A DNA stretch of 64,000 nucleotides from an uncultured Bacilli bacterium (lineage in GTDB: Bacteria > Bacillota_I > Bacilli_A > RFN20 > CAG-631). Below are positions 1 to 64,000 of this stretch, piece by piece. The first letter of the stretch is position 1; every line of letters starts with the position of its first letter. A program made the translations under genes and the position numbers. The notes below the pieces were generated by a model. It worked only from the letters and a program-made list of their open reading frames with translations. It searched no databases and was not told the DNA's origin. Location of the stretch: NCBI GenBank assembly GCA_947626825.1, contig CANQTM010000003.1, forward strand, positions 40,692-104,691, given 5' to 3'.

Positions 1-327
1 TAAAAATGATTTTAACATTGAAAAATCAGAATACTCTGGATTCTCTTTTACTTTAAAATAATTTAATTTGTATCTTACCTTAGGTTGGGTTGCTTTAATT
101 GAAAGTTTTACATGTTTGCTTTTTTTATCAATATCTAAAATTTTAGCATAAATGATATCTTCAAGTTTAGCAACTTTATTGACATTTTTAATGAAATCAT
201 TAGAAATTTCTGAAATATGAATTAAGCCAGTATATTCTTGATTATCAAAACACCTTATAAAAATTCCATAAGGTTGAAAACCAATTACTATAGTCTTAAT
301 TACTTCACCAATTTTTAATTCTTCCAT
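1..327 (-). CDS. S1 RNA-binding domain protein (YugI/general stress protein 13-like), C-terminus runs off the window start
   Basis: The minus-strand ATG at 327 is preceded by GGAG. The translation MEELKIGEVIKTIVIGFQPYGIFIR...HISEIS... has S1-domain character. There is no stop before position 1. The ORF is not in the supplied track because it is open-ended. Confidence 0.55.
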   Translation of the reverse strand, partial: MEELKIGEVIKTIVIGFQPYGIFIRCFDNQEYTGLIHISEISNDFIKNVNKVAKLEDIIYAKILDIDKKSKHVKLSIKATQPKVRYKLNYFKVKENPEYSDFSMLKSFL

Positions 328-560
328 TTTTTTAACTCCTTGATAATTATACCACTTGTGGTATTAATTGTAAATTAATGAAGTGAAACTAATATGCAAT
401 TTTTGTAAGAAAAAATATGTATTTTTTTGAAATTAAAATGATTTAAAAATATTTTTAAATATATTTTATTCTAATAAAATAAAAATAGTGTTATAATAAA
501 TAGGCATTAAGGAGAAAGGAGCCATATGATTTAGTTTCTTTAAACTAAATTTTTAATATT

Positions 561-818
561 ATGAATAACGAAGAAATTGAAAAGAAAATAATAACAGTGC
601 TTGAAAAAATAAGACCATTTTTAATTAGAGATGGTGGCGATATTGAATTTGTTAAATACAAAGATGGCGAAGTTTTTGTTAAAATGGTTGGTGCTTGTGC
701 CGGATGTGAACTAATTGATTCTACATTACAAGATGGTGTTGCCACATTATTAGTAGAAGAAGTTCCAGGAGTAGTTAAAGTCACTAATATAATTGGTGAT
801 GATAGTCAAAATATATAA
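561..818 (+). CDS. NifU-like Fe-S cluster assembly domain protein (Nfu C-terminal domain type)
   Basis: 85 aa. It has the CxxC motif GACAGC and the overall NifU C-terminal domain pattern (IRPFLIRDGGDIEFV...). Confidence 0.7.
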   Translation: MNNEEIEKKIITVLEKIRPFLIRDGGDIEFVKYKDGEVFVKMVGACAGCELIDSTLQDGVATLLVEEVPGVVKVTNIIGDDSQNI

Positions 819-821
819 AAT

Positions 822-864
822 TAAAATCTGTCTAATAAATTTTTAAACTAGACAGATTTTTTTA
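822..864. terminator. Bidirectional rho-independent terminator between convergent genes
   Basis: Inverted repeat aaatctgtcta...tagacagattt followed by a T-run. It lies between the NifU-like gene (+) and the 876..2096 gene (-). Confidence 0.5.
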
Positions 865-875
865 TAAATATTTAT

Positions 876-2096
876 TTATTTTTTAGCAATAGAAAGCATT
901 AATTTTATTCTATTTTCTTGATTTACCTTTGTTGCTGATGGATCATAGTCGATGGCAACAATATTAGCATTTGGCCATAATTCCTTAATTCTTTTTATCA
1001 TTCCTTTGCCAACGATATGATTTGGCAAACAGCCAAATGGTTGTGTACAAATAATATTTTCAAATCCTTCTTGACATAACGCATACATTTCTGAATAAAG
1101 TAACCATCCTTCACCCATTATAATACCTAAACCACAAACTTTATTAGCTATTTTTCTTATTTCATCAAATGGCATTATTAAATCAAATTGTTGATAATTT
1201 TTAATTGCTAGATTAGCATATTTTTCATATGATTGTACATATTTATAAAATAATTTAGCAATGAAAGATACATACCATTTTCCACCATAAAGTTTGATTT
1301 GATCAAATTTTTGAGTAATACAATGATCTATAAATCCCATTAATCCTGGAACACGCACTTCACAGTGTTCACTAAGTAAAAATTCTTCTAGATTATTATT
1401 ACCCACATTTGAATATTTGACAAATATTTCACCAACAATACCAACTTTAATAAGTTTTTCTTTAACGTATGGAATTTTACTAAAACTTGAAACAATCATT
1501 TGACATTGTTTTTTTACTTTGTTTTTTCTATAACCATGATGATTAGTGATGTCATCACCAAGTTTACAAATCAATTCATCAATCAATTTGTTTGTTTGTC
1601 CTTTATTTTTTTCATATGGTTTTATTTGATTAGCTAGATGCATTATTAAATCGCCATATATAGATGCAGCTAAAGCCATTCTGATAAATTTAATTGATAA
1701 TTTAATAGAATATTCTTTTTCAAGGCCTGATAAATTAAGTGATAAGACTGTAACTTTTTCAAGGCCGGCTCTTACTAAAGCTTTTCTAAGTAAATGTAAA
1801 TAATTTGATGCTCTACAGCCACCACCTGTTTGTGTTATAATAACTGCTGTTTCTTCAGGAATATAATTTTCTTTTTTTATTGCTTCAATCATTTGGCCAA
1901 TTACAACAATTGCAGGATAACATGTATCATTATGAACATATTTTAAACCTTCTTGAATCATTGTTGGTGATGGCGTGTCTAAAATAATAGGATTATATCC
2001 TTCTTTTTTTAATATTTGTGCATACAATTTAAAATGTATTGGCAGCATCATTGGCATTAAAAGTTGCTTAAATTTAGTTTTTTTCATTTTGTTCAC
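876..2096 (-). CDS. Acyl-CoA dehydratase activase-associated protein (2-hydroxyacyl-CoA dehydratase D-component-like / DUF2229-like)
   Basis: 406 aa. It overlaps the upstream activase gene by 23 nt, which suggests translational coupling. The domain assignment is from recall of the usual partners of double-ATPase activases and is not verified. Confidence 0.4.
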   Translation of the reverse strand: MNKMKKTKFKQLLMPMMLPIHFKLYAQILKKEGYNPIILDTPSPTMIQEGLKYVHNDTCYPAIVVIGQMIEAIKKENYIPEETAVIITQTGGGCRASNYLHLLRKALVRAGLEKVTVLSLNLSGLEKEYSIKLSIKFIRMALAASIYGDLIMHLANQIKPYEKNKGQTNKLIDELICKLGDDITNHHGYRKNKVKKQCQMIVSSFSKIPYVKEKLIKVGIVGEIFVKYSNVGNNNLEEFLLSEHCEVRVPGLMGFIDHCITQKFDQIKLYGGKWYVSFIAKLFYKYVQSYEKYANLAIKNYQQFDLIMPFDEIRKIANKVCGLGIIMGEGWLLYSEMYALCQEGFENIICTQPFGCLPNHIVGKGMIKRIKELWPNANIVAIDYDPSATKVNQENRIKLMLSIAKK

Positions 2097-4998
2097 CTAT
2101 AACGCTTAGTAAGCTTCTAATACGAATTTTAGCAGCACCCAAATTAGTTATTTCATCAATTTTTATTTGAGTATATATTTTATCATGTCTTTCTAAAATT
2201 TCTTTTACTTCATCTGTTGTAATGGCATCTAAACCACAGCCAAAAGATACTAGTTGAATTAAATTCATTTTTGGTTGATTAGCGACATAATTTGCTGCTG
2301 CATATAATCTTGCATGATATGTCCATTGATTTATTATTGAAGTTTTTTCTTTGTGCGATTTTCTTGCTATACATTCTTCAAGTAAAACACATGCATTTAA
2401 ATTTACAATTAGTTTATCAATTTCATGATCAACTTTTGCATCAATATGATAAGGCCTTCCTGCCAAAACAATCATATTTAAATTATTTTTTGTAGCATAA
2501 TTAATAATTTCATCACATTTTTCATCCAATGATTTTTTAAAATTATTATATTCTTCTTTAGCTTTTTTTATGGCTTTTTTGACATTAGACAATTTAATAT
2601 TTGGTAAAAATTTATTTAATTCTTTTGTCAATTTAATAGGCATTTCTTTTTGATCAATGCCAACATATGCAGAAATATAATTAACATTTTTAATAATATC
2701 CATATTATTAGCAATAACTTCACTATAATATGCTACTACAGGACAATTAAAATTTTTTTCTGATAAACCTTCATCAACATTTCTTGTCATAATTGGATAA
2801 AAAATATTTTTAATATTTTTATTAATTAAATCCATTATATGGCCATGTACTATTTTAGCAGGATAACATATTGTATCTGAAGGAATTGTTGGTTGACCTT
2901 GCATAAACATTTTTTGTGTTGTTAAACCAGAAACTACAACATTAAAACCTAATTCTTTAAAAAATGTATACCAAAATGGTAACAAATCATACATATTTAA
3001 AACCATTGGAATGCCAATTGTTTTTTCATTAATAATTTCATCTTGACGATATTTTTTTAATAAATTTCTTTTATATTCAAACATATTCAAAAAATTATCG
3101 TTAGTTTTATTAGTTATTGGTTTTTCACATTTATTGCCAGCAATAAAACGACGATTATTTAATTGATTAGTAGATACAAAATTATGAATAGTTAAAGTAC
3201 AATTATTAGTACAGCCGCCACATTTTGTAGTTAAAATATTATATTTAAAGGTTAATAAATCATTTAAGTCAATCAATGTTGTTTGGTGATTATTTATATG
3301 ATTTTTTGCATATAAAGCTGCTCCATAGGCTCCCATTAAACCAGCAATATTAGGTCTAATAACTTGTAAATTTGTTTCTTGTTCAAATGCTCTTAATACT
3401 GCATCATTTAAAAATGTACCACCTTGAACTACTATATTTTTTCCAAGTTCTGATAAATCTGCAATACGAATAACTTTATATAATGCATTTTTAACAACGC
3501 TTTTTGATAAACCAGCAGATATATTTTCAATAGTAGCGCCATCTTTTTGTGCTTGTTTTACTAAAGAGTTCATAAAAACAGTACAACGTGATCCTAAATC
3601 GACAGGTTTATCACCAAATAAACCAAGTTTTGAAAATGTTTTAATATCATATCCTAAAGAATTAGCAAAAGTTTGTAAGAAAGAGCCACAACCCGAAGAA
3701 CATGATTCATTAAGAAAAATATTATCAATTGCCTTATTTTTTATTTTAAAACATTTCATATCTTGTCCGCCAATATCAATAACAAAATCAACATTTGGCA
3801 AAAAATATGAAGCAGCAGTATAATGAGCAATTGTTTCCACTAAACCAAAATCTAAGCCAAAAGCATTTTTCATTAATTCTTCGCCATAGCCAGTTGCACA
3901 TGAACCTTTAATAACAACTTTTGGATATTTTTGATATATGTCAATTAAAGTATTTTTTATTAATTCAATGCCATTTCCATTATTAGGTTCATAAATTTGA
4001 TATAAAATTTGACCTATATTGTCTATTAAAACTAATTTAATTGTTGTTGAGCCACTATCAATACCTAAAAAGGCTTCGCCTTCATAATTATTAATGTCAA
4101 CAATATCAATTTTGGCTTTTTGATGTCTTTTTATAAAAGTTTGGTATTCATCTTCATCATTAAAAAGTGGCTCATTAAAATTGTATGAAGTGATTTTTTG
4201 ATAATTATCAATGTCTTCAATAACTTTTGATAAAGAGACAACTTTGTCTTTCATAAAACTTGCACCGATTGCAACATAATATAATGCATTTTCTGGGCAT
4301 GTTCCTTTTAAATTTAATAATTCATCAAAACATTCTCGTAAAACACTATTAAAATATAAAGGGCCTCCTAAATATAAAATATTTCCTTTTATTTCTCTTC
4401 CTTGGGCTAAACCACCAATTGTTTGATTACAAATTGCATAAAATATTGATTTTGCTAAATCTTCTTTTTTAGCACCTTGATTTAATAATGGTTGAATATC
4501 GCTTTTTGCAAAAACACCACATCTAGAAGCAATTTGATATTTTTTTGTAGCTTTGGAGGCCATTTCATTCATTTTGTCTGTAGGAACATCTAAAAGTAAA
4601 GCCATTTGATCAATAAATGATCCTGTACCACCTGCACATGAACCATTCATTCTAACTTCAAGACCATGGGTCAAAAAAACAATTTTAGCATCTTCACCAC
4701 CAAGTTCAATAATAATATCACTATTAGCAGCCAATTTATCACAAGCAATTTTTTCACTGTAGACTTCTTGAATAAAATTGATATTGCAAAACTTAGCTAA
4801 ACCTATGGATGCAGAACCTGAAAATGTTAAATAACAAAAATCACCAAATTCATCTTTTAATTTTTCTAAGATTTCTTTGGTTTTATTTGTTACAAAAGAC
4901 ATATGTCTTAAATAATCACACTTAATTATTTCATTATTTTCATTAGTAACTACATATTTTATTGTAGTAGAGCCAATATCAATTCCAATGCTATACAT
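2074..4998 (-). CDS. CoA-substrate-specific enzyme activase, tandem BadF/BadG/BcrA/BcrD-type ATPase domains
   Basis: 974 aa. Two actin-fold ATPase N-termini are present: GIDIGSTTIKYVV at aa 5 and GIDSGSTTIKLVL at about aa 312. This is the typical signature of 2-hydroxyacyl-CoA dehydratase / benzoyl-CoA reductase activase proteins. Confidence 0.7.
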   Translation of the reverse strand: MYSIGIDIGSTTIKYVVTNENNEIIKCDYLRHMSFVTNKTKEILEKLKDEFGDFCYLTFSGSASIGLAKFCNINFIQEVYSEKIACDKLAANSDIIIELGGEDAKIVFLTHGLEVRMNGSCAGGTGSFIDQMALLLDVPTDKMNEMASKATKKYQIASRCGVFAKSDIQPLLNQGAKKEDLAKSIFYAICNQTIGGLAQGREIKGNILYLGGPLYFNSVLRECFDELLNLKGTCPENALYYVAIGASFMKDKVVSLSKVIEDIDNYQKITSYNFNEPLFNDEDEYQTFIKRHQKAKIDIVDINNYEGEAFLGIDSGSTTIKLVLIDNIGQILYQIYEPNNGNGIELIKNTLIDIYQKYPKVVIKGSCATGYGEELMKNAFGLDFGLVETIAHYTAASYFLPNVDFVIDIGGQDMKCFKIKNKAIDNIFLNESCSSGCGSFLQTFANSLGYDIKTFSKLGLFGDKPVDLGSRCTVFMNSLVKQAQKDGATIENISAGLSKSVVKNALYKVIRIADLSELGKNIVVQGGTFLNDAVLRAFEQETNLQVIRPNIAGLMGAYGAALYAKNHINNHQTTLIDLNDLLTFKYNILTTKCGGCTNNCTLTIHNFVSTNQLNNRRFIAGNKCEKPITNKTNDNFLNMFEYKRNLLKKYRQDEIINEKTIGIPMVLNMYDLLPFWYTFFKELGFNVVVSGLTTQKMFMQGQPTIPSDTICYPAKIVHGHIMDLINKNIKNIFYPIMTRNVDEGLSEKNFNCPVVAYYSEVIANNMDIIKNVNYISAYVGIDQKEMPIKLTKELNKFLPNIKLSNVKKAIKKAKEEYNNFKKSLDEKCDEIINYATKNNLNMIVLAGRPYHIDAKVDHEIDKLIVNLNACVLLEECIARKSHKEKTSIINQWTYHARLYAAANYVANQPKMNLIQLVSFGCGLDAITTDEVKEILERHDKIYTQIKIDEITNLGAAKIRIRSLLSVIGEQNEKN

Positions 4999-5049
4999 GC
5001 TTACCCCACTTTTTTTAATACACTATATAATAGTAACATAAAATCAATA

Positions 5050-5108
5050 AAAAAGCACTTGTTTTTTTTAGCCATAAAAAGTATAACTTTTTAAACAAGT
5101 GCTTTTCT
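5050..5108. terminator. Hairpin terminator between gpmI and the activase operon
   Basis: Inverted repeat aagcacttgtt (5054-5064) / aacaagtgctt (5094-5104) with flanking T/A runs. Confidence 0.4.
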
Positions 5109-5111
5109 TAA

Positions 5112-6698
5112 TTATTTTATAATTGGTTTTTCCCAACTTGTAGGAATTTTTAAATCCATTAATTTAGCTATTGTTGGTGCTACATTAGCTAAGCCAAAAC
5201 TTCCTTCATTTATAGTATATTTATTGTCGTCATCAACAATTATAAATGGAACAGGATTTAAAGAATGTGCTGTTCGAACACTTATATTTCCCTTTTTATC
5301 TTTTTCAAGCATCTCGTCAGCGTTTCCGTGATCTGCTGTTACAAGCATAATATATCCTTCTTCTTTACAAACCTTTAATAGTCTTGCAAGTGATAAATCT
5401 AAAGCTTCCATCGAACAAATTGTTGCAGGAAGTGATCCTGTATGACCAACCATATCGCCATTTGGATAATTCACTCTTAAAAATTGATATTTGTGACTTT
5501 TTAATTCTTTTAATAATCTATCAGTTATTTCTGCTGATTTCATCCAAGGTCTTTCATCAAATGAAACTTTATCAGAAGGAATTTCAACATAAGTTTCTAA
5601 TTTTTCAGAAAATTTTTCAGAACGATTACCATTCCAAAAGTAAGTTACATGACCATATTTTTGTGTTTCTGATATAGCAAATTCATTTATATTATTTTGA
5701 ACCATTAATTCTGTTAAAGTATTATGAATTTCAGGAGGATTTACTAAAAATCTTGCGGGTAATTTTAAATCACCATCATATTGTAATAAACCAGCATAAA
5801 CAACATTTGGATAATATTTTCTATCAAATTTATCAAATTCTTTTTGATCGAAGGCCATAGATATTTCTATTGCTCTATCACCTCTAAAATTAAATAAAAC
5901 AACTGAATCATTATCAACAATTTTACCGATTGGTTTATTATCTTTTGCAATAACAAAAGCAGGTAAATCTTGATCAATAATACCTTCTTGTTCTTGTCTA
6001 TAAGTTTCAATTGCTTCTGAAGCACTTCTAAACATACGTCCTTCACCTAAAACATGTGTTTTCCAACCATCTTCAACCATTTTCCAATTAGCTTGATAGC
6101 GGTCCATAGTAATTTTCATACGTCCTCCACCTGATGCTATTGCACAATCAAAATGAGAATCATTTAAAGATGAAATAACATCTTCTAATTGGTTTACATA
6201 AATTAAAGCACTTGTTGATGGAACATCTCGACCATCAAGTAAAATATGTATTCTAACTTTATTTACTTTTTCTTCTTTTACTTCTTTTAACATTGCAATT
6301 AAATGAGAAATATTAGAATGAACATTACCATCAGATAATAATCCTAAAAAATGTAATGTTGAATTATGTTTTTTAACATTATCTACAACTTCATGCCAGG
6401 AATTAGATGTATATATTTTTTTACTTTCTATAGATTCATTTACTAATTTGGCACCTTGTGAATAAATTTGACCACAGCCTAATGCATTATGTCCAACTTC
6501 TGAATTTCCCATATCATCATCTGTTGGTAAACCAACAGCACTTCCATGAGCTTTAAGTCTAACATTAGGATAATTAGCAAGTAAATAATCTAGTGTTGGT
6601 GTATTTGCTAAACTTACTGCATCTCCTAAATTGGTTTTTGAAAAACCAACACCATCCATAACAACTAACAAAATAGGTTTTTTCATAATTTCCTCCAT
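5112..6698 (-). CDS. gpmI: 2,3-bisphosphoglycerate-independent phosphoglycerate mutase
   Basis: 528 aa. It has the MGNSEVGHNALGCGQ motif, an N-terminal metal-binding region and the ADHGNAD motif characteristic of iPGM. Confidence 0.9.
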   Translation of the reverse strand: MEEIMKKPILLVVMDGVGFSKTNLGDAVSLANTPTLDYLLANYPNVRLKAHGSAVGLPTDDDMGNSEVGHNALGCGQIYSQGAKLVNESIESKKIYTSNSWHEVVDNVKKHNSTLHFLGLLSDGNVHSNISHLIAMLKEVKEEKVNKVRIHILLDGRDVPSTSALIYVNQLEDVISSLNDSHFDCAIASGGGRMKITMDRYQANWKMVEDGWKTHVLGEGRMFRSASEAIETYRQEQEGIIDQDLPAFVIAKDNKPIGKIVDNDSVVLFNFRGDRAIEISMAFDQKEFDKFDRKYYPNVVYAGLLQYDGDLKLPARFLVNPPEIHNTLTELMVQNNINEFAISETQKYGHVTYFWNGNRSEKFSEKLETYVEIPSDKVSFDERPWMKSAEITDRLLKELKSHKYQFLRVNYPNGDMVGHTGSLPATICSMEALDLSLARLLKVCKEEGYIMLVTADHGNADEMLEKDKKGNISVRTAHSLNPVPFIIVDDDNKYTINEGSFGLANVAPTIAKLMDLKIPTSWEKPIIK

Positions 6699-6700
6699 TT

Positions 6701-7072
6701 TTATTTTAAAATTGTTCTAGTAGCAATTAGATTTGCACCACTATCACAAATATTTTTTATTATAACATCTCCACACTTAATTGGAGCTTCAATTTGTATA
6801 TTATCTAAATATTTTAAAATTGTAAACATTAATTTTTTAGAAATTGGCATTGATGTTTTAACAGGTAACCTAACTACTTCTAAAGATTTAATTTTTATAG
6901 TTGAAGTAACAACTCGTTTAGGATTGCTTATTTCATCTAAAGCATATTTTTGTCCACGAATGCAAAAATTTCCTGTCACTTTTAAATTATCATCAATAGT
7001 TAAATTACAACCTCTTGGACATTCAATACAAGTAAGATTTTTCATTTTTATTTTAGTCCTCCATAATTTCAA
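6701..7072 (-). CDS. DUF1667 domain protein (Cys-rich partner of GlpA-like dehydrogenases)
   Basis: 123 aa with a CIECPRGC motif. It sits at the end of the GlpA-like / NAD(FAD) oxidoreductase gene pair, as in the usual three-gene operon. Confidence 0.65.
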   Translation of the reverse strand: MKLWRTKIKMKNLTCIECPRGCNLTIDDNLKVTGNFCIRGQKYALDEISNPKRVVTSTIKIKSLEVVRLPVKTSMPISKKLMFTILKYLDNIQIEAPIKCGDVIIKNICDSGANLIATRTILK

Positions 7073-8300
7073 TTGATAATGATTTGCAATCTTTTAATTC
7101 AGATAAATTTAAAGAAATATTTTCCATTTCTGATGGCAATAAAAACATTTTTTTAATACTTTTTATTGTCCTATCACCATCTTGAATCAATATTTTAACA
7201 TTTTGAAATGGCTTAGTTACTCTAAATTTAAACATTATTTCTTTATCTATATTTTGTAAACAAAACTTTTGAGGTACTACATAATTAATACCATTTTTAT
7301 TTTTTGTTTCAATATATTTACCATGTTTTAATAATCCTTTTACATAACGGCTTGCTCCTAAACCAGCTTGCATTGCTTCTTTAGTGACATAATCTACTAA
7401 ATCATGTACATGTAATGCATTACCACATGCAAAAATACCTTCAATAGATGTTTGATAATTTTCATCAACTACAGCACCTTTTGTTGATGACATTTGAACG
7501 CCTAAATCTTCTAAAACATTATTGTATGGCAATAAACCAACAGATAAAATTAACGTATCAACATCAAAAGTTTTTTCACTTCCTAAAATATAATTTTTAT
7601 TTTCATCAACTTGGCAAATAACAACTTGTTCAACATGATCTTTTCCTTTTACTTCTTTAACTGTATGTGATAAATATAAAGGTATATTAAAATCTTCTAA
7701 ACATTGAGCAATATTTCTACGTAAGCCATTAGAATAAGGCATTATTTCAGCAACACCTAGTACTTTTGCTCCTTCTAATGTCATACGTCTAGCCATAATT
7801 AAACCTATATCACCAGATCCTAAAATAAAAACTTTTTTTCCAACTAAATATCCTTCAATATTTAGATATCTTTGAGCAAGACCAGCCGTTAAAATCCCTG
7901 ATAATCTTTCTCCTTCAAGTTTAATTGCGCCTGGGGTTCTTTCAATACAACCAGTCGCCATGATAATGCTTTTTGCTTTAATAACTTGAAAGCCTTCAGC
8001 ATCATTTGAATAATAAATTGTTTTATCTTTATCTATTTTTGTAACATAGGAATTCAATTTGATTTCAATTGAAGTATTATCTAATTTATCAATAAATCTT
8101 TGAGCATATTCAGGACCACTTAATTGTTCATTAAAAACATGAATACCAAATCCTGTATGAATACATTGATTTAAAATTCCCCCAAGCGAAGAATTTTTTT
8201 CAATAATTAAAATTTTATTTAAACCATTTTCATAAGCAGATAAGGCAGCGGCTAAACCAGCACTTCCACCACCAATTACAACTACCTCATATTCTTGCAT
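7053..8300 (-). CDS. NAD(P)/FAD-dependent oxidoreductase (pyridine nucleotide-disulfide oxidoreductase family)
   Basis: 415 aa. There is an N-terminal VVVIGGGSAGLAAA dinucleotide-binding motif and a second GSGDIGL Rossmann motif. Confidence 0.75.
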   Translation of the reverse strand: MQEYEVVVIGGGSAGLAAALSAYENGLNKILIIEKNSSLGGILNQCIHTGFGIHVFNEQLSGPEYAQRFIDKLDNTSIEIKLNSYVTKIDKDKTIYYSNDAEGFQVIKAKSIIMATGCIERTPGAIKLEGERLSGILTAGLAQRYLNIEGYLVGKKVFILGSGDIGLIMARRMTLEGAKVLGVAEIMPYSNGLRRNIAQCLEDFNIPLYLSHTVKEVKGKDHVEQVVICQVDENKNYILGSEKTFDVDTLILSVGLLPYNNVLEDLGVQMSSTKGAVVDENYQTSIEGIFACGNALHVHDLVDYVTKEAMQAGLGASRYVKGLLKHGKYIETKNKNGINYVVPQKFCLQNIDKEIMFKFRVTKPFQNVKILIQDGDRTIKSIKKMFLLPSEMENISLNLSELKDCKSLSIEIMED

Positions 8301-8301
8301 G

Positions 8302-9738
8302 TTAATTTTCCCCTTTCGTTTTACTATATAAAATGTAGGAATTCAAATTATCATACATTATATCTTTTTTATCAACTTTATAAAATTTAGCTAAAACACT
8401 TAAGGCCTCTGCTTGACACATACCTCCTTGGCATTTTCCAAAACCAACTCTTAATCTTTTCTTTAAAGCCTTTATTGAATGAGGTGGACAAGAACGACTT
8501 AAGCAATCTTTAATTTCTCCTAAACTCACTTGTTCACATTTACAAATTATTGTTCCATAATCTTTATCAATTGCAAACATCTTTTTCTTTTCATCTAAAG
8601 TTAATTCTTTAATCTTAATATATTTTTTTATTTTAGGATTGTAATTTTCTTTTTTAGTTAAAGGTAACATTTTAGAAATAATTTCTTCAACTACCATTTT
8701 GGCAATAGCTGGAGAAGATGTTAAACCTGGTGATTCAATTCCTGCAACATTAATAAAATTTTTAGTATCACTTTCTTGTATAATAAAATCATGAGTTGAA
8801 GGTGTTGCTCTAAGACCAGCAAATGTTCTAATTGTTTGATAATATGGTATTTTATCTACCATTAAATTAGCTTGTTTTGCTACTTCATCTAAAGTTTTTA
8901 AATCAGTTGATTTAGAAAATTTATTTGTTTCTTCAGCACTAGGGCCTATCAAATAATTACCACTAGTAGTTGGACTAATTAAAACACCTTTTCCTTTATC
9001 TGAAGGAACCATAAATAATGTGTGTTTTACAAATTCATCTTTAAAATGATTTAAAACATAATATTGACCTTTTCTTGAAATAATTTTAAATGTTTCCTTG
9101 TTAACTAAATTATTTATTTCATCAGCATTAATACCAGCACAATTAATTACAACTTTACTTTGGTATTTATTATTTAAAATAAATAAATCATTTTCTTTAA
9201 TTATTTTGTTAATATTTTCATTTAAAATTAAAGTAACACCATTATCAATAGCGTTTTCCATAGCATGAATACATAAATTAAATGGATCAACAATTCCAGC
9301 AGTTTTAGCATATAATCCTGCTTTTACATTTTCATTAACAAATGGTTCAATTTGTTTTATTTGTTCATATGTTAAAATTTCAACGTCTACGCCATTATTA
9401 AATGCTCGTTGTTGCAGCATTTTTAAAGTTTCAACTTCTTTTTCATTAAAAGCTAATGTTAAAGAACCAATTCTTGAAAATTTTACATCTAATTCTTCAC
9501 ATATTTTATCAAACATTGCATTTCCTAAAACATTTAATTTAGCTTTTAAAGTATTTTCAATAGGATCATAACCCGAATGAACAATAGCGCTATTAGCCAT
9601 TGAAGCCTCATTGCCAACATCATTATCTTTTTCTAAAACAATGACATTTAAATTATATTGAGACAATTCTCTAGCCAAAAAACATCCAACAATTCCAGCA
9701 CCAATTATTGCAACATCATAAGTCATGATAACCACCAC
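8302..9738 (-). CDS. FAD-dependent glycerol-3-phosphate dehydrogenase-like oxidoreductase with C-terminal BFD-like [2Fe-2S] domain
   Basis: 478 aa with DVAIIGAGIVG. The C-terminal CKCEQVSLGEIKDCL...GKCQGGMC pattern is BFD-like. The true start may be the Met of MTYDV. Confidence 0.7.
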   Translation of the reverse strand: MVVIMTYDVAIIGAGIVGCFLARELSQYNLNVIVLEKDNDVGNEASMANSAIVHSGYDPIENTLKAKLNVLGNAMFDKICEELDVKFSRIGSLTLAFNEKEVETLKMLQQRAFNNGVDVEILTYEQIKQIEPFVNENVKAGLYAKTAGIVDPFNLCIHAMENAIDNGVTLILNENINKIIKENDLFILNNKYQSKVVINCAGINADEINNLVNKETFKIISRKGQYYVLNHFKDEFVKHTLFMVPSDKGKGVLISPTTSGNYLIGPSAEETNKFSKSTDLKTLDEVAKQANLMVDKIPYYQTIRTFAGLRATPSTHDFIIQESDTKNFINVAGIESPGLTSSPAIAKMVVEEIISKMLPLTKKENYNPKIKKYIKIKELTLDEKKKMFAIDKDYGTIICKCEQVSLGEIKDCLSRSCPPHSIKALKKRLRVGFGKCQGGMCQAEALSVLAKFYKVDKKDIMYDNLNSYILYSKTKGEN

Positions 9739-9831
9739 TTTCTTTTAGTAAATTATAATGCATTTAAAGGAAAAAATCATCTATCTTGTCATTATTTTTA
9801 TTAGTTTTTCATATATTTTTATATATAATTC

Positions 9832-10383
9832 ATGGAGGCTATTATGAAACAATTAAAATGTTTAGAAAATTTTAATATTAGTAAAACAAATTATTATAAT
9901 GAAGAACAAATGCAATTAATTGTAATATCAATGTTGAAAGAAAGAGGCATCGAAATAGATGATATTGCATTTTTATCTTATACTGCACAATGTAAATATC
10001 TTGATAATTTAACATTAGAAGAATGTAATAATGCAATAATGCAAGTAATAAAAAAACGTGAAACTTTCCACGCTGTTTTATTTGCCATAAATATTGATAT
10101 ATGTGCTGAAAAACATATTTTTGACGAACCATTAAATTCTATATTATTAGCTGATGTTGGCTTATTTGGTATTGATGAGGCTATTGCACTTTCAATTTGT
10201 GGCGATTATGGCACAATAGGTAAAACTAATTTTGGAAATTTAGATGTCAATAAACCAGGTAAAATTTATCAATTACAAAATAATAAAGAACATTGTCATT
10301 GCTTTTTAGACGACATTATTGGAGCAATTGCTGCTAATGCTGCAATTATGATTGCACAGAATCATGCTTCTATGAATTGCTAG
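9832..10383 (+). CDS. Hypothetical protein
   Basis: 183-aa ORF. No family was recognised with confidence. It overlaps the convergent downstream gene by 14 nt. Confidence 0.4.
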   Translation: MEAIMKQLKCLENFNISKTNYYNEEQMQLIVISMLKERGIEIDDIAFLSYTAQCKYLDNLTLEECNNAIMQVIKKRETFHAVLFAINIDICAEKHIFDEPLNSILLADVGLFGIDEAIALSICGDYGTIGKTNFGNLDVNKPGKIYQLQNNKEHCHCFLDDIIGAIAANAAIMIAQNHASMNC

Positions 10384-11236
10384 ATTCTAAACTATCAATA
10401 TAATTAAAATATTTTTGAAATTTTTTATAAAATTTTTGATTTTCTTTAGTAAAATCGTAATGATAATTTAAATTAATAATATTATTTAAATCATAATATT
10501 TATTAAGTTTAATTCTTTCAAGTAGTCCTATTGAAATTGCTTGTTGCGGACACAAAAAACTACAACGCATACACATCAAACATTTATTTCCAAAAACCAT
10601 TTTTCTTTTTTCTTTATTGTATGTAATATTTTGTGTTGGGCAATTTTTTTGGCATAAATGACATTTATTACATTTATCTTTATCTATTTTATAAAAATGA
10701 CTATTAATTTTACTACCTAATCTATAAATTTTAAAAATAAATGTAATAAAACGATAAAATAAATTTACATTATAAGGTTTTTTATTTAATAAATTATCAA
10801 CCATATAATTTAAATATTTAAGATTATATTGCATTTCTAAAGATATGAATTGTTCTTTTGTTTTAAAAAGAATATTATATGGCATTAAAAAATGATACTC
10901 TCCTAAAAAAGTATTATTTTTTTTCATAATTTTATAAATTTTATAAGAAGATGCTTTATTAAATTTAAATGGTTCTCCACTGTTTTTATAAATAAAATAA
11001 TTACAATTTGATAATTTTAAATTTTTAATATTTTGTTCGACAATTTTTGGAGCATTAAAAGCATATATTGGATAACCAATACCTATTAAATCATATTTTT
11101 TATTTGCAAAATTATTTTTATTTTCCAAAGAAAAAACATCAACTGAATTATTTTTCTTTAATAATAAATTTTTTAAAATTGAGGTTAAATATAATGTATT
11201 ATATGTTCCGCTAAAATATAATAAAGCAATTCTCAT
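10370..11236 (-). CDS. EFR1-family ferredoxin (flavodoxin-like fold plus 4Fe-4S ferredoxin-type domain)
   Basis: 288 aa. Two CxxCxxC-type clusters are present (CNKCHLCQKNCP and CLMCMRCSFLCP) after an N-terminal flavodoxin-like region. Confidence 0.55.
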   Translation of the reverse strand: MRIALLYFSGTYNTLYLTSILKNLLLKKNNSVDVFSLENKNNFANKKYDLIGIGYPIYAFNAPKIVEQNIKNLKLSNCNYFIYKNSGEPFKFNKASSYKIYKIMKKNNTFLGEYHFLMPYNILFKTKEQFISLEMQYNLKYLNYMVDNLLNKKPYNVNLFYRFITFIFKIYRLGSKINSHFYKIDKDKCNKCHLCQKNCPTQNITYNKEKRKMVFGNKCLMCMRCSFLCPQQAISIGLLERIKLNKYYDLNNIINLNYHYDFTKENQKFYKKFQKYFNYIDSLESSNS

Positions 11237-11237
11237 T

Positions 11238-12026
11238 TTATTTTTCCATTTCTATCATTTTTAATAAATGTTTAACAGCACCATCTTCATCATTAGTAAG
11301 CATAGTTATCTCATCAGCACATATTTTGGCAGCAAATTCAGCATTTTTCATAGCTATACCAATATTGGCATAAAATAATAATTCAGCATCGTTTTCACCA
11401 TCGCCAAAAAAAATCAAATCTTTTGCTGATTTATTATATAGTTTTAAAAGAACATCTACACCTTCCTTTTTAGAAAAATTTAAATTGTAAAACTCACCAA
11501 CTACATTCCAATATCTATAATGATAATCATTGTTACTTGTATTAATCAATTGGGCAATTCTTTCTTGATATTTATGATCTTTAGCCATAATAACCATTGT
11601 ATTAGGAGCTGATGGCAATGTTTTTTTAAAATCGCCAATTATATCAACATTGGGCCATCCTTTGCCAGTCAATGCATATGATTTATAATCAATTTCTACT
11701 AAAACATCTAAAACCATAGACATTATTTCTTGATTTGCTAATAAATCATTTAATATTTGCATAGGTATTGTAATATTACGATATTTAATGTTCTTTATAG
11801 GATCATAAACTAAAGCACCATTACATAATACACATATTTCTTTTATATGACATCTTCGATAAATTTCAATACTTGAAACAATGCTTCGACCTGTTACTAA
11901 AGTTATTTTATAACCATCATTTACTAATTTTGTTATAACATCATATGAATAATCTGATGGAAATGCATTACTTCTTGCTAAAGTGCCATCTATATCAAAG
12001 GCAATTAATTTATCTTTTAAAGCCAT
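11238..12026 (-). CDS. Cof-type HAD-IIB family hydrolase
   Basis: 262 aa with FDIDGTL at the N-terminus and GDGENDAELL near the C-terminus. Its stop overlaps the trpS start by 1 nt. Confidence 0.75.
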   Translation of the reverse strand: MALKDKLIAFDIDGTLARSNAFPSDYSYDVITKLVNDGYKITLVTGRSIVSSIEIYRRCHIKEICVLCNGALVYDPIKNIKYRNITIPMQILNDLLANQEIMSMVLDVLVEIDYKSYALTGKGWPNVDIIGDFKKTLPSAPNTMVIMAKDHKYQERIAQLINTSNNDYHYRYWNVVGEFYNLNFSKKEGVDVLLKLYNKSAKDLIFFGDGENDAELLFYANIGIAMKNAEFAAKICADEITMLTNDEDGAVKHLLKMIEMEK

Positions 12027-13018
12027 TATCTTAATCCTACTTTTCTATAAACTTTATTCAATTTTTTTCGAGCTTCATAAATAGCTTTATATGATCCCTC
12101 TTGAAGAATATTTTCAATTATACCACTTTTTTGTATGTCATTTACTTTTGATTGAAGTAAACTTAATTCATTAACTACAACATCGGCTACTTTCTTTTTA
12201 AAGACACCATAATTATCATTTTGACATTCATTTACAACATTTTCTATTGATTTATTTGTTAAAGCAGACATTATAGTTATTAAATTTGAAATTCCAGGTT
12301 TATTAACTGGATCATATATTATTTCATTACCACTATCTGTTACAGCAGACATTATTTTTTTACGAATAATTGCCAAATCTTCTAATAAATAAATTGTTCC
12401 TTTATCTGATTCTGATTTAGACATTTTCTTTAAAGGATTAGATAATGAATTTATTTTAGAACCAATTTTTGGAGTTAAAGGTTCAGGAATTTTAAATGTA
12501 TCTGAATATCTTGAATTAAAACGTATTGCTAAATCTCTAGTTAATTCAACATGTTGTTTTTGATCAATTCCAACTGGAACATAATCAGCATCATAAAGTA
12601 AAATATCTGCAGCCATTAATGTGGGATAAATAAATATTCCTGTAGGAATAGCCTCATTACTTGCTATTTTACTAACTTTATCCTTATATTGAGTCATTCT
12701 AGATAATTCACCTATATATGAATTAAATGTCATTATAAAGCCAAGTTCAGCATGCATTGGGACATCGCTTTGTCTAAACAATGTGACCTTTTTAGGATCT
12801 AAGCCACACGCTAAATAAACTGCTATTAAATTTTTAACATTATTTCGTAATTCTTTGGCTTCAATTGGCAATGTTAAGGCGTGCAAATCAGCAATAAAAA
12901 CATACATTTCATATTCATCTTGATATTTTATAAATTGTTTAATTGCACCAATATAATTACCTAATGTTAATTGCCCTGTTGGCTTAATGCCACTTACTAA
13001 TCTTTTAATTTCTGACAT
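12026..13018 (-). CDS. trpS: Tryptophan--tRNA ligase
   Basis: 330 aa. The class I HIGH-like region (SGIKPTGQLTLGNYIGA) and the KMSKS motif (KKMSKSE) are present, and the size is typical of TrpRS. Confidence 0.9.
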   Translation of the reverse strand: MSEIKRLVSGIKPTGQLTLGNYIGAIKQFIKYQDEYEMYVFIADLHALTLPIEAKELRNNVKNLIAVYLACGLDPKKVTLFRQSDVPMHAELGFIMTFNSYIGELSRMTQYKDKVSKIASNEAIPTGIFIYPTLMAADILLYDADYVPVGIDQKQHVELTRDLAIRFNSRYSDTFKIPEPLTPKIGSKINSLSNPLKKMSKSESDKGTIYLLEDLAIIRKKIMSAVTDSGNEIIYDPVNKPGISNLITIMSALTNKSIENVVNECQNDNYGVFKKKVADVVVNELSLLQSKVNDIQKSGIIENILQEGSYKAIYEARKKLNKVYRKVGLR

Positions 13019-13029
13019 AATAAAGTCCC

Positions 13030-13265
13030 CCTTTAAAAAAAATAAATCCTTAGAAAAAATCTAAGGACGCAAATTTTACGTGGTACCACCTTAGTTTATA
13101 GTTTCCTATGCACTTTATCTCTATAATGGGAGAACCCAGCGCCACTACTTTGTTCGTTTTGCCCTCAATGACCCATATTATCTACTTTTCTTATTTGCTT
13201 CCACCAAGTGCAAATTCTCTATAAAAGAAATTAGTAGTTTTTCTTCATCTCATCGGTTTATTACA
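13030..13265 (-). promoter_or_regulatory. T-box riboswitch leader upstream of trpS
   Basis: The minus-strand leader contains the conserved T-box sequence ACTAAGGTGGTACCACG (plus-strand 13079..13092 reads cgtggtaccacctt). It is followed by a terminator hairpin (tccttag...ctaagga) and a U-run immediately upstream of the trpS RBS. TGG triplets that could be specifier codons are present in the stem I region. Confidence 0.75.
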
Positions 13266-13282
13266 TTATATGATTTTTTATA

Positions 13283-14875
13283 TTATTTATCAATAATTAC
13301 TTTTTTTTTGTATGCTAAATTATATTCAATCTCTTTTTCAGTTCCTCGATATAATTTAGAAATTTTATTTCTATATTCATTACCTTTAGCAAGATATATC
13401 TTTTTTGGTGCCCTGACTAAATTATAATAATTATAAAATTCTTCCATATTTTCAACTATTTCAACAAAATTAGTAAAATCATGATTTATTGTATTTGTCC
13501 ATGATGCTTCTGAAAATGCCATTAATCTTGGCATAATTTGAAATTCTAAAATATTATTATTTTCAACCCATTCAGACCATAAACAACATTCCATACCTAA
13601 AATGTTTTTGTAAGCATTTCTTTTTAAAGAAGTTAAATGTATTCCTCTATTATATGTTCTAACAATAGGTAATTCACCATATGGGTCATTAAAATAAAAT
13701 TGTGAACAAGGAGAATATATTGTTTTTCTTCCTTGATTGATATAATCTATTTTATCCAATTCCATTTTATAATTCCAATATTGCATTATAACTCTATTAT
13801 CAGTATCATCAAAAACACCATCATGCCACATTATAACTTTTTTATTATAATTATCCATAATGTGTTTAGCGATTTCATTAGAAAAATGTGCTTGTAATTT
13901 AATAGTATTATCTAAATTTAATTCTTTCATTTTCTTTTGACAATTTGGACATTTTTCATAATTTTCATGATTTACTTCATCGCCACCAATATGAATATAT
14001 TTTGAATTAGAAAATAATTTACATAATTCATCAACTAATTTTTTGGCAAAATCATATGTAGTATCTTTACCTGGACACATTATTTCTTTAAATACACCAA
14101 AATCCCCACGAACTTCATATTGTTTATCAAAACAATGTAAGATAGGATATGCAGAAACAATAGCTGAAGTATGACCAGGCATATCAATTTCCGGTATTAT
14201 TTCAACATATTTTTCTTTAGCATATTTAACAATATCTAATATTTGATCACATGAATAACATCTTTGATATTCATTATTATCCCAATCATCATTTTCTTGA
14301 GAATTAATTTTAGTTTTTAAACGTTTAGATGCAATTTCTTTTAACTTAGGAAAGTTAGGAAAATCTATTCTAAATCCTTGATCATCTGACAAATGCCAAT
14401 GCAATGTATTAATTTTTAAATCAGATAAAACAGATATTATTTTTTTGACCTCTTCACATCCAAAAAAATGTCTAGATTCATCCAACATAAAAGATCTAAA
14501 TGCGAAACGAGGTTTATCTTCAATATAATAAATTTTTGATGTTATTTTATTTATTTGCCCTTTTTTCTTTAAATTAAATAATTGACTTAATGTTCTGGTA
14601 GCATAATAAAAGCCTTTTTCGCCACTTGCTAAAACTGAAGTGGCTTCTTTATCCATATAAATAATATATGCTTCTTCTTTTATTTCTTTACTAAAAACAA
14701 AAGAAAATTCATATTCATTAGCATTATCATCAATTTTTAATCTATTAGATAATTCATTATTTAAATTCTTAACAGCATTTTGATATTTTTTTTCAATTAA
14801 AATTTTATAATTCGAAAAATTTATTGTACCTTTTTCTTCTTTAATAATATTAGGAAATGGAATTAATTTTATCAT
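13283..14875 (-). CDS. Beta-N-acetylhexosaminidase (glycoside hydrolase family 20)
   Basis: 530 aa with the HIGGDE catalytic motif (KYIHIGGDEVN) and HWHLSDDQGFR, both typical of GH20. Confidence 0.8.
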   Translation of the reverse strand: MIKLIPFPNIIKEEKGTINFSNYKILIEKKYQNAVKNLNNELSNRLKIDDNANEYEFSFVFSKEIKEEAYIIYMDKEATSVLASGEKGFYYATRTLSQLFNLKKKGQINKITSKIYYIEDKPRFAFRSFMLDESRHFFGCEEVKKIISVLSDLKINTLHWHLSDDQGFRIDFPNFPKLKEIASKRLKTKINSQENDDWDNNEYQRCYSCDQILDIVKYAKEKYVEIIPEIDMPGHTSAIVSAYPILHCFDKQYEVRGDFGVFKEIMCPGKDTTYDFAKKLVDELCKLFSNSKYIHIGGDEVNHENYEKCPNCQKKMKELNLDNTIKLQAHFSNEIAKHIMDNYNKKVIMWHDGVFDDTDNRVIMQYWNYKMELDKIDYINQGRKTIYSPCSQFYFNDPYGELPIVRTYNRGIHLTSLKRNAYKNILGMECCLWSEWVENNNILEFQIMPRLMAFSEASWTNTINHDFTNFVEIVENMEEFYNYYNLVRAPKKIYLAKGNEYRNKISKLYRGTEKEIEYNLAYKKKVIIDK

Positions 14876-14962
14876 AAGATTTCACCTATCCTTTGTTATA
14901 AATTTTACTTTATATTTATTTTAAAGTAAAGAATATGCTATAATTAGTTTACAAAAAAAAGG

Positions 14963-15538
14963 ATGATGATTATGCAAAAAAAAATACATTGGATAATGAT
15001 TAATGTTGTTACATTTATTTTAATTGCTTTAATGCTTTTTGTACCTTTATTAAATGTTAAAGAGATCAATGGTGATTTAATTAATAAAGATTTATTTGGA
15101 TTTAATATTCTAAGTGGCTTTTCAATTAAAAATATAAATGATAGTGGTGAAATTAAAAATGATATTAGAGTTATGTCATCAAGTTTAACAAGTTTTGTAC
15201 CGATTATGCTTTTAATTTCGACATTTATTATTAATAAAGTAGTTAAAGGACAAATCAGTAAAGATATTATTAACTTTTTAGGAATTGGTATTTGTTTTGT
15301 TTATGTTGTCTTATTACCAATAATTTGTATTAATTTTGAAGCAGAAAATTATGTTAATCATTTAGATTTTACTAAATTATGGGGCTATTATTTATCATGT
15401 GTTATTTTTGGGCTTGCATTTATTTATTATTTTGTTTTGGCAATCATAGAATTAGTTCAAGTTTACAAAAATCAAAAAGCAAGTATAACTCCAACAAGTG
15501 AAAAACAAGAAGAAGATAAAGCTTCATTAAACCAATAA
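14963..15538 (+). CDS. Hypothetical integral membrane protein
   Basis: 191 aa with several hydrophobic segments. No family was recognised. Confidence 0.4.
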   Translation: MMIMQKKIHWIMINVVTFILIALMLFVPLLNVKEINGDLINKDLFGFNILSGFSIKNINDSGEIKNDIRVMSSSLTSFVPIMLLISTFIINKVVKGQISKDIINFLGIGICFVYVVLLPIICINFEAENYVNHLDFTKLWGYYLSCVIFGLAFIYYFVLAIIELVQVYKNQKASITPTSEKQEEDKASLNQ

Positions 15539-15539
15539 A

Positions 15540-15562
15540 AAAAGGACTTTGTCCTTTTTTTA
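15540..15562. terminator. Bidirectional rho-independent terminator
   Basis: aaaaaggactttgtccttttttt is a perfect hairpin flanked by A and T runs between convergent genes. Confidence 0.55.
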
Positions 15563-15565
15563 TAA

Positions 15566-15787
15566 TTATCTACTTGGAATTTTTAAAACATTTTTGGCTT
15601 GTAAGCCATTTTTGGTTTCAAACACTGTAAATTCTACTTCATCACCAGTATTTAAAGTACGATAACCCTTTTGCTTTATTTGTGAATAATGAACAAAAAT
15701 ATCCGTTTCATCATTGAAACGATTAATAAAACCAAAACCTTTTGCAGCATTAAACCATTTTACTTTTCCTGTTTCTTTGTTATTCAT
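15566..15787 (-). CDS. Cold shock protein (CspA family)
   Basis: The cold-shock domain KVKWFNAAKGFGFI...VHYS is present. The track ORF is longer, but an internal ATG at 15787 is preceded by GAGGTG. The N-terminal extension reads through the RBS and is rejected. Confidence 0.85.
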   Translation of the reverse strand: MNNKETGKVKWFNAAKGFGFINRFNDETDIFVHYSQIKQKGYRTLNTGDEVEFTVFETKNGLQAKNVLKIPSR

Positions 15788-15851
15788 TTCTTTACACCTC
15801 TTTATCAATATTTTAAATAAGTAATAAGAAAAAATAAAATAAAATCGTTCG

Positions 15852-16502
15852 TCAAAGTTCGACATTATGAACTGTTTTACTTAAAATTAAGGCCTTAATA
15901 TGACCTTTGTCAATATTTTGTTTAACTAACAAATTAATTATTGTTTTTAATGTGGCTCCACTTGTGAAAATATCATCAACAATCAAATATTTTTTATTTA
16001 TGTCTAATTTTTTATTTTTAATATCAATAACATTTGCTATTTTGTTTCTTTGTTTATAAGTATTAGATGATTGTTTATAATTACTTTTTTTATAAAATAG
16101 ATTCAAATATTTCATTTTTAAACATTCAATCATTTTTTCGATATGTCTAAAACCTCTTTTTTGATCATCGCTTTCATTTGAAGGAGGAAAAACAATAATA
16201 TATCCTTTATATTTCTTTTTTATTTGTTCTTTAAATTGATTAAAAAACACATCTTTTAAAACAATATCATAACAACCTTTGTATTGATAAATTAATTTAC
16301 GAATAAAATCATTATATTCATATAAAAATGTCGTTTCTACATTATTAAATTTACATGTTAAATTTAAAATTTTAAATTTTTTTAAACAATTTTGACAAAT
16401 TATTTTTTGAGAAGAAAACAAATTAGATAAAGATATTTCATTATTAAAATCTTTAAAACAAATTAAACATTGATTCTTTTTTAAAGGCAAATTATTTTTC
16501 AT
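15852..16502 (-). CDS. comFC: ComF family protein (ComFC), phosphoribosyltransferase-type domain
   Basis: 216 aa with N-terminal Cys pairs (CLICF...CQNC) and the C-terminal PRTase motif LIVDDIFTSGATL. It overlaps comFA by 11 nt. Confidence 0.7.
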   Translation of the reverse strand: MKNNLPLKKNQCLICFKDFNNEISLSNLFSSQKIICQNCLKKFKILNLTCKFNNVETTFLYEYNDFIRKLIYQYKGCYDIVLKDVFFNQFKEQIKKKYKGYIIVFPPSNESDDQKRGFRHIEKMIECLKMKYLNLFYKKSNYKQSSNTYKQRNKIANVIDIKNKKLDINKKYLIVDDIFTSGATLKTIINLLVKQNIDKGHIKALILSKTVHNVEL

Positions 16503-17613
16503 TATTTTTATTTATTATTTCATTAATTGCATCTTTCATTGCTTTTGATTTATTTGTTGCTAAAAAATAAATATTTCCTGTTGGTGCTTTAATTTTTCGA
16601 CCAACACGACCTGAAATTTGAATTAAAGATGAAATATCAAATAATGAATTATTTGCTTCATAAACAATTACTTGTACATCAAAAAATGTCATACCTCTTT
16701 CTAATATTGAAGTTGTAATTAATATTTGAATTTTTTTATTTTTAAATTTTTCAATATAAAGATTTTTATCTTTATATGATGAATAAATAAAGGGATAATT
16801 TGTTTGATATGAAAGTTTTAAACCAATAGCAATTGTTGGAACAAATATTAGTATTTGTTTTCTTTTTAATGAAAAAATTATTTCTTTTAAAACATTAATT
16901 TTATTAAAATAATTATATTTTATAAATTTTGGAACTGGTAAATCATAATTATGAAAACGACGATTTACATAAATAACATTTGTACAAATTTTCAAATAAT
17001 CATCTTTTATTGTAGCAGATAAATATGCTATAGGACCTTTAACACTATTATTTAAAAATGTTTCTAATAAATCATTTTGATAATATGGAAATGCATCTGC
17101 TTCATCTAAAATTAAAAAATCAAAATAATTTGGAAAACGATATAATTGGTGGGTTGTTAAAACAACTAATTGCCCTTCTAAATGAGTTGTGTTTCCTCCA
17201 TAAACTAAACTTATTTTAATTTTTGGATAATCGTTTTTTAATCGATTGTAAATTTCTAAACAAACATCTTTTCTTGGTATTGCAAAAGCTACTTTTTTAT
17301 TTTGATTTAAGAAATATTCAATTGCTTGATAAACTATTTCTGTTTTTCCAGCTCCACATACTGCATTAATTATTACTGATTTATTTGCTTTAACATATTC
17401 AAGCAAACTATCACTTGCATTTTGTTGTGCTAAAGTTAAACTATAATTAATATTTGCTTTAATATTATTTTTTAAATGATAATTTGTTTCTATTACTTTT
17501 TTTCCTTTGTTAAAAGTGATGCATTTTCTACAATATGGTTTTCCATTTAAAAAAGCTATATATTTTGGATTATCATTATGACAAACAGGACAAACAAAAA
17601 AATCACCTCCCAT
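16492..17613 (-). CDS. comFA: Competence helicase ComFA (DEAD/DEAH-box)
   Basis: 373 aa. It has N-terminal zinc-finger-like CPVCH...CRKC, Walker A AVCGAGKT and the DEAD-like LILDEADAF. Confidence 0.75.
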   Translation of the reverse strand: MGGDFFVCPVCHNDNPKYIAFLNGKPYCRKCITFNKGKKVIETNYHLKNNIKANINYSLTLAQQNASDSLLEYVKANKSVIINAVCGAGKTEIVYQAIEYFLNQNKKVAFAIPRKDVCLEIYNRLKNDYPKIKISLVYGGNTTHLEGQLVVLTTHQLYRFPNYFDFLILDEADAFPYYQNDLLETFLNNSVKGPIAYLSATIKDDYLKICTNVIYVNRRFHNYDLPVPKFIKYNYFNKINVLKEIIFSLKRKQILIFVPTIAIGLKLSYQTNYPFIYSSYKDKNLYIEKFKNKKIQILITTSILERGMTFFDVQVIVYEANNSLFDISSLIQISGRVGRKIKAPTGNIYFLATNKSKAMKDAINEIINKNNEK

Positions 17614-17650
17614 TAATAAGATAGTGATTTTTTTAAAATATTCTTTAAAA

Positions 17651-19009
17651 TTATAAGGTTAAAAAGGCTTTATATGCTAAATATGCTTCATAAACATCAG
17701 CTTTAGAAACAATTTCCATTGGTGCATGCATATTTAAAACAGCTACTCCAGCATCTATAACATTCATATTATAATTACCTAAAATATAGGCAATAGTACC
17801 GCCACCGCCTAAATCAACACGACCAAGTTCTGAAGTTTGGTAACAAACATTATTATTATCTAAAAGATTTCTAATTTCGGCAAAATATTCTGGCATTGCA
17901 TCATTTGCACCACTTTTACCCCTTGAACCTGTGTATTTATTAAAACAAAGACCATTACCTAAATATGCTGCATTTTTAGAATCATTAACTGATGGAAATA
18001 AAGGATCAAAACCTGCTGAAACATCACTTGATAACATTTTAGTATTTTCTAAAGCATGTCTAACTTTTAAATCAGAATATGTTGTAGTTAAATTAATAAG
18101 TTCTGCAATTGTATTTTCAAACCATTTAGATTCTGCTCCAGTAGCACCAATTGAACCAACTTCTTCTTTGTCAACCAAAACAACACATGAAGTATATTTA
18201 TTAGATTTTGAATCTAAAATTGCTCTTAAAGATGTATATGCACATACTCTATCATCATGACCATATCCTGCTAATAAAGATCTATCTAAACCATAATCTT
18301 TAGCTTTCATGGCAGGAACAACTTCAAGTTCAGCAGACAAGAAATCTTCTTCATCAACATGATATTTTTCTTCTAATAATTTCAAGATATTTGCTTTAAC
18401 TGCATCTTTTTCTTTATCTTTTAATGGTATAGAACCTAATGTAACATCAAGATCTTCCCCTTCAATAACTTTATTAGCTGTTTTTTGTAATTGTTCTGAT
18501 GACAAATGAATTAATAAATCTGAGATTCCAACTATTGGATCGTTTTCATCATCACCAATAGCAACATCTATAACACTACCATCTTTTTTACAAAAAACAC
18601 CATAAATTGCTAATGGAGTTGTTACCCATTGATATTTTTTAATACCCCCATAATAGTGAGTATCAAGTAAAGCAAAATCATTTTTTTCATATAATGGATT
18701 TTGTTTTATATCTAAACGTGGAGAATCAATATGGGCTCCTAAAACTCTTAAACCATTTTCAATTGGTTCTGAGCCAATAATAAATAAAGCAATATTTTTA
18801 TTTTTATTAATAGCATAAACTTTATCGCCTTCTTTTAAATGTTTTAAAGTTTTTATATCAACAAATCCTTTTTCTTTAGCTAATCTTTCACTTTCTTTAA
18901 CACAAAGTCTTTCAGTTTTACCAATATTTAAAAAATTCTTATAATCTTCATTAAATTTCATTATTTCATCATATGAATCATATTTTTTCCAAACATTTTT
19001 TGAATACAT
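17651..19009 (-). CDS. Aminopeptidase, M18/M42-type zinc metallopeptidase family
   Basis: 452 aa. Family assignment is from overall sequence character (GAHIDSP..., HDDRVCAYTS, GGGGT) and is not searched. Confidence 0.6.
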   Translation of the reverse strand: MYSKNVWKKYDSYDEIMKFNEDYKNFLNIGKTERLCVKESERLAKEKGFVDIKTLKHLKEGDKVYAINKNKNIALFIIGSEPIENGLRVLGAHIDSPRLDIKQNPLYEKNDFALLDTHYYGGIKKYQWVTTPLAIYGVFCKKDGSVIDVAIGDDENDPIVGISDLLIHLSSEQLQKTANKVIEGEDLDVTLGSIPLKDKEKDAVKANILKLLEEKYHVDEEDFLSAELEVVPAMKAKDYGLDRSLLAGYGHDDRVCAYTSLRAILDSKSNKYTSCVVLVDKEEVGSIGATGAESKWFENTIAELINLTTTYSDLKVRHALENTKMLSSDVSAGFDPLFPSVNDSKNAAYLGNGLCFNKYTGSRGKSGANDAMPEYFAEIRNLLDNNNVCYQTSELGRVDLGGGGTIAYILGNYNMNVIDAGVAVLNMHAPMEIVSKADVYEAYLAYKAFLTL

Positions 19010-19159
19010 AGTTTTTATCCTCCTAAGTGGCTAAATTATAACATTATTTTTTTTAGTTTACTATAACTATTTTTAGCATAATTTTATGATTTTATTTTTT
19101 ACTAGTATTTAATTTTAACTAGTTGTATAATTGCATATGGAAAAAAGAAGGTAGCAATT

Positions 19160-20131
19160 ATGTTGAAAAAATTTTTGCAAAAAATTAAAGAATTAGGTTT
19201 TAAAGGTATTTTACAAATGAACATTGGTTTAATATGTTGTGCTGTCGCAACAGCATTGCTTATTACACCAGCTAAATTAATTGTTGGTGGAGCCACAGGA
19301 TTTTCTGTTTTCCTTGGTTTACTAACTAAAGTCCCTTATTATGTTTATTTGTATAGTGTTAATATAATTTTAATTATTATTTCTTTTTTTACTTTAGGAA
19401 AAGATTTTACATTTAAAACAATATATGGATCATTGATGTTGCCAACATATGGATTTATAATTTCAGGGATTTGTACATTAACACACTTTAATATTGAAGA
19501 AACAATTTGTAAAGTAGAACCTATATTTATCGTTTTATTTGCCGCCTTACTTATGGGTTATGGCATTGGAATTAACATGAAACTTGGTGGTTCAACTGGT
19601 GGATTTGATATATTAGAATCATTATTTTTAAAATATTTTCACATCCCATATTCAACTTCAATTTATATAATAGATATAGTTTTAGTAGTTTTGGGAATGA
19701 TTTTTTATGATTCAAGCGCTCAATATTTAGTTTTTGAAAATGCACTTTCTGAAGGGCTTGGTGCAACAATATATATAGTTGTTGTTGGTGTAGTGGTCGA
19801 TACTATCACATTTGGTGGTTATAATAAAAGAGCAGTTTTTATACGTTCTGTTAAATATGAAGAAATACATGATGCTATTATTAATCGATTAATTCGTGGT
19901 TTAACTTATATTGATGCTGAAGGAGGTTATTCACAAACACCAACAAAAATGATAATTTGTATTTGTTATTCAAAAGAATATTTTATTTTAAGAGATATGA
20001 TTCAACAAATTGATCCAACAGCTTTTATTTTTGTTACAAAAGCTACCGAAGTTAGAGGACTTGGATTTAATTATGAAACACCTGAATATCTAAACCAAAG
20101 AAAAAAAATCAAAGAGAAAAAAGACACCTAA
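19160..20131 (+). CDS. YitT family membrane protein (DUF161/DUF2179)
   Basis: 323 aa, multi-pass membrane N-terminus plus the soluble C-terminal domain typical of YitT. Confidence 0.7.
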   Translation: MLKKFLQKIKELGFKGILQMNIGLICCAVATALLITPAKLIVGGATGFSVFLGLLTKVPYYVYLYSVNIILIIISFFTLGKDFTFKTIYGSLMLPTYGFIISGICTLTHFNIEETICKVEPIFIVLFAALLMGYGIGINMKLGGSTGGFDILESLFLKYFHIPYSTSIYIIDIVLVVLGMIFYDSSAQYLVFENALSEGLGATIYIVVVGVVVDTITFGGYNKRAVFIRSVKYEEIHDAIINRLIRGLTYIDAEGGYSQTPTKMIICICYSKEYFILRDMIQQIDPTAFIFVTKATEVRGLGFNYETPEYLNQRKKIKEKKDT

Positions 20132-20163
20132 ATATCAATAATGATTTTTAAGTGTCTTTCTTT

Positions 20164-20880
20164 TTAATTAATTAGTAGGTCATAGGAAGTTATGATTCCT
20201 AAAACCTTTTCATTTTCTTTACCATGTTCTGTAACAAAAATCATTGATAATCTTTTACAATTATTTTTCTTTGCAAACAATGGATAAATTTCACTAATTT
20301 TCATATCTTTTGCAACAAAGATAAAATACTCGGTTGCATGACAATGAATATTAAGATATTCGTCATATTCAAGTATAATAGATTTATTGGTTATTTTTAT
20401 ATTGTGTTTTTCAACAAAATAACTAAAAATGGTATTTTCACTAAATACTCCATAAAGACAGCCATCTTTTAAGATAGGTATATGTGTGTATCCATTTTTA
20501 ATCATACTATTTGCTACTTCAGAGACATTGCAATCTAAACCTGCACATAATACTTTTGAAATAGGTACACAGATCTTAAAGGCTGTAACTGGATGATCAA
20601 CAATTTCAATCTCATGTCTTAAGAAATCAATGATGTTTTGATTAATTAGAAAATTTTCGTCACTCGCGACTACTCGTTCGACATGAGCCAAACTGTTTCT
20701 TAAATTTCTAATGATATCTAATTGTTCACCTCGTTTATTATCATTAATTGAAGGTGAATTGTTTAATTCATTTATTCTTTTAACGATTACTGAAGTTGCC
20801 AAATTAGAAATATCATAATAGTTTCTTAAGCAATCATCTAGTTCATTATAAAGATTAAAAAATAGTTCATTATTCGTCAT
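20164..20880 (-). CDS. CBS domain pair protein with N-terminal HEPN-like region (Rx4H motif)
   Basis: 238 aa. The N-terminus has RNLRNSLAHVERV (R-x4-H). The C-terminal half has two CBS-like repeats (HIPILKDGCLYGVFSE and VLGIITSYDLL). Confidence 0.5.
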   Translation of the reverse strand: MTNNELFFNLYNELDDCLRNYYDISNLATSVIVKRINELNNSPSINDNKRGEQLDIIRNLRNSLAHVERVVASDENFLINQNIIDFLRHEIEIVDHPVTAFKICVPISKVLCAGLDCNVSEVANSMIKNGYTHIPILKDGCLYGVFSENTIFSYFVEKHNIKITNKSIILEYDEYLNIHCHATEYFIFVAKDMKISEIYPLFAKKNNCKRLSMIFVTEHGKENEKVLGIITSYDLLIN

Positions 20881-20999
20881 TTTGTTTCTAGAGTGTTTAA
20901 ACTCAATTTCTCCTTTTTAGATTTTTTAACAACATTTAGTCATATATCTAATAATTGCTATAAAAAATATTGGCCGCTTTCATTATAACAAATTATTTT

Positions 21000-22049
21000 T
21001 TATAAAACTACATGTGAAAAATTATCTTTTAAGGAGTTACTTATTGATTTATCATCTCCAAGTTGTATAGCATCATTAACATATAAGCGTTCATTAATAG
21101 TTAAAATGTCATAAATATTATTGTTTAAACATTCGATAATAATTTTATCAGTGGCATTATTTTCATTTAATTTATCATTCAAAAAGGTTTCTAAAAAATG
21201 ATTAATTCTTTCGATATTCATTTTAGCTGCAATACAAATAGGAATCATTATATATTTATTTGGTATATAACCAATTTCTGTAAATATTTTCTTATATTCT
21301 TCATTTGTTATATTAGCTTCATAACAAAATGAATAATCATCTTTATATTGTTCCTTAATGATTTGATATAATCTAAGAAATGGCTGATTTTCAACATTTA
21401 TATGATAATCATTTTCTTTTATAAGATTATAATGCGTTGGTAAAATATCATCGTTTTGATTAATAAAATCACGCAATTCGCAATCATTATTCAATGGGTA
21501 AACTGTTGATTTATGCCTTTTACTTAATGGATATGATGTTGATTCATAAGTTGAAACATAATTGTTTAGGTGATCGTTGATGGTTGTTTTATCAACCATT
21601 ATATAAGCCGCAAAATTTGTTTTATATAAATTCATAAAGTATTTTAAAAATGTTTTACATGTTCTATATGAATTCATATTTCCAAGTCTTTTATAGCTAA
21701 AATATAATGGTGGAAAGACCACATTCTGAAAATTTCCTTTAATAATAAATTTAAAAATATCATTATAAGAAAAATACATATCAATTTTAAATGTTGGACT
21801 TTTTATTAAATCAGGAACTATCACATGAATGATTCTTTTAGCTAAATTAGCACCATCTGTAATTACTGGTATTCCATAACCTTTTGGTTTGTTTAAATCA
21901 AACAAATGTTCTATAGTTGCACTACCAGCATAATTATATATTTGATTACAAACAGTTTCTTCTTTAAGAAAATCATTAACTTTTATCGGACAAACTATGC
22001 ACTCAAGTTTTGTTTTCAAAATATCATTATCAACAAAAAATATTGGCAT
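21000..22049 (-). CDS. Macro-like domain protein with about 200-aa C-terminal extension of unknown function
   Basis: 349 aa. The N-terminal about 110 aa (GYGIPVITDGANLAKRIIHVIVPD) resembles the macro (ADP-ribose binding) fold. The assignment is tentative. Confidence 0.4.
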   Translation of the reverse strand: MPIFFVDNDILKTKLECIVCPIKVNDFLKEETVCNQIYNYAGSATIEHLFDLNKPKGYGIPVITDGANLAKRIIHVIVPDLIKSPTFKIDMYFSYNDIFKFIIKGNFQNVVFPPLYFSYKRLGNMNSYRTCKTFLKYFMNLYKTNFAAYIMVDKTTINDHLNNYVSTYESTSYPLSKRHKSTVYPLNNDCELRDFINQNDDILPTHYNLIKENDYHINVENQPFLRLYQIIKEQYKDDYSFCYEANITNEEYKKIFTEIGYIPNKYIMIPICIAAKMNIERINHFLETFLNDKLNENNATDKIIIECLNNNIYDILTINERLYVNDAIQLGDDKSISNSLKDNFSHVVL

Positions 22050-22065
22050 CTTATCATCTTCCTTC

Positions 22066-23091
22066 TTATTCGTCGTTTAAGTAGGCGTCTCCCCACATCA
22101 TAATAAAACTAAATATGTCGCTATCTCCTAATGTACCACCAAATGGTTGAAAAGGATAAGCCATCATATTGTATGTTGCATCGGCTTCTGTTCTTTCAAC
22201 TAATCCTAACACGTAGCCAAATGCAGCAATAGTAAGGCCTAAAACATTTGCACGATATGAAGCTGGATTCCCATCACTATCGAAATATATATCACTCATA
22301 GCCTGATATAAATCAAGATTATTAGAAATATTACACCCCGTAACGATAACATTTTCAGAAATCTTATAATATTTGTAACTTACCCGAACATCTGGCACAT
22401 CAACAAATTCTACACGGAAATTTGATCTTAAATCATCAAAGACAAAATCAACATTACCGCATGATTCCCATAATGCAACAGCTTCTTCAATAAGATCTTT
22501 ATATACAAATGTTTCGCCTGTTATTTTGTCATAAACTTCTTGAAATGCACTTTCTGAGTAAGAATAATAAATTTTTGCTGGCCCTTGATGTGGAATAGAA
22601 TATCCATGCATTCTTTTAAAATCATAAACATACATTCCACTAGGATTTGGCGTTAATTCAATTGATCCTTCCCATCTGCAATTAGCTTGGCATCTAATTC
22701 GAAAATATACTGTATCTCCTTGATGTAAGAAAAAGACATTCATTTCTGTTGCACCTTCTCCTTGGTGATAAGTATAAATTGGTTTATCAAGACCTTGTGA
22801 TTCTATAAAGACATCTGCTGTTCCTTTTAAATTATCTGATACAAAGAAAACGAAGAAAAAACATCGCGAATATTTCGCAGTAAATTTACAGTAATCATAT
22901 GTATCTCTTATACCATAAACTTGCATTATTTGCCAATTTTTGAAAGTCATTTCTTCTGCATCTTCAAAAGATGTAGTTTCAGTAAAATCTTCATAGGCAT
23001 TACCTAAAGTTTTAATTGGTGCAGATCCAATTGAACTCGTACTCAACCCTAGTGTTAACACAGAGGCCAATAGGGCATTGCTTAATGTCAT
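22066..23091 (-). CDS. Secreted hypothetical protein (signal peptide)
   Basis: The start is taken at the minus-strand ATG 23091, preceded by GGGAGG. The N-terminus MTLSNALLASVLTLGLSTSSIGSAP is signal-peptide-like. The first 12 codons of the track ORF read through the RBS. Confidence 0.5.
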   Translation of the reverse strand: MTLSNALLASVLTLGLSTSSIGSAPIKTLGNAYEDFTETTSFEDAEEMTFKNWQIMQVYGIRDTYDYCKFTAKYSRCFFFVFFVSDNLKGTADVFIESQGLDKPIYTYHQGEGATEMNVFFLHQGDTVYFRIRCQANCRWEGSIELTPNPSGMYVYDFKRMHGYSIPHQGPAKIYYSYSESAFQEVYDKITGETFVYKDLIEEAVALWESCGNVDFVFDDLRSNFRVEFVDVPDVRVSYKYYKISENVIVTGCNISNNLDLYQAMSDIYFDSDGNPASYRANVLGLTIAAFGYVLGLVERTEADATYNMMAYPFQPFGGTLGDSDIFSFIMMWGDAYLNDE

Positions 23092-23157
23092 AAATAATTC
23101 CTCCCAATTTTTAATTATTTGAAACATTAATTATTAGGAGCACAACATTAGATTATT

Positions 23158-23889
23158 TTATACAGTTAATATGCTTAAAGTGCCAATATCGCCTTCGATA
23201 TCTAATTCGATATTATAAACACCTCTTTGAGAAATAAATGGTATTCTATTATTCCATATAATTAGATCAGAATTATATAAATTTTTATTTTGTGTCAAAG
23301 TAAAATTTCTATAACGAGTACCATTATTGTAAATTGAAATATACATTATGCATATTTCTTTTATATAAAAATCGTATTTCTTAAAATATTTATCAGATAA
23401 ATCTAATTTTTTAATACTATATTTTTGAGAATTTAAATTTTTATTATTTTCAATAAAATCGAAGCAATTATATTGACCTTCAATATCTTTAATAGTCATT
23501 GTAGCAGTAATTTGGTTTAAATCATTTTTATTTGTATTTATATCTGAATCAAATTTCTTATCAACAAATAAAACGGACATTCCTACTATTGAAATCACTA
23601 AAATAAGCATACTAAAAATTGACAACATAATAGAAAATCTTTTATGTCTTTTAGTTGCCTTATTTTGCTTCAAGATATATGAATCAACATCAAAATCCTC
23701 ACCAACTAAATCATCAATACTTACGTTGAACAATTTAGCAATAATGGCTATGTTTTCCCAACTTGGATTTCTTCGACCCATTTCCCAATTAGCAACTGTA
23801 CCTCTAGTTACATTACAAGCAATTGCAATATCATCTTGTTTCATATGCAATTCGATTCGAATCTTTTTTATCTTTTCAGATAAGTTCAT
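23158..23889 (-). CDS. Membrane-anchored XRE-family HTH transcriptional regulator
   Basis: 243 aa with an N-terminal HTH (LHMKQDDIAIACNVTRGTVANWEMGRRNPSWENIAIIAKLFNVS), one transmembrane segment (IMLSIFSMLILVISIVGMSVLFV) and a C-terminal extracytoplasmic domain. Confidence 0.6.
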   Translation of the reverse strand: MNLSEKIKKIRIELHMKQDDIAIACNVTRGTVANWEMGRRNPSWENIAIIAKLFNVSIDDLVGEDFDVDSYILKQNKATKRHKRFSIMLSIFSMLILVISIVGMSVLFVDKKFDSDINTNKNDLNQITATMTIKDIEGQYNCFDFIENNKNLNSQKYSIKKLDLSDKYFKKYDFYIKEICIMYISIYNNGTRYRNFTLTQNKNLYNSDLIIWNNRIPFISQRGVYNIELDIEGDIGTLSILTV

Positions 23890-24144
23890 AATGCCACCTC
23901 ATCTAATGAAGTACCAAAATTATTTTAACAAAGAAAATAACAATTTGTCACGTTGCTTTTAGCAAACCATATAAAATTTTCGGTAAATTCATACGAAAAA
24001 ATTATAACATTTTTTGAAAAAAGTACAATAAATTTATTTTTTTTCTTAAATAAATATCTTTTTTGTATCATATTTGTCATTAAAAATATTTAATTTTTTT
24101 TGTAAATAGTGTAATCTATTTTTTAGAAATGGTAGGTTAATTGT

Positions 24145-25179
24145 ATGAAAATTTTAGCTATAGTTGATAAATTTAAAAACACTTTAACTTCAAAACAAAT
24201 AGGAATAATTTGCAAAAAAGTCTTTGAAAGAAAAGGATTTAATGTAGATTATGTACCAATATCTGATGGCGGCGATGGCTTTTTAGATTGTATAAATTAT
24301 AAAAATAATTTACAAAAAATTTATTGTTATGCTCATAGTGCAAATGGAAAAAGAATCAAAACATATTATTATCAACTTAATGACGATATTTATATTGAAA
24401 CAGCAAAAATTATTGGTTATCGTAAAGATAGTACTTTTGACATTAAAAATGCATCATCTTATGGATTAGGTGAAGTTATAAAAAAAGCCATTAAAAATCA
24501 TGGAAAAAACATATATATTGGCTTAGGCGGAACATTAACAAACGATGCAGGAATTGGCATGTTTGAAGCTTTAGGTTTTGTTTTTGAAAAGGACAAAATA
24601 ATTTGGCCTAAACTATTATTAGAAAATAATGTTTCATTTCATATTATTAGTGATGTTACAAATCCTCTTATTGGCCCTAATGGTGCAACATATATGTTTG
24701 CAAAACAAAAAGGAGCAACAAAAAACGATTTACCAATTCTTGAAAATAAAATTAAAAATTTTTCTCTATATATAAATAAAATTCTAAATAATTGTTATAA
24801 TAATCTTCCTGCTGCTGGTGCTGCAGGAGGATTAGGATTTGCTTTTTTAAGTGTATTAAAAGCACAATATCATCATGGAATTAATTTTATGTTAGACTAT
24901 TTAAACATTCAAAACATTTTACCATCATATGATATTGTTATTACCGGTGAAGGACAAATAGATACTCAATCTTTATATGGAAAAACTGTTTTTGAAATAT
25001 TAAAATATTGTCAAAAGAAAACAATTATAATATGTGCTATAAATAAAATTAAAACTAAAATATGCAATAACAACATTATTGGATTATATAGTATTGTCCC
25101 TTCTATTGCAACTAAAGAACAATCATTAAAAAATCCTAAATTTTATTTAGAAAAACTTTTAAAAAATATAAAAATTTAA
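24145..25179 (+). CDS. glxK: Glycerate kinase
   Basis: 344 aa with the ISDGGDGF and GGTLTNDAGIG motifs of the glycerate kinase family. Confidence 0.75.
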   Translation: MKILAIVDKFKNTLTSKQIGIICKKVFERKGFNVDYVPISDGGDGFLDCINYKNNLQKIYCYAHSANGKRIKTYYYQLNDDIYIETAKIIGYRKDSTFDIKNASSYGLGEVIKKAIKNHGKNIYIGLGGTLTNDAGIGMFEALGFVFEKDKIIWPKLLLENNVSFHIISDVTNPLIGPNGATYMFAKQKGATKNDLPILENKIKNFSLYINKILNNCYNNLPAAGAAGGLGFAFLSVLKAQYHHGINFMLDYLNIQNILPSYDIVITGEGQIDTQSLYGKTVFEILKYCQKKTIIICAINKIKTKICNNNIIGLYSIVPSIATKEQSLKNPKFYLEKLLKNIKI

Positions 25180-25772
25180 TTCTTTTTGTATTTTTTATAA
25201 TATTTATAAAAAGTTGATCTTTTTAATCCAGTTTTATTTAAAGCATCCGTAATATTAATTTCATTTTTTGAATATTGTTCAAATATCATTAAAAATTTAT
25301 TTGTTAATTTTATTTTAGGGCGACCAAAAGCTACGCCCTTTTCTTTTGCTATCTTAATGCCTTCTGCTTGTCTTTGTTTTATATTTGCCCTTTCATTTTC
25401 GGCAACAAAAGATAAAATTTGTAAAACAATATCTGAAATAAATTTTCCTACTAAATTTTTATTTTCACTTCTAGTATCTAAAAGATTCATATCTAACACA
25501 ACAATATCACAGTTAACTGTTTTAGTAATATGAGCCCATTCTTCAATTATCATATCATAATTTCTTCCCAATCTATCAATTGACTTAATTACTAACAAAT
25601 CACCTTTTTGAAGTTTACTTCTTAAAATTTTATAATTTGTTCTATCAAAATCTTTCCCACTTTGCTTATCAACATAAATCCTATTTTCATTTACTCCAAA
25701 CTTTTTTAATTCTATTATTTGCCTATCAAGTTTTTGATCTTTTGAAGATACTCTTGCGTATCCATAAATCAT
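25176..25772 (-). CDS. Small serine recombinase (resolvase/invertase family) with C-terminal HTH
   Basis: Begins MIYGYARVSSKDQ with the catalytic Ser, followed by RQ...DRLGR motifs and a C-terminal HTH. The start is at ATG 25772 with RBS AGAGGTGA. The stop codon overlaps the glycerate kinase stop on the opposite strand. Confidence 0.8.
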   Translation of the reverse strand: MIYGYARVSSKDQKLDRQIIELKKFGVNENRIYVDKQSGKDFDRTNYKILRSKLQKGDLLVIKSIDRLGRNYDMIIEEWAHITKTVNCDIVVLDMNLLDTRSENKNLVGKFISDIVLQILSFVAENERANIKQRQAEGIKIAKEKGVAFGRPKIKLTNKFLMIFEQYSKNEINITDALNKTGLKRSTFYKYYKKYKKN

Positions 25773-25820
25773 AATAATCACCTCTGCTTAACTTATGTAG
25801 CAAATAAAATATAATATTTT

Positions 25821-25984
25821 TTGTTTATAAAAGTAAACATTTAGAGAATTAAAAAAAGAAACTTTTTAGGAAAAAATATGAGACTATTATGAAACTATAT
25901 TGAGATTTTCAAAAAAATAAGGTAGAATGTGACCAAAAAGTAAACAATTTGGGTTTGTTTATAAAAGTTTACTTTTATAGACAA
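25821..25984. repeat. Recombinase-adjacent element bounded by 18-bp inverted repeats with internal TGTTTA/TAAACA subsite repeats (candidate invertible switch or res-like site)
   Basis: ttgtttataaaagtaaac (25821-25838) and gtttacttttatagacaa (25967-25984) are reverse complements, matching 17 of 18. There is a direct copy of ttgtttataaaagt at 25955-25968 and an extra TAAACA at 25941-25946. The element lies 49 nt from the recombinase start. Confidence 0.55.
25900..25928 (+). promoter_or_regulatory. Consensus-like sigma-70 promoter inside the IR-bounded element, facing the 26002 gene
   Basis: TTGAGA (25900-25905), a 17-nt spacer, then TAGAAT (25923-25928). It is followed by RBS AGAGGGA and the ATG at 26002. 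Confidence 0.5.
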
Positions 25985-26001
25985 GAGGGAAAAATTAAAA
26001 T

Positions 26002-26253
26002 ATGGAAAAAAAATATGACAATTTAAAACTACTTAAAAAAATACAATTTTGGAAAAATATTACTTACATTATTAGTGCACTTTTTATAATGAGTACTATT
26101 TCATCACTATTAATTGTAATTTTGTCTGGCATTGATAAGATTGTTTTACTATTAGTTCTTTTAACTATATCTTTAGTAATGTGTTTAATAAATATAATAA
26201 TTAATTTGTACATTGATTCATTAATTAAGAATAAAGATAAGACTAATAACTAA
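26002..26253 (+). CDS. Small hypothetical membrane protein (two predicted TM helices)
   Basis: 83 aa, two hydrophobic stretches, good RBS. It lies downstream of the candidate switch promoter. Confidence 0.45.
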   Translation: MEKKYDNLKLLKKIQFWKNITYIISALFIMSTISSLLIVILSGIDKIVLLLVLLTISLVMCLINIIINLYIDSLIKNKDKTNN

Positions 26254-26430
26254 AAAATCCCACACATAAATAATAACATAAAGTCAAGCATTTTTTTCAT
26301 CTCTACATGAAAATAAATTTATATGACAAAGTCATATGTTTTTTCAAGTCTTTAAATAGTCTCTAAATAGTTTTTAATTAGTTGCATTTTTGTGTTTAAT
26401 TAGTCTCAAAAAATAAAAAAGGTGATAAAA

Positions 26431-27174
26431 TCACTCACCTATAATCTTAGTAATATAGCCAATTGGTAGCACTGTTATATTATCATTTACTGTTACAGGA
26501 TAACTTGGATGATAATGTCCAGCATACCAATGTTTAAAATTATTAGCATTATATATTTTTTGTAAAAAATCTTGAAGAGGACAAATCTGATCTTTAAATC
26601 TACCAGGTATAAAAGCAATTAATTTGTTAAAAATAGATAATGGAACATCATGTGTAATAACATAATCAACATGATGTGTGCAATAATATTGATAAGCGCT
26701 TTGGAAATCTTCTGTTTTAATTTCTTGTGGCCACCAAAACTTTTTATTATATTCAGCTTCCAATTTTAATCTTTTATCTTTATCAATAGATAAGCCACCA
26801 TTAAATGTAAAAAATTTTATACCATCTATATCAAAGATCTGACCATTTTTGGCATAGTAAACATCAACATCTGGTTCTTTATAGCATTTACCATTAAAAA
26901 TAATTTCTTCAGGAAAAGATTCAATGATATCATAATTTTCATGATTACCTAAAACAGCAATAATAATAAATGGTAAATTATTAAGATGTTTCATTCTTTG
27001 ACCTTTGCTAGTTTCGTTTTCATATGAATTAACAAATCCTGCATCACCAGCAACAAATAAAATATCTTTTTTTTCTAAAGATGTTTTTGATTTTGACTTT
27101 AATTCTTCAAATTTAATATCAAGAAGATCTAAGTCACCATGAATATCACCAATTACATATATATTGCGCTCCAT
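26431..27174 (-). CDS. Metallophosphoesterase (calcineurin-like phosphoesterase)
   Basis: NIYVIGDIHGD and GNHE motifs are present. The start is taken at the ATG for MERNIYV (27174), preceded by GGGGGAAAA. The track ORF begins 7 codons earlier. Confidence 0.7.
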   Translation of the reverse strand: MERNIYVIGDIHGDLDLLDIKFEELKSKSKTSLEKKDILFVAGDAGFVNSYENETSKGQRMKHLNNLPFIIIAVLGNHENYDIIESFPEEIIFNGKCYKEPDVDVYYAKNGQIFDIDGIKFFTFNGGLSIDKDKRLKLEAEYNKKFWWPQEIKTEDFQSAYQYYCTHHVDYVITHDVPLSIFNKLIAFIPGRFKDQICPLQDFLQKIYNANNFKHWYAGHYHPSYPVTVNDNITVLPIGYITKIIGE

Positions 27175-27379
27175 AGGATTTTCCCCCAAGACCATTTCAT
27201 ATTACAATACAATTTTCTTATATGCAACAAATAAAAAAATATAATTTAAGTTTTTTTATGTTTTATTGATAAGATTAAATTGAAATTTTTAATATTATTT
27301 TATTTGAATTAACAAAATTTATTTCAAATATTAAAAATTAAAATTTATTGTATAAATTTTACAAATTTTTTTAAAAAAA

Positions 27380-27452
27380 TTAGCACTCAAGTGTTGACAT
27401 TGCTAAAATGTGATGTATAATATAATTAGCAGTCAGGAAATATGAGTGCTAA
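27380..27452 (+). promoter_or_regulatory. Doubled, degenerate CIRCE (HrcA operator) elements overlapping the hsp20 promoter
   Basis: TTAGCACTC-N9-CATTGCTAA (27380-27406) and TTAGCAGTC-N9-GAGTGCTAA (27426-27452). The consensus is TTAGCACTC-N9-GAGTGCTAA. TTGACA (27394-27399) and TATAAT (27416-27421) sit in between. Confidence 0.6.
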
Positions 27453-27481
27453 AAAATATAATAATGAAAGGAAATATTATT

Positions 27482-27901
27482 ATGAACAACTATAACAAAA
27501 GAAACCAAATTGATTTATTTGATGATGATGATCCATTTTTCACACCATTCGTTAATTTTTTCTCAAAGGAAAGTAGCAAACTTTTAAAAACCGATATTAA
27601 AGAGACTGATAAAGAATACACTCTTTTAATGGATGTTCCAGGTTTGACAAAAAAAGACATTAAAATTTCTTTAGATCAAAAATATCTAACAGTTACTGCA
27701 ACAAGTGATCAAGAATCACAAGAAGGAACAAAATATATTCGTAAAGAAAGATTCTATGGTACAAGTACACGTTCTTTCTATGTAGGAGATATTGAACAAA
27801 AAGATATTAAAGCATCTTTTGAAAATGGTCTTTTAATTATTGTAATTCCTAAGAAGAATTATCAAAAAGCAGAAGAGAAAAAATATATCGATATCAATTA
27901 A
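27482..27901 (+). CDS. Hsp20/alpha-crystallin family small heat shock protein
   Basis: The alpha-crystallin domain (DIKETDKEYTLLMDVPGLTKKDIKISL...GLLIIVIPK) is present. The start is taken at ATG 27482 after AAAGGA. The track ORF starts at an upstream GTG. Confidence 0.85.
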   Translation: MNNYNKRNQIDLFDDDDPFFTPFVNFFSKESSKLLKTDIKETDKEYTLLMDVPGLTKKDIKISLDQKYLTVTATSDQESQEGTKYIRKERFYGTSTRSFYVGDIEQKDIKASFENGLLIIVIPKKNYQKAEEKKYIDIN

Positions 27902-27974
27902 TTCGATATAAATTAATTGCATAAAAGGTTGGCTTCATATATAATTTTGCCAACCTTTTTTATAAATTTGTTTA

Positions 27975-28469
27975 TTATTGTACTTTTAATCTTTCTTTTA
28001 ATTTTGTTTCAATTTCATCTTTAACAACAGATGGAACATAATTTGATATATCACTATTAAATAAAACAAGTTCTTTTATAGAAGATGATGATAAAAATAA
28101 ATTGTTAGCTGAAGGAAACAACAAAATTATTTCAATTGATTTATCTATTGTATGGTTAAATTGAAACAATTGCATTTCAGCATCAAAATCATTATGATTT
28201 CTTAATCCCCTAATAATGGCAGTAGCATGAACTTTTTGAGCATATTTCATTACTAAGTCATCAGAAAATACTACATTAACATTTTTTAAATGAGCACAAG
28301 ATTTTTTTACAATGTTAATTCTTTCTTCAATTGAAAAAATACATTTTTTATTGGGATTTACAGAAACCAAAACATAAAGTGTATCACATAATTTACTAGC
28401 TCTAGTTATAATATCAAGATGACCATTTGATAAAGGATCAAATGTTCCAGGATAGATAGCAACTTTCAT
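27975..28469 (-). CDS. coaD: Phosphopantetheine adenylyltransferase
   Basis: 164 aa. VAIYPGTFDPLSNGHLDII is the classic CoaD nucleotidyltransferase motif. Confidence 0.9.
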   Translation of the reverse strand: MKVAIYPGTFDPLSNGHLDIITRASKLCDTLYVLVSVNPNKKCIFSIEERINIVKKSCAHLKNVNVVFSDDLVMKYAQKVHATAIIRGLRNHNDFDAEMQLFQFNHTIDKSIEIILLFPSANNLFLSSSSIKELVLFNSDISNYVPSVVKDEIETKLKERLKVQ

Positions 28470-28474
28470 GATAG

Positions 28475-28978
28475 TTAGCCTCCTTGTTTTAAATATTTTT
28501 TAACTTCTCTTCTACTTTTAAATATATAAATTTTTTTCTCAGGGTGATTATTAATAAATTGATAAATGCGTTGACGACTTGTTTTATAAAAATCTTTAAA
28601 GACCCATTTTAAATAATCTTTAGATAATTCTTCATCACACAAGTCACTACGAGAATCTCTATGTTTTCCTTTGTATTTAAAATATCTTTTAATAACTGAA
28701 AACAAACAAGTAAAGCGATTTAAATCTAGAAAATAAATTGTGTCGCATTGTTCAAAACGAGCAAGAGCATTATTTAAAAAATTTCCATCAATAATCCAAT
28801 TTTCTTTTTCTAAAAAGCTCATAATATAATCCATATCATCATATTCTGGTTGTTTCCAATTGTGTTTATAAATGAGGGCATCAAGATGAAGATAATCAAC
28901 TTTTATTTTATTGGCTAAACTTACAGTAAATGTTGATTTACCACTACCAGAATTGCCAAGTACTATAATTTTAGGCAT
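28475..28978 (-). CDS. P-loop NTPase (topology modulation protein FlaR-like / adenylate-kinase-like)
   Basis: 167 aa, Walker A LGNSGSGKST. Confidence 0.5.
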   Translation of the reverse strand: MPKIIVLGNSGSGKSTFTVSLANKIKVDYLHLDALIYKHNWKQPEYDDMDYIMSFLEKENWIIDGNFLNNALARFEQCDTIYFLDLNRFTCLFSVIKRYFKYKGKHRDSRSDLCDEELSKDYLKWVFKDFYKTSRQRIYQFINNHPEKKIYIFKSRREVKKYLKQGG

Positions 28979-29107
28979 CTTTAGACCTCACTTTCTTTTT
29001 TATTATACAACACTAAAAGAAATTAAAGAATATAAATTTTAATTAGATTGAATTATATTTTTCCCTGAATTATAATATCTTTAGTGTTACAAGGAGACTT
29101 TACTATT

Positions 29108-29944
29108 ATGTATAATTATCACACTCACACCAAAAGATGCGGTCATGCTTCAGGAAAAGATGAAGATTATGTTTTAGCAGCAATTAAAGAAGGATATGAT
29201 GGACTAGGATTTAGTGATCATGTTATGTTACCAAACATAATTTCAGATTCTGTAAGAGGACGTTATGAACAAAAAAATGAATATTTAAATTCTATTAAAA
29301 GTTTAAAAGATAAATATCAAAACCAAATTGAAATTTATGTTGGTTTTGAGTGTGAATGGGATAAAAAATTTGAAAAATATTATCGTAGTTTATTAGATGG
29401 AAATGAAGTTGATTATTTAATTTTTGGTAATCATAGTTGCTATTTTAAAAATCATAGTGAATATGGATTAAAAATATCATCGACAACTGTATATTTAAAA
29501 CGTTATTTAAAAAAGACATTAGAAGCTTTTAAAAGTGGTTTATTTAAAATAATGGCTCATCCTGACATATATATGAGTAGTGTTCCTTGGAATAAGGGTG
29601 CCAAAAAATTAGCCTACACTATTTGTAAAGAAGCCAAAAAATATAATATTGCTTTAGAATTAAATTGTGGATGCTTTATCAACGATAAAAAAACAAATAT
29701 ATTTAATGAAGTACGTTATCGTTACCCATATCCAGAATTTTGGAAAATTGCTAAAGAAATAGGTAATACCATTATTGTTGGCATTGATGCCCATGCGCCA
29801 AGTGCTTTATATAGTGAAAAAAAGAAATTAATGGATGATTTCATTAAAGAATACAAATTAAAAGTTAGTGATAAAATTGACTTACGAAAGGAGTTAATTC
29901 ATGCCAAACGAAAAAGAAAATGCCATGATTTATCAAATAGATGA
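29108..29944 (+). CDS. HisJ-family histidinol-phosphatase-like PHP domain protein
   Basis: Begins MYNYHTHTKRCGHA, the PHP metal-binding motif. The start is at ATG 29108 after AAGGAG. The track ORF starts upstream. Confidence 0.7.
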   Translation: MYNYHTHTKRCGHASGKDEDYVLAAIKEGYDGLGFSDHVMLPNIISDSVRGRYEQKNEYLNSIKSLKDKYQNQIEIYVGFECEWDKKFEKYYRSLLDGNEVDYLIFGNHSCYFKNHSEYGLKISSTTVYLKRYLKKTLEAFKSGLFKIMAHPDIYMSSVPWNKGAKKLAYTICKEAKKYNIALELNCGCFINDKKTNIFNEVRYRYPYPEFWKIAKEIGNTIIVGIDAHAPSALYSEKKKLMDDFIKEYKLKVSDKIDLRKELIHAKRKRKCHDLSNR

Positions 29945-31061
29945 GAATCTATTTGAAGTTTTTTGGGATACTTATAAAGATAAACTTAATTTGAATAAAG
30001 ATTTTATCAAAAAAGTATTTTTAGCAGTTGATTTAAAATATAAAAACATCATTGCTGAAGCAACTGTATCAGACGCTTTATTAAAAAATGTTAGCGTTTA
30101 TGATATGGTTAACTACATTTGTGCTGAACATTATTTTCATTTAGCAATGATTAAAGCAGAATTAAAAAGTTCATTAGAAAATGATGAAAATTATTTTAAA
30201 CAACTTGTTAATATTTGCTTTGATAAATTAATTATTAATGAATTTGGCAATGTCAATTCCAAAGCAGTCATTTCAAAATATAGTGTAGAGACATCTATAT
30301 TAGAAATGTTTGTCAATAAACTTTTTGTATTACTTGGCAGTTTAAAATTAGATGCCAATTCATCAAAGCAAAAACTACAAGCTGATATTTATGCAAAATG
30401 TTTTATGTTAATAAAGTCAACATTGGATCAATTATGTGAAGGCCTAGAAACAGAAGCCATGAGTTCCTGGAGAACTTTCCATGAACTTTTATGTGTTTTA
30501 AGAGTCATTACGAAAGGTGATGAAAAAGTAGCTCAAGCCTATTTTAGACACCTAAATTATGGTTCTTATAATCGTGGAGAAATCAAAGATGAAAACGAAG
30601 TTGCTAAAATAACTAAGCAAATGGAAGAAGATATGCAAATTTTAGAAGTTAAAAAAGCAAACAAAGAAAAATTTATTAATTATGGTTGGATTCATTGGGC
30701 TTTTAAACGTTATAATGATGAAGAAGTAAAAATGAATTTTTTAGGTGGTCTTCAAAAAGTCGCTGATTTAACTGAATATAAAAAATTTTATGAAATTGCT
30801 AGTGATGTTACCCATTCAACACCATTACTTGTTTATGCTAACAAAATGAATTTAACAACTACAACTTTAAAAATTACATATGAACAATTTTTCCTTATAG
30901 AAACAATGTTTGTTAATTGGTGTCTTAATGATTTAAATCTTGATGCTAATAAATATCAACCTTTAAAAGATTATTTAATATTTAAAAAGATATACAAAGG
31001 GAAAATAGAAATAATTTATCAAAATATTAATGCTAAATATAATGCATTCAATAATAATTAA
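29901..31061 (+). CDS. Hypothetical protein
   Basis: 386-aa ORF with an AAGGAG RBS. No recognisable family. It overlaps the preceding gene by 44 nt. Confidence 0.45.
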   Translation: MPNEKENAMIYQIDENLFEVFWDTYKDKLNLNKDFIKKVFLAVDLKYKNIIAEATVSDALLKNVSVYDMVNYICAEHYFHLAMIKAELKSSLENDENYFKQLVNICFDKLIINEFGNVNSKAVISKYSVETSILEMFVNKLFVLLGSLKLDANSSKQKLQADIYAKCFMLIKSTLDQLCEGLETEAMSSWRTFHELLCVLRVITKGDEKVAQAYFRHLNYGSYNRGEIKDENEVAKITKQMEEDMQILEVKKANKEKFINYGWIHWAFKRYNDEEVKMNFLGGLQKVADLTEYKKFYEIASDVTHSTPLLVYANKMNLTTTTLKITYEQFFLIETMFVNWCLNDLNLDANKYQPLKDYLIFKKIYKGKIEIIYQNINAKYNAFNNN

Positions 31062-31143
31062 AATAATGTTATAGAATAAATTATTTATTATCATTATTTT
31101 ATGTTCTAAATCATATTTATTTAATATCGAAGGATAGATAAAT

Positions 31144-32406
31144 ATGAGTAGAGCATATGAAATAGTTGGTCAACCAAATATAAATGGAAAAATAAAAGTG
31201 CAAGGTTCAAAAAATTCTGCACTTGCAATAATTGTGGCATCTTTATTAACTAAAGATGTCATTTGTTTAGAAAACGTTCCAAACATTGCTGATGTTTTAG
31301 AATTATTAAAAATTATCAAAAAATTAAATTGTCCAGTATCGTTTTTAAAAAACAATTTAATAATTGATGCTTCTAATATTACTTATCAGTCATTATTGTT
31401 TCCTGAAATCAAAAGTTTTCGAGCTTCATATTATTTTGTTGGAGCTTTTTTAACATTATTTAATAAAGTTGAAATTTTCCTTCCAGGAGGATGTAAAATT
31501 GGTAAAAGACCAATTGATCAACACATAAAAGGTTTAACATCTTTAAATGTCAATTTATGTTTAACAAATGACATCTTAAGGGCAAATTCTTTAGATATCA
31601 TAGGAAATGAAATAAAATTAGATATTGCATCTGTAGGTGCTACAGTTAATTTAATTTTGACCTCACTTAATGCTAATGACAAAACAATTATTAAAAATGC
31701 TGCAAAAGAACCAGAAATTATTGATCTAGTGAATTTTCTAAAACAAATTGGCGCTAATATTATTGGTGAAGGAACAAATACAATAATAATTTATCCAATT
31801 AAAAAATTCCACAAAGCAAATTATAAAATAATGCCAGATAGAATCGCTACAGGAACATATTTATTATATGGTGCTTTATTTGCTAAAAAATTAACCTTAA
31901 CAAATATCAATACAATGGATAATTATGCCCTTATCAATGCCCTAATTTCTTTAGGTGCAGAAATGAATATTAGAAAAAATAGTATTACAATTTACAAATT
32001 AAATAATTTTGATAAATTGCAAATTAAAACTGATGTTTATCCTGCATTCCCTAGTGATTTGCAACAAATTATGTCAACATTTTTATTTTCAGGTCAAGGC
32101 ATTAGTTTAATTGAAGAAACTTTATTTGAAAATCGTTTTACTTTTTTAGAAGAAATTTCTAAAATGAATGGTAAATTTTTAATCATAGATAATAAAGCCT
32201 TAATCATACCTTCAAAATTCAAAAGTGGTGTAGTTTCTTGTAATGATTTACGTGGTGGAGCTGCTTTACTTTTAGCTTGTTTAATGGCAAGTGGTACAAG
32301 TATATTAAAAAATGTTGAATATATAGAAAGAGGTTATGAAAATATTATTGAAGTTTTACAAAATATAAATGTTAATATTAAGGAAATTGAACTTCATGAA
32401 GCATAA
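31144..32406 (+). CDS. murA: UDP-N-acetylglucosamine 1-carboxyvinyltransferase
   Basis: 420 aa, EPSP synthase/MurA fold. The N-terminus (QGSKNSALAIIVASLL) and the active-site region with CKIGKRPIDQH are present. Confidence 0.85.
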   Translation: MSRAYEIVGQPNINGKIKVQGSKNSALAIIVASLLTKDVICLENVPNIADVLELLKIIKKLNCPVSFLKNNLIIDASNITYQSLLFPEIKSFRASYYFVGAFLTLFNKVEIFLPGGCKIGKRPIDQHIKGLTSLNVNLCLTNDILRANSLDIIGNEIKLDIASVGATVNLILTSLNANDKTIIKNAAKEPEIIDLVNFLKQIGANIIGEGTNTIIIYPIKKFHKANYKIMPDRIATGTYLLYGALFAKKLTLTNINTMDNYALINALISLGAEMNIRKNSITIYKLNNFDKLQIKTDVYPAFPSDLQQIMSTFLFSGQGISLIEETLFENRFTFLEEISKMNGKFLIIDNKALIIPSKFKSGVVSCNDLRGGAALLLACLMASGTSILKNVEYIERGYENIIEVLQNINVNIKEIELHEA

Positions 32407-32980
32407 AAAAATATTAATTATTTGTTCAATAATATTATCAATAACAATTATTTTATTATCAATAGGTCTTTTTAATACTAAAAAGAATACTAAAAATTTT
32501 GGATTATTACTAGGAAATGGTAGTGAATATATAAATTTTAATAGTCCATATGATGATAGTTTTGCGTATGATTATAATACTTCTGATTTTCTTTATAAAA
32601 TGTTAGAAATGGATGCTTCTAAAAAAAATAATAACGAAAATATTATTAAATTATCACAATTTATTAAAAAAGCAAATTATGTTATTATTAATATTGGTAC
32701 TCATGATATTAAATCAAAAATAATTACTAATAAATATAATCAAACATTAAACTATGATTTAGAAATCTTAAATCGCTATAGTGAAGTATTAGTATCCAAT
32801 GTAACTAATATCATCTTAAAAATAAAAGAATACAATTCTAAAATAAATATTTATTTATTATCTTTAATATATCCATATAACATTTATAATGATGAAATTG
32901 CTAACTTATTTATTTCAATAAATAAATCATATGAACTATTGGCCAATAAATATCAAATCAATTATTTAAAGATATCATAA
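32396..32980 (+). CDS. Membrane-anchored hypothetical protein (possibly SGNH-like)
   Basis: Begins MKHKKILIICSIILSITIILLSIG, an N-terminal TM or signal anchor. The start is at ATG 32396. It overlaps the murA end. Confidence 0.4.
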   Translation: MKHKKILIICSIILSITIILLSIGLFNTKKNTKNFGLLLGNGSEYINFNSPYDDSFAYDYNTSDFLYKMLEMDASKKNNNENIIKLSQFIKKANYVIINIGTHDIKSKIITNKYNQTLNYDLEILNRYSEVLVSNVTNIILKIKEYNSKINIYLLSLIYPYNIYNDEIANLFISINKSYELLANKYQINYLKIS

Positions 32981-33099
32981 TTTTTCAAACTAAATGCAGT
33001 TTTAATAATACTTTTATATACAAGATTATACTTTTAAAAAACGTTTATTGAATCATTTTATTATTTTAAGTATAATACTACTTGTAGGAGGTTTTTAAC

Positions 33100-33876
33100 A
33101 TGAATAATAACGATTTTTATGCTGAATATAATGATAATGAAACACAAAATAAAACCTTAACTATCAGTGAAACTAATGTTGCTTTTGCAAAATCATATTT
33201 ATGGATGTTTTTAGGATCTATTATCACTTTTATTTCAGGAATTGCTTTTTCTCACTTATTTGCTATTTTTGCTCAAAATGCTGCAGGTAGTATAACTTTT
33301 TTAGTTATATCAATTGTTTCATTTATTGTTGAATTAGTTTTATGTAATGCCATTCATAAAAATGCTTTAATCCATGCAAATTTTACTAAAGCTTTATTAG
33401 AATTGATGGGCTTTGCACTTTTAACAGGATTTACATTTTCAAGTTTATTTGTTTATTTTCAAAGTGATATATTGTATATGGTTTTTGCAACTGTTTCTGT
33501 TTATTTTCTAATTTTATCTTTATTATCATTTTTATTTAGAAAAAAGGTTTATAAAATTGCTAATTTTGCCTTTTTTGGTTTAATAGCTTTACTAATTTCA
33601 AGTGCACTAATTTCTTTATTTTCAATTTTCTTATATCCAGTAAATCAAGTATTAACTAGTGGATTATTTTTAGTAATTAACATCATAGGTTTGGTTGTAT
33701 TTACAATTTTAACCATTGTCGATGTAAATTCTATGTATCATTTAATCAATAATTCTTATAATAAAAATGCTGCTTCTGTTGCTGCAGGATTTACTCTTTA
33801 TTTAGATTTCATTAATATCTTTATTTATATTTTAAGAATTTTAATGATTTTTGGTAAAAATAGTCGTAATAATTAA
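33100..33876 (+). CDS. Multi-pass membrane protein, Bax-inhibitor-1/YccA-like (tentative)
   Basis: 258 aa with about seven hydrophobic segments and an N-terminal polar region. The family call is tentative. Confidence 0.4.
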   Translation: MNNNDFYAEYNDNETQNKTLTISETNVAFAKSYLWMFLGSIITFISGIAFSHLFAIFAQNAAGSITFLVISIVSFIVELVLCNAIHKNALIHANFTKALLELMGFALLTGFTFSSLFVYFQSDILYMVFATVSVYFLILSLLSFLFRKKVYKIANFAFFGLIALLISSALISLFSIFLYPVNQVLTSGLFLVINIIGLVVFTILTIVDVNSMYHLINNSYNKNAASVAAGFTLYLDFINIFIYILRILMIFGKNSRNN

Positions 33877-33888
33877 AAGGAAGGTTTT

Positions 33889-35526
33889 ATGTTTATGGAT
33901 AAATACGAACAATTAGCAAAACTTATATGTCCTGATGTTAATATAACTATTGCAGATTTAGAAACAAAATTCCCACCTAGAAATTTAAATGAAAATGCAA
34001 AAGTAACCCGTTTTGCACCAAGTCCTACTGGTTTTTTACATACAGGTTCTTTATTTGCATCTTTTGTGGCTTCGAAATTAGCTTATGATAGTAATGGAGT
34101 TTTTTACCTTAGAATAGAAGATACTGATACTAAAAGAGAAGTTAAAGATTCTATAAAAACTTTAGTTGAACAATTATCTTTATTTAATATTAAAATTAAT
34201 GAAGGATATGGAATTGGTGGCAATTATGGACCATATATTCAATCAGAAAGAAGTTTTATTTATAATACAGTAATTTATGATATGATTTGCAAAGGACTTG
34301 CTTATCCTTGTTTTTGTAGTCAAGATGAATTAGATAAAGTAAGAGAAATTCAAACTGCAAATAAAGAAAGACCTGGATATTATGGCAAATATGCAAAATG
34401 TCGTAATTTAACTGTTGATGAAGCAATTTCAAAAATCAAAAATGGTGAACCTTATGTTGTAAGATTTAAAAGCACTGGTAATTTTGAAAATCATATTAAT
34501 TTTCATGATCAAATTCGTGGTGATTTAAATCTTTCAGAAAATGATTTAGATATTGTAATTCGTAAATCTGATGGCTTACCAACTTACCATTTTGCTCATG
34601 TATGTGATGATCATTTTATGCATACAACAGATGTTATCAGAGGCGAAGAATGGTTGCCATCAGTACCAATTCATGTGCAATTATTTAAAGCATTAAATTT
34701 TCCTTTGCCAAATTATGCACATGTTCCTGTTATAATGAAAAATGACAATGGAAATCGTCGTAAACTTTCAAAACGTTTAGATCCAGAAGCATCTGTTTTT
34801 TATTTTGTTGAGAAAGGTTATCCAACAGAAGCTTTACTTATTTATCTATGTACAATTGCTAATTCAAATTATGAAGAATTTCGTTTAACTACTAACAATG
34901 ATAATATTGATGATTTCAAATTATCTTATGATAAATTTTCTTTAGATGGTGCCTTATTTGATTTAGAAAAAATAAATAATATTTCTAAAGATATAATTTT
35001 TAAAACACCAATTGATACATTAGTTGATAAAGTTATAAATTGGGCTAAAATGTACGATAATAAATTATTTGATTTAATTAACATTGATACTGAAATGTTT
35101 AAAAAGATTATGAATTTTGGCAAAGAAGATTTACAACCAAGAAAAGATTATTATAAATATTCTGATATTTATGAACACATAAATTATATGTATAAAGAAG
35201 AATATGATAATTTAATTTGTGAAGAAACAAATTATGACAAAAATTTAATTAGTAAAGTTTGTCAACTATTTAAAAATGATTTACTTTCTAAAGAGCCAAT
35301 CAATAAAGACACATGGTTCAATCATCAAAAAGATATTGCAAGAAATATTGGATTTGCTTATAATAAAAAAGACATGAGGGATAATAATTTTGCTTATATG
35401 TTTAGCGATTATATGGCTATTATTCGTCTTTCATTAACTAAAAGAAAAAATGCTTTTGATTTAGTTGATATTATTACAACTATTGGCATTGATGAAGTAA
35501 TTCGTCGTTTAGATTTATTTATTTAG
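33889..35526 (+). CDS. gltX: Glutamate--tRNA ligase
   Basis: 545 aa. It has the class I signature RFAPSPTGFLHTGSL and the KMSKS-type motif RKLSKR. Confidence 0.9.
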   Translation: MFMDKYEQLAKLICPDVNITIADLETKFPPRNLNENAKVTRFAPSPTGFLHTGSLFASFVASKLAYDSNGVFYLRIEDTDTKREVKDSIKTLVEQLSLFNIKINEGYGIGGNYGPYIQSERSFIYNTVIYDMICKGLAYPCFCSQDELDKVREIQTANKERPGYYGKYAKCRNLTVDEAISKIKNGEPYVVRFKSTGNFENHINFHDQIRGDLNLSENDLDIVIRKSDGLPTYHFAHVCDDHFMHTTDVIRGEEWLPSVPIHVQLFKALNFPLPNYAHVPVIMKNDNGNRRKLSKRLDPEASVFYFVEKGYPTEALLIYLCTIANSNYEEFRLTTNNDNIDDFKLSYDKFSLDGALFDLEKINNISKDIIFKTPIDTLVDKVINWAKMYDNKLFDLINIDTEMFKKIMNFGKEDLQPRKDYYKYSDIYEHINYMYKEEYDNLICEETNYDKNLISKVCQLFKNDLLSKEPINKDTWFNHQKDIARNIGFAYNKKDMRDNNFAYMFSDYMAIIRLSLTKRKNAFDLVDIITTIGIDEVIRRLDLFI

Positions 35527-35548
35527 CAAGATAATATCTTGCTTTATT
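35526..35548 (+). terminator. Rho-independent terminator after gltX
   Basis: Hairpin gcaagata-at-atcttgc followed by tttatt. Confidence 0.55.
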
Positions 35549-35625
35549 GGCCTATTGGTGAAGCGGCTTAACACATCGCCCTCTCAAGGCGACATTCACG
35601 AATTCGAATTTCGTATAGGTCACCA
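35549..35625 (+). tRNA. tRNA with anticodon CTC (reads GAG; tRNA-Glu-like), encoded CCA
   Basis: 77 nt. The acceptor stem is GGCCTAT/ATAGGTC with discriminator A and CCA. The T arm is ACGAA-TTCGAAT-TTCGT, D-loop AAGCGGCTTAA. The anticodon stem is TCGCC/GGCGA with loop CTCTCAA, which resembles tRNA-Glu. Confidence 0.7.
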
Positions 35626-35637
35626 ATTAAAAAAATG

Positions 35638-35669
35638 CTCAATATTATTTAGTAATATTGAGTTTTTTT
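35638..35669 (+). terminator. Rho-independent terminator after the tRNA
   Basis: Hairpin ctcaatatta-tttag-taatattgag followed by ttttttt. Confidence 0.6.
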
Positions 35670-35815
35670 GTAAACCCAATCAATAAATTGTATTTTTTCT
35701 AATTTATAAATTTCAATTCAACCATTAGTTTAATACTTTTTTAAAATATCAACGAATAATTGCTATGTTTTTTATTTGTTCTATGGTATAAATTAATTGA
35801 AAGAAGGAACATATT

Positions 35816-36523
35816 ATGAAAGAAATTTTAGCAAATAACATAAAAAAACTTAGAAAAGAAACTCATTTAAGTCAAGAACAATTAGCTAACATTTGCCAAG
35901 TAAGCGTTCAAGCCGTTAGCAAATGGGAATGTTGTTTATCATATCCTGATATTGAATTATTACCTATTATAGCTAAAGCCTTTAATGTTACAATTGATAG
36001 TTTATTGCTAGATAAGGTAGAAGAACATGAAACATTTTCTTGGGATGATGATGATAAAATTCGTGTTGTTCAATATCATGGTCATAAATTATTAGCAGTT
36101 GATGAAATTACTAATAAAATTAATTTAAAGATGCCATCTTTTGATAATCGCAAAGAAAAAGACAAAGTAGCTTTTAATGTTGAAATTACTGGTGGTGCCC
36201 AAATAGAAGGTGCAATTGGTGGCAACGTTAGTGTTAATGCTGGAGATGTGTCTTGTCAAAAGGTTGGTGGAAATCTTATTGTTAATGCTGGTGCTGTATG
36301 TTGTCAAAAGGTCGGTGGAAATCTTACTGTTAATGCTGGAGATATGTCTTGTCAAAAAATTGGTGGCAATGTCAATGTCACTCATGGTGATATTGAGTGT
36401 AAAGAAAATTTAAATGTTGGTGGCTCTCTTGAATGTGATAATATTAATGTAAGTGGTGATTTATATTGCAAATCAAATATCAATTGCGATAATATTACAT
36501 GTAATTCTACTAATAAAACATAA
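35816..36523 (+). CDS. XRE-family HTH regulator fused to a Cys-containing tandem-repeat (beta-solenoid-like) C-terminal domain
   Basis: 235 aa with an N-terminal HTH (LSQEQLANICQVSVQAVSKWE). The C-terminal half consists of 16-aa repeats VNAGDVSCQKVGGNLI / VNAGAVCCQKVGGNLT / VNAGDMSCQKIGGNVN and then degenerate copies. Confidence 0.6.
   Translation: MKEILANNIKKLRKETHLSQEQLANICQVSVQAVSKWECCLSYPDIELLPIIAKAFNVTIDSLLLDKVEEHETFSWDDDDKIRVVQYHGHKLLAVDEITNKINLKMPSFDNRKEKDKVAFNVEITGGAQIEGAIGGNVSVNAGDVSCQKVGGNLIVNAGAVCCQKVGGNLTVNAGDMSCQKIGGNVNVTHGDIECKENLNVGGSLECDNINVSGDLYCKSNINCDNITCNSTNKT
36209..36376 (+). repeat. Intragenic 48-nt tandem repeat (about 3.5 copies) encoding the 16-aa repeat units
   Basis: gttaatgctgg recurs at 36233, 36281 and 36329. 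The copies are about 85-90% identical. Confidence 0.8.
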
Positions 36524-36648
36524 AAAATTGATTTTAGAGGCTTATTTATTAAGCCTTTTTTATTGCTTATTTTGATAAAACTTGACATTTATAAACCTAA
36601 TATATAGAATATTAATGATGTTACAAATGTAATATCAATGGAGGAATT

Positions 36649-37200
36649 ATGGGAAAAGTTAGTGAACTTAAATGTTCTAATAAAACTGCTAATCAATTAG
36701 CTAAACAATATTTAAAAAAAGCCTTAATTTCCTTAATGAGTCAAAAAGACTTTAATCATATTAGTATTACAGAACTTGTTAAAGAAGCAAATATTTCTAG
36801 AGAAGCATACTACAATAACTATAGTAGTAAAAATGAAATTATTAAAGATATTGTTTTAGAAATTAATTTTACTATTTTAGATTCTGTAGGTCGTCCTTTT
36901 ACTAAAGATGTTTCTTTAGATTGGTATTTAGATTTATTTACTAATGTTGAAAAATATCAAGATACTTTATTAACTTTAGCAAATGCTGGTTTGCAAAATG
37001 ATTATATTCAAATAGTTAATGACTACATTTTAAGCAAAAAAGACATTAAAAATGATGAAATTGCTTGTAAAAGAATTCTTTGGAATGGTGGAATTCAAAA
37101 TCTTATTTGGCAATGGATCAAAAAGAAAACAAAATTAACTAAAGAAAAAATAGCTATGTTGTGCTATGATTTCTTTCATAAAAATCAAGTTTATATTTAA
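36649..37200 (+). CDS. TetR/AcrR family transcriptional regulator
   Basis: 183 aa with an N-terminal TetR HTH region (FNHISITELVKEANISREAYYNNY). Confidence 0.7.
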   Translation: MGKVSELKCSNKTANQLAKQYLKKALISLMSQKDFNHISITELVKEANISREAYYNNYSSKNEIIKDIVLEINFTILDSVGRPFTKDVSLDWYLDLFTNVEKYQDTLLTLANAGLQNDYIQIVNDYILSKKDIKNDEIACKRILWNGGIQNLIWQWIKKKTKLTKEKIAMLCYDFFHKNQVYI

Positions 37201-37213
37201 AGGTGGGGAAAAA

Positions 37214-38089
37214 ATGGGAAAAATAAAAATTATTACTGATTCAAATTCAGGAATCAAACAAAAAGATGTAAATGATTTAGATATATTTGTTATACCAATG
37301 CCTTTTTATATTAATGGGCAAGAATATTTTGAAGATATTTCTTTAACAACAGAAGAATTTTTTAAATTTTTAGAACAAGATGCTAATATTTCAACATCAC
37401 AACCATCAACAATGTATTTACAAGATTTATTTACTAATACATTAAAAGACTATGATGAGATAGTTTATATTCCTATGTCAAGTGGTTTATCTAGCACTTG
37501 CGAAAGTGCTAAAGTTGTGGCTAAATCATTTAATAATAAAGTTCATGTTATAGATAATCTTAGAATATCTGTCACACAAAAATCTAGTGTTTTTGAAGCA
37601 AATAGACTTAAAAATTTAGGAAAAAGTGCTTCAGAAATTGAAACATATTTAATGGAAACTAAAAATATTGCCTCAATATATATTTATCTTGATACTTTAA
37701 AATATCTTAAAAAAGGTGGCAGAATTACACCAACAGCCGCTTTACTTGCAAATCTTTTAAAAATTAAACCAATTTTATATACAAGAGGTGGAAAATTTGA
37801 AAAATTTGCTACATGTAGAACAATTTATAAAGCTAAAGATATAATGATTGAACAAATAAAAAAGGAACTAGAAGGAGAATTTAAAGAATATTATCAACAA
37901 GGTTTAATGACTTTGCATATTGCCCATACTCAAAATTATGAAGAAGCACAAAATTTTAAAAAAGAAATTAATGAAAAATTACCAAATTTAAAAGTTGGTT
38001 ATATTGATCCATTATCATTAAGTGTTTCTTGTCATATTGGTGCAGGGGCTTTAGCTTTAGCAATGGCTATTGATCATACAAATAAATAA
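37214..38089 (+). CDS. fakB: DegV family fatty-acid-binding protein (FakB-type)
   Basis: Begins MGKIKIITDSNSG. The start is at ATG 37214 after AGGTGGGG. The DegV/EDD fold pattern is present. Confidence 0.8.
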   Translation: MGKIKIITDSNSGIKQKDVNDLDIFVIPMPFYINGQEYFEDISLTTEEFFKFLEQDANISTSQPSTMYLQDLFTNTLKDYDEIVYIPMSSGLSSTCESAKVVAKSFNNKVHVIDNLRISVTQKSSVFEANRLKNLGKSASEIETYLMETKNIASIYIYLDTLKYLKKGGRITPTAALLANLLKIKPILYTRGGKFEKFATCRTIYKAKDIMIEQIKKELEGEFKEYYQQGLMTLHIAHTQNYEEAQNFKKEINEKLPNLKVGYIDPLSLSVSCHIGAGALALAMAIDHTNK

Positions 38090-38674
38090 TTATTTATTTA
38101 ATTCATAGTATTGTTTTAATATTGTAACAGATAAATTTGCCAATATTTTGGCAGTTTTATTTTCATCAAAAGTGTTGTCTAAAATCCATTTTTCAATTAA
38201 ACCAATTGTACCATTGGCAGCATATTCGAAAATTAATTCAAAGGCAGCATTTTTAATATCAAGCCATTCATACAAAAACTTTTTAATAACTAAATATAAA
38301 TTGTTAATGTATCCCCTTAAAGAATCATCATTTAAAAGCACTTGATAAAAAGCAATATTAGGCTTAATTAAATGCAAAATATTTCTAAAACCCCAATGAA
38401 TGCTAATTTCATTATAATTTTTTGTATTTAAAGTTTGAAAAAAGGTTAAAGAATTTTGAATTTGCTCATTTAAATCAAACATCATTTTTTTAATAAGATC
38501 ATCTTTAGTATCATAATGTAAATAAAATGTATTTCGATTTATTTTTGCCTTTAAAGCAATTTCGCTAACGCTTACATTTTGATAACCTTTTTCCTTGATT
38601 AATTGAATAAAGGCCCCTTGAATGGCCTTTTTTGTTTTAATAACTCTAAGATCCATTGCATTATTTCTTTTCAT
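38090..38674 (-). CDS. TetR/AcrR family transcriptional regulator
   Basis: 194 aa with a TetR N-terminal HTH (YQNVSVSEIALKAKINRNTFYLHY). Confidence 0.7.
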   Translation of the reverse strand: MKRNNAMDLRVIKTKKAIQGAFIQLIKEKGYQNVSVSEIALKAKINRNTFYLHYDTKDDLIKKMMFDLNEQIQNSLTFFQTLNTKNYNEISIHWGFRNILHLIKPNIAFYQVLLNDDSLRGYINNLYLVIKKFLYEWLDIKNAAFELIFEYAANGTIGLIEKWILDNTFDENKTAKILANLSVTILKQYYELNK

Positions 38675-38794
38675 ATTTGCACCTCATTTAATATGTAATT
38701 GATAAATAAGCGACATATGTCGCTTTATTGTTGTTTGCACAAAATATTTTATGTGTTAGAATATTTTTTGTCAAGAAAGATAGAGGAAAAATTT

Positions 38795-39700
38795 ATGGAA
38801 AAAAGAGATTTTGTAATCGTTGTTGATTCTTGTTCTGATTTAAATAAAGAATTAAGAACAAAAAATGGTATTGAATATGTAAAAATGTCATTTGTTAAAA
38901 AATTTGCTGACCATGATGAAGAAGTTCCTGCATCACTAGATTGGGATTTATTTACTAATAAAGAACTAAATGATTGGCAAAGAAATGGAATGCAATTAAA
39001 AACTATTCAAGTAACAGCTGAAGAATTTACAAATAAATTTACTGAAATATTAAATCAAAATAAAGATGTTTTATATATTGCATGTTCAAGTGCTTTATCT
39101 GGTTCATATGACTATTCTTTAATAGTTAAAGATGAATTATTAACAAAATATCCTAATGCAAAAATTATTTGTGTTGATTCATTATGTTCATGTCTTGGTC
39201 AAGGATCAATGGCTTTAGATGTTGCTAAAATGCAAAAAGAAGGAGCAACTATTGAACAATGTCGTGATTATCTTGAAGAAAACAAATTATGTTATAACCA
39301 ATTAGCAACAGTTGAAACATTAGATTATTTAAAGAAAGCAGGTCGAATAAAAGCATCAACAGCATTTTTTGGAAATATTTTTGGTGTTAAACCAATTTTT
39401 ATTTCTGATGCTATTGGCCAAAATTTTGCTGTTAAAAAAGTTAAAGGAAGAAAAAATTCTTTTATTGAAATGGTTAATATGATGAAAGAATTAATTGTAG
39501 AACCAGAAAAACAAACTGTTTATGTTTGTCATTCAGATTGTTTAGAAGACGCCCAATATGTTAAAGAATTAATAGAAAAAGAAATTAAGCCACTTAATGT
39601 AAGTATTGAATATTTAGGTCCAATTATTGGAGTTAGTACAGGACCTGGTACTATTGGAATTTATTTTAAAGGACAAAAAGTTACTGTAACTGGAAAATAA
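38795..39700 (+). CDS. fakB: DegV family fatty-acid-binding protein (FakB-type)
   Basis: Begins MEKRDFVIVVDSCSDL. The start is at ATG 38795 after AGAGGAAAAA. The track ORF starts 32 codons upstream. Confidence 0.8.
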   Translation: MEKRDFVIVVDSCSDLNKELRTKNGIEYVKMSFVKKFADHDEEVPASLDWDLFTNKELNDWQRNGMQLKTIQVTAEEFTNKFTEILNQNKDVLYIACSSALSGSYDYSLIVKDELLTKYPNAKIICVDSLCSCLGQGSMALDVAKMQKEGATIEQCRDYLEENKLCYNQLATVETLDYLKKAGRIKASTAFFGNIFGVKPIFISDAIGQNFAVKKVKGRKNSFIEMVNMMKELIVEPEKQTVYVCHSDCLEDAQYVKELIEKEIKPLNVSIEYLGPIIGVSTGPGTIGIYFKGQKVTVTGK

Positions 39701-39701
39701 T

Positions 39702-41348
39702 ATGAATACCAAGTTATTAGATGGAAATACTTTTAAAACATTATTAATAAATGGCTGCCAAAGTTTAATTAATGATATTGATAGAATCAATGCTTTAAAT
39801 GTTTTTCCTGTTCCAGATGGCGATACAGGAACAAATATGAGACTCACTTTAGAAGGTGGAGTTAAAAGTATAATCAATGAAAATGAAAATGATTTATCAA
39901 AATTAAGTAAAACATTAGCTAGAGCCATGACATTTTCAGCACGAGGCAATTCTGGTGTCATTTTATCACAATTTTTTAAAGGACTTTCAAATGGTTTAGA
40001 GACTTTACCTAAAGCCACCGCAAATGATTTAGTTAAGGCCTTTGACGAAGGCGTAAAACAATCATATAAAGTTGTTAAAAGACCAACTGAAGGAACTATC
40101 CTTACAGTTATGAAAGATTCAACTAATTATTGTAAAGAAACAATCGATGAAAATAGTACCATTGAAGATTTTTTTGCTAGTTTTCTTAAAGAAGCCCACG
40201 CTTCTTTAGAAAGGACTCCTGACTTATTACCTGTTTTAAAAGAAGCTGGTGTTATAGATTCAGGTGGTGCTGGATTTAATAGAATTATTGAAGGAATGAT
40301 TATGGCCCTTGATGGAAATATTTTAGTAAATCAAGAAAAATTTGAAGAAGAAAAAGCAAAAAAAAGTGTTGGGCATTTCAATGCTGATAGTGTCTTGGAA
40401 TATGGTTATTGCACTGAATTTATTTTACAATTACAAAATAGTAAAGTTGATATCAAAACATTTGAATTAAAACAAATAACAGATTATTTAGAAAAAATCG
40501 GTAATTCAATAGTTGCTTTTAAAGATGATGATATAGTTAAAGTTCATGTACATACATTCACACCAGGTTTAGTAATTAATTTTTGCCAAAAATTTGGTGA
40601 ATATATAACATTTAAAATGGAAAATATGTCTGTACAACATTCAGAATTAGGAATTGCCAATAATGAAAAGCCAAAAGAACATAAAAAATATGTAGTTATT
40701 GCTGTAGCACCAAATGATAATTTAGGTCAAGCATTCAAAGATTTAGGTGCTGATGAAATTGTTTTTGGTGGGCAAACAATGAATCCATCAAGTGAAGATT
40801 TTGTCGAAGCATTTGAAAGATTTGATGCTGAAAACATTATTGTATTTCCAAATAATAGTAATATTATTTTAGCAGCTCAACAAGCCGCTGATAATTATGA
40901 AAAGGCAAATGTTGTTTTAATTCCTACAACATCTTTAGTACAATGTTATTGTTCTTTAACAATGCTTGATTTAGGACTTGATGATTTAGATATGATTGTT
41001 AACGATTTAACATCTACTGCAAAAAATGTTATTTCTCTAGCAATTACTAAAGCAACAAGAAACAGCAATATTCAACATGTCGATATTCATAAAGATGATT
41101 ATATAGCCTTAATTGATAAAAATATTGTTAAAGATAACAATAATAAAATTAATGTTGTAATCGAGGCATTAAAAACAATTAATGATATTTTAGATAAAGA
41201 TGTAATTACTATAATTTATGGAAAAGATGTTTCTGATGACGAAAAACAACAACTAGAAACATTAATAAAACAAAATTTCCCTAATTTAGAAATTGGAACT
41301 ATTAATGGACAACAAGATGTTTATAATTTCTTAATTGCAATTGAATAA
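39702..41348 (+). CDS. fakA: Fatty acid kinase FakA (DAK2 domain fusion protein YloV family)
   Basis: 548 aa with the N-terminal Dak2/DhaL-like nucleotide-binding motif PVPDGDTGTNM. It lies immediately after a DegV gene with a 1-nt gap. Confidence 0.8.
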   Translation: MNTKLLDGNTFKTLLINGCQSLINDIDRINALNVFPVPDGDTGTNMRLTLEGGVKSIINENENDLSKLSKTLARAMTFSARGNSGVILSQFFKGLSNGLETLPKATANDLVKAFDEGVKQSYKVVKRPTEGTILTVMKDSTNYCKETIDENSTIEDFFASFLKEAHASLERTPDLLPVLKEAGVIDSGGAGFNRIIEGMIMALDGNILVNQEKFEEEKAKKSVGHFNADSVLEYGYCTEFILQLQNSKVDIKTFELKQITDYLEKIGNSIVAFKDDDIVKVHVHTFTPGLVINFCQKFGEYITFKMENMSVQHSELGIANNEKPKEHKKYVVIAVAPNDNLGQAFKDLGADEIVFGGQTMNPSSEDFVEAFERFDAENIIVFPNNSNIILAAQQAADNYEKANVVLIPTTSLVQCYCSLTMLDLGLDDLDMIVNDLTSTAKNVISLAITKATRNSNIQHVDIHKDDYIALIDKNIVKDNNNKINVVIEALKTINDILDKDVITIIYGKDVSDDEKQQLETLIKQNFPNLEIGTINGQQDVYNFLIAIE

Positions 41349-41414
41349 ATATAAGAGAATTAGTTATTTTTAAACTAATTCTTTTTGTTAATAATAAATA
41401 AGAGGAAGGTTGAC

Positions 41415-42257
41415 ATGATCCCCTATTTTTTTATTAAAACGATATGTAATAAATATCTTAAAAACAACTTTTTACATAAGCCATTAGATGAAATATTAAA
41501 AGATGCTAACAAAAAAACTATCTATAAAAAAATAAATTCACAAAAAAATGAACAAATAACTTTAGATGATATGTTATATGTTTTTGACCATTTTAATTTA
41601 AAAGGAACAAAAACAATTTTTTATTTTTCTGGAGGGAGTTTTATGCAACCACCGTCAAAATTACATATCAATTTTGTTAAAAAATTAGCAAAAAAATTTG
41701 ATTATCATATTATTTTAGTACAATATCCACTAATTGCCGATTTAAATCCATTAGAAAACGCTAAATTAATTGCTAAAATAATTGCAAAAACAAAATATAC
41801 AGAAATAATTTTAATGGGAGATAGTGCTGGCGCTAATTTAACATTGTATATTTTAAAAAATTTACAATATAAAAAAATTGTTAAAAAAATTGTTTTATTT
41901 TCTCCTTGGATTGATGGCCATCTAAATCATGAAGATATTTCTTTAATTCAATATGATGATTTTATTTTAGATAAAACAAATTGTGTATCAATTGCAAATT
42001 TAGTTTATAAAAAATACAATCATAACAACTTATATTTGTGTCCAAATGAAAACGATTTTTTTTATTCTTGTAAAGTTCTTTTAATTAGTGGAGAAAAAGA
42101 AATATTTACGCCAGATGCAATTAAATGGACTTTAAGTCAAACTAATTTATCAGTTAAACATCTTGTATATAAGGACATGTGTCATTGCTTTGTTTTACTT
42201 CCTATATCTTTAGCCAATATAGCCCTTAAACAAGTTGATATTTTTTTAAAAAATTAA
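41415..42257 (+). CDS. Alpha/beta hydrolase fold esterase/lipase (HSL-like)
   Basis: Has MGDSAGANL, a GDSAG-type nucleophile elbow, and a C-terminal His region. The start is at ATG 41415 after AAGAGGAAGG. Confidence 0.65.
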   Translation: MIPYFFIKTICNKYLKNNFLHKPLDEILKDANKKTIYKKINSQKNEQITLDDMLYVFDHFNLKGTKTIFYFSGGSFMQPPSKLHINFVKKLAKKFDYHIILVQYPLIADLNPLENAKLIAKIIAKTKYTEIILMGDSAGANLTLYILKNLQYKKIVKKIVLFSPWIDGHLNHEDISLIQYDDFILDKTNCVSIANLVYKKYNHNNLYLCPNENDFFYSCKVLLISGEKEIFTPDAIKWTLSQTNLSVKHLVYKDMCHCFVLLPISLANIALKQVDIFLKN

Positions 42258-42387
42258 AAATTTTTTAATTGACTACAAATAATATATAAGATAAAATTTA
42301 TCTAGGAAGTTTATTAATAAGAATTTAAATTTAAACATAAAATTAAATAGTTTAATTCTAAAAAAAAAATAAAGAGAGGAAAAAAAT

Positions 42388-42924
42388 ATGGATTTAAAAG
42401 GATCAAGAACTGAAATGAATTTACAAACTGCTTTTGCTGGCGAATCACAAGCAAGAAATAAGTACACTTATTTTGCTAGCGTAGCAAAAAAAGAAGGCTA
42501 TGAACAAATAGCTCAAATTTTCCAAGAAACTGCTGATAATGAAAAAGAACATGCTAAAATTTGGTTTAAACATCTTGCAGGAATTGGCTCTACTGCTGAA
42601 AATTTAAAAGCTGCAGCTGCTGGTGAAAATTACGAATGGACAGAAATGTATGCTGAATTTGCACGTATAGCAAAAGAAGAAGGTTTTATGGCTATTGCAG
42701 CTCAATTTGAACTTGTAGCTAAAATTGAAAAATCACATGAAGAAAGATATCAAGCTTTACTTGCAAAAGTAGAAGGCGATGAAGTATTTACTAATAAAAC
42801 TGGCATTGTTGTTTGGAGATGTCGAAATTGTGGTTATTTACACACTGGAACATCTGCTCCTAAAGTATGTCCAGTATGTGCTCATCCACAAGCATATTTT
42901 GAAAGAGAAGTTGTTAATTACTAA
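42388..42924 (+). CDS. rbr: Rubrerythrin
   Basis: 178 aa with the ferritin-like diiron motifs (E...EKEH twice) and a C-terminal rubredoxin-like CRNCGY...CPVCAHP. Confidence 0.9.
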
Positions 42925-43028
42925 TTTATATTTAAAAAAGCAAATGATGAATCATCATTTGCTTTTTATTATAAAAAAATAATTGCTTTAATAAATACAT
43001 TTTATTATAATTTTTTTGGTGAAATTAA

Positions 43029-43682
43029 ATGAATTTTTTTGGTAAAAATTTAAAAGCAGCTATATTTGATCTTGATGGTACTCTTATCGATTCATGCAAT
43101 ATTTGGAAAGAAATTGATAAGACTTTTTTCCATATGCATAATTTAGAAGTTCCAAAAAATTATTCTAAAGAAGTTTCTCACATTGGTCTAAAAGAAGCAG
43201 CTATTTTAACTAAAGAAAAATATCATATTCAAGATAGTGTTGAAAACATTTTAAAGCAATGGGATGAAATGTCAAAAGAACAATATTTATATCATATTCA
43301 ACTAAAACCTCATGCATTAGAATTTTTATTAAAATTAAAAAATAGTAATGTAAAACTAGCAATTGCTACAGCAAATAAAAAATCTTTATACGAACCATGT
43401 TTAAAAAGATTGAAAATTTATGATTTTTTTGATTTCATTGCTGATGTTGATGTTGTACATGAAGGAAAAAGTTCTGTTAAATTATATGATTTTGTTACAA
43501 AAAAATTAAATGTTTCTAAAGAAGAAACAGCTATTTTTGAAGATATTTCAATTGGGTTGCAAACTGCTTTTGAAAATGGCTATATAGCAATAGCAGTTTA
43601 TGATAAAAATTCAGAAAATGAAGACACATTAAAAAGACAATATTCTCATATTTATGTAAAAGATTTTAATGAATTATTATAA
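43029..43682 (+). CDS. HAD-IA family hydrolase (beta-phosphoglucomutase-like)
   Basis: 217 aa with AAIFDLDGTLIDS at the N-terminus. Confidence 0.7.
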   Translation: MNFFGKNLKAAIFDLDGTLIDSCNIWKEIDKTFFHMHNLEVPKNYSKEVSHIGLKEAAILTKEKYHIQDSVENILKQWDEMSKEQYLYHIQLKPHALEFLLKLKNSNVKLAIATANKKSLYEPCLKRLKIYDFFDFIADVDVVHEGKSSVKLYDFVTKKLNVSKEETAIFEDISIGLQTAFENGYIAIAVYDKNSENEDTLKRQYSHIYVKDFNELL

Positions 43683-43779
43683 AAATCTTTTTTACAATTA
43701 AATGTTTAATTTAAATATAGTTTACTTTAAAAAAACTAAATCAATTTTGTTGGTTTAGTTTTTTTCTATAAATATTAAT

Positions 43780-45312
43780 TTATAATAATGATTGGAAAAT
43801 TTTTAAAAATGATATTAATAATCTCATAAAGAAATTATATTTTAATTCTTTTGGTGGAACAAGTTTGGATTTAGCAAAATCATCATCAAAATCCTTTTTA
43901 ATATCTAAAATACAATCTGAATTATATATCCAAACACCACATTCATAATGGTGAAGTAAAGATCGAAAATCTAAATTTGTAGTTCCAACATAAGCAACCT
44001 CATCATCAATTAAAAATGTTTTTGCATGGTTGAATCCAGGTGTAAATTTATATATTTCTACACCATTAATTGCTAATTCATAGGCAGCCGATTTAGTAAA
44101 TGCATATACTAAAGCTTTATCTGGCGTTGCAGGTATTAATAAACGAACTTTAACTCCTCTAGCAACAGCAGCAATTAAAGCATTAGATATTGCATAATCT
44201 ATAATCAAATAAGGAGTTGATATATCAATATTTTTACTTGCTTGATTAATTAAATTTAAAAAAGCATCAGTTGCAAAATTTTCATAGTATCTACTCCTCG
44301 GCCCTGTGCCATAAGGCATAACAATTTCATCATTTAAAATATCATTTAATGACTCATCATATAAATATTTTTCATAATTTTGTTGTTTTAAAGAAACAAT
44401 AGAAAAATTTTGTAAAAATAAAATAATTAAATTATTAATACCTTGGCCTGTTAAACGAACTGCATTATCTTTCCAATGTCCATATATTTGAACTAAATTC
44501 ATGTATTCATCAGAAATATTTATGCCACCTGTATAAGCAATTTTGCCATCAATAATTGCAATTTTTCTATGATCTCTATTATTATGATATGCCGATACAA
44601 ATGGCAACATTGTATTAAATTTATAACATTCTATGCCTAATTTTCTTAAATATTTATAATAACTTCCTCTTAAATATTTAACACAACCAACATCATCATA
44701 AATTAGTTTAACTTCTACACCTTCTTTTACTTTTTCTTTTAAAACATTTAAAATACTATTCCACATATGGCCGTGATTAATAATGAAATATTCTAAGAAA
44801 ATATATTTACTAGCATTTTCTAAATCTTTCATTAAACTTTCATAAAACTCTTTGCCATCTTTCAAAAAAGCGACTTTGGTATTTCTATAAGCTCTAAAAG
44901 ATGACATTGTTTCTAAATATTTTATTTGACCTGCATATTTATTGGCAATTTCGTATATTTTTTCTTGTTCTTTAACATTTTCTAAAGGCAAAGATGGCAA
45001 TTTAGCATATCTTCTTGTTCTTTTTGCCATTGGTTCTTCTGCTTTTAAAACAATATATATAACGATACCAACTATTGGGAAAGCAATTATCAAAAATGAC
45101 CAAAGCATTTTTTGTTCTGGTGGCACTTTATCATTAACAATTAAAACAAAAACAATTAAACCAATAATAGATGATATCAATTGGAAATAAACATATGATT
45201 CTGTTAAATTAAAAATATAATATGAAACAATAACTACTTGAGCAATAACAGAAATTGCCACAAAAAACAATCTACTAAAAATCAATTTAATGATTGATAA
45301 AAATTTTGCCAT
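43780..45312 (-). CDS. cls: Cardiolipin synthase (phospholipase D family, two HKD motifs)
   Basis: Two HxK(x)4D motifs are present (HRKIAIIDGKIAYTGGINISDE and HAKTFLIDDEVAYVGTTNLDFRS) after N-terminal TM segments. The start is taken at the ATG for MAKFLSII (45312) after AAGGAGG. The track ORF is 9 codons longer. Confidence 0.8.
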   Translation of the reverse strand: MAKFLSIIKLIFSRLFFVAISVIAQVVIVSYYIFNLTESYVYFQLISSIIGLIVFVLIVNDKVPPEQKMLWSFLIIAFPIVGIVIYIVLKAEEPMAKRTRRYAKLPSLPLENVKEQEKIYEIANKYAGQIKYLETMSSFRAYRNTKVAFLKDGKEFYESLMKDLENASKYIFLEYFIINHGHMWNSILNVLKEKVKEGVEVKLIYDDVGCVKYLRGSYYKYLRKLGIECYKFNTMLPFVSAYHNNRDHRKIAIIDGKIAYTGGINISDEYMNLVQIYGHWKDNAVRLTGQGINNLIILFLQNFSIVSLKQQNYEKYLYDESLNDILNDEIVMPYGTGPRSRYYENFATDAFLNLINQASKNIDISTPYLIIDYAISNALIAAVARGVKVRLLIPATPDKALVYAFTKSAAYELAINGVEIYKFTPGFNHAKTFLIDDEVAYVGTTNLDFRSLLHHYECGVWIYNSDCILDIKKDFDDDFAKSKLVPPKELKYNFFMRLLISFLKIFQSLL

Positions 45313-45313
45313 T

Positions 45314-46114
45314 TTATAGTTTCGCCTCCTTATATTCATATTTTAAATAATAATCTTGTAAAATACCACGATATGAATTTTTCCATGGTTTATTACGACC
45401 AAAATAATGGATAATACTACAATTTTGCTCAACCCAATTTAAATCAATTTTATTAACTAAATGTTTTAAATTATATAAAGTAATAGTTCTATCTGATAAA
45501 TTATATTTCAAATGATCAATTTGTAAAACTTTATCTCCATATAATCCTTGTAAAACATCTTGATCAGGTAACATTAAAGTCATTCTTTTCTTTAAAATAA
45601 AGTTATAAACTTCTTTACTTTGATCAAATTTTCGTAATTCTTTTAAATTAATTAATAATACACCTGTGTTAAGATATGGAGCTTTTTTAGGAGCACCATT
45701 TTTAACTTCATTAAATTTTCTTAAAATGTTTTTAACATTACTTGAACCAATGTAATAATTACCATTAAAATCAGAATTATATAAATCACTTAAATCTTTT
45801 AATACAATTATATCAGGATCAAGATATAATATTCTATCTAAATCATTAGGTAAAAATTTAGCAGCTAATAAACGATAATAAATTACTGATGGATATCTTT
45901 TGCTAGTAGGAGCACTATCTAATATTTCATCTTCAAAATGAATAATAGTGAACTTAACATTATCTACATGATAATTTTTAAAATCAGATATTGTTAAATC
46001 ATTCGCAACTACATAAACATTTAAAATATGTTTAGAATTATTAAAAGACAAAGAATTTAACATTGTAAATAATATTTTTAAATATTTTTTATTAATTGTT
46101 ACTAAAATATTCAT
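45314..46114 (-). CDS. Glycosyltransferase family 8 protein
   Basis: GT8 pattern with YLDPDIIVLKD and NTGVLLINL. The start is at the ATG for MNILVTIN (46114) after GAGGT. It is 1 nt from the cls start. Confidence 0.65.
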   Translation of the reverse strand: MNILVTINKKYLKILFTMLNSLSFNNSKHILNVYVVANDLTISDFKNYHVDNVKFTIIHFEDEILDSAPTSKRYPSVIYYRLLAAKFLPNDLDRILYLDPDIIVLKDLSDLYNSDFNGNYYIGSSNVKNILRKFNEVKNGAPKKAPYLNTGVLLINLKELRKFDQSKEVYNFILKKRMTLMLPDQDVLQGLYGDKVLQIDHLKYNLSDRTITLYNLKHLVNKIDLNWVEQNCSIIHYFGRNKPWKNSYRGILQDYYLKYEYKEAKL

Positions 46115-46122
46115 ATAATACC

Positions 46123-47874
46123 TCAACTTTCGAATTGTGAATGGTAAAGTTCAAAATAAAACCCTTTCTTTTTTAATAAATTCTCATGATTACCTATTTC
46201 AACAATATGGCCATCTTTCATTACTATTATAACATCTGCATTGACAATAGTCGATAATCTATGGGCCACAATAAATGATGTTTTATTTTTCATTAATTCA
46301 TTAAATGCTTCTTGAACTTTTTTTTCAAGTCTTGTATCAATATTACTTGTTGCTTCATCTAAAATTAAAATTGTTTTTTTACATAACATTACCCTAGCAA
46401 TGCATAACAATTGTTTTTGACCTGTTGATAGCATACCACCATCTTCATTAATAATAGTGTCTATTCCATTTGGCAATTGTTTTATAAAACTTTGACAATT
46501 ACATTTTTCTAAAGCTTCATTAATTTCATTTATTGTTGCATTTGGATTACCAAAACATAAATTTTCTTTGATTGATGTACTTTTTAACCAAGTATCTTGT
46601 AAAACCATTCCAATATTATCTCTTAGACTATTAGTCTTAATATCTTTAAGGTTATAATCATCATAATAAATATTTCCACTATCTACTTCATAAAATTTCA
46701 TTAATAGATTTATTAATGTTGTTTTACCGCAACCTGTTGGACCTACAATCGCTACTTTTTGACCTTTGGTAACTTTTATATTAAAATCTTCAATTAAAGA
46801 TTTATTTTTATCATAAGAAAAATAAACATTTTTTAAAAGAACATTTCCTTGTAAATCAACATCTAATAAATGATTTTCGTTTGGCAATTCTTTTTGATTT
46901 AGCAATTCAAAGATTCTACTAGCACAAGCTAAAGAATTTTGCATTTCAGTAATTACTCCACTTATTTCATTAAATGGTTTGCCATATTGATTAGCATAAC
47001 TTAAAAATGTTGTTAATAAACCTGCTGTTAAAACACCTTGTTGTGTAACAATTAATATTGTACCTAAAATAGCAACACCAGCATAAACTAAAGCATTGAC
47101 AAAACGAGTTAATGGATTTGTTAATGATGAATAAAAATTAGCTTTTAGTGAAACATCTTTTAATTTCATATTAATTTGTTCAAATTTTACTTCATTTTCT
47201 TTTTGATATGAAAAGGCTTGAACTATTTTTTGATTATTAATCATTTCTTCTATAAACCCTGTTTGTTCACCTTTTATTGTCGCTTGTTCTTTAAACTTTT
47301 TGTAAATTTTTGATGATATAATTTTAGCGACTAAAAAAGAAATAGGAGTTAATACAAAAACTAATATAGCAATGTAAATATTATAATAAATCATAATTGC
47401 TAAAGTTAAAATAATAGTTAAAATTCCCGTAAAAAATTGACTAAAACCTAAAAGCAAGCCATCTCCAAAAGTATCAATGTCACTAATTATTCTTGAAACG
47501 ATTTCACCTTTTTCTTGATTATCTAAATAAGATAAAGGTAAATTATTTATTTTAGCAATAGCTTGATTTCTAAGTTTTTGATTTACTTTATAAACGATAT
47601 GATTATTAATAATAGCCATCAACCAATTTGTCATAGCTAAAACCAATACATCAATAACCATAATAATAAAATAATGACTTAATTTAATAAAATCAACATT
47701 ATCAATATCAATTATAAGGTCGATGCTTCTTCCAATTAAAATAGGGAATAATAAAGTTGCCAAAACAATAATAATGGCCAAAAGTAAAGATAATATAATC
47801 AAAGGTATCATTGGTTTTAATTGTTTTAGAACCATTTTAAAAGTTGAAGGATGTTTTTTAACCATAAATTTCAT
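46123..47874 (-). CDS. ABC transporter ATP-binding/permease fusion protein (exporter, half-transporter)
   Basis: 583 aa. The N-terminal half has 6 TM segments. It has Walker A GPTGCGKTT, signature LSTGQKQLLCIAR and Walker B ILILDEATS. Confidence 0.85.
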   Translation of the reverse strand: MKFMVKKHPSTFKMVLKQLKPMIPLIILSLLLAIIIVLATLLFPILIGRSIDLIIDIDNVDFIKLSHYFIIMVIDVLVLAMTNWLMAIINNHIVYKVNQKLRNQAIAKINNLPLSYLDNQEKGEIVSRIISDIDTFGDGLLLGFSQFFTGILTIILTLAIMIYYNIYIAILVFVLTPISFLVAKIISSKIYKKFKEQATIKGEQTGFIEEMINNQKIVQAFSYQKENEVKFEQINMKLKDVSLKANFYSSLTNPLTRFVNALVYAGVAILGTILIVTQQGVLTAGLLTTFLSYANQYGKPFNEISGVITEMQNSLACASRIFELLNQKELPNENHLLDVDLQGNVLLKNVYFSYDKNKSLIEDFNIKVTKGQKVAIVGPTGCGKTTLINLLMKFYEVDSGNIYYDDYNLKDIKTNSLRDNIGMVLQDTWLKSTSIKENLCFGNPNATINEINEALEKCNCQSFIKQLPNGIDTIINEDGGMLSTGQKQLLCIARVMLCKKTILILDEATSNIDTRLEKKVQEAFNELMKNKTSFIVAHRLSTIVNADVIIVMKDGHIVEIGNHENLLKKKGFYFELYHSQFES

Positions 47875-49606
47875 CCTCCTTTTTAACTTGAGAATTATAT
47901 ATTTCTTGATAGATTTTACAATTATTTAATAATTGTTGATGATTACCATAACCAACCATTTCTCCCTTATCAAGAACAATTATTTTATCTGCATGAGCTA
48001 CAGTAGAAACTCTTTGTGAAATTATAAAAACAATAGGATTATATGATAATTTTTTTAAATTTTGACGAAAAGAAGCTTCTGTTTTATAATCAAGGGCACT
48101 TGTTGAATCATCTAAGATCAAAATAGGTGCTTTTTTTAATAAAGCTCTAGCAATTGTTAGCCTTTGTCTTTGACCGCCTGAAAAGTTTTTACCATCTTGG
48201 CTTACTTCGCTATCAAGACCTTTTTCTTTATTCAAAACAAATTCTTTAGCCATAGCTAAATTTAAAGCATCGATCATTTCTTCATCTTTAGCATTTTTAT
48301 TACCCCAAAGTAAATTTTCCTTAATAGTTCCTTTAAATAAAACGGCTTTTTGTGGAACGATAGATATCATTTCTCTTAAACTAAAAATATCTAAATTAGC
48401 AATATTAGTGCCATTTATATAAATATTACCTTCACTTGTATCATAAAAATGGGCTAATAAATTTATTAAACTAGTTTTACCACTTCCTGTTGAGCCAATA
48501 ATTCCAATAGTTTCTCCTTTGTTAACACTAAAAGAAATGTCTTTTAATGATTCTTTAGCAGAATTTTGATATGTTAAAGAAACATTATCAAAAACGACAT
48601 ATCCTGATTTATTTATAGTTTTATCATCTTTAAATTTTAATGATGATTCTTTTTTCATAATATTATCAATTCTATTAGCACAAGCAATTGATTTATTTAA
48701 AGTAATTAATAAATTAGCAAACTTAATTAATTCCACTAAAATAATAGACATATAGTTATATAAAGCAACGACTTCACCTTGAGACAAATCACCAACATTG
48801 ACCTTTAATGCCCCAAAATAAATAAGTAAAACAATGGCACCATTAATAATCAAATAAGTAAATGGATTTAATAAAGATGCTATTTTGCCAACATGTAATT
48901 GGCTTTTTGTATGATTTTCATTTAAAACATTAAATTCTTTAACTTCATCTTCTTGTTTGTTAAAAGCCCTAATAACACGAATACCATTTAAATTTTCTCT
49001 TGTGTGTTTCAATAAATTATCTTGTTTTGTTTGAACGTTTTTATATAATGGTACAGTTATTTTTGTAATTAAAAACACGACCAAAAATAATACACAAGTA
49101 ACAAATAAAAAAATCAAACCAGCTTTAATATTAATGAATAATGCCATTATAGTAGCACCAAAAACAACAATTGGTGATCTTAGCAATAAACGTAATAATA
49201 AATTAATTCCTGTTTGTACTTGATTGACATCACTAGTCATTACATTTATAAGCGATGAAAATCCTAAATTATCATATTCACTATAGGATAAAGATTGTAT
49301 TTTATTAAAAAGATTTTTTCTTAAATTAGTTGCTATATTAATTGCAGCATAAGCAGAATAATATTGAGCAATTATTGAAAATAACAAACCAATTAAAGGA
49401 AAAACAATTAATAAAATGCTAATAACAATAATATAAGTGTGATTATTTTGTTTAATACCAATATCAATTAATGAAGCGATAAGAATGGGAATAAATAATT
49501 CAAAAATAGCTTCAAAAAGTTTAAATAGAGGGCCTAAAATTGACTCCTTTTTATATTGTTTTAGCATTTTTAAAATATTTTTCATTGTTCTTTCCTCAAT
49601 TATCAC
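47858..49606 (-). CDS. ABC transporter ATP-binding/permease fusion protein (exporter, half-transporter partner)
   Basis: 582 aa. It has Walker A GSTGSGKTS, signature FSGGQRQRLTIARA and Walker B ILILDDSTSALD. It overlaps the downstream partner by 17 nt. Confidence 0.85.
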   Translation of the reverse strand: MIIEERTMKNILKMLKQYKKESILGPLFKLFEAIFELFIPILIASLIDIGIKQNNHTYIIVISILLIVFPLIGLLFSIIAQYYSAYAAINIATNLRKNLFNKIQSLSYSEYDNLGFSSLINVMTSDVNQVQTGINLLLRLLLRSPIVVFGATIMALFINIKAGLIFLFVTCVLFLVVFLITKITVPLYKNVQTKQDNLLKHTRENLNGIRVIRAFNKQEDEVKEFNVLNENHTKSQLHVGKIASLLNPFTYLIINGAIVLLIYFGALKVNVGDLSQGEVVALYNYMSIILVELIKFANLLITLNKSIACANRIDNIMKKESSLKFKDDKTINKSGYVVFDNVSLTYQNSAKESLKDISFSVNKGETIGIIGSTGSGKTSLINLLAHFYDTSEGNIYINGTNIANLDIFSLREMISIVPQKAVLFKGTIKENLLWGNKNAKDEEMIDALNLAMAKEFVLNKEKGLDSEVSQDGKNFSGGQRQRLTIARALLKKAPILILDDSTSALDYKTEASFRQNLKKLSYNPIVFIISQRVSTVAHADKIIVLDKGEMVGYGNHQQLLNNCKIYQEIYNSQVKKEDEIYG

Positions 49607-49837
49607 TTATTTTACCACATTTTAACAATATTTAACACATTTTGATAAACAAATAGGCATTTAGGGAAAATTTGTAATAACAATAAAGTTATTAAAAACA
49701 AATTTTTGTCTCTTGTTTGAGTAATTATGTCGCAAAAATTTAATTATTTATTGAAAATTAAATCATCCCTTAAATGTCAAGATAAAAAAACATTAGATAT
49801 ATTGCTTTATTTATGTTAAAATAATATCAATACATTT

Positions 49838-52462
49838 TTGGAGGGTAAAAATATGTTTAAAAAATTATTAGGTATACTCTTATTGATTGGTTTAGTAAGT
49901 TGTGATGCAAACGAAATAAGCCATTCTTTAGACTCAACACCAAGCACTCAAGATTCTTCATCTAGTAGTGCTGATGAATCTTTATCAAACTCAAATTCGA
50001 GCAGTAGTTTTGATTCATCATCTTCTAGTGATTCAAGTGCAACAGAAGTTATTACATCAATTGTAATAAATAATAAAATTGATGAATTAGTTCAAGGTTC
50101 AACGCACACATTAAATGTTGCAGTAACACCATCTTCATTGGCAAGTCAAGTTGTTTATAAATCATCATTGCCATCTTGTGCATCAATAAGTAATGATGGT
50201 CAAATAACTGCATTGCTTCCTGGTTCAACTATTATTACTGTTTCAGCACCTGATTATTCAATTAGTGATTCTTTTACATTAAAAGTAACAAAGAAAATCA
50301 TTCATGTTGAAAATGTAACTATAAATAATAGTGAAACAGAAATGGTTGAAACAACTACATTAAAATTAGATGTAACAGTTTCACCACAAGATGCCACAAA
50401 TAAAGAATTAACTTATACAAGTAGTGATAATAGTTATGCTACTGTTTCTAATGATGGACTAATTACTGCTTTAAAACCAACTCTTGAAGGACAACCAGTT
50501 GTAATAAAAGCAATTTCAAAAGATAATACTCAAATAGAAGACTCTTTATCTTTAACAATTAAAAGAAAAGCTATTTCAGTTCAAAGTATCACAGCAACAT
50601 TATTATCAAATGATATCATGCCAAATGATAAAATAAATTTTGAGGTAACATTATTACCTGAAAATGCTGATAATAAAGAATATACTGTTACAACTACAAC
50701 TCCTGAAATTTTAGAAGTTGGAAATAATAATGTTGTTACAGCTTTAAAAGAAGGTTTAGGAAAATTAACATTTACATCTAACGATGTTCCAACAGTTACT
50801 ACTAGTTTAGATGTTCCTGTATTAAAATCAACAAATTATGATTATATTAAAGAAAAATTAGCTGAAGCTTCTACTATTGAACATGAAAGTGCAAGTAGTG
50901 GACATTTTGAAAAAAATGAAAAAAGTTTTTATGATGATGAGCCAGAAGTAATTACAAATAATTGGACAGTTTATACTGATGGTGTAATGATTGATAGAAA
51001 CGATAATTTAGGTCATACAAAAAAATTATCAGTTAAAAACGGCAATATGCTTTGTGTTTTAGAAGATTCAACAAGTGACTATAGTAGTTATAATGGAGTT
51101 ACTTATGAAGAAGATGAATTCGATGATTGGTTTAATAAAGAAGAAAATGCATTCTTACCTGAAATCGAAAGTTCTAGTAATAGCGTTGGTTTATGTAACT
51201 ATATTGCTGACTATTTAGATAATTATTCATCATTCTCTAAAGACGAAATTGTTGAAAATGCTAGAGTTATAGTTAAACCAGGTAGCAATCAAGAAACAAT
51301 TACCCTAACTAGTTCGGCAGAATATAATGATTCTTATTGGGATGAAAGCGTTTCTTACATGGAAGTTAGTATGAAATTAATTTTCAATGAAAACAATGCT
51401 TTAGTAAGTTTTGAAAGTTCTTATCTTAAAATAGATAGTGATAATTATGATGCTGAAAATCATACATCAATTGACGAAAGCCAAAATGATACAACAGTTA
51501 TAAGTGCAACTATAAATTATGATACACGTGTAGCCACTGATGACAACAGAATTAAAAAAGAAGATTATTATGTCACTTCATTTGAAATTGATACATCTAA
51601 TTTTATCGATGGTAATAAAATCAATTTAAAAGAAGATGTAAATATTGCTGTTATAAATGAAGTTCCAGAAAGACACCTTGAAGAAAAATATACTGTTTCA
51701 TCAAACAACGAAAGCATTATTGAATGTTATAATTCAAATAGAACAAGTATTTGCGGCCAAAGTGAAGGACAAGCAACAATAACTGTCACTTCAGAAGGCG
51801 GTGTTTCTGCATCAATTGAACTTACTGTAATCGTTCCTGAAGTTAGTTCAATATCACTTTCTTATTTACCTTCATCTATGAGAGTTGGCGAAAAACAAGA
51901 AGAAATTTATGCTGTTGTTAATCCTAGTGGTGCAGATCAAAGTTATGAAATTGTTTTAACAGAAGATTCTAAAGATTTTGCTACTTTAGAAAAAGTAAAT
52001 GATAAATATGATTTAACTGCTATTGCTCCAGGAAAAGTAACAATCATTGCAAGAAGTTTATCTAAACCAGAAATAACTGATGAAGAAACAATTACAATTA
52101 AACCTGAACTTAACGTTGAAAGTGCTAAAGAAACATTAATCAATAACACATATTCTGCTGGATATTCTGGCAATGAAACTCTAGTATTTAATGGAGATGG
52201 AACTGGCGTACTTAAAGTTGATGGTGGTGGTGAATTTACATTTAAATGGGAACTAGTATTAACTGAAACATGGTTAGGACAATCTTTCCAATTAAATATA
52301 ACTGATATAGTGGAAATTTCTAGTTCAGAAGATGATTATTTATATAAAGGAACTACATCTACATGGACTGTTTCAGAGGATGCAGATCAAATTTCTGTAA
52401 AAATATATGATGATTTCTGGGAAGAAGATACTACACTAACTTATGAATTGGTAAGTGAATAA
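49838..52462 (+). CDS. Large surface lipoprotein with Ser-rich linker and Big_2-type Ig-like domains
   Basis: 874 aa. The N-terminus has a lipobox LVSC at MFKKLLGILLLIGLVSCD. There is a Ser-rich low-complexity stretch (aa 30-70) and a Big_2-like segment (VTSIVINN...LNVAVTPSS...ISNDGQITALLPG). Confidence 0.6.
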   Translation: MEGKNMFKKLLGILLLIGLVSCDANEISHSLDSTPSTQDSSSSSADESLSNSNSSSSFDSSSSSDSSATEVITSIVINNKIDELVQGSTHTLNVAVTPSSLASQVVYKSSLPSCASISNDGQITALLPGSTIITVSAPDYSISDSFTLKVTKKIIHVENVTINNSETEMVETTTLKLDVTVSPQDATNKELTYTSSDNSYATVSNDGLITALKPTLEGQPVVIKAISKDNTQIEDSLSLTIKRKAISVQSITATLLSNDIMPNDKINFEVTLLPENADNKEYTVTTTTPEILEVGNNNVVTALKEGLGKLTFTSNDVPTVTTSLDVPVLKSTNYDYIKEKLAEASTIEHESASSGHFEKNEKSFYDDEPEVITNNWTVYTDGVMIDRNDNLGHTKKLSVKNGNMLCVLEDSTSDYSSYNGVTYEEDEFDDWFNKEENAFLPEIESSSNSVGLCNYIADYLDNYSSFSKDEIVENARVIVKPGSNQETITLTSSAEYNDSYWDESVSYMEVSMKLIFNENNALVSFESSYLKIDSDNYDAENHTSIDESQNDTTVISATINYDTRVATDDNRIKKEDYYVTSFEIDTSNFIDGNKINLKEDVNIAVINEVPERHLEEKYTVSSNNESIIECYNSNRTSICGQSEGQATITVTSEGGVSASIELTVIVPEVSSISLSYLPSSMRVGEKQEEIYAVVNPSGADQSYEIVLTEDSKDFATLEKVNDKYDLTAIAPGKVTIIARSLSKPEITDEETITIKPELNVESAKETLINNTYSAGYSGNETLVFNGDGTGVLKVDGGGEFTFKWELVLTETWLGQSFQLNITDIVEISSSEDDYLYKGTTSTWTVSEDADQISVKIYDDFWEEDTTLTYELVSE

Positions 52463-53851
52463 TTGGAGAAAATAATAAAAATGAAAAAAATTTATTTATT
52501 ATTAGGAATTGCATTAGGACTTTGTAGTTGTGGTGGCAACACCATAACTACAAGCAATAGTTCTTCATCAAATGTTGAAGAACAAACCACTTTAAATATT
52601 ATTGGCCCTAATGAAGTTTCAATTGGTGATGTTGTCAAATATACAGTTGAACCAAACATTGATGTAAGTTTTCAAAGTTCTGATGATTTAGTTTTAAGTA
52701 TTAATGGCAGAGGTGAAGCTACAACATTTAAAGAAGGTCAAGTTACAATTACAGCAACATCTAAAGAAGATGCAAATGTTAAAGGAACTTTAAATGTTAA
52801 AGTTAATCCTGCAAAAATGCAATTACCAAATGATTATTTAGGAATTACCGAATTAATTAATAAAGCCAAAGAACTTGAAAGTTCAGCTAGCGAAATTTCA
52901 ATGGAAACAATTAAAACAGATCTTAAAGAAACAAGATTACAAAATGTTAAACTTTATGATGGTAATTTCTATATTGAAACAATTGATGATGAATACACTA
53001 ATCATTCTGGATATACACATGAAATAACTACAGTATTTAATGGCGTTTATCAAAACAATTATTATGAAATCCATGATGGAAACATAGGTAGTTATGTTAT
53101 TAAACAAAAAATTGTTGATGAAAATGCTGTTAGAGACAATAATGAAATTTTAGAAAGTGATGCTATTAAAAAAGGCACAAATCCATCTTATGTTTCAGCT
53201 TTTACTTATGATATTTATTCATTATGGGGTGCAAGAACATTAGATTTAAAAATTGATGGTGAAGTCACAAATGAAGGCATGACATTAACATTAAGTAATA
53301 TTTATCTATTTTGTTGGGCTGATGGTGTCACAAATGAATCAACATATTATGAAACGACTTTAAAATTTGATAATGATGGTTTCCTATATGAAGGAATATA
53401 TCAAGAAATCGAATATCAAGAAAATCAATATGATACAAAAATCAATGATTTTGTTGAAGATGCTGAAATAAAAGACACAAAAACTGTGACATTTAATGCC
53501 AAAAAAGGCGTAAAATTTGCAAGCAATACTTCTAACATTTTACCAACAGATTATTTTGTATCATCTGTTACTAAAGCAAATTATGCAATAGATGTACATG
53601 TTAATGATCTAATTTTAGTTAGAAATGTTGAACTTGTTGAATATGAAGGTGCTAAAGCATTAGATATTGATGAAATTAAGATAATTGATGTTATTAATGA
53701 TGATGATAAAATATTATTATCTAAGGATGCCTTTTCTGGTCAATATATGGCTATGCAAGAAGGAACTGCATATTTACTTTGTCAAATGACTTATTCAAAT
53801 GATGTTCAATTTTTAGTTGAAATAGTAATCTTACCAAAGGAAGGTGCTTAA
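52463..53851 (+). CDS. Lipoprotein with Big_2-type Ig-like domain
   Basis: 462 aa. The N-terminus MKKIYLLLGIALGLCSCGG has a lipobox. A Big_2-like region follows (LNIIGPNEVSIGDVVKYTVEP). The start abuts the previous stop. Confidence 0.55.
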   Translation: MEKIIKMKKIYLLLGIALGLCSCGGNTITTSNSSSSNVEEQTTLNIIGPNEVSIGDVVKYTVEPNIDVSFQSSDDLVLSINGRGEATTFKEGQVTITATSKEDANVKGTLNVKVNPAKMQLPNDYLGITELINKAKELESSASEISMETIKTDLKETRLQNVKLYDGNFYIETIDDEYTNHSGYTHEITTVFNGVYQNNYYEIHDGNIGSYVIKQKIVDENAVRDNNEILESDAIKKGTNPSYVSAFTYDIYSLWGARTLDLKIDGEVTNEGMTLTLSNIYLFCWADGVTNESTYYETTLKFDNDGFLYEGIYQEIEYQENQYDTKINDFVEDAEIKDTKTVTFNAKKGVKFASNTSNILPTDYFVSSVTKANYAIDVHVNDLILVRNVELVEYEGAKALDIDEIKIIDVINDDDKILLSKDAFSGQYMAMQEGTAYLLCQMTYSNDVQFLVEIVILPKEGA

Positions 53852-56216
53852 AATGAAAAAATGCTTATTTGTTTTAGCAAGTTTTCTTTTATTATCGTCT
53901 TGTCAAAATAACCAAACAAGTAATAGTTTATCAAATACAGATAGTTCTTCTTCAAGTGAAGAAATTAAAAATGAAACTGTTGAAGATATTTTAAATAAAA
54001 TAGAAGATAATTATAGTGTTGTTTATACAAGTGCTTCTGGAAAATATCATATTTATAAAACAAAAAATTATTTTTATGATGAAGAAATTGGTGGCGGACA
54101 ATTTGTTTTAGATGACGATACAATGTATATATATACTGTTCATAACAATGTAATCGTTCCAAGAAATAAATATTCAGCAACTAGAACTGATTTTGAAAAT
54201 TTCTTTCCAAAATTTGAAGTTAACATGGATAAATTTGAAATAATAGATGACATGTATGTTACTTCTGATGCACAAACCATGACAAGTTTATGCAAATTAA
54301 TTAATATGTCTTCTTATAATCGTGCAGAATTATTCATGGATGATAATTTTCTTAATTTTAGATTTTATGATAATTACAATCGCATGTTGGTTAGTGGTAA
54401 ATTTTATGGGGTTGGTGAAACAAATTACAATATTTTAGATGAATATCTTAATCAAAAAATTGCACCAGAAACAGAAACTTACACAAATAGTCCACTAATT
54501 GATGTATTAGGCGATTTAAATAATAATATGACATTTGTTGGACAAAGTGTTACTTCCCATGAAGGCTTATCATTATTATTAACAGATAAATATTTAGCCA
54601 CTTTTTCAGGTAATGGTAAACAAATATCTGATGGTGATGGCTATTTACAATTAAATGACAATTTACATCAATTTACATTAAAAGATAATAAATTAGATGT
54701 AGATTATGAATATCTTGATACTGATGAAACATTAGACATGAAAAGTTTTACTCTTCAAAGACATGATTTTACAAAATTTAAAGAAATAGATACTAATACA
54801 TATATTTCAAGCGATTATTATAATGTTAAAAATTTAACAGATTTTCTATTATTAGATGCGCAAAATGTTAATTTAGTCAAAATAAAAGTTGACACAACAT
54901 CTAAAGAAGCAGAAATAACTTTTTTACAAGATCAAGTTGAATTATATACTGGAAGAATATTTAACATTAACTCTTCATCATTACCTCAACTTGATGAATA
55001 TTTAGAAAACAAATCCGAACCAGCATTGAAATATTATGAAAATAGTGAATTAATGGCTGCTGTTGCTAACTTAAATGATAATTTTACATATATTCGCGAT
55101 GATTTAACTCCACAAGATAATAATGAAGAAGGAATTGAATTTTATGGTGTACGATCAACTGTTAATGGTCGTAAAGAATACAAATCATATTATAATAATT
55201 TCCCATCAACTGATTATATCACTTATAATCAAAAAGCTTATCATTATGTATTAAATGGAGATAGTATCATTCTTAAAAATAATGGTTCAATATCAAAAAA
55301 TAAATATGAAGAATATTTTTCTTTTTCAAAAATTAATTTTCATTATTTTGAACCTTTAGGAAATAATAAATATTTTACTTCATCAACAAGAATATTAAGA
55401 CAATTATCAAAATTAATCAGTTCAAATCCATATAATTTAGGACGTTGTTATATAAGTATTGAAAATGGAACTATAAATATTGAAATGCAAGATCAATACT
55501 TAAATACTAATTCTATAGGTCATCTTGAAAAAATAAACGAAACCTCTTTACCAATGGTTGATAATTATAAAACAAATAATCAAGATGAAAACAATTTATT
55601 TCCAAAATATAATAATAGTAAAATTAAAGATGTTGTTAAACAAATCAATGATGGTAATAATTTTACAGTTGCTTATCAAGATGATATAGAATATGGCATA
55701 GAATTTACTGCAGATGATTATGATTATTATACAAATGAAACTATTTATTATGGTATGTATAAAGATGGTTTTATAACTGGATCGTTATCAAAATATATTT
55801 ATAATTTTGGTTGGGTAACTGATGAAGAAACAGAAGTTAGAGAATTCACATTAAGTGATCATCCATCATTATATTTAAGTAGTATGGCAGAAATGAATCC
55901 TTTCCAATCATTAAGTGATGACATGATTGATAGATTTGTTCCATATCAAAACAACAAATTTCTATCATTAGATGAAGATATTTGTAGCGTATTTAGTTTG
56001 GCACTACAAATGGGCGGTGTTGTTGATGTTGTTGGAGTTATGTTAAGTTTTAATAATAAAAATGAATTAGTAATTGAAGTTATTGATGAAATTGAAGTTA
56101 CTTATGACGAAAACAACATTCGTAACGAAGAATATATTGTTTTTGCAACAGCAATTATTACTGATGTAGGCACTACAAAAATTCCATCAAATGCTCTTAT
56201 TCCAACAATGAAATAA
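53844..56216 (+). CDS. Large hypothetical lipoprotein
   Basis: 790 aa. The signal and lipobox MKKCLFVLASFLLLSSCQNN are present. It overlaps the previous gene by 8 nt. No other domain was recognised. Confidence 0.5.
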   Translation: MLKMKKCLFVLASFLLLSSCQNNQTSNSLSNTDSSSSSEEIKNETVEDILNKIEDNYSVVYTSASGKYHIYKTKNYFYDEEIGGGQFVLDDDTMYIYTVHNNVIVPRNKYSATRTDFENFFPKFEVNMDKFEIIDDMYVTSDAQTMTSLCKLINMSSYNRAELFMDDNFLNFRFYDNYNRMLVSGKFYGVGETNYNILDEYLNQKIAPETETYTNSPLIDVLGDLNNNMTFVGQSVTSHEGLSLLLTDKYLATFSGNGKQISDGDGYLQLNDNLHQFTLKDNKLDVDYEYLDTDETLDMKSFTLQRHDFTKFKEIDTNTYISSDYYNVKNLTDFLLLDAQNVNLVKIKVDTTSKEAEITFLQDQVELYTGRIFNINSSSLPQLDEYLENKSEPALKYYENSELMAAVANLNDNFTYIRDDLTPQDNNEEGIEFYGVRSTVNGRKEYKSYYNNFPSTDYITYNQKAYHYVLNGDSIILKNNGSISKNKYEEYFSFSKINFHYFEPLGNNKYFTSSTRILRQLSKLISSNPYNLGRCYISIENGTINIEMQDQYLNTNSIGHLEKINETSLPMVDNYKTNNQDENNLFPKYNNSKIKDVVKQINDGNNFTVAYQDDIEYGIEFTADDYDYYTNETIYYGMYKDGFITGSLSKYIYNFGWVTDEETEVREFTLSDHPSLYLSSMAEMNPFQSLSDDMIDRFVPYQNNKFLSLDEDICSVFSLALQMGGVVDVVGVMLSFNNKNELVIEVIDEIEVTYDENNIRNEEYIVFATAIITDVGTTKIPSNALIPTMK

Positions 56217-56230
56217 TAATTATAATTAAC

Positions 56231-56272
56231 AAAACTCTGTAATTTGATTAATTCATTTTATAGAGTTTTTTT
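56231..56272 (+). terminator. Rho-independent terminator after the lipoprotein operon
   Basis: aaaactctgtaa...tatagagttttttt: inverted repeat aactct/agagtt plus a T-run. Confidence 0.5.
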
Positions 56273-56400
56273 TACTTTTTTATATAATTATGTAGAAAAA
56301 ATATTTTTTAAAAAAATAACCTTTTTATATTATTAAAAAATGTTAATAAAACAATAAAAAAATGTTAAAATAATATTACAACATCTATTGGAGAAAAGAT

Positions 56401-59400
56401 ATGGGAAATATTGATAACAAATTCGAAATTTGGACAAAAAAACTTTATGATATATCTAAAAAAAATTATATGATTAATTTTAGAGGGCAAAAAAATCGAT
56501 GTTTAACAATAACTAAGCCTGATATTTTTGAATTATATGATTCTTTAGTATTTAAAGATAATTCTATGTCTTTTAAAAGAGCAATTACTGCTGATACAAA
56601 TTTCAATATTTTTGCTATTAATACTTTAATTAATTGTTTAGGTAATAGTACCATTTTTGAAGAAGGAGATATTTCTGTTGCACCGAAAGTCAACAAAACC
56701 CCATATTTTATTTTAAGAAACATTAAGAAAACTGCTAATTTTTTTAAACAAGAACAAGGCATTGATGTCATGTATATGACTTTTTTATATGTAAGATGGC
56801 ATCCAATTGGCTCAACAGATGAATATTTAACACCTTTAGTTAATGTTCCTGTTTCTTTAGAACAAGATAATATCTATTCATTATTTATATTAAAAAAACA
56901 AGGTGAACCTGAAATAAACCCAATATTTTTATATATGTTAGAGCAACAACAAATGACAATACCTTCTATAAATGACAAACCATTAAAAGAATATTTGGTA
57001 GAATTAGAAAAAATATTTGCAGATTTGGATTTTGAAATAATTCAACAGGCTAATCTATGTGTACTATTTTTCCAAAAAATGGTAATGTTTAAAGATTTAG
57101 TAAATAATAAAGAAAGAATTATAAATCATCCAATCATTAAAATGTTTTGTAATGATAATGAAGAAAATACGATTTTTGATTTAGATAATTTTCCACAAAT
57201 AAAAGAAAGCCAAAAAATTGTTGTAATTGATGCAGATTCAAGTCAAAGCAAGGCTTTAGATTTAGCAACTCAAGGGCAATCATTTGTATTGCAAGGCCCA
57301 CCTGGAACTGGCAAAAGTCAAACAATTACTAATATAATAGCAAGTCAAATATATCAAGGCAAAAAAATTCTATTTGTCTCGCAAAAGACTGCCGCTTTAG
57401 AAGTTGTTTTTAATATGCTTAAGAAAATTGGACTTAGTGATTTAGCCTTAACTTTACATAACAATAACAAATTAAATAAAAATGAAATTATAAATGAAAT
57501 TTATGCTCCTTTTTCATTTAAAAAGTTTAATGTTAAAGAAGAAAAAATAAATTATTTAATGAAAATCGATCAAATTTTAAATGATTTAGAACAATATAAT
57601 GAACTTTTAAATACCAAAGTTTATTCATTAAATGATACATTATATGAATTAATTAATAAATATTTTGATCTTATAGAAATATCAAAAAGTAATTTTAAAA
57701 TTAATTTTGATTTAACTTCATTAGATTATAAAACACTTCTAGAAAATGTAAATTCAATTAATCTTTTTGAAAACGAATGGAAATCAATTACAATAAATAA
57801 TGATGATTGTTATGATTATTTTGCTATTGACGATATATCATTACAAACCAAAGAAAAATTAGATAACGATTTATTATTAATTTACAATAAAATTGAACCA
57901 TTAGTAAACACATACTTGAATTTAAAAAAATATATTAGTAATTTATCTTTAACTTTTGATAATTCTTTAAATATTTTAGACGATTTAAATAAATTAAATA
58001 ATATTGATTTTAATGATATTAAAATAAACAATATTGAACTTTTAAATGAATATATCGATGATATTAATTTTTATTTAAAAAGTGATGAAGACTTAAAAAA
58101 GACATACCAAGAAATAAATAATATTTTTTATGATAATATTTTTAATATTGATATGAAAGAATTAGCAAATATTATTGAAAATAATCTTAATATTATTAAA
58201 ACTAATATTAAAGATTTTGCTAATTGTTCACATTACGAAATAATGCAACAATTAAATAATTATGCTAATAGTCTTAATAATTTTATCAATAATAAGGAAA
58301 CATTTGATAAAACAACTAATTATTTAACAACTTTATTACATGTTTCTTTGGATACTTTATTATCTTATGACTTATACCATATAAATGAAGAATTAAAAAA
58401 TAACACATATTCTTTAAGTTATTTTTCTGTAGCTTATAGTAATTATGATGTTGTTATAAATAATTTAAATAGATATAAAGAATTAAAAGAAAACCAAAAA
58501 CATTTAAAAAAATTAATTACTAATTTATCATATGAAGCTATTTTAACTTTAAATGAAAATCAAGTAGATAATTATTTAATTATTTTAGATGAAAAAACTA
58601 ATTGGTTTAATTTTAGTAAAAAAGAAGCTAAAAAAGATGTTATTAATAAAATATCAACTTATTTATACGATAATCAAACAAATATAGAAACTGTTATAAA
58701 CATTTTACATCTTGTTAAAAATTATCAAGAAATTACTAATCACTTAAAGCAATTAGGTCAAGCAATAAAGCCATTATTAAATGACACGATTAATCTTGAT
58801 AATAGTGAAATTGACTGCCAAAGTTATATCAATGAATTAGACAAATTGCATCATATTATTATATTATTACCAAATGTTAAAGAAAATATTTTAAAAAGTA
58901 TTTTAAGTTTTGATAATGCTTTAAATTTTAAAAATAATCTTTACAATCTTTTAGAATGTTTACCAATGGTTATAAATAATTATGATAATGATTTACAAAC
59001 TTTAATAGAAAACGAAAAAATTGTAAATGAAACATTAAAATTTGTTAACACATTAAAATTATATTGTAAAGATTTTACACTATTAAAAGATATTGAAAAC
59101 AAATATATTTATTTAAAAAATTATGCTAAAATCAAACAAGAAAATCAAGAAAAGAAAACTATTTTAGATAATATTTTTACATATGATATTTTAAAATCAA
59201 AAAAGCAATTATTTTATATAAATCAAATTAATTGTTTTGCCAAAACATATAATTTAAATCAAAACGAATTATTATTAAATTTAATAAATCACTCAAAAGA
59301 TATTTTCTTTCTTATTTTGCAATTTAAAGAAAGATATAGCCAATCTTTACCATCATATAATCATTTTAAAGAAATGTTTACCAAAGAAAAAAATCTTGAA

Positions 59401-61809
59401 AATTATGATTTAAAAGAATTGTTAGATTTAATTTATCGTTGTCAATTGAATATTAACACATTAAAAGATAAGAAAAGATTTAATAAAAATTTAATAAATT
59501 ATCGTTCAAATCCTTATTTAACCAATTTTATTGATTATTGTCTTGAAAATAATTTAAAAGAAGATTTAGCTAATATTTATTTAAAAAAGATTTATCATAA
59601 TTTAATTGAAAATTTTATTTATGATAATGATATTTTAGAAAATTTAAATAAAACAAAATTAGATAATGATATAAAAGAATTAGAAAAATTAAGTTATTAT
59701 CAAATGGAAATTTCAAGACAACAAGTGAAAAGTGCTTGGATAGATAATGTTCCATCGATTAAAACAATAATGGCTAGTAATGATGAAAGAAACTTTTTAC
59801 AAAATGAAAAAAGAAAAGTTAGAAAAAAATCATTAAGAGTAATTTTAGATCACATACCTCATATTTTAATGGCATTAAAACCATGTTTGATGATGTCACC
59901 ATTAACTGTTTCTAATTATCTTGAAAATGATAATTATGATTTTGATTTAGTTATTTTTGATGAAGCTTCACAAATAAAACCAGAAGAAGCAATCGGATCA
60001 ATTTATCGAGGAAAACAAGTTATAATTGCTGGTGATAGCAAACAATTACCACCAACAAGTTTCTTTGAAAAACAAATAGAAAATGATGAAGATTATGATG
60101 ATGAAGACATCGATGAAACTATTGATGAATCAATTTTAGATTTAGCATCTAGAAAATTACCATCAATCACTTTATTATGGCATTATCGTAGTAAAATTGA
60201 AAGTTTAATTGCTTTTTCTAATAATAATTTTTATGACAATGAATTAATAACTATTCCATCTGCTAAACAAAATCAAATTGATTATGGCATTGAATATATT
60301 AAAGTTGATGGCATTTATGAAAAAAATAGCCGTTATGCTAATGTTATCGAAGCCAAAAAGGTTGTAGAATTAATTTATCAACATATTTTAAACCATAATG
60401 ATAAATCATTAGGAATCATTGCTTTTGGCGAAAGACAAAGAAATACTATTGAAAAAGTATTATTTGATTATCGAAAAAATTTAAAAAATCAAGATGAAAA
60501 GCTTTTTAAAGAAAGTGAAGAATTCTTTAATAATAATGATAAAGAACCATTTTTTATTAAAAATATTGAAAATGTTCAAGGCGATGAAAGAGATGTCATT
60601 ATATTTTCAATAGGTTATGGTCCTGATGAAGAAAATAACTTTAAATATAATTTTGGACCTTTGTCGAAACAAGGCGGACAAAGAAGATTAAATGTCGCTA
60701 TTTCAAGAGCAAAATATAATCTTAAAATAGTTTGTTCTTTTTTACCAACTGATTTAGAATTATCACGAATTGAATCTGAAGGTGGACGTTTATTTAAAGA
60801 ATATCTTGAATATGCCCAAATGGTTTCACTTGGTATTCATAAATTTAATGATGATATTTTATCAGTTGATGGTGTAAAAGCAAGCATTGCATCATTTTTA
60901 CATGAAAATGGTTATAAATATTTATTAAACTATGGCTATTCGTCTTTTAAAATCGATATTGCTATATTTAATCCTAATGATGATAAGCAATTAATTTGTG
61001 GAATTATAATTGATAATCAAGATGCTAATATTACCATTAAAGATAAAGAAGTTATTCTAAAAAAAGTTTTATATTATAATGAATGGAAAATTTACAATGT
61101 AAATTGCAAACTTTATTTTGAAAATCCTTCATTTATTAATGAAAACATTTTAGAATTCTTAAACAATAATATAGTTGAAGAAAAAATTGATTTAATAACC
61201 ACTGATGAAAATGATTTAATTACTATTAAAGAAGATGAAAGTGATGATACTAGTTATAATTTTATATTATATCAAGAATTTGATTTTAATGAATATTTAG
61301 CTATTAATGGTTTAACAGATGTCAAACTTTGGGTCATTGATGAAAAAATAATGACTGCATTTTTAAACAAAGAAGGTCCAACTTTATTTAAAATATTAGT
61401 TGATAAATTTGCTAAAGCATTTAATGCAACAGCAAAAGAAATAACAGGTAGTATTCAAAAAGTTATCACAAAAGAACCATTTATATGGAATCGACAAAAT
61501 AACTTTGTTTATAATAGTCATGAAAATCCTTGTATTGTTCGTCAATGCATTGATAACAAAAGTAGAAGTTTTGAAAGTATTTATCCATTAGAAATTAGTA
61601 ATTGCTTAACCACAATTATTCGTCAAAATATTGGTTTATCTGCTGATGGCATTATTGAAGAAGCTATGCGTATTTATAATCAAAAAAATAAATCTGCATC
61701 TTTAATAATAAATTATAAAACACATTTAGAACGTTTAAAAGAAGATAAAAAAATTCAAGAAATAAATGGCGTCTATACAATTTATCAAGGAGGGAAAAAT
61801 CATGAATGA
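56401..61809 (+). CDS. Giant SF1 (Upf1/DNA2-like) helicase with DUF4011-like N-terminal domain and C-terminal Vsr/DUF559-like PD-(D/E)xK nuclease plus DUF3320-like tail
   Basis: 1802 aa. Walker A VLQGPPGTGKSQTITNII is at about aa 297. About 800 aa of K/N/L/I-rich low-complexity helical insertion follows. Motif II is VIFDEASQ, motif III IIAGDSKQLPPT, motif VI GGQRRLNVAISRAKYNL. After that, FKIDIAIFNPND...GIIIDNQD looks like an endonuclease core. Domain names are from recall of this architecture and are not searched. Confidence 0.75.
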   Translation: MGNIDNKFEIWTKKLYDISKKNYMINFRGQKNRCLTITKPDIFELYDSLVFKDNSMSFKRAITADTNFNIFAINTLINCLGNSTIFEEGDISVAPKVNKTPYFILRNIKKTANFFKQEQGIDVMYMTFLYVRWHPIGSTDEYLTPLVNVPVSLEQDNIYSLFILKKQGEPEINPIFLYMLEQQQMTIPSINDKPLKEYLVELEKIFADLDFEIIQQANLCVLFFQKMVMFKDLVNNKERIINHPIIKMFCNDNEENTIFDLDNFPQIKESQKIVVIDADSSQSKALDLATQGQSFVLQGPPGTGKSQTITNIIASQIYQGKKILFVSQKTAALEVVFNMLKKIGLSDLALTLHNNNKLNKNEIINEIYAPFSFKKFNVKEEKINYLMKIDQILNDLEQYNELLNTKVYSLNDTLYELINKYFDLIEISKSNFKINFDLTSLDYKTLLENVNSINLFENEWKSITINNDDCYDYFAIDDISLQTKEKLDNDLLLIYNKIEPLVNTYLNLKKYISNLSLTFDNSLNILDDLNKLNNIDFNDIKINNIELLNEYIDDINFYLKSDEDLKKTYQEINNIFYDNIFNIDMKELANIIENNLNIIKTNIKDFANCSHYEIMQQLNNYANSLNNFINNKETFDKTTNYLTTLLHVSLDTLLSYDLYHINEELKNNTYSLSYFSVAYSNYDVVINNLNRYKELKENQKHLKKLITNLSYEAILTLNENQVDNYLIILDEKTNWFNFSKKEAKKDVINKISTYLYDNQTNIETVINILHLVKNYQEITNHLKQLGQAIKPLLNDTINLDNSEIDCQSYINELDKLHHIIILLPNVKENILKSILSFDNALNFKNNLYNLLECLPMVINNYDNDLQTLIENEKIVNETLKFVNTLKLYCKDFTLLKDIENKYIYLKNYAKIKQENQEKKTILDNIFTYDILKSKKQLFYINQINCFAKTYNLNQNELLLNLINHSKDIFFLILQFKERYSQSLPSYNHFKEMFTKEKNLENYDLKELLDLIYRCQLNINTLKDKKRFNKNLINYRSNPYLTNFIDYCLENNLKEDLANIYLKKIYHNLIENFIYDNDILENLNKTKLDNDIKELEKLSYYQMEISRQQVKSAWIDNVPSIKTIMASNDERNFLQNEKRKVRKKSLRVILDHIPHILMALKPCLMMSPLTVSNYLENDNYDFDLVIFDEASQIKPEEAIGSIYRGKQVIIAGDSKQLPPTSFFEKQIENDEDYDDEDIDETIDESILDLASRKLPSITLLWHYRSKIESLIAFSNNNFYDNELITIPSAKQNQIDYGIEYIKVDGIYEKNSRYANVIEAKKVVELIYQHILNHNDKSLGIIAFGERQRNTIEKVLFDYRKNLKNQDEKLFKESEEFFNNNDKEPFFIKNIENVQGDERDVIIFSIGYGPDEENNFKYNFGPLSKQGGQRRLNVAISRAKYNLKIVCSFLPTDLELSRIESEGGRLFKEYLEYAQMVSLGIHKFNDDILSVDGVKASIASFLHENGYKYLLNYGYSSFKIDIAIFNPNDDKQLICGIIIDNQDANITIKDKEVILKKVLYYNEWKIYNVNCKLYFENPSFINENILEFLNNNIVEEKIDLITTDENDLITIKEDESDDTSYNFILYQEFDFNEYLAINGLTDVKLWVIDEKIMTAFLNKEGPTLFKILVDKFAKAFNATAKEITGSIQKVITKEPFIWNRQNNFVYNSHENPCIVRQCIDNKSRSFESIYPLEISNCLTTIIRQNIGLSADGIIEEAMRIYNQKNKSASLIINYKTHLERLKEDKKIQEINGVYTIYQGGKNHE

Positions 61810-63499
61810 AAATATTAATCGTGAAACATTATTAAACCCTTTATTATTCAATGATAAAAGTGAAACGACAAATAATGATGATGAAAACAATGATGTAATC
61901 AACAAAGATACTATTTTAAATAATAAATATCTAATTATTGATAGACTTCAAGATTCATCATCAAAAACACAAGTTTATGTAGCTAAATATAATAATCAAT
62001 ATTATACACTTAAAGTTTATAATAAAGATTTTAAAATTTCTTTAGATATTTTAGATATCTTAAAAAAATTAGAATTTGATTATCTTGAAAAAATATATGA
62101 ATTTTTTGAACTTGATGATCAAAGACAAGTTATTGTTAGTAAATATTATTTAAATGGAAATTTAAAAGACAAAAAAATTTCTATAAAAGATTTAAAAGAC
62201 TATATAATTCCATCATTAAATGAAGCAATAAATATTTTGCATGAAAATCACATTTTACATATGGATATTAAACCTGCTAATATTATGTTTGCCGATGATA
62301 AAAAACATGTTGTTTTAATCGATTATAGTTCAGCATTAAAAATAAATAATATAAAAGATGTAATAATTTGCCAAAAGCCATTTATTACACCTCATTATAG
62401 TGCTATTGAAACATGTACTTCTCACCAATGTTCTATTTATTCAGATTATTATTCATTTGGAATTACTTTATATGAATTATTATTAGGACATAGTCCTTTT
62501 ATAAATTTAGATGATGAACAGATTATTCGTTTTATGCAAACTAATAGATTAGCCTTTGATGAGTCAATTGATTTGAATTTTAAAAATTTAATTTTAGGAT
62601 TAACTTATCGTGATATTGCCAATCGTAATGATTATAATAATTTTAATGTTCGTTGGACTTATAAACAAGTATCTGATTGGTTAAATGGTAAAACAATGAT
62701 TGTTCCTGGTGAAGGTATATTAACAAAAACAAATATAATGCCATTTAATTTTAAAAATAAAGTTTATTTAAATGTAGATGAATTAATTGATGCTTTAGCA
62801 ATAAATTGGAATGATGGCATTAGATGTTTAAGTTCAAAAAATTTATCAAATTATTTTAAAAACATTAATCATCAATATTACGAAATAACATTAAATTTTG
62901 AAATTAAATTTTTTGATAAAAACATTAAAATTAATCCTGATGTAGAATTTTTTAAATATATTTATACATTATTACCACAAACAAGTAAATTTTATTATAA
63001 AGGATTTGTTTATGAATCTATACAAGATTTAGGTTTTGCTTTAATTGATACATTAGATGCCAATAAAGACACAGAAACATCAGCAAACTTTTTTAAAAAT
63101 TTATTAAAGAACAAAATATTATCAACTTATTGCTCATTGAAATCAATTGATAACCAAGAAATGATTGACATGATAAAAGAAATTGAAAATACTTTTCAAA
63201 GTGAACTTTTGACTAATAGAGAGAAACAAAAAAATCTATATACATTAAGTTACATTCTTACAGGGCAAAAAGAATATAAAATAGATGATCAAATTTTTAA
63301 CAATAAAGATGATTTTATTAATTATATTGTTGATGCCTATAAAAAGTCATTTACCGATTTGAATAAAATTTGTAAAACATTAATGCCAAGACGCAATTTA
63401 GATGTTAAATTAGAAGCGTGGCTTGATGCATTAGGTTATAAAAATGAAGTTAATAAATTTATTGCCTTAATTACTACTCAAGGAGGTGATGAGGAATGA
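61802..63499 (+). CDS. Eukaryotic-like Ser/Thr protein-kinase-like protein with about 280-aa uncharacterised C-terminal domain
   Basis: The start is at ATG 61802 after AGGAGGG and overlaps the helicase stop by 8 nt. Kinase motifs are a beta3 Lys (YTLKVY), a catalytic loop HMDIKPANIMF, a DYS in the DFG position, and an APE-like TPHYSAIE...SDYYSFGITLYELLLGHSPF. Confidence 0.65.
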   Translation: MNENINRETLLNPLLFNDKSETTNNDDENNDVINKDTILNNKYLIIDRLQDSSSKTQVYVAKYNNQYYTLKVYNKDFKISLDILDILKKLEFDYLEKIYEFFELDDQRQVIVSKYYLNGNLKDKKISIKDLKDYIIPSLNEAINILHENHILHMDIKPANIMFADDKKHVVLIDYSSALKINNIKDVIICQKPFITPHYSAIETCTSHQCSIYSDYYSFGITLYELLLGHSPFINLDDEQIIRFMQTNRLAFDESIDLNFKNLILGLTYRDIANRNDYNNFNVRWTYKQVSDWLNGKTMIVPGEGILTKTNIMPFNFKNKVYLNVDELIDALAINWNDGIRCLSSKNLSNYFKNINHQYYEITLNFEIKFFDKNIKINPDVEFFKYIYTLLPQTSKFYYKGFVYESIQDLGFALIDTLDANKDTETSANFFKNLLKNKILSTYCSLKSIDNQEMIDMIKEIENTFQSELLTNREKQKNLYTLSYILTGQKEYKIDDQIFNNKDDFINYIVDAYKKSFTDLNKICKTLMPRRNLDVKLEAWLDALGYKNEVNKFIALITTQGGDEE

Positions 63500-64000
63500 G
63501 CGGACCAAAATATAATCGTTACCGTATGTTAGAAGCAAAAAGAAGAGAATTATTGAAATTGCAAATTCAAAAAGAATTATATAATAAAGAAAATGTTCGA
63601 GTAAATAAATTAATTATTGCTGAAAATGATGGTATTACAGTCGCCAAACGCCAAATTGATAAGCAAAAAGAAGTAACATTAAAAAATATTAAAACATATT
63701 TAAATAATATTAAAATTGAATTAGAAAAATTGAAAAATAATAGCGACACTATTATAGCAATCAACGATGATTCAATTTTAAAGTTTTATAATGAATATTA
63801 CCAAATTTATCAAAATCTTGTTATTGAAAGTTCTTATTTAAACAATACAGTAACATTAAAAGAATTAGATAAATATTATCAAAAAATTAACAATACTTTT
63901 TTTGAAATATGTAATTATAATATTACTTCATTAAAAAAAGTAAAACAAAAAGAAAAACAACTAAAAGTTGATCTATCTAATAAATTAAATGATAATTTAG
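63496..64000 (+). CDS. Hypothetical coiled-coil protein, partial (runs off window end)
   Basis: ATG 63496 overlaps the kinase stop (ATGA) and follows GGAGGTGATGAGGA. The frame stays open for 168 codons to the window end (MSGPKYNRYRMLEAKRRELLKLQIQ...). It is not in the supplied track because no stop codon is reached. Confidence 0.55.
   Translation, partial: MSGPKYNRYRMLEAKRRELLKLQIQKELYNKENVRVNKLIIAENDGITVAKRQIDKQKEVTLKNIKTYLNNIKIELEKLKNNSDTIIAINDDSILKFYNEYYQIYQNLVIESSYLNNTVTLKELDKYYQKINNTFFEICNYNITSLKKVKQKEKQLKVDLSNKLNDNL

Follow-up and report, generated by a model that had tools for sequence, protein, structure and literature searches.

Three genes were found one after another on the plus strand at the end of the window, which denotes the whole stretch of 64,000 nucleotides that was analyzed. 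The middle one (61802–63499) encodes a protein kinase of 565 amino acids plus stop codon. The open reading frame listing gives 61766–63499 on the plus strand, and the ATG at 61802 inside this frame is supported as the start, since a Shine-Dalgarno sequence AGGAGG (61788–61793, plus strand, read directly from the letters) lies 8 nt upstream of it, the starts of the homologs align to the methionine encoded there and an identical 565-aa product was called on an independent ENA contig (locus L007). An earlier note on this DNA had placed the gene at the same positions, which are real.

The upstream gene (56401–61809, plus strand) codes for a protein of 1802 amino acids with a DUF4011, an SF1 helicase (AAA_11/AAA_12) and an MTES_1575 REase-like part, which resembles Hhe and PDC-S37. 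Its last 8 nt, including the stop, are shared with the start of the kinase gene. On the other side, the 5′ part of a coiled-coil (CC) gene, 168 codons long (63496–64000, plus strand), is joined to the kinase stop by an ATGA overlap and preceded by its own Shine-Dalgarno sequence AGGAGG (63481–63486, plus strand, likewise read from the letters). Its translation begins MSGPKYNRYRML, with the invariant N-terminus MSGPK, and it was matched as CC by BLASTP; the consensus of this family, from 63 sequences, is MSGPK.s.Y.Lt. At L007 the CC gene was called from an equivalent place, 4 nt before the kinase stop. The two overlaps and the Shine-Dalgarno sites before both starts are signs of an operon. No terminator-like site was found between 56100 and 64000, and a scan for sigma-70 promoters (98 sites vs. 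83 expected) was uninformative in this DNA of 21–25% GC. The window ends at position 64000 inside the CC gene, and the partners of the cassette described below are known from related loci.

A Hanks-type Ser/Thr kinase domain occupies residues ~41–295 (61922–62686, plus strand), as delimited by Pfam, PDB alignments, AF2, Foldseek and a motif census. The protein matches Pfam Pkinase (PF00069) with an E-value of 1.9e-25 (90.2 bits, cutoff 31.7), and a PDB sequence search yielded 1394 matches at E ≤ 0.01, the best 60 of which are all protein kinases. The AF2 model of the domain has a pLDDT of mostly 85–95, and its fold was matched by Foldseek to CaMKK1 (6cd6_C, E = 5.0e-14; 6ccf_A, E = 5.5e-14, TMt 0.85). 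The 565-aa protein is thus a Hanks-type Ser/Thr kinase, far beyond chance, as the earlier note had proposed; a fold other than that of a protein kinase, named there as grounds for giving up the assignment, was not what the search returned.

The motifs reported in the earlier note were all located. They are YTLKV with the beta3 lysine K71 (residues 68–72, 62003–62017), the catalytic loop HMDIKPAN with H153, D155, K157 and N160 (residues 153–160, 62258–62281), DYS with D174 at the DFG site (residues 174–176, 62321–62329) and SAIE with E203 at the APE site (residues 200–203, 62399–62410), each on the plus strand. HMMER alignments to twitchin and STK33 pair DYS with DFG and AIE with APE. K71, D155, N160, D174 and E203 are all present in the window kinase and invariant in alignment A1. 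Among 188 unique family members, HxDxKPxN was found in 187 and the Asp of DFG in every one, so the catalytic Lys and Asp, whose loss in homologs the earlier note had taken as the mark of a pseudokinase, are essentially invariant. The complete DFG is present in 186 members, while DYS occurs in the window sequence only, DFS once (in P0001) and SAIE solely in the nearest clade. With the consensus TGEADLY, DFG and APE this is a canonical DFG/APE kinase family, and DYS and AIE, although real in the window copy, are not traits of the family.

The window copy is in fact more degenerate than had been claimed. The single P-loop glycine of the family (in TGEADLY) is replaced by lysine (SSKTQVY, no glycine) and the alpha-C Glu by Asp (D82), so that a canonical Gly-rich loop, a full DFG and a full APE are all missing, which leaves its membership in the fold unaffected. 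By these four motifs it is the most derived member of the family. In addition, the pair of the window kinase and P0001 is 59% identical in the kinase domain and 65% in the C-terminal module, whereas in 4995 canonical pairs the kinase domain is 12 ± 5.5 points more conserved than the module. The difference of this pair falls into the first percentile of the canonical distribution and indicates that the kinase domain of the sub-lineage is the half that diverged faster. Together with DYS, AIE and the lost P-loop glycine, this suggests a relaxed or shifted constraint on catalysis.

Since none of the residues with a direct part in phosphotransfer has been lost, the window kinase is probably still catalytic, possibly in an attenuated form; the loss of the P-loop glycine, the alpha-C Asp and the faster divergence make the “probably active” of the earlier note a weaker statement than it was there. 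A pseudokinase or strongly attenuated kinase, kept in the window lineage as a scaffold or sensor for the sake of its C-terminal module and tail, appears unlikely. Such a protein would account for the sole DYS among 188 members, for the changes at the P-loop, the alpha-C Glu and the APE motif and for the reversed conservation of the two halves, and the operons of its clade also lack the PP2C phosphatase gene common at other loci. However, K71, D155, K157, N160, D174 and E203 are kept in the window and in all members of the clade, and L085, a member that is otherwise canonical, likewise has Asp at the alpha-C position. In a typical pseudokinase one or more of the Lys/Asp/Asp residues are missing, and the active kinase haspin tolerates D-Y-[ST] for DFG as well as a missing APE. 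PP2C-less operons elsewhere are fully canonical: the idea that motif decay compensates for the loss of PP2C was rejected, as seven readable PP2C-less operons outside the window's clade keep the canonical kinase motifs, and PP2C loss is therefore no predictor of decay. As a natural experiment, the window kinase bears on the question of how many canonical motifs a kinase of this type can do without.

The kinase domain is preceded by a tail of 40 residues (61802–61921, plus strand), which is predicted to be disordered (pLDDT <50 for residues 1–30). It carries the T-x-[ILVM]-N motifs TLLNP (residues 9–13) and TILN (residues 37–40), and in DVIN (residues 31–34) an Asp stands in place of the motif Thr. 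Across the 188 family members there are 2.8 motifs per tail, compared to 0.22 in shuffles. A role of the tail as an FHA docking site was considered and is not specifically supported, because the motif is equally present in larger paralogous architectures which have no FHA neighbor; it is kept as a possibility.

Behind the kinase domain, an invariant V-P-G-E-G loop (residues 301–305, 62702–62716, plus strand) lies in the flexible linker to the C-terminal module. P302, G303 and E304 are invariant and G305 is at least 90% conserved in alignment A1, and residues 306–311 have a pLDDT <50. The module itself (residues ~312–560, 62735–63481, plus strand) consists of three repeats, recognized by AF2 and hhalign, each built from a beta-hairpin (residues 315–322, 397–404 and 492–499) followed by a helical bundle. 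Modeled alone, the C-terminal half reached a pLDDT of 84.4 and a pTM of 0.74, and hhalign between the repeats gave P-values of 2e-4, 3e-3 and 6e-3. Pfam matched neither the window sequence nor, in any consistent way, 15 homologs; the PDB sequence search gave nothing credible (best E = 0.055), and NCBIfam, PDB-fold and BFVD searches gave no match. The earlier note was therefore right that the C-terminal ~280 amino acids hold no recognizable motif, but they are not unique: the module was found in 896 cluster representatives, with the kinase domain N-terminal to it in 92 of 93 long matches. As a repeat module coupled to kinases it is widespread, and it almost always directly follows this type of kinase. 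It is a candidate sensor domain and merits a family entry.

The census covered 80 species-level genomes, nearly all of anaerobic Firmicutes. In these, the kinase opens the core of a cassette of five to nine co-oriented and tightly packed genes in the order kinase, coiled-coil protein, Zn-ribbon/FHA protein, NrdG/PflA-like radical-SAM (rSAM) enzyme and ClpB-D2-like AAA+ protein. Where 9 kb or more of downstream sequence were available (48 loci), the CC gene is present in 46, FHA in 44, rSAM in 45 and AAA+ in 44; frequent additions are a PP2C phosphatase (33), DUF4236 (21) and a BspA-type LRR protein (12). The sensor-like accessory parts LRR and DUF6273 vary between loci, and the operons of the nearest relatives lack PP2C and DUF4236. 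The gene-by-gene Pfam content at independent loci agrees with this order, which also appears in the PGAP annotation of an Aristaeella lactis plasmid. The earlier note had correctly pointed to the adjoining helicase but missed the near-obligate downstream partners. PADLOC 2023, NCBIfam 2026, the PGAP annotation and full-text literature searches contain no named system with this operon. The flanks are heterogeneous: among their 106 nearest genes, the only recurrent extra is an MBL-fold gene that follows DUF4236 in five loci.

From their sequence motifs, the cassette partners look functional. The FHA protein of related loci has the signature GR...SR.HA...N with intact phosphothreonine-binding residues and two Zn ribbons. 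The rSAM enzyme contains an invariant CxxxCxxC and GGDP motifs, matches TIGR02491 (NrdG) with 1.3e-31 (109.6 bits, cutoff 126.1) and PflA (3c8f) with 1.5e-7, and no glycyl-radical-type partner for it is evident in the operon. The AAA+ protein is a single ClpB-D2-like ring with an unrelated N-domain, in which Walker A (GPTGTGKT), Walker B (DEIEKA) and the pore loop (GAPPGYVGY) were identified; its match to TssH/ClpV1 (5.5e-67) lies below the cutoff. The metal-binding Asp motifs of PP2C are present. That the locus matures a RiPP-like peptide, a small precursor being modified by a LanL/LanKC-like kinase domain together with the rSAM enzyme, is highly improbable. The kinase domain does weakly match class III/IV lanthionine synthetases (NCBIfam, 3.2e-12 and 8.6e-11, far below the cutoffs), small ORFs are interspersed at some loci and the peptide-modifying rSAM enzyme YydG is a weak PDB match of the cassette enzyme (0.0034), but lyase and cyclase domains, a conserved precursor gene, an exporter and a protease are all lacking, the small ORFs show no conservation between loci, and FHA, PP2C and AAA+ do not belong to the parts of RiPP systems.

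The helicase-nuclease was assigned by the Pfam domains DUF4011 (8.4e-18), AAA_12 (8.6e-18), AAA_11 (1.1e-17) and MTES_1575 (2.5e-08). In PADLOC it matches PDC-S37 with an E-value of 1.8e-272 (905.7 bits; best stretch residues 986–1793 on profile positions 746–1545 of 1550) and Hhe with 7.6e-116. In NCBIfam it remains under the cutoffs of ProA (NF058533; 881.8 bits vs. 1500, the L001 ortholog reaching 1293.5 bits) and Hhe (NF042953; 566 bits vs. 2000). Literature searches returned no experimental report on PDC-S37 and no source for the NCBIfam name “ProA”. Hhe, PDC-S37 and ProA share the DUF4011, SF1 helicase and REase-like architecture; they are catalogued as stand-alone systems, whereas the window helicase gene is translationally coupled to the kinase cassette. 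We consider it unlikely that the helicase-nuclease and the cassette are two independent systems lying side by side, as in a defense island, in which case the kinase would have no functional tie to a nucleic-acid enzyme. The single-gene status of its relatives would fit such an arrangement, and so would its absence from 15 of the 56 loci with enough upstream sequence, e.g., L006. In the other 41 (73%) it immediately precedes the kinase, in the same order and on the same strand across many families, with start/stop overlaps (L016, L018, L019, L023 and L034–L036) or gaps of a few nucleotides being common. In the window no terminator-like site separates the two genes. A kinase and an SF1 helicase are fused in MkoA profiles.

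The last-named protein belongs to Mokosh type I, in which a Ser/Thr kinase is likewise paired with an AAA_11/AAA_12 helicase. The PADLOC MkoA profile PDLC03920 matches the window kinase with 1.2e-17 (residues 37–280) and the window helicase with 1.8e-32 (residues 1174–1448), which here are encoded by separate, overlapping genes. The Mokosh nuclease is a PLD partner (MkoB), whereas that of the window is MTES_1575 REase-like, and DUF4011 and the FHA/rSAM/AAA+ cassette are absent from Mokosh. No PLD gene was found within the operon at any locus examined; a Cls-like PLD gene of the window (43780–45339) lies 11 kb away on the strand opposite to the kinase. The best PADLOC match of the kinase is Mad6 of MADS (4.6e-30, 103 bits, residues 56–271), likewise a Hanks-type kinase within a multigene defense locus. 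However, the operon has no methyltransferase or other MADS partner, the C-terminal module differs, and the NCBIfam profile MAD6 (NF047741) gives 59.2 bits under a cutoff of 460, over residues 128–239 only. Stk2 and PD-T4-6 also combine a Hanks-type kinase with an uncharacterized C-terminal region in phage defense, but are single genes, and the PD-T4-6 profiles match the window kinase (up to 2.8e-20) in the kinase domain only. The analogy to PglW of BREX type 2 drawn in the earlier note fails (NCBIfam NF033442, 25.9 bits vs. a cutoff of 990; PADLOC PglW, 6.6e-07, residues 125–233 only).

In the threonine-phosphorylation pathway of type VI secretion (PpkA, PppA, Fha1 and ClpV) the same four domain types (Hanks kinase, PP2C, FHA and ClpB-family AAA+) stand together in one locus. 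No structural genes of this secretion system were found at any cassette locus examined, the cassette hosts are Firmicutes, the cassette AAA+ forms one D2-like ring and carries an unrelated N-domain, and rSAM and the coiled-coil protein are added. In the KKP system of Pf prophages (PfkA/PfkB/PfpC), a Ser/Thr kinase, FHA and PP2C act jointly in phage defense and the phosphatase is the restraining part (PMC11341870). KKP is a three-gene, prophage-borne system of Gram-negatives, in which PP2C is followed by two kinases of ~300–430 amino acids with CSD and FHA domains. The cassette, in contrast, has one kinase, which carries neither CSD nor FHA and ends in a different C-terminal module; its Zn-ribbon/FHA protein is encoded separately, rSAM, AAA+ and coiled-coil genes are additional, and its PP2C lies downstream or is dispensable, being absent from 10 of 50 operons in a separate tally. 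KKP and Esr are precedents for a kinase/FHA/PP2C logic in defense (PMC11341870; PMC13622651).

The cassette is patchily distributed, with one copy on a plasmid, and is accompanied at some loci by recombinase/TnpV, GmrSD, AbiEii, type IIG/IV restriction or WYL genes. The defense-island signal is modest, at roughly 10–15% of the nearest neighbors. The flanks in the window are ordinary chromosomal genes (the Cls-like PLD, GT8, ABC exporters, lipoproteins), as they are in C. thermosuccinogenes. A pattern scan of IMG/VR gave no relatives in viral contigs and the INPHARED phage genomes gave matches at the level of the kinase domain only, so a phage-borne origin was rejected. Apart from the helicase, no component matches validated defense proteins in PADLOC or NCBIfam beyond generic domain similarity.

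On balance we favor, with moderate confidence, the reading that the conserved, unnamed cassette headed by this kinase most likely serves anaerobic Firmicutes as a new system against phages or mobile elements. We infer the defense role from the match of the upstream gene to PDC-S37, related to the anti-phage proteins Hhe and ProA, from the patchy distribution, the mobile and defense neighbors and the plasmid copy, and from the KKP/Esr precedents and the fused kinase-helicase of the MkoA profile. An accessory stress or proteostasis signaling system of anaerobes, in which phosphothreonine would direct clients to the Clp-like unfoldase and rSAM would repair or modify protein, seems rather improbable. 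The ordinary chromosomal surroundings of the window locus and of its C. thermosuccinogenes counterpart and the lack of phage-borne copies in IMG/VR and INPHARED are in its favor, and the phospho-arginine tagging by McsB/ClpC is a housekeeping precedent for a kinase-to-Clp route. Against it, the distribution fits horizontal transfer (plasmid, recombinases/TnpV, AbiEii, restriction-modification, GmrSD), a Hhe-like helicase-nuclease is coupled in most loci, and LRR and DUF6273 vary in a manner typical of conflict systems.

The favored defense system might work as a phosphothreonine-switched conflict system. A trigger would be sensed by the C-terminal repeats of the kinase, possibly with the help of the LRR protein, whereupon the kinase would phosphorylate threonines on itself (TxIN tail) and/or on its partners. 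The FHA adaptor could then read phosphothreonine and couple it to the effectors, namely the AAA+ unfoldase, the rSAM enzyme and, where present, the helicase-nuclease, and PP2C, where encoded, would reset the switch. Tentatively, the kinase may thus be the switch of an undescribed immune system, with phosphothreonine licensing rSAM and the unfoldase, and often the helicase-nuclease, via FHA. If this is true, protein-directed radical chemistry would enter anti-phage defense and the three-repeat module would be a new kinase-coupled sensor domain. A defense role would also place a new architecture among the few phosphorylation-based immune systems (Stk2, KKP, MADS, BREX type 2, Mokosh I) and connect, in a way that can be tested, a Ser/Thr kinase and a phosphothreonine reader with three enzymes of the effector type (AAA+ unfoldase, radical-SAM activase and helicase-nuclease).

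The hosts include abundant human and ruminant gut Clostridia, which gives the cassette a bearing on the dynamics of phages and their hosts in gut microbiomes. One cassette variant, of Pseudoruminococcus massiliensis, was found in 247 blocks of the sequence collection.

The kinase ORF extends from position 61766 to 63499 on the plus strand. The ATG at 61802 is supported as its start codon, since an AGGAGG sequence (61788-61793) is located 8 nt 5′ of it, the homologues of the kinase begin at the equivalent methionine, and an identical 565-aa product with the same start was called on an independent ENA assembly (locus L007). An earlier note on this DNA had read the protein from the same ATG, and the motifs it quoted were all recovered in the translation: YTLKV at residues 68-72, HMDIKPAN at 153-160, DYS at 174-176 and SAIE at 200-203. 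The kinase start overlaps the stop codon of the upstream 1802-aa helicase ORF (56401-61809) by 8 nt, and at its other end the kinase stop codon and the ATG of the following gene share an ATGA overlap (63496-63499). This following gene, which is also preceded by AGGAGG, encodes a coiled-coil protein whose first 168 codons (MSGPKYNRYRML...) are visible up to the window end. Between 56100 and 64000 of the window, no terminator-like site was found.

On long contigs, the homologues share a co-oriented gene order which recurs at many loci. A helicase-nuclease with DUF4011, AAA_11, AAA_12 and MTES_1575 domains is followed by the kinase and the coiled-coil protein (430-455 aa, without Pfam domain). 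Next come a Zn-ribbon/FHA protein (about 206 aa) and a radical-SAM protein (182-204 aa; Fer4_12 and Radical_SAM). In some loci an LRR_5 protein precedes the AAA_2/ClpB_D2-small ATPase (about 620 aa), after which a PP2C phosphatase and a DUF4236 protein complete the series. The operon is also carried by C. thermosuccinogenes. When one genome per species was scanned, 80 loci were obtained, nearly all of them in Clostridia (Lachnospiraceae, Oscillospiraceae, Ruminococcus, Clostridium drakei, Desulfosporosinus, Blautia), the other hosts being Negativicutes (Mitsuokella multacida DSM 20544, Selenomonadales) and one Erysipelotrichaceae MAG. The genes of all loci were classed by ORF calling and BLASTP. 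Among the 48 loci with at least 9 kb downstream, the coiled-coil protein was identified in 46, the radical-SAM enzyme in 45, the FHA protein and the AAA+ ATPase in 44 each, the PP2C phosphatase in 33, the DUF4236 protein in 21 and the LRR protein in 12. The helicase-nuclease lies directly upstream of the kinase in 41 of the 56 loci with at least 6.5 kb upstream, and overlapping stop and start codons are frequent at this junction. The main interest lies in this operon, which had escaped the earlier note.

The nearest relatives (53-61% identity) are L004, L005, L008 and L010. Their operons consist of helicase, kinase, coiled-coil, FHA, radical-SAM and AAA+ genes and then end, with PP2C and DUF4236 genes absent. 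Furthermore, five conserved genes of about 320-340 aa fall into one cluster (L038:15802-16821, L063:17181-18185, L082:18120-19088, L089:17221-18174 and L062:1613-2932); it is located directly 3′ of the DUF4236 gene in four of the five loci and upstream of the kinase in L062. Lactamase_B (MBL fold) matches five of 106 flank genes, probably the same five, and the gene may encode an extra effector.

The partner proteins retain the signatures of their families. In the conservation profile, the FHA protein carries the phosphothreonine-binding signature GR...SR.HA...N after two Zn ribbons. The AAA+ ATPase has Walker A (GPTGTGKT) and Walker B (DEIEKA) motifs, a pore loop of the ClpB type (GAPPGYVGY) and an N-domain that is conserved but of no known type. 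The metal-binding Asp motifs of the PP2C phosphatase are conserved. The coiled-coil protein begins with an invariant MSGPK, and its C-terminal globular domain is likewise conserved. As invariant Gly loops, this MSGPK, a GLGG in the FHA protein and the VPGEG of the kinase are candidate sites for a protein radical or a covalent modification. In the radical-SAM protein, CxxxCxxC and GGDP are conserved; it matches the NrdG model TIGR02491 at 1.3e-31, slightly below the cutoff, and its best solved relative is PflA (3c8f, 1.5e-7). By these matches it groups with the activases of glycyl-radical enzymes; an enzyme of that kind is not apparent among the operon genes. In L010, the closest genome-level relative, the operon adjoins the nrdD and nrdG genes of the housekeeping anaerobic ribonucleotide reductase (678-3384), so that this genome has a bona fide NrdG as well as the NrdG-like paralogue of the operon.

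The window protein itself was assigned to the protein kinases by several lines of evidence. The Pfam Pkinase model scores 90.2 bits (cutoff 31.7, E=1.9e-25), a profile resemblance beyond chance, and in HMMER alignments to solved kinases DYS aligns with DFG and AIE with APE. An AlphaFold2 model built with 21 homologues has a mean pLDDT of 81.6, with 85-95 across most of residues 40-270. Foldseek of this model against the PDB returned protein kinases only, with CaMKK1 structures on top (6cd6_C, E=5.0e-14; 6ccf_A, E=5.5e-14, target-normalised TM 0.85).

In an alignment of 188 unique family members, the catalytic loop reads HKDLKPSNIM in 171 and HxDxKPxN in 187, the window copy having a unique variant (HMDIKPANIM). 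DFG is present in 186 members; DYS occurs in the window kinase only and DFS once, in the kinase P0001. Most members have SAPE, whereas SAIE is shared by five sequences of the clade to which the window kinase belongs. In the window kinase, the family's P-loop (S/T)GEADLY, with one Gly, is changed to SSKTQVY with Lys (K54) in place of the Gly, and the alpha-C Glu of the family (KPEV) is replaced by Asp (D82), which is also present in L085, an otherwise canonical member. The phosphotransfer residues K71, D155, K157, N160, D174 and E203 are all kept. The earlier reading of an atypical but probably active kinase holds for the fold and the catalytic residues, whereas the atypical motifs do not extend to the family: judged by the alignment, they are a private feature of the window copy and possibly degenerative.

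The two halves of the protein were also compared in their divergence. In 4995 canonical pairs of similar divergence, identity in the kinase domain exceeds that in the C-terminal half by 12 ± 5.5 points. Between the window protein and its nearest relative P0001 (the L008 kinase) this is reversed, with 59% for the kinase domain versus 65% for the C-terminal half, and the difference of -0.06 ranks at the first percentile among the canonical pairs. Because the kinase domain has diverged faster in this pair, constraint on it seems to be relaxed or shifted in the DYS/DFS sub-lineage. Haspin is an active kinase although it has DYT for DFG and lacks an APE motif. With its phosphotransfer residues in place, the window protein is, by a modest leaning, regarded as still catalytic, possibly in attenuated form.

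For the C-terminal half, no Pfam family was found in the window protein and none consistently in 15 homologues, and a profile search gave no credible match among PDB sequences. This agrees with its earlier description as a novel half, but the half is not peculiar to this protein: its profile retrieved 896 clusters at E<=1e-3, 439 of them at E<=1e-10, from 1.84 billion representative proteins. In 92 of the 93 listed matches of at least 450 aa, a kinase of this type lies immediately N-terminal of it. Given this number of clusters and this constant partner, the half is a widespread, unannotated, kinase-coupled repeat module. The larger proteins bearing it have additional repeat copies and also add DUF6273, DUF285 (BspA-type LRR) or HIRAN domains. 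From its position and variability, a role as sensor or docking domain is plausible.

A paralogous 791-aa kinase (P0117; kinase, module and DUF6273) is encoded at L092/L093:9544-12376, where the cassette is absent; a small DUF6273 gene precedes it, and prophage structural and lysis genes as well as two serine recombinases lie nearby. On the Aristaeella lactis plasmid NZ_CP069422.1 (L094, 21043-25415), the genes directly after PP2C encode a DUF6273 protein and a second kinase, a paralogue of 952 aa in which the C-terminal repeats are present in additional copies. Upstream, the opposite strand carries genes for a DUF4236 protein, a hypothetical protein and an ion transporter; an Ion_trans gene also lies 3′ of the DUF4236 gene in L001.

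The N-terminal tail is predicted to be disordered and is enriched in T-x-[ILVM]-N motifs (2.8 per protein versus 0.22 in shuffles), which are present in the larger paralogues too. In addition, an invariant VPGEG loop lies within the flexible linker of the kinase. At 61892-61903 of the window (residues 31-34) the tail motif reads D-V-I-N where the family has Thr (T-x-I-N); the Asp may mimic a phosphorylated residue or merely reflect decay.

As read from the sequences, a kinase with intact catalytic residues is encoded in a conserved, tight cassette together with a phosphothreonine reader, a phosphatase, an AAA+ ATPase of the unfoldase type, a radical-SAM enzyme of the protein-directed type and usually a helicase-nuclease. 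We infer that the cassette works as a phosphothreonine switch. The kinase would be switched on via its C-terminal repeats, aided by the LRR protein in some loci and by the fused DUF285 or DUF6273 in paralogues. It would then phosphorylate itself or its partners, the FHA adaptor would link the phospho-mark to the effectors, and PP2C would reset the switch. The KKP kinase/FHA/PP2C module (PMC11341870) and the Esr kinase/phosphatase-to-FHA pathway (PMC13622651) are published precedents for this logic.

The setting suggests a conflict system used in defence. The gene upstream of the kinase is a match to PDC-S37, a PADLOC candidate (1.8e-272), and has the anti-phage proteins Hhe and ProA among its relatives. 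The distribution of the cassette across the phylogeny is patchy, and one copy is located on the 44-kb Aristaeella lactis plasmid, adjoining a WYL gene. Serine recombinases, TnpV, GmrSD, AbiEii and restriction genes of types IIG and IV are found among the neighbours. However, the defence signal in the flanks is modest, the upstream genes in the window itself are ordinary chromosomal genes, and no phage-borne copies were found. More radically, the cassette could act in immunity by a novel mechanism based on protein-directed radical chemistry, a reading that is conceivable but somewhat doubtful.

All models of known defence kinases, among them PglW, which the earlier note had named as an example, match only the kinase domain of the window protein and miss their curated cutoffs (MAD6, 59 bits against 460; PglW, 26 against 990). 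The PADLOC profile MkoA, which describes a kinase fused to an SF1 helicase, matches both the window kinase and the helicase. For the FHA, radical-SAM, PP2C and DUF4236 proteins no PADLOC match was obtained; the coiled-coil protein gave weak partial matches to ZorA (3.7e-07 and 1.6e-05), and matches of the AAA+ protein to DolB and PDC-M37B are confined to the ATPase core. No partner is named as a system part in NCBIfam release 20, the PGAP annotation of the plasmid copy has generic names only, and full-text literature searches returned no description of the operon. The kinase thus adds a new member to a large kinase family that lacks annotation. Within PADLOC, NCBIfam, PGAP and the literature searched, the cassette is a variant of the phosphorylation-based conflict systems for which no description exists.

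Further features were observed in the window. In the helicase, an Asn-, Lys- and Ile-rich insertion (57500-59900) of about 800 aa separates the Walker A region (residues ~280-365) from the C-terminal part of AAA_11 (residue 1161 on); the GC content is 18% at 58001-60000 versus about 25% for the window. Directly 5′ of the helicase-kinase operon, three tandem genes (49838-56216; 874, 462 and 790 aa) encode proteins with lipoprotein-like N-termini (a Cys soon after a hydrophobic leader), the first with Big_2 domains and the other two without Pfam family. A 386-aa DUF5677 protein (29901-31061, 6e-15) adjoins a MurA-like EPSP_synthase-family gene (31144-32406). Finally, the GC skew changes sign near 27-28 kb (cumulative minimum, within ~24000-30000) with a second dip at 44-50 kb (~44000-50000); these switches follow those of the gene strand, and the change could mark a replication origin or merely gene orientation.
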